Assembly: GCF_000497125.1 (NCBI RefSeq)
Contig: NC_090601.1
Location: forward strand, 62,001-126,000
Source of the DNA: Spironucleus salmonicida
Lineage: Eukaryota
DNA length: 64,000 nt
Direction: 5' to 3'
Shown: piece by piece, positions 1 through 64,000 of the stretch
How the letters are laid out: every line of letters begins with the position of its first letter
Position numbering within the stretch: position 1 is the stretch's first letter
Notes under the pieces: generated by a model
Seen by the model: only the letters and a program-made list of their open reading frames with translations
Told to the model about the DNA's origin: nothing
Databases searched by the model: none
Program-made: the position numbers and the translations under genes

Positions 1-869
1 TTAATTGGATTAATAAACTCCTCCATTTATAAATCTCTCAATACCGAGTCATCTTCAAAATTTTTAAATACTCTTCTATTTTTTAATTTTTCTACTGGTT
101 AGTAATCACTATATCTTAAATTTTCTATTTTACTGTTCTGAAATTTCTGATACTAAATATCTAAAGCATCTTAGTTTACATTTGATTTTCTGAAATTTCC
201 AGATAATGTAATATGTTCTTTTTAATTGTTTAAATTTGTAGATTAAAATTGCATTTATTTTAAAAAATTTCCTTCAACTTTAGGTATCCCCTTTTAAATT
301 ACTTTCTTTTCAAATCTAGCTAACACTATTTCACTAACACTATTCAAATTTAGATCAACTTTGATATATTAGTAACTAGAATCTAATAAATTAGCTAGTC
401 TTACTGCTCCACTTGTCTAAATTTTATTTTTGCGTAAGTTTAATATTTTTATTAGGGATTAATTTTTTAAATTTAAAGCTAATCCATCTATTAAAATATC
501 TAATTATTGGTTAGTAATATCACAATCTCTGAGATCTAATTCTTCAACTATACAATGAGGTGATCCAATAAATATGGATAATTATTTGAATGATGACTGG
601 AATATATTTCTAGAGATTAAAAGTTATTTTAAACCTTTCGGGCTTGTTATTTAATTTGATAGCACACTAAATAACTCTATAAATTAGGAATTATTTAAAT
701 TAGAAGCGCCTAAATCCAATGATTCAATATACAGACATGGGAGAACAATTAAAAACTCTCTAAACGTATGCTCATTAAATTCACATTACCATAAATCTAG
801 AATTTTGGCTGGTGAAATTGATATGGAGCGAATATGGTCAAAAGTTATCTTTGAAAATCTATAAGTCAT
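1..869 (-). CDS. Leucine-rich repeat protein (RNI-like); 3' end runs off the window
   Basis: Code-6 translation MTYRFSKITFDHIRS... contains LRR units IESLDLGASNL, VEELDLRDCDIT, IKILNLRKNKIQTSGAVRLA. Confidence 0.7.
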
Positions 870-1210
870 ATTTTTGTGTATACTCAATAAATCTGTATAA
901 TAACGTAAATTTGTGAAAAATAATAAAGTATTATAAATTTCAATGATAATTAAATTTATTATAAGTCAGATCATATATATTATTAAAGTTATTACCGACA
1001 GAATAGCTTAAAGAAATACAAGCTTTTAAACAACATTAACTTTAACATTTGATTGTGTTTGATACTGCTAATTCAACTAACTTAATTCGTATTATATTAA
1101 GCTATACCTCACTTTACATTCATAATGCAAGATTTTTAGATAAGTAATATTCTCTTATTAATAAAATAATTATTATCTCATTATTTATACATTATATATA
1201 ATTATTATAT

Positions 1211-2575
1211 TCACTTGGTGTTATTCATAAATTAAAATTTTTTAACAACCTAAATAAAACCGTTCTTTGCTACTCTCTTTTAATCTCCATAAAGGCATTG
1301 CCATTTTAACCCACTAATCTATCTTTCTTGTTTTTATATGTTCTTCCATTAATCCAAAGTTAGTCTATTTTGCGCTAAATTACTTTATTTTGATAGCCAA
1401 ATTCGCTTGACCTCATCTGGTGGTGGAAAATACTTATCGATCGTTATCCTAAACATATCATCCAAAAGATAGGGAATCAAATTCCATGAAACTGCAGAGC
1501 TTAATTCAATGCATGGATTCGAATTTACTTCAATAACATACGGTTATAAATCTTCATCTAGCATAAAATCGAAACCAAATAATTCAAAACAGTTTTTAGT
1601 TTGCGCGGATTAAATGAGTTTAATTGAAGCTGCTTACATTGTTTATGCCATAATTTTTTAAATCTTTGGCCAAATTTCCATCAAAAACGATATTTATTTT
1701 AAGTCTTAAATAATTATTTCAAATTCCTCAAAGCTAAGCATATTTCCTTCTTCTTCAACAGAATATGTTTTACTATACTATTACACAGCATTATTTGTTA
1801 AATGTATAGCTGCATCCGTAGAATCTAGCGAAAATTCAGTTCCTGATAATCGTAAATACCCTGACTTATAGACAAAACAAGAACCATTATCAAGAGCTAA
1901 ACTGAAACAGCGTATGTCAAATTTTCTATTTTTAATTAAAAGTGGATTTTCTATGTATTTTTAAATAAGAAATGGCTAATTTTAACATGCTTTAGTAATA
2001 TCTTCAACAGTTTTTATCTCTTTTATTTTTTCCGTTTAAAGAAGCAATCCATTAACATGTTATTCTGCTTCATCTAATGTTGAAACAACCTATATCCCTC
2101 GACCTCTGTTTAATCCTACTGGTTTAAGTATCCATAGATTCTTAGTTAATTTTTAAGTATATTAATACTCCACTGGTGCACTATATTCAACTTCTGGATC
2201 GATATCTAATTCATCCTTTATGTATAGAAAATGGTCAATAAATTTTTATTTCTCATTTCCTTGATACATATATGTTGGCATCAGAAATTTAAAGGCATCA
2301 TTTCCTAAATTTTTAGTAAGCAATTTGTAAAATAAAATTTTAGAGTGCAAAACATTATAATTTGGTAGATGTGAATAAATTTATATTCCAGGTCTTAGTC
2401 TATTATAAAATACTGGAGCTGGAGAGTATTATTACCATCTAAGATTAAAAATATCAGAATCTTCTGTAACCTACCACCATGGTCTTGTTAATATTATATA
2501 TTTTATCAAATGTGCATTATTACCCAAGCCTAAAGACAGATACTTAAATTCATTTTGGTTATCGTTTATTTACAT
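1211..2575 (-). CDS. Tubulin-tyrosine-ligase-family protein (TTLL, glycylase-like)
   Basis: 454 aa; LWILKPVGLNRGRGI, FLIQKYIENPLLIKNRKFDIR, HLTNNAVQ, FELFGFDFMLDEDLQPYVIEVNSNP. Confidence 0.9.
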
Positions 2576-2649
2576 TTATTAAGTTAAATATTTATATAAA
2601 ATTATGTAAGTATAATTTTGATATAAAGAATATTATTATACTCAAACAA

Positions 2650-3240
2650 ATGTATACTAATTCATACCTTCAAATGAATTCAATTACAGTATTAAATCGT
2701 TATCACACAGAATTGACAAAAATTATCTAATTAATATAAAAGCAGTCTCCTCCTCCGTTTTAGCTTATTGAAGAAGCTTTTTAAACATTGTAGAAGTATA
2801 GAAATGAATTAACATCTGCAACTGCAAAGGCCAAGGCTTTAGTAGGGCAAGAAAGATAAGCACTGTAATCTGCGACATTGTAACACAAAAATTAATTTCA
2901 AACTTTTTCATCTTAACTTTAATAATATTAGCCTTAATTTTAAATCCCACAATAAAATTTAAGCATGGAAACACTAGCTTTAGACGCAAGAACACACCTT
3001 GATATTGGTGCAACATAGGCTAAGATATCAGCTTAAGAATTAGATCGCTAAAATATATAGCTCACTGGTATTTAATTAGTAGCAGAAAACGTTAGAACTG
3101 GATTTTAAAAAGGTGGTAAACTTGCAGATATCATATCATGTGATGAACGTAAACATTATATCGCATAAATATGTTGCTCTTGCGCTAGTATATTCGCCTT
3201 AATCGTGGTAGCTATTTTGAAAATGGCTATTAAAAAGTGA
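2650..3240 (+). CDS. Vti1-like Qb-SNARE
   Basis: 196 aa; helical N-terminus, SNARE heptads with ELDRQ zero layer, C-terminal TM (CCSCASIFALIVVAIL); alternative start at 2674. Confidence 0.65.
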
Positions 3241-3254
3241 ATGAAACTCATCGC

Positions 3255-3815
3255 TCATATAACACTAAAATGTTCAACAGATTCCGTGTGCTGAAGAGTT
3301 TTAAAGTCTAGCAAAGTTAGATCTTAAGTAGTCTGTTTATTTTAATATGCATCCATTAGTGAATTTCCCAATTTTCGCATTAGTTCCATATTTTATTATT
3401 ATTCTTTTTTAAAATCCTCTATTACATGTTTAAGTTATGACTCCAAATTAATATAAATATTAAAATCTTCCCTTTTTTTCATTATATTTACTTATTGATA
3501 AAGTGACTTATTATCATTAATTGATATTCGAAGCTATTTTTCCAAGGCTTTAATTAAACCTTAAGTAGGGCCTTGAAACTTTTTACTAATTGAAGTTTAT
3601 TCATCATAGAGTTGTTCTTCCAGAGTCTTATTTGAATCTTAAAGCTTTTTAATCTTATAGCTTTATACTTATATTTAATTTTTCATAAGTTTTCTCTCCT
3701 TGCGCAGTAATTACAGTTCATGAGCAAATTTTAATAATCTATCATCTTATGTATAATTTGTGGCAGGTCTCAAGCCTTGTGATGATTTTAATGGCAATGA
3801 TTTTATTTATTTCAT
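3255..3815 (-). CDS. Hypothetical coiled-coil protein
   Basis: 186-aa ATG-to-TGA frame under code 6, K/E/Q-rich. Confidence 0.6.
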
Positions 3816-3869
3816 TTTTATTATGATATATAATAAAGTATGACCATTTTACATATTTGTTTTAAAAAG

Positions 3870-4346
3870 ATGCCTGAGTTACCTTTAGTGCAACAACCTG
3901 TTCATCCATTATTCGGCGGGGCTATAACAATGAAAATAAGTGAAACATTTAGAGATACATCTGTAATATAACCATTAGCTGATACTAGAGAATAATTTTA
4001 CTCTCCTGAGAATAGAGTTACTCTTGTAATAGATATAATGATAATGTTAGAAAAAGATATTAAAGAATCACTAAATACATATCTAAGAGACATAGATGTG
4101 TGTTCTGATTCTTAGACTACAGTTTAATAATATTTTGAAAAAGGGGATTGGAAATTTTTGACTGGATTTTCGAAAGGTAGCCAGCACCAAGGTAATATGT
4201 GTTTAGGAGTCCTTAGAGATCAGTCAGTTAGTACGGATTTTTTAGTTTACACCTTTTCTAACAGTGAAAATATTAATTACATCCAAGACTGTGTGATTTC
4301 TGCCTAATCGTTTAAACTTCTAAATAAAAGTTTATTCACCTAATGA
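3870..4346 (+). CDS. MOG1: Mog1-family Ran guanine nucleotide release factor
   Basis: 158 aa; HPLFGGAITMKISETFRDTSVIQPLADTREQF matches the Mog1 N-terminus; ends FKLLNKSLFTQ. Confidence 0.75.
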
Positions 4347-4376
4347 TTATATATAATATAATTAAAATATTTTTAA

Positions 4377-5144
4377 ATGTCAAAATTTTTAGTTGGTCAT
4401 GCAAGTATAGACATAAAACATCAAACGATGACAACTATTAAAAATTCATAGCTTATAACAACTAAACTGGATGATTCTGTTCTGATATATGCCGAATAGG
4501 TAATTTCTTCAAATGATCAGGGAAATTGTATTTTATTCATAAAATCTGGAGGTTTTGCTAGATTATATTAAGCTTAACTTTATGAACAGCATTTAACATT
4601 ATAATAATTCCCTACAGCATCTGGAAACTCATTGCCTACCTTTGAAACATGTACAATAGCGTAATCTGGAACTCTAGTTGGAGTATTAGGTAAATATAAG
4701 AATCAAATATTGCTTTATATTTTTGATTTTAATAAATGTACTGCGGCTAGAATTTAGTCTAATAATTTAAACAGTCAATCCAAAATTTTTTCAGCAAATG
4801 GAAGGTTGATGATATTTAATGATAAAACCACTTTATATGTAAATATAGACAATTTAAGTGTAGATTAATTATATAATATGAGTCCAATAATACCTCATGG
4901 TAATTATATTAGTATTTACCACAAAAAACTGCCTATTTTTGTATCATCTGATGGTATTTGGTCTTATGATAATGGATTATTTTTAAAAATTTCACCGGGA
5001 ATTTTAGAATGCGATATAATTGGTAATTATTTTGTTAATTTGACGACGAGCTTTATAAAAGAAATTCCATAATTAATTGTAGGATTGGAGCTTGAAAAAC
5101 AAAATTATGTATAATGCAAATAACTGATAAGTTTTGATGACTGA
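4377..5144 (+). CDS. Hypothetical protein (beta-rich)
   Basis: 255-aa frame containing supplied ORF 4878-5072 in frame. Confidence 0.6.
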
Positions 5145-5192
5145 TTTTATAATTATTATATTTAAAAACTATAAATATTCTAAAAATAAGAA

Positions 5193-5765
5193 ATGATCGT
5201 ATTATTATCTAATTGTTTCAAAGGATTCACTAACATGATAGTCAAAGAGGACAATATTAATTTTGAGTTAATTGCTGAGCAAGTTATTGATTGCCAAATA
5301 GGACTTAATGAGATTTACTATATATAACTTGAGCAGCATACTTTAATAGGAACTTAGGAAATGAAATTTAAGATCGGCCTATCTTAAGCAAGCATAGATT
5401 ATTAAGAGGAATATACAAAATTTTATATAAACAATCCATTTGTTGTGTCCATACAATATATAAACGAAATTGGAGATGTGTATGATGAAATAATAAATTT
5501 AATTAATAGTAACAATGGTAAAATGATTTCACTTACTATATCAGTTGTCATTTTACTGATTTTTCTTGTTTTTCTTATTCTATTCCTCAAACATATTTAT
5601 TACAGAAACAAGAAGCGTTTAAAAGGAAATGATTATATTATGGCGAAAGAACATTAAAAAATAATGATACATCATTAAAAAAGACTACGTAAACTGAACC
5701 CTGGTTTTTTAGTTGATTTTAATGAAGTATAAACCTTGTAAGAATAAAATCTAAAAATTTATTGA
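5193..5765 (+). CDS. Single-pass membrane protein
   Basis: 190 aa; short hydrophobic N-terminus MIVLLSNCF, TM ISLTISVVILLIFLVFLILFL, basic cytosolic tail. Confidence 0.7.
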
Positions 5766-5802
5766 TTATTTAATATTGTATAAGATATGATTTATGTTTT
5801 TA

Positions 5803-5815
5803 CCACTTCAAAACT
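5803..5815 (+). promoter_or_regulatory. Example of the recurrent CCACTT-type motif just upstream of ATG
   Basis: ccacttcaaaact-ATG; similar motifs precede ATGs at 13579, 32586, 44859, 46040, 39727(-), 37610(-), 49611(-). Confidence 0.6.
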
Positions 5816-6901
5816 ATGGAGGAATATCTTAAACGCAATAATGAATTGCACTCTTTTATTCAATAAACTATTACCGAGGCAGCAAATACAAAACCTGAAG
5901 ATGTAGGTGCTTTTATCTTATAGAAATTAGAGGCAAGACCCGACGTATAAAGTAGTGCAAAAGTACAATAGGTTACTGAATCCTTAATGGAAAATATTGA
6001 GGAGAATGAAACTCCAACAGCTTAACCGATGAGGCGTCGTGGTCGTACTATGTATTCTAAAAAAGTTGAAGAAAAAACCGTATTTGAAAAGTTTGATAAA
6101 AATGAAACTGAGTTAGCGTTACTACTTAATGGCCTAAAATCATCGCCTTTAACATCATAATATTCGGATATTTATCATATTGAATTTGCCTAAATAATGA
6201 AACCATTTGATTTCTAGTAAAATGAAAAAATTATTGTTTAGGGAACTAAAGGTGATTATTTTTATGTATTAACTGCCGGTACTTTGGATGTTTTGGTGGA
6301 TGATAATAAGGTTAATACACTTAAACCAGGTGCTGGATTCGGAGACATGGCATTGTTATATAATTAACCTCGTAATGCTACTATTTTATGTGTATCTTAA
6401 TGTAAATGCTTTGGATTTATAGGTGATGATTTTAAGTCTCTTATTATGCATTTACGTACTTCTGAAGTATAAGAGATTAAATTATTCTTGCATACAGTTA
6501 GAATGTTAGATAAGCTCGAATCGCAAGAAAAGTATGTTATTGCATAAGCATGTAAAAAATAACTTTACTCTGCTAGTAATCATATTATTACTTAAGGAGA
6601 AGCAGGAGAGTCATTCTTCTTCCTTTGTCAAGGCTAGGTAGAAATTTTAGTGGATGGTATTCGTGTTAACTTATTAAATGCTCCTAGCTACTTTGGCGAA
6701 GCAGCTTTGCTTCATAATGCACCTAGGAACGCCACTGTTAAAGCGATGAACGATATCGCATGCGCTTAATTAGATAGAGGTACATTTAATAATTTACTTG
6801 GACCTTTAACTGATATTATGGAAAGAGATAGAATTCCAAGCAGTGTTAGCATGGAATAAATTAATTTGGCTATGAAACCTGTAAGTGACGATGATCAGTG
6901 A
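5816..6901 (+). CDS. PKAR: cAMP-dependent protein kinase regulatory subunit
   Basis: 361 aa; docking/dimerisation-like N-terminus (KPEDVGAFILQKL), RRRGRT linker, two cNMP-binding domains (FGDMALLYNQPRNAT, YFGEAALLHNAPRNAT). Confidence 0.92.
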
Positions 6902-6955
6902 TGTGAAAATAATTAATATTATATTTATGATATTAGATATTAGTAGTTTTACTGA

Positions 6956-8734
6956 ATGGATGTAAACTAGTATATAACTAAATTAATTGATGTGGATGTA
7001 TAACTATCAAATATGTACTAAGAGTAGTAATAAGTAATACAGTAGGAATTATCTTTAAAGAAAACATATTAAGATGAGATGGGGTAATTAATTGATTAAC
7101 TTTCAGAACAGAAATCTTAATTAGTTACTGATGATATCGTATTATAATAAGCATAAATTTCTCAATACGCAGATGAATACTATTAGTCGCATTTTTCCAT
7201 ACTTTCAAACTTAAAGTCATGTTTATAAATAATAGAAGCTAGGTAAAATAATTTATCACTATATGATAATTCATAAAAACTCATTGCGAAGAATTAATTT
7301 ATTGATGTGATTAAATTAGTCGCAAATAGTTTTAAAGGATCAAACCTAATAAGCACTTAGTTTATTGATAAATAATGTAAAACATTTGACCTTATAAATA
7401 CATATATAAATAATTTAGAATAAAGTACAATATTTTCTTCTTTCAACCCTTAGTTAATTTATTACTAATCATTAAGTACAGACTTCAATAATATAATTTA
7501 ATTTTATACTAGTTTTATTGAAAAAGAGCAAATACCAAATTAGTTATGTTAATAAATTAAATTTTTATCAGATATGACGTAAACTATTGTTCATTAGCTA
7601 GAACTGTTATTTAAAATTTTAATATAGCTCTATGAAAACTAATACTATCATTTTTTAACGTAGATGTTTCATAACTAGTATATGTTCTATATTATTGAAG
7701 ATAATATTGTTGACTAATTATTACAGCGTGTTGTTATTATTTTTGATAAAATATATTCATTTATTTAAAGAATAGAGGAAAATAGTGATCTTAAACCTAG
7801 TATAATTTTGACTACCATCAATCTTCTTACTAGATTTGTAAAAATACTTCAACTAAAAACTGTATAATTTAATGAATATCTGACTAATGTAGATCACAAT
7901 TTTATTGAGACCGTTTATTCGAAAAAAATTACCCCAGTAATGAAACTAAATACTACATCTATTAATTCATCATTAGAAATGTATTTTTCATATTTAATGG
8001 AACTTTCGAAAGAAGCCTTCAAAGTAACAGTTCTATCATAATCTGATATGCTAGGTACTGAAATTATTTCATAAATAAAACTTACCATTGATAATTTTAC
8101 AAATATTGAGGCAATAAATTTTGATATGCAACTATATATTGATGATTATTTGGTATTTTGCTAAAAATAAATTATATAAATTATTGCCTAGCTAAGTTTA
8201 TAATCAGCATACTATCTTAGTTAAAATTTAAAATAGTATATAACTACATTATAAATACCGTTAGAAGCTAGAATTACTCATTTTCTCACTATAAATGTTA
8301 ACTTAGCACTCGAAACACTTAATTCAGCTATTTTTAGAGCAGCAACAACATAAGATTTTTCATCTCTAACTGATGAATTAAATCAGGCGTACTCAACATA
8401 ATCTGGATAGTTTGATGCATAGCCACACGCTCCATGGTCAGCACGATTTAGTGTTCTTCTCATTAAATTAATAATTAAATAAATATATACCATTGGAAAA
8501 TCAGTTAAAATTTAAAATATTAATACTGCTTTAGTAGGAATTAATTTATTTTAAAGAAGCATTAGTTAATTGCTGCATATGAGTGGAGGTTAATATGTAC
8601 TTATATTAAGATAATGGGTAAGTGTTAGTTCAAGTATTAATATTGATGAAGTATTAATAATTAAAGAAGAATATGGAGGATAATGGAAGATAGATGGAGA
8701 TGAATAATTAATTTTACGTGCAAATTTAAAGTGA
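6956..8734 (+). CDS. Helical-rod protein, possibly COG4-like tethering subunit
   Basis: 592 aa; N-terminal coiled coil; C-terminus QWKIDGDEQLILRANLK resembles the COG4 terminal motif (weak). Confidence 0.45.
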
Positions 8735-8809
8735 CAAGAATTGGTTTAACTATATCTTAATTTCATTTTATACTATTATACATTATATGGTATTAACTTC
8801 TTTATATTA

Positions 8810-9925
8810 ATGCACAATAATTCGGTAGCGAAAGAAAAGCTTCAGCCTATTTTTCTAGTCCAGTTATCTATTGTTTTAAATTATAGTACTATTATGATAC
8901 CAATGGCATCTATGTATTAATCCTAAGATTCTAGTTACTTTAACTATTTAGTTTTATAATTTTTATTTGTTCAAATTTCAAGATGTGGACATATTTAATA
9001 TTTTTTTAATGATGAAAGCATCCCATCAATCAGATTTTATTCATACTGTAATTCATTAATAATAACATTATTTGTATCTACTATTTTAACTATAGTTGAT
9101 GTTAAATTTTCTGTATTTTTCAGCTATTTACTAGCAATACCATTTTACATTGAATTTTAGATATTATTATATTAATAATAATACGGAGAATGCTTTTTTA
9201 TGCAAATACTTTAGTTTACATCTGCTTTAATGTTATTTAGTTATTTTCCTACTAATATACCTTTATAAATTGGTTATAGATGTTTGATTTAATTGATTAT
9301 ATCTTTAGTTCAAAGGTTTTACTATGTTATTACCTAAGATCCTGTCAAAAAAATGGAATTTAGACTTTCAAAAATTATGGTTCCGTTTTTTACGTTACAC
9401 CTTGGATTTTTCATAGGAAACTCAATACTTACTATCTCTTTATTATGCTCTGGAGACTAAATCTTAATTGACAGATTATAATGTTTACTCACTATAATGT
9501 GTAGATCATTATTTTTCCTACCTTTTCCGACAAATTTTAATTATTTCTAAACTTCATAGATAGTAGGAATATGTATATTCCCCATTTTGATTATTATTCT
9601 CTGTCTAGCTTTATCTTATTTTAGCAAATATTTTTCTTTACTTTATATGTTTACACTATTGTTTTAAATTATTCCTGCAATTTCTCTATAGATTTGTTAT
9701 TTGCTAGTACTGCCCACTAACTATATTCTCCTTTAAGTATAAAGTTTTGTTATGATTATGCTTACCAGTTATGTAGATAGTCTTAAATCAGAATTATCAG
9801 ATCACAATATTTATTTAGTATGGTAATGCTCAGGATTCTGTGTGGATTTATTCTTTATTGTGTTCTTTTTTAATAAGTTTATAAAAATTAGGGATAGCAA
9901 AGTTTTACTAAATAAACTTTTGTGA
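8810..9925 (+). CDS. Multi-pass membrane protein (transporter-like)
   Basis: 371 aa with about 10 hydrophobic segments. Confidence 0.65.
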
Positions 9926-9964
9926 AAATTATGTTATTATATATTATAATAATATTTGTATAAA

Positions 9965-10213
9965 ATGATTTCTAAGCCTTATTAATTAATAATGGAGGCT
10001 AAAGGCATGCACATTAGTGTAGAGTTACAGAATAATCTTTTATATAATGGAATTTTACAATTTGTAGATCATCATATGAATATAGAATTATCAGATGCTA
10101 TTTGTAAAAATAAGAAAAATGATTAAAAGTAACAAATATTCATAAGAGGCTCAAATGTTAAATTTGTAAGTCTTCCTGAGGTTCTAGAGAACTCATTATT
10201 ATTAAAGTAATGA
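9965..10213 (+). CDS. Sm/LSm protein (SmD3-like)
   Basis: 82 aa; KPYQLIMEAKGMHISVELQNNLLYNGILQFVDHHMNIEL...IFIRGSNVKFVSLPEVL (Sm1 and Sm2 motifs). Confidence 0.85.
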
Positions 10214-10274
10214 ATTAGTGAAATATTTCAGACATTATTATAATGTTTAAAATTTCATATTAATAAAAAATAAA

Positions 10275-10937
10275 ATGAAATAACGATTTAGATCTTCATA
10301 ATCGACGTCATAAGTAGATATTTATATTGCCAAGTATAACTAATAATAACTTAGTTAATCATATAAACCTCCAGTTAACAATACCAATCATTACACTAAT
10401 TTAATATAAGCGCCAATATCTTTAAAATAATAACAAAGATAATTATAATTATCTATTTTAGAAGCAAAAAAATCATAGACGTAGCATCCAAGTACAAAAT
10501 TAAAATAAGTAGAGTTACAGCCATTATAAATATTTTAATATATAGCTACTGAATATGTTGACTAGAAAGATAAGGATATCCATATGTCTGTATTAAGAAT
10601 TTAGCTGCAAATTTTAATTTCTGAAAAATTTGACTTAATTTCGTTTATTATAAATAATTTTATGAATATTAAATAAAATTTATTTAAATAATAACACGTA
10701 CAAAGCATAAGAAATCAGTCTATTTTACGAAATCCTGATCAAGTATTTGAAATAATAACTAATAATAGAAGGCGATCATCTCAATACTTTCCTCTTCTAC
10801 CTAATATGAATGAAACTCTCACATATATTGACAATTTGAAAAAAAATCGAATATTGATACGAAATCTATCAATCGATACAGCTGTCGAATCAGTAAATAA
10901 GCTAACAAATAAATTCATATAAACCATCAAAAAATGA
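10275..10937 (+). CDS. Hypothetical Q-rich protein
   Basis: 220-aa ATG-to-TGA frame under code 6. Confidence 0.55.
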
Positions 10938-10966
10938 CACTATAAATTATACACAATTACATATTA

Positions 10967-13513
10967 TCATGAAATATTTTCTTCTTCATAGCTACCCTAC
11001 TCGTTATCTTTTATTTTACCTAATTACAATTTTATCTTTAAAGACTTTTAATATGTCATTTCTTCTAATGCTTTTTCCAATTTATTTACTCGATTAGTAT
11101 GTTTTCCAATTACATTCTCTTCATCTTATTATATTTATTCTGCTTATTCTTATTATAAAGTTAACATTTTTTTTTCATAATTTGATGCATATGAATCCAT
11201 AATTTTCTACTAATCTATTAAGAATAATTCCTACTCTTCTATATATTATATAGCATTGTCTTCATCTATTTTCTATAGTTTTATAGTATTGTGTATTTAA
11301 TTAACTAATGTGGTGTCCATTTTTTCTTAGTATAATAGCATATCTTTTTCAAATTTTATCTTTAGCTATTACATTTTTAGAACATTACTCTGCATTTCTT
11401 TTGCAATTTAATCTTGTCTTTATTTAATTCTTTCATCTGCTTTGCATTTCATTTTAAGCAACTCTGGATTTATGACTACCTCTTTAGGCTCGAAAGGTTA
11501 ACCTAAAAAATATGGTAATCGTTTATTGTTTAATTATCCTTTGTTATTAGGCTATTTTATTAATGCACGGCCTTTATTCTTTTTTAATTATTTAACTTGT
11601 AGCTCTAATAATTTCCTTTATTCTTCTGCTTATTATTTAGCTTCCTCTAGCAATCGTTTTTCTTCTGCTTCGTTCAACAACTGTTATTTAATAATTCTTT
11701 CTTCTTCTTCTTTAATAATACGCTCCTCTTCTAATTTTTCAAATTCTAATCTATCTTATTCTTCTTATTATTTTCGTAAAATTTCGAGTCTCTGAAATTC
11801 TTTCTCAGCATCTACCTCTTTTCTATGTTTCTCTTCTGCCAAAAACTCCATTCTTATAGTTCTAGCCTGTGCATATGTATGCAAAATATACGACTTATTT
11901 TCGGTAAAAAGAATTTATTTTGATTTCTCAGAAAAATATTTACTGAGAATTTCAATATTTAAACTTCCCATGACTTATTTCTCCATGTCTTCAACATCTT
12001 CTTCTAATATTTTAATATCCTGTTCATCACAATAAAACTAATCCTTAATATACATTCTAAATTCAATTTAATTACTGAGAACTTTGCTCAAATAGCTTTT
12101 ACTACTTTACAAAGATTTTTACATTTATTTAGAAGTAAACTTGATCTCTTCTTCCTAATATATATTTTCAGAATAATAAGCAAGAAAGCAAGAGACTCCT
12201 TTCTTAGCTAATTATAATAACGAATGTTACTTACTGGCTAAATATTTAACTAGAAAATTCTAGTTTTCGTAGTTTTAAAACTAAACATCCTAATTTTTGA
12301 TTTTTCCTATTGCCAAGCCACCAGTACCCACATCAAAAAGCTAAAAATTTAAATCGAACTTCGAAGCACTTAAAAATACCATAGAGTGAACATGTTTCTT
12401 TATTTAACATCCAGCAGCTAGGAACGACGCATATTCTGTACTTGTATCCAAAAATTAACCATATGACATTTTAGGTGATTCGATCTTGTTTATAACCTAC
12501 ATAATAACCGTAAAACTTGAATTTTCAACATTGAAATCCTCGTATTTCTAGCAATCTAAATTATCAATTATTGCGTTCTACTGGGTGAAGGTTTTTGCCA
12601 ACTTCTCTATCTGCGTTTAGTAAATCGGCTGATTTGCGACGAACCGCTTGAGGTTATTCTCAGTCTGATTCTTATTCTTGTCCAACACGTAGCGCTGCAA
12701 AAATCCGATCGTATTTGTGAAGAATTTGCAGCTCACACCACCGCCTTTCGAGTCCTTGAACTCGCTCTTTTTAGTGTGCAAATTTGCAAGCAAATTGTCG
12801 ATTAGCGAATAGAACTGCGGAGGGTACCTGGGGGAAATTTCAGTGATTTGGAAGGTGGCAGTCTTACAAAATGGCCTTTCACAGAGTATTTTTGCTGCAA
12901 AAATGGGTGTCTTCTGCAGATTCCCGTCGAAGTTGAACTGCAGGGAAAGTTTGATCAGGATCTCCTCAGAGGGTGGAAAATAGACGCTCTGCAGCGTTGC
13001 CCCGCGGTCCGGTAAGAACATCTAGAACCACATCATATCCGACTGAATCTCAAGGGTGAGATAATTCCAAAGTTGCTGTTTTGACTCTGGAAGGAGGATT
13101 GACGGAGCGTTGAACTCTAAAAACGGGAACGTGAAATAGAAATTAAATTTGAGCTCTGTAATGACTGTTGTGATGATAATTTCCAGCTTATTGCATTTGA
13201 GCGTAAGCTGTTACTGCGTACTCTTTGAAAGAGAAACCGTGTTTGTTTATAAAAAATAACTATGTTACCAGTGGTGATTCATGCCATCAATTACATCTAT
13301 AAGTGTTAGTTTTGCAATAAACAACGGGTTGATGAACGTAGATTAAAATGCAAACTCAATTACTCCTTGAAACTATGTATTCGCTAAAATTACAGTGTTG
13401 GAATTGTAAAATATATCTTCTTATCCATAAAGTAGTATCTAAAGCTAATAAAAATCCGATTAATTTTTAGATATCCCTTTAGACGTATTAAAGTTACACA
13501 TAGCAGAATACAT
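10967..13513 (-). CDS. Large hypothetical protein with C-terminal E/K/Q/R coiled coil
   Basis: 848-aa frame; supplied ORF 12617-13021 lies in frame; charged helical region at about 11560-11850. Confidence 0.7.
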
Positions 13514-13578
13514 TTTTACAAATAAATATTAGTAATTATAATATATGAGAAAATGGTATTAGGTTCCACTTTAATCTA

Positions 13579-14214
13579 ATGGAGAATTTTGATTTTGAGT
13601 TTATTGACATTGATGAAAAAAATAATGATGATATTGATATACTTTTTTAGTAAAAATATAAAAAGGATCCATTTATGTCAGTTTCATAATCTTTTACACA
13701 GTCATTAATTAAATAAAAAGAAGTTGGGTGTATTTCAATGATAGCTGAGACACCTATTCTGGCTTGTTCTGCCATCTCTATTAAATTTGCTGCTTATGAT
13801 GAATATCTTAGTAGTTTTCTCAAATATTTCCCTGCTTCGAGTGCACTCCTTCATAATAATTCGGTTTTGTTATTAGAATCGCTTAGAGCATTTAACCTTC
13901 CAATGTAAGCGGTACTAGCGGGATATTAATGTGTTTTTGAAGATTTAAAATGGGTTCAGTCTAATGAGTATAATTCTACGATTAAAAAAGATTTCTTTAA
14001 TTGTGATTTTTATTGGATCATAGCAAGCTGTAAAAATAATGGAAAATAAATTGAATTAGAAAGCTTAAAGTAAATAGAAGTAGCAGATATTATGGAAATA
14101 TCTAAATATCAAAAATTATATAAAAAATGTGGATTTGATGAAAATGATGGTATAATCAGTTTGCTTGTAGAAAGAAATAAATTAGAAAAATTAATATATA
14201 AATTAAGTCAATGA
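13579..14214 (+). CDS. BCP1: BCP1/BCCIP family protein
   Basis: 211 aa; NFDFEFIDIDEKNNDDIDILFQQ, SLIKQKEVG, LLLESLRAFNLP, FFNCDFYWII. Confidence 0.7.
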
Positions 14215-14926
14215 TAAATTATATTTTTAATCTTAATGAATTTTTATTTTTAAAACATTACTAACGTGAAATACTAGTTAGAAATTTTTTTATTGTTTAA
14301 TATTGTGCAAATCTAATTGTAATATAAACTAATCGAAATGAAAAAATTAATAGAAGATAACATAATGATACATATTATCTTGTAATATAGAATTATATCA
14401 TTTATTTTAAATTTATTATTAATCAACTAAATGTCTATAATAAATACAATATCCTGATGTAAAGTCTAGTTTATAATAACTAAATTTTACATTAATAAAA
14501 AGGATATTTGTATAATATGTATAATCAAATATATTGTCAATTCTATTCTGATTTAATTTGTAACCCTATTTTTAAGTTCATGTTATATTAGATCGGTATC
14601 TATATTAACAAAATAATTATTGTGGAACTTATCTAAATAATTAATTTGACTTTTAAATATATGGTCTTACTATTTAAGAAATATTCTAATTAAATAAAAA
14701 TTCAAAAAATATATAATTAATTAAAATTGTCAGAAATGTTTATATTTTCAAATTAAATACTACTATAATAAGCTTTCGTATTATTTTTATAAAAATAGTA
14801 AATAACTATTATTAAATAGCTTATCAAGATTTAAATAAAATTTGAAGACCAAGAAGTAAATATTTGATTAAAAATAATTACAACTATAAAATACATGTTA
14901 TTTTTCAAAAATATATTATATAATAC

Positions 14927-15448
14927 TCATTCTAATAAAAAAATATCATCTTCTGATGCATAGTCACCGAAAATATTAGCTAATATTTTCTTTGATTAAT
15001 TTTTTTCTGACTTACCTTTCCTTGTCGTTTATGGTAAAAGATCCATCTGATAATTAAACATCTATAAGTTATCATCAAGATAAGTTTTCGCAGGTTAATG
15101 ACATTTTTAACTACCTCGTAGTTTTTCTATAATATTACAGTCTGATAGCAGAGCATTATTGACTATCCGATGATTTGTTACTTAATCCAATTACAGCTAT
15201 TCCTTTTGTTTCATCCCAGCTAAGTTTATCTAGTTAAAGCAACCTTTCTTTGTTGTGGGACTTATTCGTTACTTCTTAATATTACCAACATTACAATTGG
15301 TTACACTATCAATACCATGAAATAATTACGTTAGAGATCTACTATTATTGTTTAAACTATTAATTGTAATAGGGCCAAATATAGTCTATGATTATGTAAC
15401 TTACTGATGCTATTTCGGATAGAAATTTGGTTTATTTTTCAGAGTCAT
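14927..15448 (-). CDS. Hypothetical protein
   Basis: 173-aa frame MTLKNKPNFYPK...SEDDIFLLE*. Confidence 0.55.
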
Positions 15449-16182
15449 TTTTATTATAATATTATAGTAATGTGTCATAGTTGAATATAATGTTAGTTTT
15501 CAATAAAATACAGGAATTATATAGTAAGCCAATATAATAGTATATATAGTATATTATTAATATAATTAGCAGTAAAAAGTCTGTAAATATTTTATTTAAT
15601 TATGTATAACATGGTATAATAAATCATAAACATTAAGCTATCAACAAAGATAATTAATTGCTAAGTATGATATCAAACATATCCTTTATAAGAAGTGTAT
15701 TGTGAAATATAATTAATAAATATTTCTATTCCTATATAACTTGTATTCAAACTTCAAATATTTAATCATGCCTTTTAAATCTGTAATTGCTATTCAGATG
15801 AGTATAATTATATTAAGATTTACAATAGTAGATTAATCACTCTGTGATAAATTTATATAGAATGAACACAACTTTGTTTAGCTTATAATTTACAGTTATA
15901 GATGTACTACAATTTTTTCATAGTGAAAGACTTAATTAAAATATATCCATGAATGAATTGAATTTCGCCTAACTTCCCAAAATTATATTATTAGAAAAAC
16001 ATAATCTACAGCACTTGACAATTGAAATTAACTTAGTATATTATACTAATTATACGTATTATCATCGGCAGTTTCTTTATCTATGACAAACGAATCAATG
16101 CTACAGATGAACAAATAGTATAATTGTCAGTAAGTATATTTAAATTTTAGTATATAATATTGATTATTATTTATTTATATTA

Positions 16183-16818
16183 ATGAATTCTATTAATTAA
16201 ACTCTCCCTTAAATACTAGCAGCGACAGAATACAAATATCAATATAAACACGTCTCTATTATAGTTTCTTCATTTCCTATACTAAACTTAGCTATTGATT
16301 CAATTTTTAACCCGACCAGAGATACTTTAATAGGGTCTTTCGAAATTGACGGATTTTAGCAAAAAGCTGGCTATCATTTAATGCAGAAAGTGGAAAGAAT
16401 TGGAAAATAGTCTTTAGGCACTGTAGTTAAGACAATGGCATATGATTTGCCATATAAATTCATCATTCACGGAGTTTTCCCAGACTGTAGATACAAACTC
16501 CCAAACCCTCAAGCTTACAAGTAGTGTATAAAATAAGCACTTTCTTTGGCAGATTTTTACAAAATGAAGTCTATTTCGTTCCCAGAATGCGGGATTAAAG
16601 CGCTCGAATGGCCTGAAACCGAAGCAGTAAATTTGCTAACAAATTGCTTTTTCTAGTGGATTAAAGCTAACCCAGACTCTACTTTAAGCTGCATAATATT
16701 GTGCACAAAAAATAAACATTTTTAGTCAATTTTCGTGAATAAAATATAAGCTTTAAAGATTGCATACGAAGGAATAGAGTATTACCAGATGCTGGATGAA
16801 CAATCTGAAGTATAGTGA
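16183..16818 (+). CDS. Macro-domain protein (degenerate)
   Basis: 211 aa; GTVVKTMAYDLPYKFIIHGVFPD, KQALSLADFYKMKSISFPECG. Confidence 0.75.
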
Positions 16819-16832
16819 GTAAATTTTTCATA

Positions 16833-17798
16833 TCAGACGACGAGTTCTTAAATTTTATTCATATCTACTTCATCTAAAACAAGAAATTATGTAGAATTCA
16901 GCTATATTTTTTATTCGAGCTGGTTAACTTCACCAAAAACCAAAATATAAAACTCAAACTCTTTCTTACTTAATCCAAGCTTCTTACGCTATTTGTCGTC
17001 AGTTTTGATTATTTTGCAAATTTTGACAAACTCAAATTCCGAAATAATCTGGATGACTTCGAAAGTTAAATTTAGTCCAAACTGACCCTGCCCAGTCCAA
17101 ACGCTAGGAAAACCGCAATTACTGATCATTTATCCTTACAGTTCAGTAGATTTTTCATCTTCATCTAATGTTCTGTTTTCTAATTCAATTTTCATTCCTT
17201 CTAGATTTTTCTCATAAATAAAATGAGTCTCTCCTTCAGCAGCAGTAAAATCGTAGACTTAATCAAACTTATTGTCATTAACTCCTACACCTGAAATCTG
17301 TTAAAGAGTTTGTATTTATGAGATAACATCTTTATCAAACTGAACCTTAAATGGACCAAATTATATATTATTACAGTTTTCAACAACAGGAGCGGATTTA
17401 ACTAAAGACGCAGATAATCCCGATGACCCTCTAAGGCGTAATTGTCGAGTTATTGATGATAAGTTAAAGTTCTAGCACTCACGTAAAAAAATACTCCCTG
17501 CTACAACGCAAAAAAACGAACAGTTATTACAACGATCTGCTGTTACTGCTCGGACAGTATCTAATATCACAAACGAGCAATTTTCACAATCTTCAGCGCG
17601 AAATTCAGAATTTTTTAAATCAGTACGAACAATAATTTGATTTTATATATTTTTAACGGAAATTTATGATAAAATTTCTTATGGTAGCGGACGAGGAGAT
17701 ACAGGTATTGTTACTTATGGGTAAATCAGATATGTTGGTTTCTATAGTGGCTCGGCAGGAGATGCATGGACTTACTTTGGCTTGCAACACTAGAACAT
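16833..17798 (-). CDS. RP2: RP2/XRP2-like TBCC-domain protein (Arl3-GAP family)
   Basis: 321 aa; EDCENCSFVILD, GSIFLRECQN, RQLRLR, APVVENC, VYDFT. Confidence 0.8.
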
Positions 17799-17968
17799 AT
17801 ATAAGTTTTGAAATAATCTTAGTATTTTATTCTATAATCATATAATAATAATCATATATATGTTATGATATTATGTATCTATAAATATCATAATATATAC
17901 TAACTAGATTATATAATAGTATTTAAATATTATATATAAATAGTTAGTGTTCGTACTAATCCTTTGGA

Positions 17969-18145
17969 ATGTTTAAGTAGATGAAACTTCCCTCAAATGT
18001 TCGTGGCTACATAGAAAATTTAGAAAAACAAATAAAGTTACATCAAGAATTAATAGATAAATATTTTGACCATGAAGAGTAGATGGAAGAAGGTGAATAA
18101 ATGCTCAGTATCAAGTAGTATTTATAAGGTGATAAAACTTAATGA
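17969..18145 (+). CDS. Small hypothetical coiled-coil protein
   Basis: 58 aa MFKQMKLPSNVRGYIENLEKQIKLHQELI...; ends TAA TGA. Confidence 0.45.
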
Positions 18146-18294
18146 GGTTAATCACAGTTTTAAATCTAGAAACTATAATTATAAATACTTATATAGTTCT
18201 TTATAACAATTTATGGCAGAATTTTGGAGGATCATAATACATAAAATTGAACAATATAATTACTATTATATATTTTTAATACTTTATAAATTTC

Positions 18295-19128
18295 ATGAAT
18301 TGGATTATTATTAAAGAGCCTTCAGTTAACTCAGTAATAATTGAACAGTAATTATAAATACCAGTTCATAATAACATAGATAAATTAGATGATAAACATT
18401 TGCTATTTTTAATTGATCTTAGTAAATTATTTACTTTTGAATTTATTGAGTCTCTATTTATGTTGTGTAAAAACCATTCAGTTTTGGTATCAATTAACTA
18501 AGTAAACGTATATTAGCATAATAATATATTATTGTCAGAAATGATTGCGATTGCATAATAGAAATAAGTTTCATTTATTGCATTAGATTCATTATATAGT
18601 AATATTGGAATTCTGCTTGCTGAAATAAACTTTATATAGATAGATTAATAATAATCACTTATTGAACAAAATGATGATTTGTAAAGTATGCTAACTACTC
18701 CAAAAAAATTTATACTTAAATCACATTTTATTCACTATCACCATGAGATCCCACTAAAAATAAACATAGAGTTTAACCATTTTTTCAATGTATTTTTCAA
18801 TATTTTTGATGATCCAAGAGTAATAGGGAATAAATTATAAAATTCTTTAAATTTGACTTTCGATCAAGCAAATAGTTTAACCGATAAAATACAAAAATTA
18901 GGTTAAGATTGTGGCTATATTTAATCTAAAAGGAAATAATTAAAAAGTTATGATGTTAAAAGTAAGGCCATATTTCATTTTGGTCTTAAAAGTTTGTGTA
19001 TTGAAATCGGTGAGCAAGATGATGTCATGTCTTATTACCAAGAAATAATATAATACTTTAATCTTTCATAATTATATGATGATATAATTAAGTTATAATT
19101 AGGCCAGATATAAAACAATCCTATATGA
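18295..19128 (+). CDS. Hypothetical protein
   Basis: 277-aa frame read codon by codon; an upstream in-frame ATG exists at 18142. Confidence 0.6.
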
Positions 19129-19225
19129 ATTTATCTTTGTTGATGAATAAAAGTAAATTTGTATATTTACATTACTATCCATATGTTAATATAATAATGA
19201 TAAATAGTTGTTTTCCTTTTACTAA

Positions 19226-20221
19226 ATGTCAATTAAATTACCAGCCTAAACTGCTATTGATTTTTAGTCAGAAGTTTGTATCGTACCTATAGAAATGGAC
19301 TTAAATACATTATTTCTTAATTCAAAGAATACTTCTGCCTCCCCAACGCTAGATAATTGTGTTACCTGTGTTGGATGTATTACATCAGCAGAAGAAATAT
19401 TTGTGAAAGAGTCTAACGCAGAAATGCTAAAATTATTATAGCAGCAGGGAACAAAATTGTAATTTGTCTTTAGTAAGAGTGCCTAGCTTATGATAGATAT
19501 CCATTCTATTAGAAATTAATACCCTGACTATACATTTGAGGTTGAGGATTTATAGCAAGTGGCTTCTTATCATAGTTAGCTATAAGAAGGTAAAAAAATA
19601 ATAACTCATTGCCCTGCAGTTAGACTTTATATATTAAAGAAGAAACCTGAATTATATAAATATGTAAATACAGTCGGTTCAATGTTAGAATTCTAAGATG
19701 ATACAAAAATATACATTAGTGCATGTCATGATAGAAAAATTGAGGCTATGAAAAAATAAAGTAAATGCTTCACTATAAAAGAATTCATTGAAGTCTTTAA
19801 TTCATAATAGGGCTAGTTAGATTAAGGTTTTAATTTCTTCCAGATATAAGATATATTATCTGATTAATTTGGTCCTTATACATAAAAATAAGGGATAAAT
19901 ACAGATTAAGTAATTTATGAGTATTAAAATATAAAGTTGATTCACAACACAAACTATAGAAATTTAGAAAATCTAATAAGGAAATCTGAATAAATTAAAA
20001 CAACTAATGATATATACCTTGTTGAAGCGTGCCCAAGAGGATGTTTTGGTGGTGCATAATCCGGAGTCACTAAAACTTAGTGTCAATAAATTTCGAATAA
20101 TGTTATTGAAGGGTAAAATACCCAGTAATTGTAAAAGAATGCAATTACATGTTTTGATAAAATAGAAGAAGCTATGTAGGATAAAGTTTAGGGCGTTAAA
20201 ATTGGAGATTTATAGTGGTGA
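19226..20221 (+). CDS. NAR1: Nar1/CIAO3 cytosolic Fe-S cluster assembly factor (hydrogenase-like)
   Basis: 331 aa; DFQSEVCIVP, LDNCVTCVGCITSAE, THCPA, SACHDRKIEA, VEACPRGCFGG, C-terminal DLQW. Confidence 0.88.
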
Positions 20222-20258
20222 TTTGTATATTATTATATGTTTTCTTTCCTTATTAACA

Positions 20259-20822
20259 ATGAGCTATTTCTAAGTTCTTATTGATTGTTAGGATGCTTTT
20301 GATGACGTTTAGTTCCCATAATAGTTTGAGAAGTTATTTAATCTCATAGCATAGAAGCCATAATTGTTACAATTTTTTTCTGAAGCATATAATGCAAGTT
20401 TGTAGGTAAAATCCGATAAAATATTAAAGAGTATTACATTTGTTTCAATAGCAGTAGAACTAGAAATCTAGTATTAAGTATTGATTACATCAGAATATCA
20501 AACTTTTATTACAAATGTAAATGGTATTTATGATGTTCTACCTTTTTTTAAGGATATTTTTACGTTATTAAATGGAACTAAATAAGTCTAACCTACTATT
20601 GATAATTTAAAAAACTTTCTGTAGCGTAACTTAATTACTAGGTAAATACAAAAAGTATTTAGTAAGCAGTGTAATTATTGTAATATTCAGTGTTACCCTA
20701 AGCATAAATGCTAAGGGTTATAGGAAAAGGAAGGCAAATAATACTTCAGAGCGAAATGGAGCACAAAGGAAGAGTGGATTGAAAACGGTAATGGGTAAAG
20801 AAAAATTGAAGAATTAAAATGA
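20259..20822 (+). CDS. Hypothetical protein with C-terminal Cys/His cluster (possibly Pcf11-like)
   Basis: 187 aa; KQCNYCNIQCYPKHKC...FRAKWSTKEEWI. Confidence 0.5.
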
Positions 20823-20856
20823 TATATTATTATATAGTTTATTGATTAATAACAAA

Positions 20857-22146
20857 ATGCTGAAGTCAAATAAAAATTCGTATCTACTAAGCAATATTAC
20901 AACTATTGGCCGCGCAGAAAGCAACGATATTGTGATTAACTCTCCACTTCTATCCAAGTTTCATGCTAAAATATTACTCGATGATATGCTAATTATAGAT
21001 TTATAGTCGAAAAATGGTACCTTTGTTGGAACCTTAAAAATACATAATTAACACTAAAATATCAAATTTGGCGATTATATTAAGTTTGGTAATTATGATG
21101 AAGTTTTTTAATTATTGGAAATTGATAATTTTATATAAATCAAAGATAAACATTTATAGGATCTTGAATAAAAATTACAATATAAGGAAGAATTTTAGCA
21201 ATAAAACATGGAAAATATGAATATATGTAAGAATTATGAAGTTGTCCCCCATCTTGCATCAGCAATTTTGGATAAATCTGATATTAAAGTTTAAGAATCT
21301 GGAGAGGTTGAACTACTTCGAGATAGTTTTCAAACATAAAATACCATTTAGTAGAAAACCTTATTAAAAAAATAGTAGGAAGTAATATTGGCTGAGGAAC
21401 ACGTTAGATAATTATAAATATAAAATTAATCTTTAGTAGACTAATTAAATTAACATAAGAACGAAACAGACACAGAAAGAAAGTTATTAATTGTTAAATT
21501 ATAAAAAATGACAGCATAAAAGGTTATAGATATATCTATTTTAGAATAAACAGTCCCTATTGAGAATAAAATATATAAGTTGTTAAACAAGTAGAATATC
21601 ATAGACTAGAAACTTACATAACAGGCTATGTAATATTTATAAAGTTTATAATAAAACAATGCATATTTCAATGAACTTTAGGGAATTATAAAGGAAAATG
21701 AGATTTTAAAAACTAATTTGATACCAATTTTTGAATTAAGGCAAATGTAACAATAATTCTTTAACAAAATTAAAGAAGACAACGAAAAACAGGATTATTT
21801 TAAATTACTATAAGAAGAAATTATATAGTTGTAAACAGAGAATTCATTATAATAAAATCAGTTAAAGTAACTAATTACAGATAACTAGATTATATAATCA
21901 TAATTAAATATAGTATAAGATCATAATTCACTTTTGCGATAATAATTAGGAAGTGCTTTAAATTTTGAAGCTAGAAGTATATAACATATACAAGTTGACA
22001 ACAAGTTATTTAGATAGATAATCGATGTTAATAAAACATTATCATAATTCACAGCGTAGGTAAAAAGTACTTCTTCCATAGGAGATACAAGAATGATGTT
22101 ATTGGCAATAGCTAAAAGTTTCATTCATTCACATGATGTTATTTGA
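20857..22146 (+). CDS. FHA domain plus coiled-coil protein
   Basis: 429 aa; TIGRAESNDIVINSPLLSKFHAKI...IDLQSKNGTFV...GDYIKFG, then a long Q/E/K heptad region. Confidence 0.88.
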
Positions 22147-22336
22147 TATTTGGTATTAAATATGAAGGAAACTGTCCTTTAACTTCGGAAATTACCTAAG
22201 AATTATTTGAACTAAATATAAATGGTGACTTTTTGATGTAATTTATTTTCTTTTTAGGACTAGGGACATATTCTCTTGTTTTGATTATAAAATCTCGATC
22301 ATTTTCGCACAAAGTTCTTATTCTGAGTACTGGCAT
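22121..22336 (-). CDS. Small hypothetical protein
   Basis: 71 aa MPVLRIRTLCENDRDF...HHVNE*; C-rich motif upstream; overlaps the 3' end of the FHA gene. Confidence 0.45.
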
Positions 22337-22377
22337 TTTATGTCTAAAAGGCGTAATAATAATATTAAATTATAAAA

Positions 22378-23688
22378 TCATTTACTTTCTTTTACAAATA
22401 GTCTACAATTTGGAGTTAATCCAGCTTCTAACAATGTTTATCCATAACTTTAAACTTCCCCGCCAAGAGCTCTGAGAACAACAAGTGAATGTTTATCTCT
22501 TTGCATAATATTTGCTAAATTCTCATAAATTTCAGAAACATCAGATTCAAAGCTCAATTTCATTATAATATTTTAACCACTATTTAATTTAATTCGCAGT
22601 GTTGCATTTTAGCCAGACTCTACTGGCCTACTTATAACAACTGTCTTGTCTAGAGACTATTTTTCTTACTAAAATTGCGATTTAATATCTATGACTCTGC
22701 CATTTACTACTTTATTATCTTAAATTTTACTTAGCAATACATTCAATGACATTGGTTCTAGCATATTATTATTGTCTTTAAAATCTTTAATATTACTGTC
22801 TTTATATTAAGGTGCTATCTTATAATTCTTTCGAATCTGTTCTAACTCGTCCATATCTGGTTTCCAAACTTATTCCCCGTCGATATTTTTTGCTGCTCCT
22901 GAGAACCCAGGATCTTTCTTGGCTAAAAACTCACAAGTCTCATATTTAGCAATTATGTTAACTCCATCTGGGTACTAATCTCTTAATTCTGAAGGCACAA
23001 AACCATCGGAAATGTCCTTAACAAACTCCCTAGCACTCTCTAGTTAGAAGCTCCTGAAAGGCCCGCGTTTAATGTAAATACCGTCCTTATAGAAAATAAC
23101 AGGAATTCCCTCAGAGTCGCGAAATTGCACCACGCCATCCGTATCGACGAACTCCTTCTTTTAAGTGATAAAATTGAGTTTTCGAATATTAGCTTCCAAA
23201 AGCTCGAAATCGACTTAGAAGCTCTGCTACTCCCGCGTGATTCCGGCAATTTCGTGCTCAATAAACGACTTTGCGTCAAATTCTTCGATTCCACTTTCAA
23301 TTTGATTTTCCACTTCATCTTCCAAAAACACCATTCCGTTCTAATCTAAGAAATTTTCCATTGAGAATATCTGGTTTTCGAGCGTTTTGGCGTAACTTTT
23401 CAGCTGCTGAATTTCGACGCCAAACTGAAAATCCGAGATGCCCTGGACCCGTATTTGCTCCAGTTGCCCCGTTAAACTCACAATTTGGCCGTTCGCGCGT
23501 TGCAGCAAAATACGCAAATTCTCGTTCTCTTGCTCCTGAAATTTCAGCTTTTGAGCGAGCTGCTGGACCGGGTTGATGTCGTTCGAGAGCAGTTGCGGAG
23601 GCGGTGCAATTCCAGTGCCTCCGTCGAGGGTAGAAATGTACGCGTTCGACTTGTGGTTTTTATCCGGGTGCTTCGTAAAATAGTCCAT
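22378..23688 (-). CDS. UBXN11: UBXN11-like p97 cofactor (coiled coil + SEP + UBX)
   Basis: 436 aa; FYKDGIYIKRGPFRSF...KDISDGFVPSELRDQYPDGV (SEP); ATLRIKL...TLLEAGLTPNCRLFV (UBX). Confidence 0.85.
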
Positions 23689-23850
23689 TTTGAAATTAAG
23701 AAATATTGGTTTTAAAGATATAATAATGATATAAATTTTAATTTTTTTGATTATTAACCTGCTGATTAAGAGGGTTTTGGGATTCGGGGGCTGCACGCAG
23801 TCAGTATGTTTCTTTGACTTAAATAGCATTATAAAATATTAACAGTTATA

Positions 23851-24780
23851 TCATATCTACCATCCAGGTATTTTCATCGCTTTATCCAAAACTTCGCCAG
23901 CATTAACTGGTTTAAATGCTGCCAGCGCTTAATTGATATCGTAAAATATAATTTGACGTTTTTCAAAATAGCACAATTCAGTGTAGCCAGCCTAAATGAT
24001 ATTTTTAATCACCATTCTCATGTTTCTTCCAACTTCAGCTGCAAAATGTGCATCACTTCCCAATGCAATGGGAATTCCATATTCAAACGCTTTCACAATA
24101 TATTTCTAACACGGTAACGTTAGCCCAACTCCAGGATATTACGAGCCTCCAGTGTTTACCTCGATTGCGATTGGATCTAAGCCTAATTACGTGCGTTCCT
24201 CATTGTATAAAGATAGATTTTTGAGTGCTAAAAATACTCTTTAATTTATAGTATTATTATTAAAGTTCTACTTACACCATTCTTCGCCTAGTAGTGGTCT
24301 ATAAAAATCCATATGAGACATAATATTGAAATAGCCAGATCTAAATGCATTTTCCCATTCATCATAATAGTTCAGAACAAACTATTCCTACGTTTAAAAC
24401 ATTAGATACTTACCTACATTATAATAGTGTAAGGATCCTAATAAATAATCAAATTCATCTGTCATGTTTACAAATTATTCAGTCTTCTTGGGATCTTCAG
24501 GGTTCCAATCGACTTCCATACCTAACAAAATCTAAAGTTATGGATAGTGCTCTATTGAAAATTATTTTTCTTACTTGTATAAATTTAAAAAGGTTTAAAA
24601 ATCTGAGAACGGCATTCTATAGTCTGGGGTTACGTCATCATTAACAAATGGATTATGACAGCAAAAAGCGTAAGCTTTATATTATAACGCATCAGCCATA
24701 GCATGAAATAATCTTGGCATGACCATCTCAGCATGGCCACATAAATAGGTATGTGAATGACAATCAACAATATGTCTCAT
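23851..24780 (-). CDS. PHP-family phosphoesterase (HisJ/histidinol-phosphatase-like, bacterial type)
   Basis: 309 aa; VDCHSHTYLCGHA, CCHNP, GMEVDW, LLGSLH, MSHMD, IEVNTGG, IALGSDAH. Confidence 0.88.
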
Positions 24781-24890
24781 TTATTTTATTTTATCAAAAT
24801 ATTATATATCACAAAATATATGTCTTATTACTTTATTACCTTAAACTCATCACTATTAAATATTAAATATTCATATATTACAAACAATTA

Positions 24891-25907
24891 ATGGACCAGA
24901 TTTATAAGTAATATTTGTCAGCTTAGATTGATAACGTTGCTATCAATGAATAATCAAATATTTTATTACAAATACCTGTCGAATTTACTCATCTTTCTTT
25001 ATTCATAATCGATCATTTGTACGCCAAAAACCCTAATTCACTAGACTTTGTTTCTTATGATAAGCAAGTCACGGTTAAATAAATTTAAAATTTTAAGACT
25101 TAGATTTCAAGAACATAATAGTTAAATTTACTTATTTAAAATGAAAATCTCTTAGAAAACTTGATCTACATAAAAGTAGATACTGGAATATTTACATTCG
25201 CTGAAAATGCAATAAAATAACCTTTTGACTATATTCTATCTATTTATGAAGAACTATCTACTCTCGAATTAGATATTTCTCCTAAATTTACTTTTAAGAG
25301 AATTAAACTTTTCTGTGAATCAGATGCTTAATTTTTGAATATCCCAATTAATGATTTAAATTCTCTTTTTACCTCCTATGTTGAAACATTAGATTAATCA
25401 ATTAATCCAAAGAGAGACGTATTGATCAAAAAATTTTAATCTTTAGATTTTGTAGGTATAAAAACATATCTTTCATATGATCTTACAAGCAGCGATAGCA
25501 ATATTTCTGGCACAATCTTTGCAACATCTCCAGTAATCCTTTGTGGTATATAGTTTAATGACTTTTGGGCGTCTATTTCCTGCAGCGAGATAACAAACTG
25601 TGGAGCGTCTACAAATGCTGATACTTTGACATAACTATTTGACACAAATCGTGAAATTCGTAAGATTTCTAAAGTGATTATGAGTGGGAAGTCTGGATTT
25701 TAGTTAGATCCAGAGGCCCTCTACTTTTTGGCAAACTAGAATTACGGAATTTAGATCGTTTTCGGTATAGAAAATGAGCTAGCCAGTGAATATTTAAAAC
25801 TTAATGTTCCTATTGGAAGTTCTGATTTAAAAGTGGTAGGTATTTAAAAGAATGGAAAGCAAGAAATTATTTATCAGTAGGGGGAGTTTCTGGGTGTATT
25901 TCAGTGA
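24891..25907 (+). CDS. Degenerate M29 aminopeptidase (AmpS/AmpT-like) homologue
   Basis: 338 aa; SGTIFATSPVILCGIQFNDF...TLTQLFDTNREIRKISKV and C-terminal PIGSSDLKVVGIQKNGKQEIIYQQGEF. Confidence 0.6.
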
Positions 25908-25954
25908 ATGAAATTAAATAATAATAATAATAATATCTGTTTTACTTCCTAGAA

Positions 25955-26716
25955 ATGAGTTCAAATTATAAACCAAAAATTCCTGAACGAGTTAGAAAGT
26001 ATAATCACTCCGTCTCAAAATTTGATCAAATTCCTATAATATAAGCATAGAAGACTAACCTTCCTTAAGATAATATTTTGATTCAGTAATTATAGTTAAA
26101 GCTGAAATAAGTTGAGAATGAGGGTATTAAATTGAAACAACAGGTTTTAGATTAAAAATAATAATAGAATAACCTTGAGTGTTAAATAGAGTAACTCAAG
26201 TCAACGGATTAATTCGGATAAATTAATATACAGTACAAATAAAAGTAGCAGTTACATAAATATGTTAAATCATTAGAGCGATAGATTTATTCTATAGAAG
26301 AATATATGAATAAGTAAGGTCTTATATTTGTGTAAAGCAATGATTCATAAGATACTTATGCCCCTATCTTAACGTAAAATATCAACTAAGATACATTAAA
26401 CTAAACTTTAAAATACGCATAGGATATTGAGTAAAATGATATACTCAATCGTTCAGTTAAAATTTAGTAAGTTATCGAAGACAAACCTATGTCTACTTTA
26501 CGTATCAAGCTTCCAAATAATCAAAATTATATAATTAAATTAAGTTTCGATGAAGATTGTAGTCAAATATATAGAGAAATTGCACAAATCTCAAGTTTAG
26601 CAGAAGATTCCTTCCTTCTATTTAGAGCTATTGGTGGATTAATTCCCCAAACAAATCTTACTTTAGAGTAAGCTAACTTAGTACCAAATTGTAGGTTATT
26701 TCTTAAGTATCAGTGA
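25955..26716 (+). CDS. UBXN11 paralogue lacking the SEP domain (coiled coil + UBX)
   Basis: 253 aa; LHKYVKSLERQIYSIEEYMNKQGLIF and STLRIKL...NLTLEQANLVPNCRLFL align with 22378-23688. Confidence 0.8.
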
Positions 26717-26748
26717 TATATTATATATTAATATGATTTATTTTTATA

Positions 26749-27444
26749 ATGATTCATGTTAATTTAACGGAATAATCTATGAAAGAATATGGTAATTATA
26801 TATCAAAAACCGTATTTAAAGCAACTGACTTATTAAAAACACTAGTTAGCTGTAGTGTTATTACTTTTGATACAGAAAATTAAATTAATATTATGCTAAA
26901 TGAGTTTCAATAGCTAAAGAATTATACACATCTATATGAGTAACTTATACGAGTATGTTATTTTGATCACACAATTTTTGATGATATATCACCAGAGAAG
27001 ATCGAAAAATATGAATAAATCATTGATGGAAATGGTATTAAAATATCACAACTAACTGATTTACTTATGTAATCTTTTATAGATAAATAAAAGCATATAA
27101 GAGAAATTAGATTTAAAGAAAAGAATATTGCATCTTATAGTAGTTCGGCAGAGACAGCCACAGCAAATTCACATTAAGCGATGAAAGAAATTGAAACAAT
27201 AGCTTTATAAGGGTTAAAAGATCTAAAATTAGGGTTAAAAGTAACGACTATAGAATTGGATAAAGGAGAGACTATGACTAAAAAACTACAAACAGAAGTT
27301 GACAAGGCAGTGGATAGTGGAGCTAATGCAAAGAAATAGACTTTAGTTGCGTTAAAAGCTATCAAAATGAATAAAGATTGTTTATTCCTAAGTATCAGCA
27401 TAATTATTCTATGTTGCCTTATTTTAGCATTCATGTTGACGTGA
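26749..27444 (+). CDS. Qc-type SNARE-like tail-anchored protein
   Basis: 231 aa; heptads LKDLKLGLKVTTIELDKGETMTKKLQTEVD, then KMNKDCLFLSISIIILCCLILAFML TM. Confidence 0.6.
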
Positions 27445-27606
27445 ATATGTAAAATATTTAACTTTTTATAAAAGTATTGTATGAGATATAAATTCTAAAC
27501 ATTAATCTATTTTTGTTTAAATGGCCAATTTAGCTGAAACTAAAAAACATATAGCCTATATACTATATAATACTATATTGTGGAGAATTGCACCTTTCCA
27601 AAATTC

Positions 27607-28494
27607 ATGGAAGGCAAGGAAGTCTACATACTTTCAGATTCTGAGAGTAGCTAAGTCTCAGTAGTTGAAGACGTAATAGACCTTAATTGGAACTTTGATA
27701 TGTCTACTTGTTCACCTAAGCCTCAAAAGAGGCATACAAGCGAGTATATACCATTTAAATCCTCACCAGACTTTTTGGATTTCAATAAATCTTTATAGAG
27801 CAAGGTATCAAATTTAAGCTCAAGGTTTTCAATGCTTAAGCTCAATATTAATAGTAATGTAACATTAAGTCGAACAAATACATCATAACTTGATATATCT
27901 AACTGTTATAGTAGCTAATTGGGAAGAGAGCCTATGACTACAACATTTGCACATACTATTCATACAACATAATTTAATTAATTACGATAATAGTGCTGGA
28001 GAACTCCTGAGTTTAAGGCATGCAAATCCTAAAAGTGTGATGTTCCTGCAATAGAAGCAGATTGCCTTAGGTAAGTTCTCGAAAAGGAACCAGAATCTGT
28101 TGTTTTAATTGATTGTAGATGGCCATATGAGCATGCTGGAGGTTCTATAATAGGAGCTTATAGCTGCTATGATGCATTAGAATTATTGGAAAACTTTAAA
28201 TCGTAAGATTTTCCTGCGGAAAATAAGAAAATTATATTTTTTTGTGAATTTTCTTAAGTTAGAGGTCGAAAAATGTCGTCCTTTTTTACGAAGTATGTAT
28301 AACGTAATGAAATGCATGGATATGATGATATTTATCTACTAACTGGTGGTTATAAAAATTTTTAATAAACAGGAAAGACATTTCTAACAACAGGTAAACA
28401 TATAACGGAAAATGATTAAAGATTTGAGATAGAGTAAAGGTTCTTTTCATAAAATAGAAGTTATAAAATGAATATACCTGCTGATTACCTCTGA
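27607..28494 (+). CDS. CDC25: Cdc25-type rhodanese-fold phosphatase
   Basis: 295 aa; LIDCRWPYEHAGGSIIGA, IFFCEFSQVRG (CX5R), IYLLTGGYKNF; Ser-rich N-terminal region. Confidence 0.85.
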
Positions 28495-28565
28495 GTGTTT
28501 TTGAATTTCATTAAGTGTATAATTATTATATAATTTATATCAATTCTACATTATAATTTATTCAA

Positions 28566-29093
28566 ATGGACTTTAATTAGGCAAAATAATTTTACGATTA
28601 GTTAAAATAAGATTTAGCAGGTATCGTTACCTAGTCGTATTAGTCTAATCTAGTATCAACATCGAATCTTACTAGTGAACTATATAGAATTTAAAGAGGT
28701 CTGAATCAATTATAGTAACGGTCAGCAAATCCTCATTTATCTCAGGTAGAGTTATAGTACTTTTAAGGTATATAAAATTAATAACTGGATATTACTTAGA
28801 CTTTCTAAAGAATTCAACAGAAACCGTAAGATTTAGAACATTTTACAACTACGGTGAATGACGGACTTTCAAATATGAAGTATGAACTTAAAAAAGTATC
28901 TTTATCATTAGAGTAGGGTGGAGTGCATGAATAAAATCTAGGTAATGCTGTTAGCTTAGCTCAGGATGAAAGCAATTAAGCGATTCGTAAGACTAATCTA
29001 GCAAGAAAATTTATTAAAAAGAATAAAGATTGGTGCTTTTTAGGTATAGCTGTTTTAGAGTTTATTATATTATTTATGATGTTTATTTTTTGA
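28566..29093 (+). CDS. Qc-type SNARE-like tail-anchored protein
   Basis: 175 aa; DGLSNMKYELKKVSLSLEQGGVHEQNLGNAV, then KKNKDWCFLGIAVLEFIILFMMFIF TM. Confidence 0.6.
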
Positions 29094-29109
29094 ATGATAA
29101 TTTTTATAT

Positions 29110-29310
29110 TCACGGTTAAGACTCTACTAATTACTCGGTATTCATTACCATGTTAGTATCTTTTTTCTTGTTTGTCTTTTTAGCCAGTCTCTTTACTTAT
29201 CTAATTGTAATATCATTAGATCTCGTACATCCTATATATATTGTTAGAATTATATAAAGAAAAGTACATAGTAATCCACCTATAAGAAGAAATATTTTGT
29301 CTGCATCCAT
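29110..29310 (-). CDS. Small single-TM protein
   Basis: 66 aa; IFLLIGGLLCTFLYIILTIYIGC followed by a basic tail. Confidence 0.55.
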
Positions 29311-29362
29311 TTTTTGTTTATAATTTATATATTACTATACTGATTTTAATATAAATTCTCAA

Positions 29363-31276
29363 ATGAATAGACCATTTTTTTCATAAACATATACAGGTAC
29401 TCCAATTGTAGGTTATCAGGATGGTCCATTATATAATGCGTAGTTTTCTCGCCCATTTGGTATCACTTTTTCTAGTGGTGATTTTTACGTCACTGATCGA
29501 TCTGCACCAACATCTATTCGAAAAATTAATAAATAAGGAGTTACATCTCTCAAATGGTCTAATACTAACCAAGAATTATTGCATCCTACTTGTACTATTG
29601 AACGAAATGGTTTTTATTTTATTGCAGACCGTGGCCATGATAAAATTAGGTATCTGGTTCCAGAAACCGGAACTTTGAAAACATTATTATTATAGAACAT
29701 AAAAGCTCCAAATTAATTATGCTTTTTAAACGAAGATTTACTAGTGTTAGACTAATCTTAACTTTTAAAAGCAACCTTGCATATATCAAAGGCTGAGGTT
29801 ACTGTATTAGGCGTTACGATTATTACTCAGAATCTTAAACGACCAGAAGGGCTATTATATCATTAGGGTAATATTTATATATCTAATACATTAAATCACT
29901 AGATACTAAAATTATCCTTAGACTCGGGATAGATCGAAGTATTTGCAGGAAATCGGGCTGGATTTACTGATGGTCCAGCATTATAGGCTTAATTTCGATC
30001 TCCAACAGCTCTAAGTGCTTTAAATGATAGAATATTTGTTTCTGATAGAGATAATCATACTATTAGAGTTATTAGAAACGGTATAGTGGAATCATTATCA
30101 GTTGGTGGTGCTAGAGGGTATCAAAATGGTGCGTATGATGTTATGAAGTTTAGTGAACCTCACGGTCTATGTGCTATATAGAAAGGATTTTACATTTAGT
30201 TATTTGTATGTGATGTTAAAAATGCATGTATAAGAGTATTAGCAAACGCTAGGTCTGAGGATGCATTTGATGATTTAGAACACGCAGAAGAAGGTTTCAC
30301 TACAAACTAGTAGGAAGATATTAATGAATCAGAATAAAAATTCGTAAAAATTGACGAGTCTCAGAATTAAGACCTATCAGTAAATTTATAGACGCAAGAT
30401 ATACAACTTAGAGACTTTTCAACACTTAATAAACAAAAAAAATAATTGAAAAAAGCAGATTATGCTTATATTCATCCATATGCTGCATTTACTTAAATAA
30501 TGAAGAATAATAGTTTCGATATGGTAAATTTTTAACGCCTTTTTGCAGCATCAAAATTCCTTGAAACAAAAGACATTATTGAATTTCTTTGCACATATAA
30601 TCAAGATTTAATTTATCCGTTAGCTATGGCTTACTTTAACTATTATGAAGTACTTATTGAAGCTATTAATAAAAATGTATAATTAGATAAAAATTTAAAA
30701 ACAATTCTTGTACTAAGAAATCTTCTAGTATATGGTCTATTAACATATAAGGCCTAATTATTTAGATCACTAATTTCTACTCCTAATGCTCATTCATTTT
30801 TGCTTTGCACACTTTCGAAGTCTTTAATCTGTACGAAGACTCGGATATCAGTTAATGGAGAAATAATTGATTTAACTAAAAATGGTGAGTTTAGAAACAA
30901 TAAAATTTAGTATGGTAAAAAAATGCTCTTTTAGTTTGAAATTTAATTAACCTATAAAAGTACAGACAAGGAGGACGAAATGTAGTTTGAAATAGATATT
31001 TCGAGTCCAGTTCTGTCATTATAAAGTAAAACTCATTATTTTGGTCTTTAAAAGTTTCAAACTTATCAGTAGGGTATTGGGAAAATAGATTTATAGGTTA
31101 ATGGAATTGAAGCTGTCAAGGATTCTAAGCTCGCGTTTTAAGTTAATGTTAAAGTAGGATCGAAAAAATAAAATATTAAAGTACGATTTAGTGGTGACTA
31201 AGCTGTAAAGGTTTAAGATAGTGTTAGCAGAATAATGTAATTGTAATAATAACATGTTCTGATTACGATTGACTGA
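29363..31276 (+). CDS. NHL-repeat beta-propeller protein with C-terminal extension
   Basis: 637 aa; GYQDGPLYNAQFSRPFGI, FIADRGHDKIR, GFTDGPALQAQFRSPTAL, VSDRDNHTIR. Confidence 0.85.
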
Positions 31277-31335
31277 GTAGTATTAAATTATTATATATTT
31301 ATATATTAAAATATTGATATAATTTAAATTCCGCA

Positions 31336-32523
31336 ATGAATAAATTAATTGCAGTTGAGGCATGCAGATGTTTATCCGTTATTTAAGATATGATAGATAC
31401 TTTAGAGTAATTATAGTTAGTAACACCTAGTCTATTTGGTACAGTTGATATAGAATCTGTTTTTGGTTAAAGACTTTCAGATTTACTTAGAGAATATTCA
31501 AGAAAAAGACTTGCATTGGAATCAGCTTTAGCAGAATAAGCTACAGTACGTGCTGGAGGATTCAAATCTCGTTTAAAATCTCTTGAAAAGAAAATTGTTA
31601 ACTGTACTAAAGAGTATAAGTTAGAGGTTGAGAAGCTAACTATGGAGTTTTCTGTTTCTAGAGAATTTTATAGTAAATTAGTATCAAATGGTGTTAATGT
31701 TTAATAATTATTACCATAGTAGTAAATTTAGATAGGAGGCGGTGGCGGTAAGTCTATGGCATCTGGATCAGTAGCCTAAGAATAACAACAATCAATTGGA
31801 TAAGCTGGGGCGGTCTAATAGTATTCATCTATTTAGGATTTAATTCACATACTAAAAAATATGCATAATGTTGTAAAGCTTAATATGAATACATCCGTAT
31901 AGTAGGAATAAAATAGAAAACAACTAATATCATAGCTCACATAATCAGAAAGATAACAGTAAAACACTCATGCTTCCTTATTGAAAGAATTTGACCTATT
32001 ATTTAATTAAAACAAGTAATAAGAATCTAGTTTAAATGATTAAATTAGCTCTGTCAACAATCAGCTGAATCTTAATGCAACAAACGCTGACTCTACTGCG
32101 AATAAACTATTATAATAAGCCAGTACTGCTGAAACAGATGACGCAACAAATTTCACATAATAAATTGAGTAAATTAAAGCTTCAATGAATGAACTAGGAA
32201 GAAAATTAACTGACCTTAGTAAAAAATAAAAAGAGTAGAGTTCATAAGTAAATAGGGATAAGAGAAGAGCATTTGTAAATATTAGAGATAATATTCATAA
32301 ATTTGATTAAAATGCAAAGAAATTAGATGAAGATATATTCAGATTAAAACATGAGATCAGATTAAGCGATACTAGAATTTCCTAACTAGATGAAATTATT
32401 GCAGAATATAAAAAAGATAAAACGTATAGAGATTCTTTAGGAGACTAAGCAGAAAAAAAGAAAGAGCGTTGGGAAATGTTCTGGGAACTTGCGCCTGAAT
32501 GTTATATTGAGAGAGAAGATTGA
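31336..32523 (+). CDS. Coiled-coil flagellar protein, DRC10/IQCD-like
   Basis: 395 aa; LIAVEACRCLSVIQDMIDTLEQL N-terminus and IHKFDQNAKKLDEDI resemble DRC10; no IQ motif seen. Confidence 0.5.
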
Positions 32524-32585
32524 CATTTTATAAATATATTATTATATAGATATTATTATATACACGTTTCATTTTCCACTTCAGA

Positions 32586-33908
32586 ATGATATCATCGCTA
32601 ACATTGATCGACTTGCCTTTAAGACAGAAGCCTTAAGCATACAAAGCCACAACCTAAGACCGAATAAATTTAAACACTTTAAAATAAGAAGAATTAGTGC
32701 ATGAATAGGTTGTTTTGCCAGAATTGGTAAAGTAAGAAAATATAGATGTCAATGAAGAATCATCATCTGAAAATCATTAATAGTTTTAAAATTGTGCAGA
32801 ATAATTTGATGATTCGGATTCAGATATGGATGGGTTCGAATACACAAAGAATGATAACGTATTTGTTACATGTAGATCGGCAGAATTAGGTTATGTTGAT
32901 GTTATGGTTTTCAATAGACGTGGAGATTTTTTCCTACATCACAATTACTAGCTGCATTATCTTCCACTTTCATCAGTACCAGTTGGGTTTAATCCTTATA
33001 CCAAAGAAACAGGAAATTTTGTTGCAATTTCTGGTACAACAAATGAAATTGAACTATTCGATTTAGATGTTTTAGACTCAATTCAACCAGACCTAGTATT
33101 AGGTGGAAATAAAGTCGTTAAAAACAAAAAAGGGAAAAGAGTGGAATTATAGAGACCAGGAAGTCATAACGGCTCAGTGCTAAGCCTTACATGGAGCAAA
33201 TTACATCCAAATATTTTAGTTAGCGCAGGTGAAGATACAATAAAAGTTTGGGATTTATCTACATAAAAATTGGTAAGCAATATTGAATCTCATGATGGTG
33301 TGGTAAGTTAGGTTAGATTCCACGCTGAAATTTCATAAATTATGTTAAGTTGTGGTCTTTCTGATCGAAAAATTATTATTCATAATTTTGCTAATGATAC
33401 GCATACTGTTATATATACCAGTGATGTAGATTTTGAATAATGTGAATGGTATGGTAATTCGGTAATTTTTACTACTGAAGATGGAAAAATTGGTATCGTT
33501 AATGTTGAAAAATGTGAATTGGTGAGCATATTCCAATGTTTTCAAGAATAAAAATCTAAGCCATTAACTGCCCTTGCTATACACCCATCTGGTAATATTG
33601 TTATTGTTGGAAGTCCAGAAGTTAAAGAAGTTGCAATTTTGCTAGTTAAAGACGGCTAATTTTAATTGCACTCTTTACATTAAACAGGTTAAGTTTTTTC
33701 TGCATTGTTTATGCCGGGATATGATTCATATGCATGCACACTTGGTCATGAAAATGGTAATATATCTCTATTTTAAGTTTATTCGCGTATTGGTGTTGAA
33801 AATATTTCATCATTTGTAGATAAACCAGAAATGTTCATGGAAATGAAAGACTTAAAGGTGTTTGTAGAATAAGATGATAATGATGATAATGACAACGTAG
33901 AATAATGA
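32586..33908 (+). CDS. PWP1: Periodic tryptophan protein 1 (WD40)
   Basis: 440 aa; FFLHHNYQL, GNFVAISGTTNEIELFDLDVLDSIQPDLVLG, SHNGSVLSLTWSKLHPNILVSAGEDTIKVWDL. Confidence 0.85.
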
Positions 33909-33919
33909 ATTTTTGATTT

Positions 33920-34432
33920 TCACTTCTTAGCTTTACCTTTAGGTATTGGTGCAGGCGCAGGTGCAACTTCATCCTTAGGGGCTGCTACTTTAGGATCATT
34001 CTGAGATGGCTCTGCTTTATCTTAAATTTCAGCAGATATAGACTTTTCATATTTAAGCATAGCCTTTTTATACTTATCTTATACTTCCTTATATAACTCG
34101 TCTCCTAATATCAATTTGCAAGCCGCCTCAACTTAAGCTGCTCCTAATGTTGATCTTTACTTAATTTTTATCATTTAAAAAGAGGTACTTGTAATCTTTT
34201 CAAACATATCGAAAGTAAACGAATTAAGTGCATCCATTGCTTGCTTTGAAATACGTAAATCAGAAGCAAGTGAGCGGAAAATTTTATAAATATAATTCTA
34301 AAATGTAGGTCGTGCACGACGAGCACGGCGGGAAATAACTACTGCAGATGCAGTAGAACGAGTATGCGATGTATCAGATAGATTCTCATTTAAATGAGAA
34401 TTGTCTGCTTAGGAAATTTCGGAACGATCCAT
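33920..34432 (-). CDS. Divergent histone H2B variant
   Basis: 170 aa; TFQNYIYKIFRSLASDLRISKQAMDALNSFTFDMFEKI...RSTLGAAQVEAACKLILGDELYK...KAMLKY. Confidence 0.88.
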
Positions 34433-34532
34433 AATTACTAAGGAAAGGGAAAATTCTATCAATATATAGTATATTAAAGATATTATTATTAAGAGTAATA
34501 ATATTATATAAGAATATAAGAATATAATTATT

Positions 34533-34841
34533 TCAAATTACTTTTTACAATTTTTCCTCAACATTCTTAACATCCTACAAAATATTCTCAAAGTCAACAC
34601 CGTTACCAGCTCCAGCTCTTGCTTTGAATTTCTTTTACTATACTAATAACCACTCTTTTACATTCTCAGCCCCTTAAATTTAATCAGCCATTTGTGCAGC
34701 AGTTGCGAAAAGTTTGGCTTGTATCGCCGTCAAAAAATCAAGCAACAAGTCATCTTCTGCTTACTATGCTAATGCAAAACATGAAGGGAGTGGATTTTAT
34801 GAGGAAGACAGTAGAGCACAAATTTGCTATGACACAGACAT
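34533..34841 (-). CDS. Hypothetical protein
   Basis: 102-aa frame MSVSQQICALL...EEKLQKVI*. Confidence 0.55.
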
Positions 34842-34955
34842 TAGAGGAGTTCCCTAATAACTGTAAACTAATGTATTATAATATATATATTTACAAAATA
34901 GCAATTACTCCATAATTAACTTGAAATTCAAAAACAAGGTGAAAAGATTCCAAAA

Positions 34956-37610
34956 TCACTTCTTCTAATGCTGCTTACTTTTTTTAGAACCTTGGTCCTT
35001 ATGGCCACTAGTTTGACCTTTTCTACCATTTCTATTATTATTGTTACTTTTCCAACTTACTTTTTCTGATGACATTTTAATTTCTACACCTTCAATACTA
35101 CATAATCCACACCCGGTTACTAGACCTTCTTTGGTCTTTATTTCAATTTTTCTAGCACCACACTCACAGAATTCCCCTAGTATTAAAGGTTGACCTTGAG
35201 GTAAATTTGCTGTAGCTTAACAAGATGTACATGTTATTTAAGAGCTGCTAGGAATAGAGAAATTATCTAAATATAATTTTGACTAAAGGTAAATTTATTA
35301 CTAAATTTTTTCAGATTTGCCAACAGGCTTTTCGATTTAAATATCAAATTCGTCAATTGTAATTTTAAACTTTTCTTCTATCTTAGCTGAAGTCTAAGAT
35401 CCTAAAATTAATTTATCACATCCTCCTTTTGAACAAGCAGGACAGTCTGAAATATAATTGTTTCTCAATGATAAAGGACAACTTTAGTTCATGCATTGGT
35501 TACAAGTTAAACCTTTTCCGTCTGATTTGTACCCAAATTCTTCTAAATCTTTTACCATATCTTCATTACCATCTGTGTAACATTTAGGGCAAAAATTAGT
35601 TCTTTTTTCACCTGCAGCCGAAATTGGCGGGCAATTACAATATGCACATCGAATTTTTTGAATTTCATAATGTTTTTAACACTATATTACTGAATAAATA
35701 CGATCGCAAGTTCCACAATAAATACGCTGTGGAATAAGTGATATGAATTTTGTGAATTTATTACACTATGGACACGAAATAAAAGGTTTTCCTGCAGATT
35801 TAATAGTTTGAAATTTAGATTCAAAAAGTTAATCTAGTAGATTGATATTCTACTTAAAAAATTAAAATTTATTAAGATATTTTGTTAATTGTTCATTAAT
35901 CATTTTAACTTTGGAAATTTTTCCTTCTGCCACTTTATTTAAATCTTACTCCATTTTAGATCGGAGATTAGGGGCAACTAGTTCTTTATCAATCAGTTTT
36001 AATCCTTAAATTAACTGAATGCCAAGTTGAGTTGGTTGTAATTAACGCTTTCCTGGTAAAAGCTAAACATAATTTCTATCTTATACATTCTGTATATGCT
36101 AAGCCATAGAAGCATCTGTACCAATTAGATTCTTCTCCATCAAACTTAATAAATTTGATTCTGTTAAATAAGTTGGGGGTGTTGTGTATTTTTCTTTTAG
36201 ATTCAATTCATAGAAATCAAAAACATCATCTTTTTAATAACTTATTTATGTAACTTCGTATTATTCATCATCTGCTAAATCTGACTGCTTATATAATATT
36301 TACCATCCAAACGTAATATATTCTTTAGATTTAACATGAAATTTATGTTATTCACATTATAGCTCTACAGTTTTAATATAAAATTCTGCATCAGGCATTA
36401 AAGAAGCTAAAAAATTCTTACAAATCATATTATAAAATGATAAGTCCATTCCAGATAAATCTTAAGCACATTTTGAAGTAGGTGTAATAGGAGGATGATC
36501 TCCAGCATCTACTCCACTTCTAGGCTTTGCACCATACTTGTTTATTGTTTCAATTGCATCATAAGCATAATTAAATTTGATATTCTTAATAACTTCCATA
36601 AAATTAAATTCTTTTGGATAACTTGTAGATTCTGTTCTAGGATAGGTTAAATATCCTTAAAGATATAAAAATTCAGCTTTATACATAGACTCTTATGGCG
36701 ACATATTTAGTGATGTCGAAGCTAATTTCAACATTGCAACTGTATTCAAAGCAATAGGTTTTACTGATTTAGATTTACTTTACTTAATGCTTATTACCTT
36801 TACTTTTCCACCATTTAATTATTTAATAATATGTAAACCCATGTCTTATTCAAAAATTTTATTTTCTGAAATAAAATCAATTTTTTCAATATTTCCTTTA
36901 GAATCTTTGATTTAAACATCAACATTATAATATCTTTTAGGTTTAAAGTTTAGTATTTCCAAATGACGTTCAACACAAAATGCTAAAGTTGGAGTCTAGC
37001 ACGGACCATAACTTATACAATTAGTTTAAAGGTTAGAATATTTTCCAGATAGAAACTATGTTTAAAAACGTGTAAATGCAACACCTACTTTTAAATCTAA
37101 CTCTTGTCTTACCTCAACTGCATCAGATAAATATTAATTTGGTTTATCAACTTTTCCTAATTATCTAGTTATTTCTTCTTTAGTTAAAGCTGAGAATCTT
37201 AATCTAAAAATATCACCATTAAACTTACCAATAGACTTTAGCACTTCAAAACAAATATTTTCCCCTTCTCTATCATTATCTAATGCTAGTATAATATATT
37301 TAGCATTTTTGGACAAAGCTTATAATTATCTAATGATTCCACCTGCTCCTTTTGTAGTTTCATACTCTACACCTTTCTGTTCTAATAATTCTTCTTCCGG
37401 TGTTTACCAAGACTGTAGTTTAGTATTAAATATAATTTGATATAAATGGCCTGCGACAGATGTGGAAATTGCTTATTTAGCTTATTTAAAAGAAAATGGG
37501 AATGAATAAACAGGAGTAGATGATGAACTCTAAGAAGATACATTTGGTGATAAAAGTCTTGCAATAGATTGAGCGATTGAAGGTTTCTCAGAAATAAATA
37601 ATGTGGTCAT
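34956..37610 (-). CDS. TOP3B: DNA topoisomerase III beta (type IA)
   Basis: 884 aa; ISEKPSIA, TSVAGH, LDNDREGENICFEV, RQELDLKVGVAFTRFQT, SYGPCQTPTL, GYLTYPRTE; C-terminal CxxC repeats. Confidence 0.93.
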
Positions 37611-37656
37611 TAAAAGGAATGGTAATAATATTTAATAAAATGATATAAATTAATGA

Positions 37657-38871
37657 TCATTATATCCATTTCCATTGAATATCAACAGCATCAAGAGCAT
37701 CACAAACCCATTCTGGAACTTTCTATTATTCAGTAAACCAATTACGTAAAAAAATAGAGACAAATTCATCTAATTTCTCCGTTTATATAGATTCTCTAAC
37801 TTAACTCATTAAATTTAACAAATAATAAACATTATGGGCACTAACCAATTATCCACCGACACTTTCACCTTCTTTAAATAGAATATTTAACCTTGCTTTA
37901 GTAAATCCGCTAGAGCAAGCTTCACACCCACAACCCTCTTCGATAACAGTAAAATCATTGCAATAAGCTTCTCTAGTTAAATATAATTCTCCTTTACCTG
38001 TAAGTGCTGTACCAAAGCGACCTGTCCTAGTAGCATATACGCAATCAAACATATCAACACCTAAGCATGAACAAGTTACTAAATCAACAGGAAAACCCAC
38101 GCCCATAAGATAGCGTGGTAAATCTTGCGGAAGATTTATTGTACAATAAAGAACTGTTCTCCAAAAGTCATCTTTAGCCTCACCACCAGAGAGTCCACCA
38201 ATTGCAATTCCTCCGAATGATTCTTTCCTTTCAGTAATATCTCTAATACATTAGTCTCTATTTCCATTTTTAGTACAATCCAAATGACCTTGACAAATAG
38301 CAAATAATGCTTAATTCTAGGTAGTATGTGCAGAAATGCATCTGTCTAACCATCTAGTAGTCCTTAGTGATGCCTCAGCTATACGCTCTGCATCATTAAC
38401 CTTATCTAACTAAGCAGACACAACATCATCTAAGCACATTATAACATCTGTTCCAATCGCTTGCTATGTCTTAATAGAAATTTCAGGGGTTAATAACTCA
38501 GAAAATCCAGTAACTGGGGATATAAAAGTTACGCCCTCTTCGGTCAATTTCGACAGTTTAAGCAATGATACCATTTAAAATCCTCCAGAATCAGTTAAAA
38601 AGTTATTCGGCCAACGCATCAAATTATGTAAGCCACCGGTTTATTCTAAAACTGGGATACCTGGCCTCTAATTTAAGAAGTAAGTATTAGATAACATAAT
38701 TTTAGGGTTAAGAGTCTTAATTTGTTCGGTAGTGAACCCCTTTAATGTTCCTTATGTCCCAACTGGCATATAAACTGGAGTTGCTATATCAGCATGAGCT
38801 AAGGTAAATGTTCCAAGCCTAGCATGTTTATATTTCTTATGCTAAGTATATTTTGCTGGCCCACGTCCCAT
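37657..38871 (-). CDS. QTRT1: Queuine tRNA-ribosyltransferase catalytic subunit
   Basis: 404 aa; TPVYMPVGTQGTLKG, TDSGGFQMVSL, AIGGLSGGE, PRYLMGVG, DMFDCVYATR, CGCEAC...HN. Confidence 0.95.
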
Positions 38872-38929
38872 TTAAAGAACAAGTTATATAATATTTATTA
38901 TATAATTATATAATTATTTTAACCTTTCC

Positions 38930-39727
38930 TCACTTCGCTAACCACTTTTCTCTTTTCTTCCCACTGTATTTACTCATTGGTCTAATATCATCTCCCTTTT
39001 CGGCAGCCTGGACTTTCTTGCGCAAAATCCACTCTCTACTATGTTTGTCCATTTTGGTGCTTAAAACGCGTCCGCCATTACCTAAACGCTTGGTTTTGAT
39101 ATCACTAACTTTTCCAATTCGTTTATCGCCAGTAATTCCTCCGGTAAGGACCAAAAAAATCTTTTTCGCCTTTGCGGAATGAGGAAAATCGACTATCAAC
39201 TCGCCTGCAAACCCAGCATCTCTAGATGCATCTAGAATAAGCTTCAGCTGCTTATCATCCTCTGGATAGAATTAGAAGACTGCTCGTGCACCTGGTTTCA
39301 GACACGAAAATAAACTAGAAAATAGACATAATAGTCGTTTATACGGATTTTCAGTATTGTCATTAGAGTAACAGAGCCATTAGAGGCATGAAATTGAAAA
39401 ACAACCATCGAACTGACCAGGCTAGAAAGGTAAGCCTTTACCAGCATCTAGAAGTAACAGCGAGTCGGATTCATTGAGCTTAAGCATGTCCATCGAAATA
39501 TCAAGTGCAATTGTGAGATATCCTTATTCATTTGCGTAATTTGTTGAAATTCCACTTCCAGCTCCAATCTCCAATAATAATGCTGGTGCTTCCATAGATA
39601 GAAGCTCTAACGCCCTGTCTGTGAGCTGCAATTGGACATCATTAATTCTGGTATTATCGTTGTATTGTGCAGCCGTCTCAGCGTTGTAATACATATCAGC
39701 AGGTCCTGTATTCTCTGGTCTTACCAT
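38930..39727 (-). CDS. BUD23: 18S rRNA m7G methyltransferase Bud23/WBSCR22
   Basis: 265 aa; MVRPE...[52 protein letters not shown]. Confidence 0.95.
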
Positions 39728-39760
39728 ATTAAAGTGGCTAATGGAGTGGAATTAAAAATA

Positions 39761-42133
39761 TCAGTCAACGTTGGTTAACCATCCTTGCTTTAAATTTTTA
39801 AGCTTTTCAACAATATCAGGGTTCTGAGAAGCAAGCTGCTACGCCACATTTTATCCTTGAATTGGCTTGTAGATAAAATTCTTTTAAATTGAAGAGTCTT
39901 AAATTTTAGTCTTATAAGCATCATATTCAAGCTGTAACTTTCTAATCTAATCGTCTTTATCTCTTGATAAAGTGTGCTTGTCCTACTTCAACTTTTATAT
40001 TAATGTAGATAAGTCTTTAATTTGCAGTAACATCCTTTCATTCGTTTGATCAGAAATCGTGATTCTTTAAATTAATAACTAAATTTCCTATTCTTTCTGT
40101 TATATCTATGAACCAGACTATTCGTGCAAAAACACGTACTCCAAATTCTGTTTTTCTAATGTCATTATTGTATACTTAATCTGTTCAAGCTGCTACTAGG
40201 AATCTACAAAACGATCGTTTGAAAGCTCCAATCGCTATTTAAATAACTGGCATTGCGACTGCTCATTTCGCAATGAAATCACCATCTGTTTAAGCTTGGT
40301 TATCTCGATATCCTACTTTTATGTCAAAGATAGATTTTCGTTGCCAGTCAGGTCCTTTTCACCATCGTTTCCATCGCTAAATCCTCTCAGCCTGTTGTTG
40401 TCCGCCGTTAAAGTAAGAATCTTTTAGTCGTACTCTTCGACTTCCTGTTCGTTCTGGAACGTCAGCTGCTAAATCTGCTATTCCATGAGGATTTTTTTGG
40501 ATTTTTCTTCTGAAAGCAGATTTTGGAATTCGACGCATTTTTCGTCTTTAAGTATGATTTTCTGCTGTATTTACTCCATTTGAGTCTGCATTTACTTGTA
40601 GTTCAAAATTTCTTCTTTCATCTCCAAATTTTCTTGCAGAAGTAGCTCGATTTCAGCGTCATTTTGCTTCATTTGAGAGGTCTCTGCCGACTCATTTTGT
40701 TGTGCCGGAAGAGCTGCAAGTTTCGTCTCAAGATCTTTGATATCTGCCTCGTAATTTTACTTCATCAAATATTTGGCCTCGTTAGCCTTCTCTAGCTGAG
40801 CTATCAATGATGCGATTCTAATATTCGCATCAGAACCGATTTCATGTTATATCATTTCTGTCTGCAACTCTCCGTTTTCGTCAGATATTGGATTTTACTG
40901 GCCGCTCATACAAAGTAAAAGGTCATCCTATGTTGGAATTTTGACTTCAGATTCTCCAAATTTCTCTTTATACCAGTCAATAGTCTTAGATTGCATGTCA
41001 ATGAATTATTTTTAGCCTAATACTTGTTATTATAGTTTTTCAATAATTGCCATTAACTCTTTGACGGATTTTGTAGCGTTTACTTTAACTTTATTCTTAA
41101 TGCATTTAGCTCGCTTTCCAAAATCTAGAGTTGAAATAGTTTCATCTCTATTGAAAGGATGTGGGGAAACGGCAATTAATAATGTGGTTTTAGAATTTCC
41201 TCCTAAGGATTCTTATAATAATCTTGTGAGTTTTGAATCTCTAAATGGGATATGGCCTTTAAGTTTACCTTCAGATGCTTCAGCTAAGGCTTTGATACAA
41301 AGGCCTAATGCAGTAAGCGATCCATTAATATTTTTAGCTTCTTCAAGTCTTTAACCAACCACTCCTGTTTTACCAATCTTTTCAGATCCTGCTAAATCAA
41401 CTAAACACATTTTTCCTTCTTATTTCGAATTGTCTGTTTTATTATGTTAAGATACATTAATGATAATAACAGTATGTGAACGAGATGATACTGCGTTCAT
41501 AGAAGTTGCAGACACCGCACGATTTGAATCACCAATATTGATGACGGTGATAATATCTTCAGGGCAACAAACTTATGTTTCTACTGCATTTTCAACATAA
41601 ATTCCTCTATCAGGTGATTCTCTTATCTTCAAATTTTCATGATCAGGTCCTCTAGCTAATAAATCATTGACTTACTCATTATAAATTTCTAAGAAAGAAC
41701 AACGAATGGAGTATTCGATATCGTTATTATCAGAATGTAATATATGGTTAAATATATCTTCAGCAGATCTGGGTATAATTCCCTTTCCTTCATCATCATT
41801 GACATCTGAACCAAACATTGAAAATGATTTTCCAGCACCAGTTTGCCCATATGATAAAATAGTACCATTATATCCCTACAAAATTTACTTAACTGTATCA
41901 TTAGCTGCCATATTATACACATCTCTTTATGATACTCCAGGTGGATAAACTCTATCTAGACAATATTTTTTAGTTCCCAAACCACCTTCTAATTCTATCT
42001 CAAGATTTTGCTCATCTATAAAATTGCATACCATCTATTCAGGATCTTTACCAGCTTCAATAAACTCTTTTCTCTCACGGCTATTTATAGGTCTAAATCT
42101 ACAAAGTACTCTGACACTTGCTGCTTCTGCCAT
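39761..42133 (-). CDS. Kinesin-1 heavy chain
   Basis: 790 aa; [50 protein letters not shown]; coiled-coil stalk; tail IYKPIQG resembles the IAK motif. Confidence 0.9.
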
Positions 42134-42178
42134 TTTTAGATTTATGAAATGATTTTATACTATATTATTAAATATTAA

Positions 42179-42922
42179 TCATTAAATAACAGAACCGCTT
42201 AATCGTCCTAAATTTTTACTATTATAACTTATTGCCAATCCAGTTTGGAAATTTTATTTAACAATTGAATTTCCTGACACTCCCGCTTATTTTAACGCGT
42301 TAATTAAAGGTAAACTTGAATCCATCAAATTGCTTATTACATATTTCTTCTTTATCAGACGTTCTTATTTTCTTAGTTCAACTTCTTCACACTACGTGGC
42401 CATGACTGATTATGACCGTCTAAATTAATTGTTTAATTAAGGAGCCCTAGTTAATGCATCAAATAATTTTCTATTTGAGAGATGAGGTAGTTAATCTGTT
42501 CGTTCTTTGATAATATAGTCTGCAACTTTATTTTATACTTTTAGTTAATCATAAAATTCGCTTCCCATTCCTAAGCCTCCTGCTAACATATCATCATATT
42601 CAGATATAATAAACGTAAACGGTGGCTTAAACTGTTATAATTCTTTTTCCAATGCTTTTGGCACACTAATAATATTAAAAATTTTAGCTATAGAAGGATA
42701 TTTTTTAATAAATGGAGATATAACATTAAGTCTGTTGAATGTAACAAAATAAAAATATAAATTCGGAAAATCGGCTCTACGTTACAAATAAAACGGAATT
42801 AAAGACTCCGATACAGATGACTCAACATCTAATAATTCAACGACATATGGAATACAATATTAGTGTTGAAATGTTTGATGCAAAAACTTAAACTAATGGA
42901 AGGATGGAAATTTAGTTGCCAT
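42179..42922 (-). CDS. Hypothetical protein
   Basis: 247-aa frame MATKFPSFHQF...GSVIQ*. Confidence 0.6.
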
Positions 42923-43021
42923 TATTAACGAATATAACATCCTTAATACAGTATATTACTATTAATTATATGAAAAATAATTTAATATTGTTTTTATATT
43001 GTAATTTTTCTTTATTTAAGA

Positions 43022-44332
43022 ATGCGATATCCATTTTGTTTTGAAATTACGGATGCTGATATTTATTCATTCGATAACTAATTTATATTTACATAAATTT
43101 TATCTTAACCGATTCTATATAATTATAATGTTGTCTTTTCGTTTATTAGTCCATTTGACTATGTTATTAACGAATTATCATCGTATCAGTAGAATGATTA
43201 ATGTATAGATATTCCAAATAATTTATCTTCTTAAGATTCAGTTTTACCTCTACAAATAGATAACAGTGATATTTAATAATTGTCTAAAATTTAAGCTTTA
43301 AGAATTATTTGGTAAAATTAGCTAGATCAAGATAAATAGGAATTTTCAGTGAAATAAAAAGGAAAATATGAATCACATTTAAAAAATATAGCTAAACGAC
43401 AATAATAAGCTATATAACTTATTTAAATTTAACATAATAAGGACTAGTAATTATTAGAACAAAAAATAAAGCTCAAAGAATAATTAATAAATAATAATAA
43501 GCAAGAGTAAATAAAATTATAATCTTAATAGTAAGACTTACTTAATAAATCATAGTTACAAAAATCTATTCATATTTAGTAAATAAAATAACAATAGGTA
43601 TATAAAGAAAAATATGAAACTGATTTAGCATCATTTCGACAAGAATTAAAATTATAGCATTAAGAATAAGAAATTCTTAAACAATAATAATCAATATAAT
43701 TAAAGTAATTGAGAAAATAACATGATTAAGAAGCTTTTAAACTTTTATCTTAAAAGTAATAAACGATAAGAGACCTTCTTAAAAAAGATAGAACATTAGA
43801 ATTACGACTTAATTAGACATAAAATAAAAATTAGCAACATGAAATACATGTCTATGATTATAAAGATAAATATGTTTAGTAGATATAGTTATTTAAATAA
43901 GAATTCAAAACTAATTATGAACAAAAATTAGATAAAATTAAATTCCAACATGAAAAATATATTAAATAAACAAATTTAGACAAAACAAGAAGAGTTAAAT
44001 TAGCAGAAAGTTCATTGCAGTAAAGAACAATATCGAATATAGGAAGGTATAGAGCTTTTGAATCTCCATTACGTAAAAGCACTAATTAATTAAATTTAAG
44101 AGGCTAATAAATATAAATTGACTACCAATAAAAATAAAAATAATATGAAAATGCTTAAAACTAAGCATTATTAGACAAAACTGAGTTTACTAAACGTATG
44201 AAGTAATTAATGTATGAGGAAAAGAAACGATAAAAACAAATTTTATCATAAAATGTGAGAAAACGTAAACCAATTTCTATTAATTAGTGTAACAATAATT
44301 TTTTGAATCAGGACTAAGAATTTGTCGAATGA
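43022..44332 (+). CDS. Q/K/E-rich coiled-coil protein
   Basis: 436-aa frame with very dense TAA/TAG Gln codons. Confidence 0.65.
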
Positions 44333-44357
44333 AAATATTATAGTTATTGTATATACA

Positions 44358-44753
44358 TCACTAAGCTTCTACTTGGCTAGTAATAAGTTAGTCTATCTCC
44401 TCGATATCTTTACCTAATTTTTCCGTATGGGCCTGTTTATTTGCCAGAAGTTTTGTTTTTATGTCAATATCTATCGTCAAAGAAATCTGTTAATTACTTA
44501 AAAGTTTTTCTTAAATATTTAAAATTTATACCATTTTTTCTTCTTAAAGTTCTACCTTTACTCGTCTAAACACATTTAATATTGCAGATTGAAAAACTTC
44601 TAATAGTTATTTTTCAGCAACCTAATATAATTGATTTAAAAGATCAAAGTAATTATCAAAACAAAATATTGCACTATATATTGCTTGTTCAAGTTCAATA
44701 CTACTTTAAAGTTAAATTTCGATTATATGCAACAATTCCTACAAATTGTTCAT
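44358..44753 (-). CDS. Hypothetical protein
   Basis: About 131 aa, MNNLQELLHII...SQVEAQ*; start and stop are in the same frame, middle not fully verified. Confidence 0.45.
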
Positions 44754-44858
44754 TTTTCAATAAATTAAATTTATATAATATTACTTTCATAAACTAATCC
44801 AAAAATAAATTATAAGCTTTATATTTTAATGAATATAATTTCATTCCACTTTATCTAA

Positions 44859-45281
44859 ATGAATTCCACAACTGTTGCAATTATTGGAGCTAAAAATACA
44901 GGAAAATCTTCGCTTGCTACTCGCCTCGCCTATAGTAAATGTAAAGAAATTGAATCTGGGATCTCTGATATTTATAACAGAAAACTGGTTAGTGGAATTT
45001 TAGAAGTTCTTGATGGCTCAAATGATTTTAATGAGAATTCAGATTTTGTTAAAAAGACTTAGTATTTAATAGTCTGTTTTTCTAACACTGAAGAGACTAC
45101 AGAGATGCTTAATCTGGCTTTTGCTTAACGAGGGGGTGAAAAGTTAAAATAATGTTGGGTATTAGGATTACTGAATTAGGTCTAAGGGGCATTTGATAGA
45201 TTTGATGCTATTTGTTTAGATGCCGATGCCAAAAATGGAGTTGGACTTAACTCAATTTATACATAGCTTGGAATTAAGTGA
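44859..45281 (+). CDS. Highly divergent Ras-superfamily small GTPase-like protein
   Basis: 140 aa; VAIIGAKNTGKSSL (G1), ISDIY, LEVLDG, DAKNGVGLNSIY (G5-like). Confidence 0.7.
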
Positions 45282-45347
45282 TAATACTTAGTTAATTTAA
45301 ACCAGATATTGTATTCATAATATCGTTGATTTTAGTAATAATAATTA

Positions 45348-45716
45348 ATTTCAGCTTCCTCGAGGCGGGTGCAGTGTAATGACGAGCTTAGTGATCCAGA
45401 AGATGCGGCGATGACCGTACAAAAAAGCTAGCTGACAGTAAAATCTCAGTTGGATATAAAGTAATCTCATCCATAGTAAACAGAGTTGTAATAGTTAAAA
45501 TAGGATAAGGAGGATATGTAAAAGCTTATTGACTCATTAAAACTAGTATTAATTAAAATGAGTGTTAATATTGATTCTCCAAAAATCTAGTAATACCTTA
45601 CGAAAAATCATGGCGTGGTGCTTATTCCAAGTACGATTGATGATTTGGAAGCTAGCGACCGAGAAATTTTGCATGGTTCCTTAAGGAGCAGTGCTATGAA
45701 TACCAGCCTTTGGTGA
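45348..45716 (+). pseudogene. 5'-truncated duplicate of the 48274-49611 coiled-coil gene
   Basis: Carries only the last ~122 codons; an internal ATG at 45411 could give 101 aa. Confidence 0.75.
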
Positions 45717-45738
45717 GAGTGATATTATCCATTCCTAA

Positions 45739-46020
45739 ATGCAGGTTACTACTTTGGATTAGAATCTTGCTGATATTGAAATCATCCGTCGCAAGAACAA
45801 GGAGTTTTAATCCTAATAGCATAAGATATCGGAAACACTTACTCTTTAATAAGAGCTTATTGAGGAAATCACTCATAATATAGGATCTACAAAAGATCGC
45901 ATGCGAGAAGTTACCTAAAATGCAGACCGGGCTCTATAAAAAATAGGAGGCCTTAAAGGAGCACTAGGTGGTATGGGTACGATATTATGTCTTGGGGTGG
46001 TTTGGTTAATTTTCGGGTGA
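45739..46020 (+). CDS. Minimal Qc-SNARE (copy 1)
   Basis: 93 aa; KISETLTLQQELIEEITHNIGSTKDRMREV plus C-terminal TM MGTILCLGVVWLIFG. Confidence 0.7.
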
Positions 46021-46039
46021 GTGATTGCCACTTCAAAAT

Positions 46040-46933
46040 ATGGATACTAAAAGTTTTCTTCGTAATGGAATGGTACTTATGCGAGAATGCGAATATGACG
46101 AGGCTTGTGAATGCTTCATACCAGCATGTATCTAGATATGCAGCTTGATACCGTGTTTGATTTAGATCCCAGAGCTATAAATTTATATTGAGTCTACAGC
46201 ATCAGAAATATAGCATATTTAGGCAGCATTTAACTGCTTATCTATATTAGCATTCGCATAGTATAAGGCCGGTCATTATAGCACCGCATCTATTGTCTCT
46301 ACCTAACTAATTCGCCTATTATCTCGCCACGGAGTATTATCACATCATGCGTTGTTTAATAATATTATTTACGCCAGGAGTAATGCGCCTATGTCCGCCG
46401 TTTCTCATTGTCGTCGCTTATAAATGGACTCATCTACTCGTGCGCGAGCCAGCTACGAGCTTGGTATGTGTTACTTAGATAGTGATGAAGATCTTGCCAT
46501 GGAATAATTTTAATTATCTAACTCTTTAGGATATTAAATGGCCGAACATGCAATTTGCGAATTACTGCATAAGAAAAATCTACTTGATGCTAAGAGAGCA
46601 CGTGTAAACGCTAAGCATTGTCCGGGAAAGCGTTTATTTGTTAAAGTTCTGCTACATCTTAATTTATAGGAGCCTGCCTCAAAAGAATGCAGACATATGT
46701 TAACATGTGACAATAACTAATGCGCTAGATTTTAGAATATTTTAAATTTTGAGTTTGATAGTAGTATATAACGCAAAGTTACTTCCACCGAATTATCAGA
46801 ATCCTAATTAGGAATTTTGGCATCACGTTATAATAGTAAACTTATTGAGTTAATTGATGTAAACACGTTTAAAAATAAAAGAATAGATGAGAGGGTTGCA
46901 ACTGACATTGTTACCAAAATCTTAAAGTAGTGA
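46040..46933 (+). CDS. TPR-like helical repeat protein (complete copy)
   Basis: 297 aa; GMVLMRECEYDEACECF, LAFAQYKAGHYSTA, ASYELGMCYL; extends from the left arm into the spacer. Confidence 0.7.
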
Positions 46934-46941
46934 CTAATAAT

Positions 46942-47121
46942 TCACTCGTCAAATAAAAGCCAGTCAACATTATCATTAACAAACATTTCCAATAGTGCTG
47001 GTTACTTAACAATATCATCTGGATACCGAGAAAATGAATTTGTACGAGGTGTACGTGACTATAAATGATTAGGTGATGGAGTATTAGGACAGCAGAGTTT
47101 AGTATTTGTAGGTGTTTTCAT
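46942..47121 (-). CDS. Small TP/SP-rich protein
   Basis: 59 aa MKTPTNTKLCCPNTPSP...DWLLFDE*; C-rich motif upstream and GAGTGA stop context. Confidence 0.55.
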
Positions 47122-47950
47122 TTTATAATTTGGAGCGGGGAGAATGAGTATTTAAAAAATTAATCGTGAGAATACTTTCTAATTTATAATATTTTTTTTA
47201 GAACAATAATTACGATGATTTATAATATATCATTTATATACTAAATTAATATGTTAACTAATATTTTATTTATAATTATTTATATTATAACATATGTCTG
47301 CATTCTTTTGAGGCAGGCTCCTATAAATTAAGATGTAGCAGAACTTTAACAAATAAACGCTTTCCCGGACAATGCTTAGCGTTTACACGTGCTCTCTTAG
47401 CATCAAGTAGATTTTTCTTATGCAGTAATTCGCAAATTGCATGTTCGGCCATTTAATATCCTAAAGAGTTAGATAATTAAAATTATTCCATGGCAAGATC
47501 TTCATCACTATCTAAGTAACACATACCAAGCTCGTAGCTGGCTCGCGCACGAGTAGATGAGTCCATTTATAAGCGACGACAATGAGAAACGGCGGACATA
47601 GGCGCATTACTCCTGGCGTAAATAATATTATTAAACAACGCATGATGTGATAATACTCCGTGGCGAGATAATAGGCGAATTAGTTAGGTAGAGACAATAG
47701 ATGCGGTGCTATAATGACCGGCCTTATACTATGCGAATGCTAATATAGATAAGCAGTTAAATGCTGCCTAAATATGCTATATTTCTGATGCTGTAGACTC
47801 AATATAAATTTATAGCTCTGGGATCTAAATCAAACACGGTATCAAGCTGCATATCTAGATACATGCTGGTATGAAGCATTCACAAGCCTCGTCATATTCG
47901 CATTCTCGCATAAGTACCATTCCATTACGAAGAAAACTTTTAGTATCCAT
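47015..47950 (-). pseudogene. Chimeric TPR gene copy (duplicated 5' ~220 codons plus read-through into AT-rich spacer)
   Basis: Same start and sequence as the 46040 copy until 47288, then open through non-genic sequence to TGA at 47017-47015. Confidence 0.6.
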
Positions 47951-48642
47951 ATTTTGAAGTGGCAATCACTCACCCGAAAATTAACCAAACCACCCCAAGA
48001 CATAATATCGTACCCATACCACCTAGTGCTCCTTTAAGGCCTCCTATTTTTTATAGAGCCCGGTCTGCATTTTAGGTAACTTCTCGCATGCGATCTTTTG
48101 TAGATCCTATATTATGAGTGATTTCCTCAATAAGCTCTTATTAAAGAGTAAGTGTTTCCGATATCTTATGCTATTAGGATTAAAACTCCTTGTTCTTGCG
48201 ACGGATGATTTCAATATCAGCAAGATTCTAATCCAAAGTAGTAACCTGCATTTAGGAATGGATAATATCACTCTCACCAAAGGCTGGTATTCATAGCACT
48301 GCTCCTTAAGGAACCATGCAAAATTTCTCGGTCGCTAGCTTCCAAATCATCAATCGTACTTGGAATAAGCACCACGCCATGATTTTTCGTAAGGTATTAC
48401 TAGATTTTTGGAGAATCAATATTAACACTCATTTTAATTAATACTAGTTTTAATGAGTCAATAAGCTTTTACATATCCTCCTTATCCTATTTTAACTATT
48501 ACAACTCTGTTTACTATGGATGAGATTACTTTATATCCAACTGAGATTTTACTGTCAGCTAGCTTTTTTGTACGGTCATCGCCGCATCTTCTGGATCACT
48601 AAGCTCGTCATTACACTGCACCCGCCTCGAGGAAGCTGAAAT
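47288..48642 (-). repeat. Right arm of the 1355-bp inverted duplication
   Basis: Reverse complement of 45348-46702; supplied ORFs 45694-45876(-) and 48114-48296(+) are identical. Confidence 0.95.
47970..48251 (-). CDS. Minimal Qc-SNARE (copy 2)
   Basis: Mirror of 45739-46020. Confidence 0.7.
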
Positions 48643-49611
48643 AACATTCTACTATTTTTCATCTTTAATATCTTTCTAAGCTTTGGGTTTTGAAATATTT
48701 AATTAAACTTAATTAGATAAATTTGCCGATAATTTATTTTCTATAATAGATTTCGGCTGAGCAGCTAACACTTAAATTTCTATAAATTATTGTTATAGCT
48801 ACTTTAACTCATCTTCTGCTTATAGTACTAAATTTTCATTTTCTTGTCTAAGTAATACAATTTCCTCTTTATATTAAATTATCTCTTCTTATAAGTTTTA
48901 TACCAATTAACCTGTTTATTTACTTTATTTTAACTGAGTAATTTCTTTTTATAAAGCTTAATTAGTATTTTTTAACAAATTAACTTCTTATCTATGCTTA
49001 TTTTATGCCGTTTATACCTCAATTTAAATATCTTCAATAAGTTATTATTGTTTTTAGCTACTTTCAATCTCTGCCTGTAATAAGTAATTTGCCTCATTTA
49101 ATTAATTTTGTAAATCATCAATTTTCCTTTTATCAATATAACTTACATTAGAATTATTTATATTTTATTTAGGCGTAGGTTATGGAGGTCTTTATAATTA
49201 ATTTGTAATTGAAGATGTCATCTACTCTGACTTTTTTGATTCCACCAACGACTAAATTCCTTAGATCAGTATTTAAAGATTTCCTAATCCGTCAATAACT
49301 GCTTGTCCTTACTTTAATACTTAACTTAATGCTTATACTGCAGACCCACCATTTCCATCATCTTAAGCCTAAATTAATAAAGACTGAACAACTTCAGAAA
49401 GATCCTAAGCCTCTGAATGATTTCTATTAATATGATCAGAGATAAGAGTCACAGCTTCTTAAATTTTAGCAACATCTTTTGGAACTGCGGATTACAATTT
49501 TTAACGTAAAATTGGCAACTATTTTTAAGCTTTCTAAACAAATTGTGATAATGATTAGTGACGAAGTGATATCTCTTTTATTGTTGGTTACATTGTTTAA
49601 AGCAAACTCAT
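48274..49611 (-). CDS. Coiled-coil protein (complete copy)
   Basis: 445 aa MSLLQTMQPTIKE...AMNTSLW*; 3' end lies in the right repeat arm. Confidence 0.7.
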
Positions 49612-50224
49612 TTTTAAGCGGAAATATTATAAATTATACTATTTAAATTATATAATATTATATTTCGTCTTTAACTTAAATAATAAACATAATATCACTA
49701 AAAATATCTGTGACAGTATTATAATGCTTATTAAAAAATACAAGTAAACATAAAGATTTCTATAGAACAAATACGTGACATCTAAATAAATTATATTGAT
49801 TTTATGTTTGTGATATTAATCTCAAAGATACAAAATTTAAGTAATTGATTTTCAATAATAATGTTAAAATATTTTAATCATTTTGAGGATTATATTAATT
49901 TAATACTAATTTAACTGATAATATTTCAGAATTATGCTCATATAGACTTTCAACTTATAGCCCATATTTATATTAATTATTATATTTTTACACAATATAT
50001 TGACTTTAAATAAATTACAAAATAATTAATAGCTTATAAAACTAATTATAGAGTTTTAAAAACCATTTCCGTAAAAAAATTATTGTAAAAAATTAATCAT
50101 ATTTTTTGCTTAAACATGATTATCAAATATTATATTATAGATATATACCTAAATTTCAATATAATCAAATCAAGTTATATAATTTTATTATGTAATATAT
50201 GAATAATGCACATTATTAAAAGTT

Positions 50225-51115
50225 TCAAATTGCTTCGTTAATAAATGTATTTCCGATTAAAAATTAAACTATAATACTCAAATGGGCCTAAACATACTCA
50301 GCAGATTTATAAAATCCTTAGTGTATATACACCACTTCATCGTTGACATAATAACTGATTGGATCTATGTCTATATCAGCAATGCTATCTTAAATTAAAT
50401 CCCATGTTCCCCTAATAACCACATAAAGTATTTACTTCTCGATAAACACCTAGAATACCGGTTTATATGGTTTCCCGATTGAGTTCTTAATAACTACGTT
50501 TGCGTTGATGTCTCTTTTTTCATAAACCTCGTTGCTTAAAATACATAGTTTCAAGTCTAGTTTTAAATCATCCTGGTTGATGTGTTATGGAATTTCTGAG
50601 ACCTCTGCAAAGTCAGTACTCTAAACTTTTAACAATATGTCTGGTTGGCTCTTATTAATGGCTGTTATTCTAGACAACTAGCTCACAGCCTGTGCGAAAT
50701 TATTAATAGACTCGTTCGTATTATAGTCCTCACTTGTAAGATAGCTTCGCTGAAACTCTATTGCCTAATTGAGGAAGTGATGAGCAAGTGCTTGCTGCTA
50801 CTGCGAATCTGCATAATATCCTGCGTCCTTTAGCAGCTGAATGCGCGTCTAGCCTTCGAAGGCCAAAGGGAAGAAAGATATTAACCGTGAAAGGGTCTAA
50901 ATATCTGTTTGCATAAATTTTAAGAAGAAGTAAGTGTGGAAAATGATGCCACTATCCGAATAAGTCAGGTACATCGCTTGGATGAACGATATTAATTTCT
51001 CTGGGTTAAAACCCTCAACCAGCACCTTTATACTTCTTAAATCGCTGCTTTTTTTGATGTGACGATGTATGGTTGCAAGAAAGTGAGGCTTGGGTGCCTG
51101 GCACCGAATGTTCAT
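50225..51115 (-). pseudogene. Class-3 lipase-like gene ending before the catalytic GxSxG
   Basis: 296 aa; LYVVIRGTWDLIQDSIADIDIDP...YIHQGFYKSAEYV, then about 20 non-conserved residues and TGA. Confidence 0.7.
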
Positions 51116-51168
51116 TTATAACGTATTGTGCATAAAGATAGTATAATATAGTATATATTGAAATTCCG

Positions 51169-54100
51169 TCACTGAGTTTAACATAATAATGCAGTACCTC
51201 TCATGGCCCACTGAGCGGGCCTCTTCTCGGATCTAAGCTTAACAGCGAAGATAAAGTTCTACCCGGTACGCATTGGAGTCTTGTAAACAGGGCATTCGTA
51301 CAGCATGATGCCTGATTTATCTTTTACAGGCGCGGTGACGACATCACTGGTACTTTCAGTTGCTTCTACAAGCAGAACAGGAAGAGGCGCAAACATCTAC
51401 TTGGACGCTGCATCAATAATAATTTCTTTCTTAGGCTCCCACTGGGCGCCTTCGAGGAATAGTCCATGGATATAAACAGCACCAGACATTTTAGGCTTAT
51501 TTGTCTGGGCTTATTTTTCATCCTTGAACTTCATGACCGACGTCTGGATCATAACCTTGTCTAAAGACCAAGGTGCACCATTAGTAGTGTTGCTACGAGT
51601 AATTTCTTGCTTTACAGATGTAAGGAACCCGTTAGGGTTAAAGAAACCAGTCAACCAGAAAGAAGCAGGCTACTCCTTCATTAACCAGTTAGAATACTAT
51701 GTACATCTGGCCGAAACATCTGATAACCATTATCCTAGCGTTGGAGAAAGCCAGGATATATTTAACCAGCGTGCAGGCACTCTAGCATCGAAGATAGCAT
51801 CCAATGCATCTTATAAATGTTCAGTCATAATAATAGAACCCGCCATAGCTTGCTACAAATCAATAAGTGTGCTGCGAATCATGCTCAGCACAGCTTACAT
51901 TCTTTCGATTTCCTATCCCAAGAAAACAGTCAGGGCCTTAGGAGATGACGAATCTCCATTGAGGGCTTTTAAGTATTATGGAACCTAGTGCTTAAGATCA
52001 TACTTAGGTGGCAGTTTGGTTAAAATATCTTTGGCTTACTTGAGAACTACATCCTCTCTAGACCCTCCTGCTTTAGAACCGCCTGCATCTTTAGGTTAAA
52101 TACTAAGAATAGTTCCTAAAACTGCAGTTGTTTCAGCTTACCTAAATGTAATTTCTGCATTAGGGTGCATCATTAAAGCTTATGGCTTGTCAATCATAGG
52201 CAAATTATCAACAAATTTTCTGATATCATTAATATTAGGTTAAGCTCCAAAAGTTGGCATTTTATAAATTGGAGCACAGAATGAATAGTTAGGTTCGAGG
52301 ACTTATCCTGAAACCCATTCAGCAGTATAAACATTCATTAACTTTCTGTCAAAATCGTCCGTAATACGTCCACCGTAGTGCACTTCTGCTATCATGTAAC
52401 AGATAGTTTTCCATGAAATTTGTTAGTTCTTTCTTGGGTCGAGAGAATACAAATATGACTGCAGGAACTAGATAGAGGCATTAAAGTCATGCTAACCAAA
52501 CTCATACTTAATGCACCAGCCAAGAGGGCCGTACTTCTTTCGCTCAATAATGGTTGAATGCAAATACGCGATTGAATATATAAGAGGAAGCCATTGTGGC
52601 TTGTCAACGGACTCGACAAGGTCCTACGTCATTTGATTAAATGTTCTCTTTAATCCAGCACGAAGGCCTGACGGAGGGTCGTTTGTAAGCTTAATCGACT
52701 TTTACAATAAGCCAATCGGGAATTTCTCGCTTCTTTCCGTAGTGAGAATAAGTCTGAAATCTGGATGAGGGCCCTACTTGGGGTTGAGTGCAGCGAAAAT
52801 ACCCCCAGTTCCCTAATTAGTGCCGATAGCAGGATCCAAGTCCTTGATGTCTTTCTTATCACGACTATCGCCATCATTGTCCCCTCCAAGGGCATTAATA
52901 TAGGCATATCTTTCCCTAACATCTAATACCATGTCGTCAACCTCGGCCATAAACTTGATAGCAAGATGGGAATTGTTGATCATTGCCCATCCACCGTTAG
53001 TGATGCAGTCAGCGACCAGGCGTCGTGCCGCAGGTTCTTATCCTTATCCCATGGAAATCGACTTCAATTCGATCTTTCTCTTCTTAGCAAACATTTCTAA
53101 TTGGCCGGTAGGGTCAGAACCCAATGAAAGCAAGAAACAAACTGGCATGCACTGGTTCGTCTCATTGATCAAAATGTCATCATAATCCGCCACTACAGGC
53201 TCAACAAACTCTTTCCCATCTTCTTTCATGCTCGGATCCTTAGAAGCAAAGCATGATTAAATATATGCAGACGCAGCTAACATTGTCCTATCTTCACGCA
53301 AACATCTAATTAATAATAGTTTTTAGAATTCATTAAGTCTGCCTTCGTATTCTTATGGTAATTTCGCTATTTCAATAGCTTCTTCGTTGTAATAGTTTTT
53401 CCATTCTGACTCATTTTCAGATATCTACTGTGGTAATTGTGCAAATGCAGATAATGCAGAAAGAGCAACAACATTAAGCCATGAATTATCAGCAACGAAT
53501 TAAGGCTTAGACTTTATATTCGATAAATCTAAAGCTGCACCCCCACGAATAAATACAAAAAATTCTTGCTAAGAAATTTTATCCTTCTTCATATCTATTT
53601 TCAAGCACAAATTCAATACAAACAACAATTTATCGCGTTCATATAGACCACGCATAACATACTTGAATAGTTTAAGCGTCATGTATGAAATGATCTGCTG
53701 AATTCTTCTTGCGGCTATATTATTAGGAGGTGCTTCTAAAATAGAAAGATCGAATAGATCCAAGAATTACTTGAGTGATGTTTAATACATGTTATTGACT
53801 AGCGTCATCTCGGTAATAAGGAAATATATAATAGCTCCGCGTGTGGCAACTATAACATACTCTTCACGGGCTTCGTTAATTCTCTTTTCTGTTTCAGCTG
53901 CATTCGCTAGTTTTTCCTTAACTTCTTCGGTCGTTTACTTAGTTTTGTTGAGAACCTCAACTAAAGAGGAGTCGTCAAGTAAATTTCCAGTCGTGTTGCT
54001 TAAACGCTCTAACAAATCTCCCTCCAACTGCAAGGCGATTTTCTTATTAGAGTTAACCTCTTCAAGCAATTAGCGTCTCTGTTCTTCTAGTTCTTTGCGT

Positions 54101-57100
54101 TCAATATTAACTGTTCTGGACAACAATTATGATTCTAAACCACCAAATGTTACTGTAAAATCGATAATAGAGGTTTTAGCATAAGTTTCAGGGCTATATT
54201 TAGGGTTAGGGAGCTTAGTTGTGATGAACAACTTGAAGTTTTCATCGATTTACTTCGTTTAATCGCCAATTTTTACCTCCTTTCTTGTTCCAGTAATAAT
54301 ATATTGTTTTTCTAAGATGGGGTCTAATACTGGATCGATCTCTTCCTCAACATCTTCGATGAGCAGTGGTAAACCGTTTTCAACGGCATTCTCTAAAATC
54401 ATTCTAAACCTCTTGTTATTCAGAGTGGTAACCTGAATATCTTGCTTGTACATGTTCTTGATCCAGGCAGCAGCCTGATTCTGGGGATCAACCATCAACG
54501 GATACCTTGATGATGAGCTTACAATAAGACCATTCTGGGTGGAAAGATCGTCAGTGGGCAGACCCTAAAGTCTCCACTCACCTATCTATGCCTCTGTCGT
54601 CAGGAACTAAATAATTTCGTTCTCGATGTTCTTAGAATATGGGATCTTCCTCTCCACCATATCCTTCAACCATACTTGACTTAGCAGCATGGTCCTATAT
54701 TATTGGTTGAATGGCCCTGCATAGCTTTAGAATGCAGCTGCTAAAGAGCAGTCTCCGACCAGACGTATGATGGCATCGTCTAGTTCCTTCGCCTGTATTC
54801 CCCATCTCTTTCTCTCACCAGACAGCCCGTTGATTAGTGCCGAAGCAGCGTTCAACCGCTTCTGCGTCAGATCGGCTTCGTCTTGGAGAGCTTGCTTTTC
54901 CGCATTAGCCTTATTGAATACCTCTTCGAGGACATTAAGCGATTTTTGCTTATCGTCTAGTTCACCTTACGCCTTCTTTAACTTATCCATAGCTACTTTG
55001 AAGACTGCCTCCATTTCACGCACAAATCTACGCTTAGGTTCAACTTCCAATGCTATAAAATGATAATCACGCATTGCAATAACCCATGAAAACAAACCAG
55101 CCACGTCACTAAAAGATTTCTACGCATTCTCAAACTTGAAATCAGGTTATTCTATATATGGAAGTAAAAGTTCGCATGTTTCATCAGTAATTGAATCTTT
55201 ATCAAAAGCTTAAAGTCGTTTAAGGAAGTTATTTTGCATAACATTTAGTGATTATCCCCATGATGGTAGACAGCCTCGAACAAGTGCTTTTTCAGGATCA
55301 TATACTAACTTTTCCATCTTTTCATTGAAAAGCACTAAGACAGTGTCAAAGATCTTTTAAATAATATAAGGTGGTTTACCAAGCTTCTTAACATTATTAA
55401 TAGCATTGGCTGTGATAGAATTTAGAGCTGACTCGGCTTTTTCTAGTAATGGCATTGCAGCAGCAAGACCTTGCTCAGCTACTTCCTTCTAGGCATTAAT
55501 TTCGTCTGCCTAGGCCATACATGCGTCAGCATCCTTTTGTACAACAGCCTTCACTTTCTCTGCTTCGTTTTTCTTGATGGTAATATCTTTCATCATTTCA
55601 TCGGTCTTGGCCTGTGCTACAGCTAGTTCTTTCTCTTTCTACTCTAAGTTGATCCTCATCGTTGCTACGTCATCTCCTGCTTATTAAAGGATATCCAAGC
55701 CTTTTTTAAGACGGTTGTTCTATGATGACAGGTCATTAACCTTTTTAGTGTAGAGCTGCTTAAATGAGGATAGGAACGAAAGATATGACTTGGGGGTCAC
55801 GTAAGTCTGTCTTCTGAATTAATTAAAATATTATTATGTAATAGTACTCATACTAGAGTGTATGTTCGCAATAAACTGAACTAGACTTGGGACAGTTTAG
55901 TCATTGTTAACTTTAATATCAAATCCTTCGCAAAGCTCGCTTGCTGCTACCTATTCTAGGGCTTCCCTTGACCAAGACTGGAACCAGTCAGTGGTACAAC
56001 CTGAGACTAGACCTGGGAACTTTCTAGATCTGGTTCTAAACTTATCGCCTACAGGTGAGAAGCATAGGATAATGTGCAAATTGGCCTTGTTGCGGTTGAT
56101 GAAGAAGTTCCAAAGGTTTTCGTTGGTATCTGGCATACGAGCGTTCCATTTCTTAAAAATAGGTCTAATATCATTAATGATACCTTCAATTTCATCCTTG
56201 GGGAACAGAGCAGGAATTTCACCTGCAGTAAGTATATTATTGATTTTTTCTAAAAATAACTCCTACTTGATGTCGTTATCGGTAAAAATAAAAGAACATC
56301 CTCGCCCGGTTAACCCAACCTATTTATAAAGCTTTCTAAGGTCCTCTTCTAAATTGCTTATATTGTAACTCCTAGACATAACCAATTAGAATAAATCATA
56401 ATCTGCAATATGAGTTGCCATTCTCGCGCAAGATTATTTCCCGGAACCACCTACACCGACTAGCAGAGCATGTCCACCAGGAGTTCTAATAATTCTAGAT
56501 ATTCTAAGAATATGATTAATACAAGAGTCGAACATAACTAACTTGAGCTAGAATTTACGGTTCTTATCGTTGTGGTCCTTCATATACATATTAAGTCTAT
56601 TGATCATTACTTCTTTATCATACACAGGCTCATAAATTTTTGGAACAACAATTTCCTGGTCATCTGGCACATCATCAGGGGCATCTCTCATAAAATCAGC
56701 GATATAGATATACTTATTATCTCCTCCCTATTGAACATAGTTCTGTGCTTCCTATGACAATTACTCATTAAGCTCTTCTTGTGCAACTACGTACAGTTAG
56801 TTGCTGAACCAGTTGATATCTTGCTCTGTTGTAAATTTATCAGGAAGAACTCTGCAGCACTCATTTGCCCAAAGATGAACCAATTATTTGGAGTTGGTGA
56901 TAACATCATTCTCTGTGTTTATGAATCCCTAAGTAATTTTGCTCAAGTCGCGCAGGTTGAATACATAATGGAACTTAGCAGGGGTCGGAAGCATCTTAAT
57001 TTTAGTAGCCTACCAGAGCTTTCTGGTTACTGCTACCAGCTTGTTGGCCGTTGTTGCAACTTCCTCACTGAACCCTCTGTCGATAGAATAATGGCCCTTA

Positions 57101-60100
57101 ATGATAGTGCCAAAGATTACATCAAGTTGATCTGGGGCAGGAAGATTGATGTTAAAAGTGCAATAGTGTGACTTGAGTCTATCTGGTATGTCATTTCTAC
57201 CACCACCTGGAATTGGCATAGCGCTGATAAAGGTAAAATCTTAAAAGCTGTGGAATTCTCCAGGCTTATCAAGCGCGTATAAGCCCCTCTCCTCAATAAT
57301 CTGACGGGTAAGCTCGTTTGTTGGCTGGTCCGTCCATTCATTGATAAGAGGAATATTAACTTCATCAATGAAAACGATGCCTTTCTTTCCGGCAACGGGG
57401 CCATAGCTAGTACCCATTCTTTTTTCAACGAAAGCTTCAATATTGCTCTGCAGGATACCTCCGGTAGTGGCTGATGAAAAGTTGACATTTCTGATAGCAA
57501 ATTTCTCTTTGTCCTACTCTCCTAGGAACCTAAATATATCTTTTGTCTTTCCTGAACCAGCTTCACCAGTGAAAAGTATATTAAACTAAGATCTATTTAG
57601 CTTCTAAAGAAGATAGTTAATTGTTGTATTATCTACGGTCGGAATAAGAATTTCGCCAAAAGGAATTGGCTATGGAGGAGGATACGTGTATGAAGGAACA
57701 ATATCAGTCCACTTTTACCATTGACCAGAGTCATTTATGAAATAGTTGTAAATCTGGTCTTGAGTATTCTCTAGCGTAGGATAGTCTATTTGCGCATTCT
57801 TAGCAGCCTGATTATCATATAAAAACTTTTATAGAATCTTTTTATCGTCTAAATCTAAGACAGCGCCAAATGACCACATGATAGCAAACAAAATTATCTT
57901 CTTGAAAGCCATAGGATTAATCTTTCCAATAATCTGCGATGCATTCTCGGCGATACATTGCAATTGTGCTTATTGAGGATTGCAAAAACCCTCCGCAATA
58001 ACAAATTATGATGAACTAATAGCTTCCGCTAAAACTTCACCATTATTCTATTTGTCTTCCATGTTAGCCAGCTTGCTCTCGACACCGCTTCCATCATAGA
58101 TAAGGGCGGTAATAATATTTAGAAGTTATCTTATCAATTACAGTGGTGGAACATTGAACAGAGGTTTAACCTCGAGATCGGTAAATTGATATAAAGCATC
58201 CAGTAATCCAGATGAATCTAACATCTAGGTCATGATGTTGACTTACTCGCCTTGCCAGCCCTTAGTCCACGAAATGTAGAATGGTTTCCATCCATATGCT
58301 TTAAACCCAGACATATAGATCATACCAGCTCTAGAAACTGTAGCCGGAGAAGCGTTGGCCAATGAGTCAATTTCCAAAATAAGCTTCAGATTCTTAGACA
58401 TTGGGATTCTATCAGAATTTGCTAGTGTTAATGTCTTGTTGTCATCCATGACTGTGTTGAGATTTTCAATCCAAACTGCATCGACAGGTCCGTTTAGAGT
58501 CAGCATGATGAAATGTTCGGCCTTGACTGCCTTTCTCCACAGAGCTGAAAAAATACCGTCCGTCCAGTCTCCAGTTGAAGCATCTAGCCTACCGAACATT
58601 TGAGGGGCTGTGATAGCTTTGGGGTTCATTTTAACAATCTGGAACTTCTGGCCAGTTATATTTTGCTGACATTTGGCCAATGTGTGAAGGGTGCACGATT
58701 TTCCAGCTAAAGTAGGCCCAAGAAGCATGATAGAGTGGCGCACGTTATATGTTTCGTAAAATTAAATAACTGACTTAACCCAGTCTGGTTACCTTTGTAT
58801 ATTGAGCTGCTGTGTCACAGTAACAATCATATTTTCTAGAGTCTCGTATTTATTTTCAGGAGGTTTGATACCTGGAAACAGGTCAGTTGTCAAAGATTCG
58901 AAGAGAGGGATATCAGGGGCGACCAACTTAGATCTGTTCATGTCCCGTAAAACACGAAGCAAGATGAATGACTCAGTTAACGTTTTATCGTGAGCATTAT
59001 CTCTTCTTTATTCTCCACATGTACGCAGAACGGACAGGATGTTTCTTAAACCAAAATCATAATGGCGCTACTAGGATAATTGCTATTCGCACAATTGATA
59101 AAGAATGTAAAACTTTTTCGCTAGCATCTTGGATTCTGAGAACCCAGCTGCTGCTAACTTAACATCCATGATAATTTGGCGATCTGGTACCATCATGGCA
59201 ACGGAACGGAATAATGCCTTCAGATTTTCTAGCAATTCTTAACGACCAGCATAACCTGGGTTCATGGTAATGAAATATGCAGCAGAGGTAAGCAATGACA
59301 CCATGCAACCGTCTGTGTAAAGGAACATCTTCTTTTTCTCCTTAATAGCAGATAATACACAGAAGATCTATTGTGCGGCCACTGACATAACATCAAGTTC
59401 AATACGATTGAATTCATCAAAATCTCCAAAACAACCGCACTAAGCAATACCTCTATAAATTTTACCGAGACCCTTATAATCCATCTGATCAGAACAATTG
59501 AACACAACTACGAACATACCTACTGCCTTTCCCATATCCTTTACAGTTTCGGTTTTTCCAGTACCAGCTGGTCCGGCTGGGGCTCCGCCTAAGCACATAC
59601 CTATGGCCTGGGCCAATGTTATATAACATCTATCAGTTAAAGGAGTAACAACTAATCTTTCGTTAACACCTAAATATTCGTAGTTATATGTAAAATCAAT
59701 ATCAGTAATCTACAACCTGCATGTGTCTAGTTCTGTGTTCCAATAAAATCTTGTTTATTTTAACCAGTCAAATTCAGTCGCCGAACGAACCTTAGCTGCT
59801 ATTAAATCATTAAAAATATCACGTTGATGTACATGAATAGTGATTAATGTTTCTACGTTAGTTCTTTGTCTAGGAACCATTTCCTATTATTTAGTAATTT
59901 CAACTAACAGATCAAATACATCATTGTTCTTCTTAACAACATTCTCTAAAGCTCGCTTATCTGTTCTAGCAGTTCTAAAAGCTTATTCACACCACAAAGT
60001 CCAAATGATTTATAAACATAGCAAGGTAACTTAAGCAGGATACGCCTCGAAATATTCTTTTAGTAGATCCTTGTAATCAGGTCTACTTAAATCTTAAGCA

Positions 60101-63100
60101 GCCTAACGAACAATATCTTTAATAGATCGCTACATAACAGAAATTAAAGTATTCAACCAATCTTCAATTGGTCCTGAAGCAACCACTGGTACTGATAACA
60201 CAACCTTTTCTCCAGTTTTATCATTAAGAGCTATTATATTGTTTCTTTTGGATGTAGATTTATCAAAATCAACATGATAGACTGCGTCAAAAATAGATAA
60301 CAAATGTCCTTATATTTATTAAGGGTCTGATTACTAACCTAAAATTTCTAATAATACTGGATCAGATACGAAATAAAAGCGAGGGAATAAGTTACGCTTT
60401 TGTTCTAAATACCCTGACAGCGACTTTTGGCACTCTTCTAATTACTCTATGAGATGTGGTAAAAGTGATTTAAGCGTGTCATCCTGGGAAGTCATATAAA
60501 TAACTCCAGGGTTTAGATTGGCGCCGCCCATTATCTTTATCCAAGTCTTATCGATGTTTCCGAACCTTTTCGCCTCAGCTGGCAGCTGACGTGCGATATC
60601 TCCAGAACTGAAAACAGCCTCCAAATAAATCCAGTTCTACTAGACCTACAACCATAAACTGAGGGTTTCGTCAAGCGTCGATAAACGCTTAACCCACTAA
60701 AATATTTCATCTTTGAACGGCTTGTTATATCTGTTTGACTGAATAGAACTTAGGAGCATTTGAGAATCTTCCAATGCACTAATTAACTCAGACGTTTCTG
60801 CAGCATTGAGAATTACCTTGCCTCTTGACTTAAATTCGTCAAATACAAAGTTCGTGGATTTCCACTGGTCCCTAATTTAATTTACCTTAATCTCGATGTC
60901 AGTCTCTTTTGTTGCAGCATTGCAAATATCTTCAATATCTTCTGAATATTTAACCGGATCAGCAGATAATACATCAGAAAGCTTGAAAGTATCTGGATCA
61001 GATAATATTTTAAGCACTGATTCTGATTTAGTTTTTTCTGAAATCTCTTGCCAATGTCTAGGTTTCATTGCTGGATTCGACATGGCTTAAAACGTTGGGA
61101 GAATAAGATTAAAATCATCAATTTTTTACTTTAACTCAATAAAAGCATCCCAGTCTCTCATGTCTTTTGGTAAACGCATGCATCTGTTTTAGAAATCACC
61201 CATCTTGATTTATACCTCTTCAAAATTAAGATCAAACCATAACTTATCTGAATAACCATCTATAGTTGTAATAACATCCTAGTATAAAGTATATAATTAA
61301 TTTAATAACTTCAAATCTTTTTGCATCTTAACTAAATCTGGGTATTCAGTTATACTTAATCCAAAAAGACGTTCGCCTGTTGAATAAGTAAGCCATTTTC
61401 TTTCTATTTCTGAAAATTATTATTAAAACTCGCGCAATCTTATAACTGCACCTCTTGGTGGTATACCAGGTTCTCTAGGTCCCTTTGTATTCCACTATTC
61501 AGTGAAATTAGCTACAGTTCCTTAAAAATCAGAAACTTATGATACTAAATCCTCTTTTAACCCACCTTATAAATCTTTAAGATTATACTACATTATAATA
61601 GCCTGTTATTAAATAGTTTTAAGTCTATAATTTAATTAGTCTACTTATTCTACTTCTTCTACAGAAACCTTTATATCAAACTAATTCATAATTTGATATG
61701 AATACTCAATTGGTTAGACTTTATTATCAAAATCTGCTTCCAACTCTCTTAACTTTGTTAGAGCTGCCATTATTTTTCTTACATCATCCAAATCATTTAT
61801 TTAAACTGAAATTTAATTTTACACATCATTAATAGTATTTGTCAATATTGAAAGCTATAATTACGCAAAGTTATTTAGTTTTGCCGCATATTATGCCTTC
61901 CATGTTTATGCCTCATTTATCATGGATTGCTTAATGGATTCTGTTTTCATTAAAAATATTCCCTGTTCTATATAATCTGGAATTAAATCGACATGATCTC
62001 CAATATTATCATAAAAAGTTAATTTATCCACATATAGCGATAACTCTGGTTTATTCTCGATAAATTTTTTAAAGACTTCGTCTTTATCATTTATCCAAAG
62101 ATGTTTAAATGATGAGAAAATGTTTAACTACTAAGTAAGATGGAGCTCTAACGTAGAGAAATATTATTATAATGATAATACAAGTTTTAACATTTGTCTA
62201 GAACCTCCAATGTACTAAAACATTGAATTAGACACATCAAAAGATTATAAATCTTCTAAACGAGCAACCTACTAAGCTAATCCCTCATCCAGTTAAGATA
62301 GTACCTGTTATTGGTTTTCGTTGTTCCAAACTACTGGCGCAGTTTTCTTATTATTGACAGTCTCTTCATTCTCTGTGTTGTTGGAATATATTACTGTTTT
62401 GGTTGTTGAAAGATTTAAAAACAAATTATCAACCATATCTGATTTTTTAACTTCATAAATTGGTTTTATTGATGTCAATATATTTTAATAATATTTACCC
62501 TATGAGTTCCACTTAGGTATACGCTTTGTAGATGTTAATACTAATACAACTAACTCATTTAAAATAACTGATAATTTATCTTATGAAGGTATTAGCTATA
62601 TTTCAGGATAAACCAGTTCATAATCACAGGAAATAAGACTATCATAATCAAATTCTTGTGTTAAATGATTATTTGGATAACAACAAGGATCTATTCTAGA
62701 TATTCTTGCATGCAAAGATCTAAACGTTCTCTCAGTTGCCAAAAATACCGCAGCATGTACTCTATCATGCATTTTATTAATAAAATCTTTTATAGCTATC
62801 TTAATAACATATGCAGCGCCTTTTTTCTTCGATATATCCTCTTCTGTTTATTCTTCTTTATAATCAGGGTCAAAATAAGTTACAATCGTTGATAATACCA
62901 AATTATTAAGCATTTCTGCGTTTTAAGAATCAGACCTTACCAAATATCTTGAGACAATTTATGAAATTGCATCACAGGTACCAGCCGCAACAAAAGCAGA
63001 CCTTTTGAAAATAAACTCAGCCGACTATATTGTATGCGGCTTTGCTTTCTCTAAATATGTTTTATAATTTAAGGCATTAGAATATTTTTCTAAATAGTTA

Positions 63101-64000
63101 GAGAAAATTCTTTTTGCATGAGAGGTAAATTCCGCAGTTTCCACAGTATATTGTTCAGGAATAGATTTTTTTGATGGGCTATTTATATCTACAATTGTTC
63201 CTCCTCGTGTTTCATCCTATTTTGACTTAAATGGTACTCTAAGATGCAACGGTAACAAAGTAGTGCAAGCTATTTGCTTTAAAGAATCATCTATTCTAAA
63301 TTTCATAATATCATTTATAGAATGAATGGTTTCTTTAAGTATATCCACCTAATCAATTACTTATTTTATGTATTATTCTAAATTCAATGAAGTCCAGCAA
63401 ACCTAATCTAAAAGTGGTTGTATTTTTTTCTACAATTTATGCATAAGTGGCTGCATAAGATCAATAGTATCTGAATGAATTTGTTCTGGTAATGACTCTA
63501 TGTCAATTACTAATTATTATAATACATCTCTAGTACCTAGTAACTATGCTTTGTGAAAAACAATAGACAAAACATTATCAGGTATATCAACATTAATTTA
63601 ATAAAGCATATCAGTTTCTCTTATAAGCTCGCTGATCGCAACATCAAAGTTAACAAGAAGGCTCTGGTCTGGTCCTCTCACTAAAACTGTACTCTAAAGA
63701 GAATTTCTTATCTATTAAATTGATTGTGACCATTTCAACAAATTATCCTCCTCAAACTATAGCAGAGACTCCATTGTTGTATTATATATTCTACTGGCCT
63801 ATCTTCCATATTTATTATATTATAATAATGGCATATACCCAAATGGTATGTTATCTTTTGATTAATTTTACATTAGTAATACATTATCGCTGCTATGATT
63901 TCCAATACCCATTTACCATTATTCTTTTTACTCATCTGAAACTTATATAAAAATTCTTTTGAAAAAATTATATGGTCTTGTTATTCTATTAGCTACTAAT
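51169..64000 (-). CDS. Axonemal outer-arm dynein heavy chain (gamma/DNAH5-8-like); 5' end outside the window
   Basis: Eight supplied ORF fragments share one frame; AAA1 [13 protein letters not shown]2 GPTLAGKS...[15 protein letters not shown]3 GEAGSGKT...GGRNDIP, AAA4 GVGGSGKQS, tail LLVNFD...LIRE; ends RGTALLCQTQ*. Confidence 0.93.

What the first reader, a model, noticed from the sequence alone, without database searches (positions are those of the whole stretch)
33920..34432. Unusual histone H2B variant: lysine-free N-tail and ~40-aa C-terminal extension
Seen: a clear H2B fold preceded by MDRSEISQADNSHLNENLSDTSHTRSTASAVVISRRARRARP (no Lys, Ser/acidic-rich, Arg patch). After the conserved KY comes EKSISAEIQDKAEPSQNDPKVAAPKDEVAPAPAPIPKGKAKK. 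Established: canonical H2B has a Lys-rich acetylatable N-tail and ends a few residues after KY; H2B variants are rare; Giardia lacks linker histone H1. Inference: a specialised variant whose Pro/Ala/Lys C-tail might contact DNA or alter ubiquitylation and the acidic patch.
Basis: partly seen in the sequence, partly recalled or inferred. Interest (0 to 1): 0.72.

Follow-up and report, generated by a model that had tools for sequence, protein, structure and literature searches.

The report
Divergent single-copy histone H2B variant
This is a real, transcribed gene for an unusual second form of histone H2B in a diplomonad parasite, distinct from the organism's ordinary multi-copy H2B, and it may build specialised nucleosomes whose tails cannot be acetylated.

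Summary
The minus-strand ORF 33920-34432, read with TAA/TAG=Gln, encodes a 170-aa protein. It has an H2B histone fold, a 42-aa N-tail with no lysine, and 42 residues after the KY motif.

Nine consecutive genes match the published Spironucleus salmonicida order, so this gene is SS50377_10199, already annotated "Histone H2B".

It is not the only H2B. A 116-aa canonical diplomonad-type H2B (P0274, at least 4 accessions, another contig) is 38% identical over the fold.

The window protein groups with three unnamed relatives (45-55% identity) in a separate long-branch clade (100/99). The group shares:
- a Lys-poor, Ser/Thr-rich N-tail with conserved motifs;
- an Arg patch before helix 1;
- no diplomonad L1 insertion;
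- an alphaC helix predicted to run 12-21 residues past KY.

The Pro/Ala/Lys tail is not seen in the relatives and is almost uncharged (+1), so an H1-like role is weak.

Gene-sized contigs with a poly(A) end cover the gene in 4 of 4 runs. A published table shows it falling together with canonical H2B and H2A.

Verdict: a lineage-specific H2B variant, not described as such in six literature searches. Chromatin association and function are untested. Interest is moderate.

The parts
33920..34432 (-). Coding sequence of the H2B variant. It encodes 170 aa plus a TGA stop at 33920-33922, with 7 in-frame TAA/TAG codons read as Gln. By gene order it corresponds to SS50377_10199.
   Evidence: gene-order match
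34307..34432 (-). N-terminal tail, residues 1-42. It has no Lys, 11 Ser/Thr, and RRARRARP just before helix 1. The motifs M-D-R-(N)-S-E-I-S-Q and L-S-D/E..T are shared with relatives.
   Evidence: low pLDDT 51-57
34049..34306 (-). Histone fold plus the canonical part of alphaC, residues 43-128. Predicted helices: alpha1 45-55, alpha2 63-91, alpha3 98-109, alphaC from 111. It lacks the roughly 6-residue L1 insertion of diplomonad canonical H2B.
34013..34048 (-). Predicted extension of the alphaC helix beyond KY, residues 129-140 (mean pLDDT 95 for block 131-140).
   Evidence: the same feature in relative P0003 (helix 101-139)
33923..34012 (-). Predicted disordered tail, residues 141-170: Pro/Ala-rich, ending KGKAKK. 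It is not seen in relatives.
33906..33919 (-). 14-nt 3' UTR. Contigs of two runs end at 33906 with a poly(T)+adaptor loose end on the + strand, which marks a poly(A) tail on the minus-strand mRNA. This overlaps the 3' end of the convergent WD40 gene.
   Evidence: tables 7 and 8
34433..34524 (-). 92-bp AT-rich spacer between the poly(A) site of the upstream small gene (34525) and the variant's ATG. It is the presumed promoter and very short 5' UTR. No motif was tested.

Best explanation
The gene encodes a lineage-specific replacement-type variant of histone H2B in Spironucleus salmonicida. Relatives occur in other, probably hexamitid, diplomonads.

Shown:
- It is an intact, solitary, single-copy gene. 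It is covered by gene-sized contigs with a poly(A)-type end, in runs whose kind (RNA) is the tool's guess.
- It is a true H2B paralogue that keeps the histone fold, the L1 ISK and L2 RST loop residues, the alphaC helix with its K-Y end, and a basic segment before helix 1.
- The same genome holds a separate multi-copy canonical H2B.

Inferred:
- It pairs with H2A and replaces canonical H2B in a subset of nucleosomes.
- It changes three surfaces. (1) The N-tail has no lysine, so it cannot be acetylated or lysine-methylated, and published work reports no arginine methyltransferases in diplomonads. Conserved Ser/Thr motifs remain as the likely regulatory sites (phosphorylation). The Arg patch keeps the DNA-gyre contact of the canonical basic segment (role recalled). 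(2) The alphaC helix is about three turns longer, so it should stick out from the nucleosome face next to the Lys aligned with the H2B ubiquitylation site (recalled). That would change docking of chromatin factors or contacts between nucleosomes. (3) A species-specific flexible Pro/Ala linker ends in KGKAKK and could touch nearby DNA.
For: H2B identity: Pfam Histone 2.5e-9; PDB H2B chains about 4e-15; AlphaFold model, mean pLDDT 82, with the fold region at 93-98; all Foldseek hits listed come from nucleosome or histone-complex entries.

A canonical paralogue exists. P0274 is named Histone H2B [Spironucleus salmonicida], has 4 KAH accessions plus one EST accession, and sits on a 1,610,267-bp contig. 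It is 38% identical to the variant over 102 columns.

The published table lists two H2B rows, SS50377_10199 and SS50377_13020. The window's gene order matches SS50377_10194-10202.

Only one histone gene lies in the 64-kb window (tblastn).

Family status. The library of 1.84 billion representatives gave three relatives at 45-55% identity; the other listed hits were at 40% or less. The variant clade of 3 rows has support 100/99 and lies outside the hexamitid canonical clade (100/99) and the Giardia clade (99/89). N-tail motifs and the QNYIYK / LRISK / NSF.DM signatures are shared.

The extended alphaC is predicted in 2 of 2 family members modelled: helix 111-140 in P0001 and 101-139 in P0003.

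Expression. Gene-sized contigs cover the gene in 4 of 4 runs of one study, with a poly(A)-type loose end at 33906 in 2 of them. The supplement table of PMC6397501 gives:

| Gene | NAO log2FC | padj |
|---|---|---|
| SS50377_10199 (this gene) | -1.17 | 4e-8 |
| SS50377_13020 (H2B) | -1.47 | 7e-5 |
| SS50377_10021 (H2A) | -1.21 | 1e-3 |

The same table gives a DeepLoc nucleus score of 0.81 for 10199.

PRMT enzymes are reported absent from Giardia, Trepomonas and S. salmonicida (PMC7743719, passages read).
Against: - No direct evidence that the protein is in chromatin or pairs with H2A. No H2A sequence of this organism was available to me and no complex was modelled.
- It falls together with canonical histones when antioxidants are withdrawn. 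That looks more like a proliferation-coupled histone than a classical replication-independent variant.
- The strictly Lys-free tail is not conserved. Relatives have 1-3 Lys in the tail.
- The Pro/Ala/Lys tail is not seen in relatives.
- Only three relatives were found, all unnamed and partly truncated. Two metagenome scans found no locus.
- The runs are labelled 'RNA?' as a guess, and their contigs stop 6-44 nt short of the ATG. The same shortfall of 4-36 nt is seen at the three neighbouring genes laid.
- The supplement table is cut, so further H2B rows cannot be excluded.
Confidence: 0.62

Rival explanations
1. It is a stage- or state-specific packaging histone. The long C-tail would stand in for a linker histone and compact DNA, for example in a resting or cyst-like form, much as sperm- or pollen-specific H2Bs with extended tails do.
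For: The tail holds Pro/Ala/Lys runs and ends in KGKAKK. No row annotated as linker histone, Histone H1 or IPR005818 occurs in the stored part of the S. salmonicida annotation table.
Against: The 42-residue tail has net charge +1, with 8 K against 7 D/E, far from an H1-like tail. It is not seen in P0003 or P0002. Transcript-type contigs are present in all 4 runs laid. The gene is quantified in all conditions of the published culture experiment. Absence of an annotation is not absence of a gene, and the table is cut.
Confidence: 0.13
2. It is a drifting, functionally redundant duplicate of H2B under relaxed constraint. The odd tails would be neutral decoration.
For: The clade sits on a very long branch (1.7 changes per column). 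Tail length and charge differ between relatives. Its placement is unresolved: a clade with hexamitid canonical H2B is not rejected (p-AU 0.33).
Against: The ORF is intact and covered by transcript-type contigs. Family-specific motifs in the N-tail and fold are kept among sequences only 45-55% identical. The loop residues and the alphaC K-Y end, which I recall as DNA- and nucleosome-facing, are retained. The alphaC extension is shared by 2 of 2 modelled members.
Confidence: 0.15
3. It is not nucleosomal. It would be an H2B-like histone-fold subunit of another complex, such as a TAF12-type or NF-Y-type partner.
For: Pfam also gives a sub-threshold match to CBFD_NFYB_HMF (20.3 bits against a cut-off of 21.4). 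The Atlas lists CENP-W at rank 30 (score 0.85).
Against: All 60 listed PDB sequence hits are H2B or H2B chimeras, and no TAF or NF-Y chain is among them. The alphaC helix (H2B-specific, recalled) and the pre-alpha1 basic patch are present. The best Atlas clusters are H2B.
Confidence: 0.05

Closest known systems
Canonical diplomonad H2B: S. salmonicida P0274; Hexamita inflata P0385/P0180 cluster; Giardia P0095/P0371, PDB 7D69 chain D
   Same: Same family and fold, same genome. 38% identity over the fold. Shares the ISK/VSK L1 residues, the R(S/N)T L2 residues and the alphaC K-Y end.
   Different: Canonical forms carry a roughly 6-residue L1 insertion and NGGEL (hexamitids). They have a short 15-20-aa N-tail with Lys, end 4-9 residues after KY, and are multi-copy. 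The variant lacks the insertion, has a 42-aa Lys-free tail and 42 residues after KY, and stands alone in its window.
H2B.Z of apicomplexans and H2B.V of trypanosomes
   Same: Lineage-specific protist H2B variants encoded apart from the canonical genes. They are the nearest functional analogy for a replacement H2B that marks special chromatin (PMC3380720 passages; abstracts of PMC8893665 and of the bioRxiv preprint 10.1101/2023.02.14.528480).
   Different: Both are reported to pair with H2A.Z. No H2A.Z row occurs in the stored S. salmonicida table. H2B.Z function is reported to depend on N-tail acetylation (preprint title and abstract), which a Lys-free tail excludes. Orthology was not tested, because no named H2B.Z or H2B.V sequence was in my tree.
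H2B proteins with long tails in other eukaryotes (unnamed library representatives such as P0020 and P0023)
   Same: They have extra residues after KY: 27 and 36 aa.
   Different: Those tails are Lys/Ser-rich and strongly basic, and their N-tails are Lys-rich. They do not group with the variant clade. Many long C-ends in the library look like read-through gene models, so their frequency cannot be judged.

Membership tests
Histone H2B (core histone family, Pfam PF00125) | Histone fold: alpha1-L1-alpha2-L2-alpha3 | tested here: met
   Pfam Histone 37.9 bits against a cut-off of 26.4. AlphaFold helices 45-55, 63-91 and 98-109 with pLDDT 93-98.
Histone H2B (core histone family, Pfam PF00125) | H2B-specific C-terminal alphaC helix after alpha3, ending in the K-Y motif (feature recalled as H2B-specific) | tested here: met
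   Helix 111-140 in the model. K127-Y128 align with the K-Y of canonical H2Bs.
Histone H2B (core histone family, Pfam PF00125) | Closer to H2B than to H2A, H3, H4 or other histone-fold proteins | tested here: met
   All 60 listed PDB sequence hits are H2B or H2B chimeras. All Foldseek hits listed come from nucleosome or histone-complex entries. 1,818 library proteins at E<=0.001, with the top ones H2B-like.
Histone H2B (core histone family, Pfam PF00125) | Basic segment immediately before alpha1 | tested here: met
   RRARRARP at residues 35-42, made of Arg instead of Lys.
Histone H2B (core histone family, Pfam PF00125) | Forms H2A-H2B dimers and enters nucleosomes | not testable with these tools
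Canonical (bulk) H2B of diplomonads | L1 insertion, short Lys-bearing N-tail, end within 4-9 residues of KY, membership of the Giardia+hexamitid clade | tested here: not met
   Alignment. The tree places it outside that clade (Giardia+hexamitid branch 92/60; hexamitids 100/99). However, a tree joining it to the hexamitid canonicals is not rejected (p-AU 0.33).
Canonical (bulk) H2B of diplomonads | Multi-copy gene | tested here: not met
   The variant cluster has 1 member on 1 contig and is the only histone gene in the window. P0274 has at least 4 accessions on one contig.
H2B.Z / H2B.V type variants | Orthology to the apicomplexan or trypanosome variant; partner H2A.Z | not tested
   No named H2B.Z or H2B.V sequence was in the tree. 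'H2A.Z' has 0 occurrences in the stored part of the S. salmonicida table, which is only weak evidence.
Linker-histone-like basic tail | Long, strongly basic Lys-rich tail | tested here: not met
   Residues 129-170 have 8 K, 0 R and 7 D/E, giving net +1. Only KGKAKK at the end is basic.

The most novel reading that the evidence does not exclude
Hexamitid diplomonads carry a previously undescribed class of H2B variant. Its N-tail is blind to acetylation and methylation (no or few Lys, and no arginine methyltransferases in the lineage) and would be regulated only through conserved Ser/Thr motifs. Its lengthened alphaC helix remodels the nucleosome face. It would mark particular chromatin domains, such as transcription start regions, replication origins or the boundary of silent gene families. 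That would make it a functional counterpart of H2B.V/H2B.Z working without H2A.Z.
Probability: 0.25. Interest if true: 0.65.

Novelty: new variant of a known kind. Interest (0 to 1): 0.45.

Why it matters
H2B is the core histone with the fewest well-understood variants. The known protist cases (H2B.Z, H2B.V) work together with H2A.Z.

Diplomonads have a stripped-down chromatin toolkit. Published work reports no arginine methyltransferases, and the annotation table searched here lists no H2A.Z or H1.

A second, conserved H2B with a tail that cannot be acetylated and a longer surface helix would show another route to specialised nucleosomes in such a toolkit.

S. salmonicida can be transfected and tagged, as reported in PMC6429047, so the question is directly testable. 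The practical gain now is modest: the public annotation "Histone H2B" hides two very different proteins.

Tried and rejected
- No whole genome is held for the window, so the genome could not be searched or laid.
- The search for homologous proteins with the variant returned only itself among 94 candidates. This tool misses relatives that the full HMMER scan later found, so the blank meant nothing.
- Looking for Giardia H2B through P0018 and P0074 against the PDB led nowhere, as both are ordinary H2Bs. P0095 was the right handle.
- A search with Giardia muris H2B alone did not reach the Spironucleus canonical H2B. An alignment of diplomonad H2Bs did.
- Two metagenome scans for loci encoding variant relatives found nothing that tblastn confirmed. 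I therefore have no orthologue DNA, no full-length C-ends for P0002/P0153, no synteny and no dN/dS.
- The count of long C-tails among library representatives (43 of 144 with 20 or more residues) was dropped as a rarity measure. Many are fused or read-through gene models.
- Sequencing runs: no listed holder is on record as RNA. The kind of X1-X4 is the tool's guess.
- Contig depth was not used to rank genes, as the tool instructs.
- The Atlas search added nothing beyond 'H2B'.
- No earlier notes of this scan exist for this genome.
- No complex prediction was sent, for lack of an H2A partner sequence.
- TAF12, NF-Y and CENP-W readings were considered and rejected.
- Literature: six searches found no paper describing an H2B variant in Spironucleus or other diplomonads, judged from titles, abstracts and the passages read. 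The searches were: 'H2B variant'+diplomonad, Spironucleus+histone+H2B, 'Spironucleus salmonicida'+histone, 'H2B variant'+Giardia, 'Hexamita inflata'+histone, and H2B.Z/H2B.V/Metamonada. Subscription journals are not covered. The supplement of PMC6759080, which lists metamonad histones, was not opened.

Full report
**1. What is in the sequence**

The finding lies on the minus strand. Under the bacterial code, no ORF of 40 aa or more covers it. Read with NCBI table 6 (TAA/TAG = Gln), a 170-codon frame opens. It runs from the ATG at 34432 to a TGA at 33922-33920 and holds 7 in-frame TAA/TAG codons.

The same code is needed for every large neighbouring gene, and the window is densely packed with long uninterrupted ORFs. 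The frame stays open upstream to 34663, but that stretch translates as low-complexity AT-rich text. An unnamed relative begins at the same Met with MDRNSEISQ.

**2. It is an H2B**

- Pfam gives Histone at 2.5e-9, above the curated cut-off, and a sub-threshold NF-Y/archaeal-histone match.
- Against PDB sequences, 178 distinct chains score E<=0.01. The 60 listed are all H2B or H2B chimeras, with single-domain hits around 4e-15.
- An AlphaFold model built on 55 sequences has mean pLDDT 82, with blocks at 93-98 across the fold. Helices are 45-55, 63-91, 98-109 and a long 111-140.
- All Foldseek hits listed against the PDB come from nucleosome or histone-complex entries. TM by target is 0.76-0.87 for the crystal and cryo-EM chains.
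- The L1 ISK and L2 RST residues, the K-Y end of alphaC, and a basic segment before alpha1 (here RRARRARP) are in place.

**3. Which organism and which gene**

No genome is held for the window. The supplementary table of PMC6397501 lists this run of loci: SS50377_10194 kinesin, 10195 methyltransferase, 10196 queuine tRNA-ribosyltransferase, 10197 DNA topoisomerase, 10198 hypothetical, 10199 Histone H2B, 10200 periodic tryptophan protein, 10201 hypothetical, and 10202 six-bladed beta-propeller.

The window holds the same order:

| Window coordinates | Strand | Gene |
|---|---|---|
| 39761-42133 | - | kinesin |
| 38930-39727 | - | methyltransferase |
| 37657-38871 | - | TGT |
| 34956-37769 | - | topoisomerase III type |
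| 34525-34841 | - | small gene |
| 33920-34432 | - | the H2B |
| 32586-33908 | + | WD40 protein |
| 31336-32523 | + | protein with no family hit |
| 29150-31276 | + | NHL-repeat protein |

GC of 24-39% and a 1.67-Mb contig fit the published S. salmonicida assembly: nine chromosomes, 14.7 Mb, and 30.7% GC outside duplicated regions (PMC9509377 passages). So the gene is SS50377_10199, already annotated "Histone H2B".

**4. Is it the only H2B? No**

The table has a second H2B row, SS50377_13020. The stored part holds 2 H2B, 3 H2A, 4 H3 and 0 H4 InterPro rows. The table is cut and is clustered at 98%.

I reached the canonical protein stepwise. P0095 proved to be Giardia muris H2B, close to PDB 7D69 chain D. 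An alignment of Giardia and unnamed hexamitid H2Bs then retrieved P0274. P0274 is named Histone H2B [Spironucleus salmonicida], has 116 aa, and sits on a 1,610,267-bp contig. It has four KAH accessions with alternate numbers plus one EST accession, so it is multi-copy.

P0274 has an 18-aa N-tail with 3 Lys and ends SSNK after KY. It is 38% identical to the window protein over 102 columns. It shares a roughly 6-residue L1 insertion with Hexamita inflata and Giardia H2B, and NGGEL with the hexamitids. The window protein lacks both. The window holds no other histone gene.

**5. A small family**

The full HMMER scan of 1.84 billion representatives found 1,818 proteins at E<=0.001. Only three were close:

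| Protein | Identity | Length | Note |
|---|---|---|---|
| P0002 | 52% | 135 aa | ends 7 residues after KY |
| P0012 and cluster mates P0151-P0153 | 55% | 88-114 aa | truncated |
| P0003 | 45% | 142 aa | sits on a 55,630-bp contig |

All three are unnamed ENA or Logan records. P0153 stops exactly where P0001 and P0002 have Phe-Gln, and in P0001 that Gln is a TAA. This fits a gene caller halting at a reassigned codon in another code-6 organism (inference).

Shared features are:
- the N-terminal M-D/N-R/Q-x-S-E-I-S, L-S-D/E..T and T-x-x-T-A-S/T motifs;
- R-R-A-R/K-P before alpha1;
- QNYIYK, LRISK, NSF.DM and KY.K....Y.

In a 54-row tree (IQ-TREE, LG+C20, 123 columns) the three full-length variants form a clade with support 100/99, on a branch of 1.7 changes per column. 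It lies outside the hexamitid canonical clade (100/99) and the Giardia clade (99/89) (the bootstrap had not fully settled).

Where the clade attaches is unresolved. It sits at the node between diplomonad canonicals and all other H2Bs, with weak support (45/48). A tree forcing it together with the hexamitid canonicals is not rejected (p-AU 0.33). The duplication therefore predates the divergence of the sampled variant-bearing organisms. Whether it predates the Giardia split cannot be told.

**6. The tails**

*N-tail, residues 1-42.* It has 0 K, 7 R, 11 S/T and net charge +2. None of 144 alignable library representatives has a Lys-free tail of 15 residues or more. Relatives have 1-3 Lys, so the conserved trait is "Lys-poor, Ser/Thr-rich" rather than "Lys-free".

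PRMTs are reported absent from Giardia, Trepomonas and S. salmonicida (PMC7743719 passages). The Arg-only basic patch would then escape methylation too. That leaves phosphorylation as the plausible regulation (inference).

*C-terminal 42 residues.* They split into three parts:
- Residues 129-141 are net -2, and the model makes 129-140 helical (block 131-140 at pLDDT 95).
- Residues 142-164 form a Pro/Ala-rich linker, net -1.
- KGKAKK at the end is +4.

Overall the tail is +1, so it is not an H1-like basic tail.

P0003 also models with an alphaC running 21 residues past KY (helix 101-139), and its tail is acidic. P0002 ends after 7 residues, possibly truncated. The family trait is therefore a longer alphaC. 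The Pro/Ala/Lys tail appears specific to this species.

By alignment, K127 sits at the position of the human H2B ubiquitylation site (site and numbering recalled). It is K in P0003 but R in P0002.

**7. Expression**

Four runs of one study hold the stretch; their kind, 'RNA?', is the tool's guess. Laid on 31300-37800, they give separate gene-sized contigs with very unequal depths. They also give adaptor and poly(A)/poly(T) loose ends at gene 3' ends, which is the behaviour of RNA assemblies.

The H2B variant is covered in 4 of 4 runs: 33906 or 33920 up to 34388-34426. A poly(T)+adaptor end lies before 33906 in 2 runs, which gives a 14-nt 3' UTR. It overlaps the 3' end of the convergent WD40 gene, whose X1 contig reaches 33922.

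The contigs stop 6-44 nt short of the ATG. The three other genes laid show the same shortfall of 4-36 nt, so this does not speak against the start codon.

The published table gives these values:

| Gene | OXY log2FC (padj) | NAO log2FC (padj) |
|---|---|---|
| SS50377_10199 (this gene) | -0.52 (0.026) | -1.17 (4e-8) |
| SS50377_13020 (H2B) | -0.29 (0.53) | -1.47 (7e-5) |
| SS50377_10021 (H2A) | -0.24 (0.62) | -1.21 (1e-3) |

The variant moves with the bulk histones. This argues for a chromatin role but against a clearly replication-independent pattern.

**8. Comparison with what is known, and novelty**

The nearest functional analogues are H2B.Z (apicomplexans) and H2B.V (trypanosomes). Both pair with H2A.Z (PMC3380720 passages; abstracts). 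The stored S. salmonicida table has no H2A.Z, H1 or BRE1 row (weak evidence). A Lys-free tail excludes the acetylation reported as necessary for H2B.Z (preprint title and abstract). Orthology with those variants was not tested.

Six literature searches found no description of a diplomonad H2B variant. The oxymonad genome paper mentions "H2B, three variants" for Monocercomonoides only.

The gene itself is public and named "Histone H2B". What is new is the recognition that it is a separate, conserved variant lineage with a distinctive architecture. I rate it a new variant of a known kind, of moderate interest.

**9. Open points**

- Chromatin association, the H2A partner, genomic distribution and modification are all untested.
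- The taxonomic range rests on three unnamed, partly truncated sequences.
- No orthologue DNA could be obtained.

Noticed in passing
window 34525-34841 (-): A small gene lies between the topoisomerase gene and the H2B variant. Contigs cover it in 4 of 4 runs, with a poly(A)-type end at 34525. The ORF is 102 aa from ATG 34841, or 52 aa from ATG 34691. By gene order it is SS50377_10198, 'hypothetical protein', reported as strongly induced by oxygen (log2FC +2.33, padj 5e-13). No family search was run on it.
   Followed up: partly
window 33906-33922: Convergent transcripts overlap. A contig of the plus-strand WD40 gene (stop at 33906-33908) runs to 33922. The minus-strand H2B-variant mRNA ends at 33906. 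The two 3' ends therefore share about 17 nt.
   Followed up: partly
window 31336, 32586, 34432, 34841 (start codons): Contigs of all four genes laid begin 4-44 nt inside the coding sequence. This fits very short 5' UTRs and trimmed contig ends, so transcript starts cannot be read from these data.
   Followed up: partly
window 44695-45876 (-) and 48114-49778 (+): Two ORFs in opposite orientation share an identical first 50 residues (MSDFLNKLLL...). This suggests an inverted duplication of a gene start.
   Followed up: no
window 51169-63912 (-): A single uninterrupted 4,247-codon ORF under code 6. Together with the other long intron-free ORFs, it illustrates the compact, nearly intron-free genome. 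No family search was run.
   Followed up: no
proteins P0184, P0257, P0261 (unnamed hexamitid canonical H2Bs): These gene models continue past the expected end ...KKW... with a Trp. It looks as if a TGA stop had been read as Trp by the gene caller, so their long C-ends are probably artefacts.
   Followed up: no

Follow-up and report, generated by a model that had tools for sequence, protein, structure and literature searches.

A 64-kb stretch of Spironucleus salmonicida DNA (the window, to which all positions refer) harbors a pair of identical inverted arms separated by a short unique spacer. With moderate confidence, we regard this structure as a real, transposon-free micro-palindrome that originated in a single inversion event in which one of the two breakpoints was duplicated, and whose arms were then kept identical by GC-biased gene conversion.

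The left arm (45348..46702, + strand) is the exact reverse complement of the right arm (47288..48642, − strand), i.e., a direct comparison yields 1355 of 1355 complementary positions (100%), and the two are separated by a spacer of 585 nt (46703..47287, + strand). The preliminary description of a 1355-bp inverted duplication around a 585-bp spacer was thus exact in its coordinates. The window holds 25 inverted pairs, of which the other 24 are 30−45 nt long at 70−81% identity. In the genome searched, the arm DNA is found in two copies only, and a search with the SNARE-like protein (see below) gave the same result. The arm ends are as sharp as first reported, without a decayed margin: no homology was detected past the edges, where local alignment scores of 23 and 22 are at the level of shuffled sequence (means 22.3 and 21.7), and an older and more extended duplication whose margins have decayed is rejected on this ground. 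The GC content is 0.377 in the arm, 0.265 in the spacer, 0.27 in the 1 kb to the left and 0.255 in the 1 kb to the right. A 10-nt palindrome, ATGTTAACAT, is located at the native arm/spacer edge (46697..46706), and the hexamer ATGTTA of this edge recurs at the native outer edge (chance ~0.05); such sharing between native edges may be taken as suggestive only. A motif common to native edges (P ~0.05 and ~0.04 in two of five repeats, nothing in the other three) is not claimed. Repeats of this kind are numerous on the chromosome: 18 clean inverted pairs are found in 961 kb of the same contig (~19 per Mb).

Open reading frames were read under genetic code 6, those obtained with table 11 being meaningless, and under this code the gene layout described initially is confirmed. 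AGTGA has been reported as a stop/poly(A) signal (PMC3916229). A small P-loop/Ras-like gene (44859..45281, + strand), for which matches to GTPases are weak and below the cut-off, stops 66 nt short of the left arm, with an AGTGA stop context. Within the left arm lies a headless 3′ piece of a coiled-coil gene, with a predicted 101-aa ORF from the first ATG (45411..45716, + strand; equal to P0007 of the protein collection), followed by a SNARE-like gene (45739..46020, + strand) encoding 93 aa with a coiled coil and a hydrophobic C-terminus. An identical second copy (47970..48251, − strand) is found tail-to-tail with the first. The complete coiled-coil gene (48274..49611, − strand; 445 aa) has 323 codons outside the right arm and 122 inside, with a step in GC3 at the edge. 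The TPR-like gene with its native tail (46040..46933, + strand; 297 aa) extends from the left arm (221 codons) into the spacer (76 codons); this tail has a coding score of +7.1 and an AGTGA stop context, and contigs from runs X5 and X6, which are putative RNA and not on record as RNA, run from arm to spacer across this gene's edge. Completion of the left TPR-like copy by the spacer is thus confirmed, but the right copy is not tailless, as had been stated: its frame runs on through 90 spacer codons after the 221 native ones, giving a chimeric ORF of 311 aa (47015..47950, − strand; identical to P0002), the tail of which has a coding score of −7.6 and the stop context GATGA. A spacer ORF of 59 codons that was missing from the first list (46942..47121, − strand) may be a small gene. 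It has an AGTGA stop context, a neutral coding score (0.4) and cover by putative RNA contigs, and its exact sequence is absent from the protein collection. Entries in that collection are gene calls and not proof of expression. By bin arithmetic, contigs of the putative RNA runs leave 45291−45347 and 47244−47287, the novel junctions, uncovered, which says nothing for or against expression of the new ORFs.

The labels "SNARE" and "TPR", as initially assigned, are weak; both Pfam matches are below the cut-off (SNARE, E=0.14; TPR_2, E=0.002), and a search of PDB sequences with the SNARE-like protein returned nothing credible (best E=0.025). The SNARE label gains some support from a Hexamita inflata protein named t-SNARE, with which 81 aa align at 28% identity. 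Searches over a limited length range found no homologs of residues 270−445 of the coiled-coil protein (353 candidates) or of the TPR-like protein (649 candidates) beyond the proteins of the locus itself, and because only these were returned, the native edges stand without confirmation from relatives.

The repeat is also seen in contigs that were assembled separately from two DNA runs, X1 and X2, which represent one sample, possibly the source of this DNA. In X2 the left-flank contig stops at 45377, the spacer contig covers 46673−47317, the right-flank contig begins at 48613 and the arm is a single 1355-nt contig. In each run one contig covers the spacer plus 30 nt of arm on each side; these bridges of 30 letters fall below the 31-letter bar, as expected for 31-mers. 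Contig breaks of this kind in both runs are the pattern of a true two-copy repeat. Words across all four junctions are found at flank depth, and the arm has 2.6−3.0 times the depth of the unique flanks, not half of it (X2: left flank 10, spacer 9.05, right flank 8.6 and arm 26; X1: 150, 152.8 and 143.4 in the unique parts and 433.6 in the arm). An adjoining two-copy direct repeat has a depth of 450.1 in X1, like the arm; that library GC bias raises both above twofold is only a guess. No arm variants were listed in four runs. An assembly artefact, i.e., a fold-back or a chimeric long read, would account for the perfect identity, and the evidence considered here consists of contigs rather than long reads, from runs that may share their sample with the assembly. 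Even so, this explanation is largely refuted already and is extremely improbable, in keeping with the initial view: besides the junction words and the arm depth, the contigs of the two DNA runs list no joint between flank A of the ancestral order (see below) and the spacer end, an assembler cannot produce a GC3 step, and 15 near-identical pairs of this stretch show 0−76 mismatches.

Judging by coding scores and stop contexts, the outer edge is native at the right arm and the inner edge at the left arm. Because the native edges are found on opposite arms, the ancestral order can be reconstructed; it would read flank B − coiled-coil − SNARE-like − TPR-like − small ORF − flank A. This order is read from ORF continuity. 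The layout supports the inversion with a duplicated breakpoint that the preliminary description proposed, of which we infer the break mechanism and the age. One break would have been roughly blunt, in AT-rich intergenic DNA beside the Ras-like gene, and the other staggered by ~1355 nt across the 3′ end of the coiled-coil gene, the SNARE-like gene and the 5′ part of the TPR-like gene; an equivalent pair of template switches could replace the two breaks. Fill-in and rejoining would then have reversed the orientation of a 1940-nt block, with a copy of the staggered part remaining at each end, such that one intact copy of each of the three genes was retained and the SNARE-like gene was doubled. 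As noted at the outset, no transposase is seen; none of the eight ORFs scanned matches one, and the arm DNA has no copies beyond these two in the genome searched. At the lost junctions of the 18 repeats, no spanning ORF was found for 14, and the match at this locus is trivial.

Invertible DNA switches (phase variation) use short recombination sites with an adjacent site-specific recombinase, and the flip alters an expressed product or a promoter. Here, each arm consists of 1355 nt of coding DNA, and none of the eight ORFs scanned matches a recombinase family. The isomer produced by a spacer flip contains the same ORFs, and the 692 nt upstream of the TPR-like start are identical in the two copies, so that a swap of tails alters no product. 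The flip thus leaves the gene set unchanged and does not constitute a gene switch; a switch is rejected, and the flip suggested initially, with its swap of the native TPR tail, finds no support as a functional change.

Flips may nevertheless have shaped the locus. An inverted copy could have been made first, by a template switch in replication, and the spacer flipped later by a crossover between the arms, possibly with two isomers persisting today. This sequence of events would yield the same ancestral order, and contigs of X5 and X6 run from flank B through the arm to the spacer start (joint 46703/47288), i.e., along the flipped or ancestral path. Because the arm is collapsed in contigs, this path does not require a flipped molecule. 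Native edges are located on opposite arms in all four firmly scorable repeats of the 18 (one-sided p ~0.06 under free flipping; one further weak case is for and one against), a uniformity that hints, from sequence layout, at flips being rare, and a palindrome of the human Y chromosome has few crossovers compared with conversions (PMC3723533). We therefore consider an origin by copying and later flipping quite unlikely.

It has also to be considered that the repeat was retained by selection acting either on the doubled SNARE-like gene or on one of the new ORFs (101 and 311 aa), the arm identity being due to purifying selection. The one gene that the arm contains in full has a relative in Hexamita, and both new ORFs occur in the protein collection. 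Selection at the protein level, however, cannot hold synonymous sites identical, and the tail of the chimera scores negative for coding and lacks AGTGA. This explanation is very improbable, although dosage selection may help to keep the repeat.

Inversion followed by GC-biased conversion, the reading that we prefer, is addressed by the composition of synonymous sites. GC3s is 133/418 (0.32) in the arm and 247/1399 (0.18) in the neighbors (p=1.8e-9), an excess of ~59 of the 418 synonymous sites at an arm divergence below 0.22% (95% bound). The coiled-coil gene is GC-richer inside the arm, as had been noticed, also at its synonymous sites (GC3s 43/117 inside vs 53/320 outside, p=1.4e-5; GC4 15/41 vs 12/95, p=0.002). 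The best change-point of GC in this gene is nucleotide 48638, 4 nt from the arm edge at 48642, and the codon interval of the change-point (304−328) includes that edge at codon 323. The excess is found at the outer edge and in the pooled data, but not at the inner edge, where the TPR-like gene displays no step (63/212 in the arm vs 20/76 in the spacer, i.e., 0.30 vs 0.26, p=0.66); glutamine codons are not shifted between CAA and CAG (3/25 vs 10/64). Because GC3s is raised in the arm and the coiled-coil gene has its step at the arm edge, the data favor arm-to-arm conversion with a bias to G/C, a process that we infer from composition. The arms, 585 nt apart, would since their origin have been kept identical by non-crossover conversion, and the bias would have lifted synonymous GC from ~0.18 to ~0.32. 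The conversion suggested initially thus gains support from the coiled-coil step, but not from the flat TPR-like gene or from steps in genes without a partner.

Such steps bear on another possibility, namely that the repeat was born in the same way but very recently and was never converted, the duplicated piece having already been a mild GC island, e.g., a remnant of an earlier repeat. The lack of any difference in 1355 nt, the sharp edges and the flat TPR-like gene are consistent with this scenario, as is the arm GC3s, which ranks no higher than the 77th percentile among 215 locally single-copy genes. Unpaired GC3 islands are found at 12−13, 23−24 and 38.6−41 kb of the window, the last without a partner in the genome searched. 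A single-copy kinesin 3 kb away rises from a GC3 of 0.14−0.21 to 0.34−0.50, a larger step than at this locus, and its GC3-rich part has no partner in the genome searched. In a null set of 114 genes that are single-copy in the surveyed stretch (gene calls by an amino-acid model), a 3′ GC3 step of at least 0.2 occurs in 8, and a step at either end in 13; among the single-copy genes with a low-GC remainder the 3′ step occurs in 0 of 71. Against a recent, unconverted repeat are the change-point 4 nt from the arm edge, the values of 0.30−0.37 in all three arm segments against 0.18 in the neighbors, and the link between GC3 and homogenised sequence in other repeats and in a dynein pair. In this control pair, two old full-length paralogs nearby, GC3 is 0.18−0.25 where identity is 56−77% and 0.30−0.52 where it is 95−100% (rho 0.82). 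A dynein without a partner in the surveyed stretch is flat (0.16−0.26), and a second unpaired dynein displays local bumps up to 0.46. On balance, we judge the absence of conversion unlikely.

Among the 18 pairs, this locus has the shortest spacer and the lowest GC3s; arm GC3s in the series spans 0.34−0.96 and identity is mostly >99%. Near-identical local pairs are inverted in 15 cases and direct in 1. Of 36 edges examined, 12 are gene-crossed and pass the filters, and GC3s is higher inside the arm at all 12; the tally becomes 12/13 with the filter-dropped TPR-like edge, which is negative in its internal-Met reading (0.23 vs 0.27). Identity drops with spacer length (rho −0.79, n=18), while the relation of spacer length to arm GC3s is not significant (rho 0.32, p=0.2; a 2-kb split gives p=0.012 post hoc). 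The locus probably represents an early stage in a process that affects the chromosome as a whole. A more far-reaching and rather doubtful proposal is that it is the youngest visible stage of a birth−death cycle that writes the GC landscape of the genome. Staggered-break micro-inversions would keep seeding gene-cutting micro-palindromes; non-crossover conversion would hold the arms identical while synonymous GC climbs, clock-like, from ~0.2 to >0.9; and loss of one arm would leave "ghost" GC islands without a partner, such as the 3′ half of the kinesin. If true, this cycle would imply strong GC-biased conversion via intrachromosomal pairing in a diplomonad, and arm GC3 could date rearrangements.

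The value of the locus is that of a test case, with a gene cut at each edge, a readable ancestral order and GC enrichment that has only begun. If conversion caused the GC step, the 18-repeat series would offer a mechanism for the GC-rich duplicated regions of Spironucleus and a new reading of identical inverted gene pairs in Giardia. Caution is warranted in such genomes: identical arms are not necessarily recent, codon usage within arms need not mirror expression, and chimeric gene calls appear at arm edges.

Taken alone, the locus illustrates two known processes cleanly and on a small scale. A literature search that covered few subscription papers found no published description of these Spironucleus repeats. 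In S. salmonicida, duplicated regions make up 19.2% of the genome at a GC content of 44.7% vs 30.7%, and gene conversion has been suggested for surface-protein families (PMC9509377); the accessible parts of that paper do not treat orientation, spacer length, within-gene breakpoints or GC-biased conversion at housekeeping genes. Inverted vsp pairs of Giardia, also a diplomonad, share the identical tail-to-tail ORFs and the abrupt divergence of the flanks, with ORF distances of 2190−3847 nt compared with 1949 nt here, and were explained by recent duplication and transposition (PMC2996952, PMC7641422); the term "gene conversion" does not occur in the accessible text of PMC2996952. Unlike those pairs, the present genes are of a housekeeping type, and the 93-aa SNARE-like protein is not a cysteine-rich variant surface protein.

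Palindromes of sex chromosomes, in which arm-to-arm conversion is GC-biased (Hallast et al. 2013, PMC3723533; PMC8981503), resemble the locus in their arm identity of >99.9% and a unique spacer. They also have an excess of arm GC, seen here at the outer edge and in the pooled data but not at the inner edge, and rare flips (PMC3723533), at which the layout of the four scorable repeats hints here. The present arms differ in being 1.4 kb long, unlike those large palindromes, and located on an ordinary protist chromosome arm, with gene-cutting edges and a putative bias. For the inversion itself, the staggered-break model for Drosophila allows one-sided breakpoint duplication, with duplications of up to ~1.9 kb (Ranz et al. 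2007, PMC1885836). As in Drosophila, non-repetitive genic DNA is duplicated in inverted orientation at the inversion ends, at one breakpoint, over <1.9 kb and without a transposon (PMC1885836), but the inversion here is just 1.9 kb, the copies are 585 nt apart and the ancestral order is a reconstruction. Moreover, the fly duplicates decay, with an average identity of ~88% (PMC1885836), whereas the arms described here are 100% identical.

The locus has the arrangement A - X - S - X' - B, i.e., left flank, left arm, spacer, right arm and right flank. The left arm (45348-46702) and the right arm (47288-48642) are complementary at 1355/1355 bases and homology ends abruptly at every arm edge, which confirms the preliminary description of a 1355-bp inverted duplication around a 585-bp spacer. 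Searches of the genome assembly (G000), in which the window is C6:62001-126000, with the DNA and with the SNARE-like protein found no third copy of the arm. Open reading frames in the window are long and uninterrupted under code 6 (TAA/TAG = Gln). Each arm holds one whole copy of a SNARE-like gene (93 aa). The coiled-coil gene (445 aa, minus strand) has its first 323 codons in B and the remaining 122 in X'. A TPR-like gene runs from X through 76 further codons of S to the stop context AGTGA, and from X' through 90 further codons in the opposite end of S to GATGA. PMC3916229 reports AGTGA as a stop/poly(A) signal of S. salmonicida. The coding score of the tail, obtained with an amino-acid model trained on contig C6, which carries the window, is +7.1 on the X side and -7.6 on the X' side. 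From these stop contexts and scores, and because the coiled-coil gene spans the B/X' border, X/S and X'/B emerge as the native edges and A/X and S/X' as new junctions. Family assignment of the arm genes is weak, with Pfam matches under the cut-off (TPR_2, E=0.002; SNARE, E=0.14); a Hexamita inflata relative of the SNARE-like protein, 28% identical across 81 aa, is annotated as t-SNARE in its source. This relative, together with the use of code 6, marks the organism as a hexamitine diplomonad. The gene calls of the protein collection include both a headless 101-aa coiled-coil piece and a 311-aa TPR chimera.

Contigs from four of the eight runs that contain this stretch were mapped onto the locus. 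In the DNA run X2 the left-flank contig ends at 45377 (depth 10), the spacer contig spans 46673-47317 (9.05), the right-flank contig begins at 48613 (8.6), and the arm (47288-48642) was recovered as a single contig of depth 26. The DNA run X1 is concordant (left flank 150, spacer 152.8, arm 433.6, right flank 143.4). Unique contigs extend 30 nt into the arm, one letter below the bridging threshold, which is the pattern of 31-mer contigs that end at a collapsed two-copy repeat. Contig depth is not equivalent to copy number, and a neighboring two-copy direct repeat has comparable depth (450.1 and 21.7). X1 and X2 are from the same sample, possibly the source of the window sequence. The joint of A to the spacer end is absent among contig joints of the mapped runs, although contigs are prone to lose rare variants. 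Each of two presumed RNA runs yielded one contig, B - arm - spacer start, which bridges both native edges with the flanks unphased. Because the contig breaks fit a two-copy repeat and arm depth is raised in both DNA runs, an assembly artefact is very unlikely, as had been suggested. X2 contigs also carry one-base deletions relative to the window at 47192, 50073 and 50087, in AT-rich stretches, which are absent in X1 and possibly reflect read error.

Native edges on opposite arms imply the ancestral order A - reversed S - X' - B and support the proposed inversion with a duplicated breakpoint. Inversion of a 1940-nt block with copying of X would give the present layout; one break, in AT-rich intergenic DNA, would have been near-blunt and the other staggered across 1355 nt. 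The locus would thus be a one-sided case of the staggered-break model, for which PMC1885836 gives duplications up to about 1.9 kb; two template switches would yield an identical product, not distinguishable from a staggered break here. A 3-nt end, TTA, is common to flank A and the inner end of the arm. The hexamer ATGTTA, found at both native edges, was set aside as an edge motif (chance level about 0.05, recurrence in only 1/4 other repeats). The same layout would arise if an inverted copy formed first and its spacer flipped later, a course of events that we consider rather improbable. Frequent flips predict both native edges on one arm in about half of the repeats. The edges lie on opposite arms in 4/4 firmly scorable repeats (of 18), which is a hint only; one weakly scorable repeat fits the opposite-arm layout and another contradicts it. 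Birth by inversion plus GC-biased conversion is the reading we favor, with moderate confidence.

The gene content is the same in both isomers of the locus: the TPR-like gene is present once complete and once as a chimera, the coiled-coil gene is complete once, and the SNARE-like gene is present twice. The same 692 nt lie upstream of each TPR-like start. A flip would therefore exchange nothing of consequence, and the suggested swap of the native TPR tail would change no product. The effect of the locus is likely the doubled SNARE-like gene, and its two by-products are probably inert.

GC at synonymous third codon positions (GC3s) in the coiled-coil gene is 43/117 in the arm versus 53/320 outside (p=1.4e-5), the corresponding fourfold-site measure (GC4) is 15/41 versus 12/95 (p=0.002), and the best nucleotide change-point, 48638, lies 4 nt off the arm edge. 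The described GC enrichment holds for this gene. The TPR-like gene shows no step (63/212 in the arm, 20/76 in the tail, p=0.66), although its short tail does not significantly exceed other neighbors (p=0.06). All arm codons together give 133/418, compared with 247/1399 in seven neighboring segments, an excess of about 59 sites (14%), and arm divergence is under 0.22%. If it arose after the duplication, this excess was fixed in both arms at that divergence, which requires conversion; selection is a most improbable cause of the arm identity. A recent birth over a pre-existing GC island is unlikely. Against conversion stand the missing step in the TPR-like gene, the lack of a shift in Gln codons, and comparable steps in unpaired genes. 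A 3' GC3 step equally large is found in 8/114 genes that are single-copy within the surveyed stretch (13/114 at either gene end), and in 0/71 among those with a low-GC remainder. The previously proposed arm-to-arm conversion is supported only in part.

A kinesin gene 3 kb left of the locus rises in GC3 from about 0.17 to about 0.4 in a part without a partner in G000. The unpaired island there (about 38600-41000) comprises the 3' half of the gene (0.14-0.21 to 0.34-0.50) and the next gene, and is possibly the ghost of a lost repeat arm. Two further intragenic islands, at about 12000-13300 (up to 0.61) and 22900-24000 (up to 0.65), are unpaired within the surveyed 1 Mb.

The survey covered C6:45,000-1,006,000, i.e., 961 kb of the 14.5-Mb genome, and found 18 clean two-copy inverted pairs with arms of 500 nt or more and spacers shorter than 45 kb; identity reaches 99% in 15 of the 18. 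Among local pairs that attain both 1 kb and 99%, 15 are inverted and one is direct. GC3s averages 0.60 across arms, against 0.30 for spacers and 0.26 for the remaining unique DNA. At 12 of the 36 edges a gene could be scored with 30 or more synonymous codons to either side, and at all 12 GC3s is higher on the arm side (median +0.40); the TPR edge of the locus, where the difference was slightly negative in this scoring, was excluded by the score filter. Arm identity declines as the spacer lengthens (rho -0.79, p=1e-4). Within this series, in which arm GC3s extends to 0.96, the locus ranks lowest (0.34 by called genes), and no pair has a shorter spacer. The pair at C6:275342 has 5348-nt arms (99.96%, GC 0.60). 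In the four pairs whose spacers are shorter than 2 kb, arm GC3s is 0.34-0.51, versus 0.44-0.96 in the other 14, as if short-spacer repeats were short-lived; this split is post hoc (p=0.012) and the rank correlation is not significant. Contig C6 also holds a near-perfect 660-nt tandem array (C6:197693-201956) within a 2210-codon gene (GC3s 0.48 versus 0.17 outside). It opens with a short tandem repeat (C6:1-3113, about 3.1 kb), followed by subtelomeric units of about 340 nt that are arrayed over C6 about 9000-42600 with 88-95% identity.

The best control is a pair of full-length dynein heavy-chain paralogs that adjoin the locus (4861 and 4862 codons). Their first 1600 codons are 56-77% identical with GC3 of 0.18-0.25, and the remainder is 95-100% identical with GC3 of 0.30-0.52. 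GC3 tracks identity along the pair (rho 0.82), and is flat in an unpaired dynein. In this pair the step is not attributable to a duplication endpoint. The 11.7-kb direct repeat (96.65% identity; window 50227-61917 and C6:145272-156962) is the homogenized part of these two old paralogs, the N-terminal thirds of which are only 56-65% identical. A minus-strand ORF at 50225-50914, with its stop exactly at the repeat edge, lacks the GHSQG motif present in its 376-aa paralog (C6:144832-145959); it is presumably lipase-like, a label taken from that motif, and has no Pfam match.

A birth-death cycle of such micro-palindromes, leaving ghost islands, might set the GC landscape of the genome, an extension we offer tentatively. 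The literature search, which covered main texts, found no paper that describes inverted repeats of this gene-cutting, GC-converted type in Spironucleus. Giardia is known to have inverted pairs of identical genes (PMC2996952 and PMC7641422), and S. salmonicida to have duplicated regions rich in GC (PMC9509377). The locus belongs to known kinds of system: it has the same anatomy as fly staggered-break inversions, and it would operate as a small-scale counterpart of primate sex-chromosome palindromes (PMC3723533).
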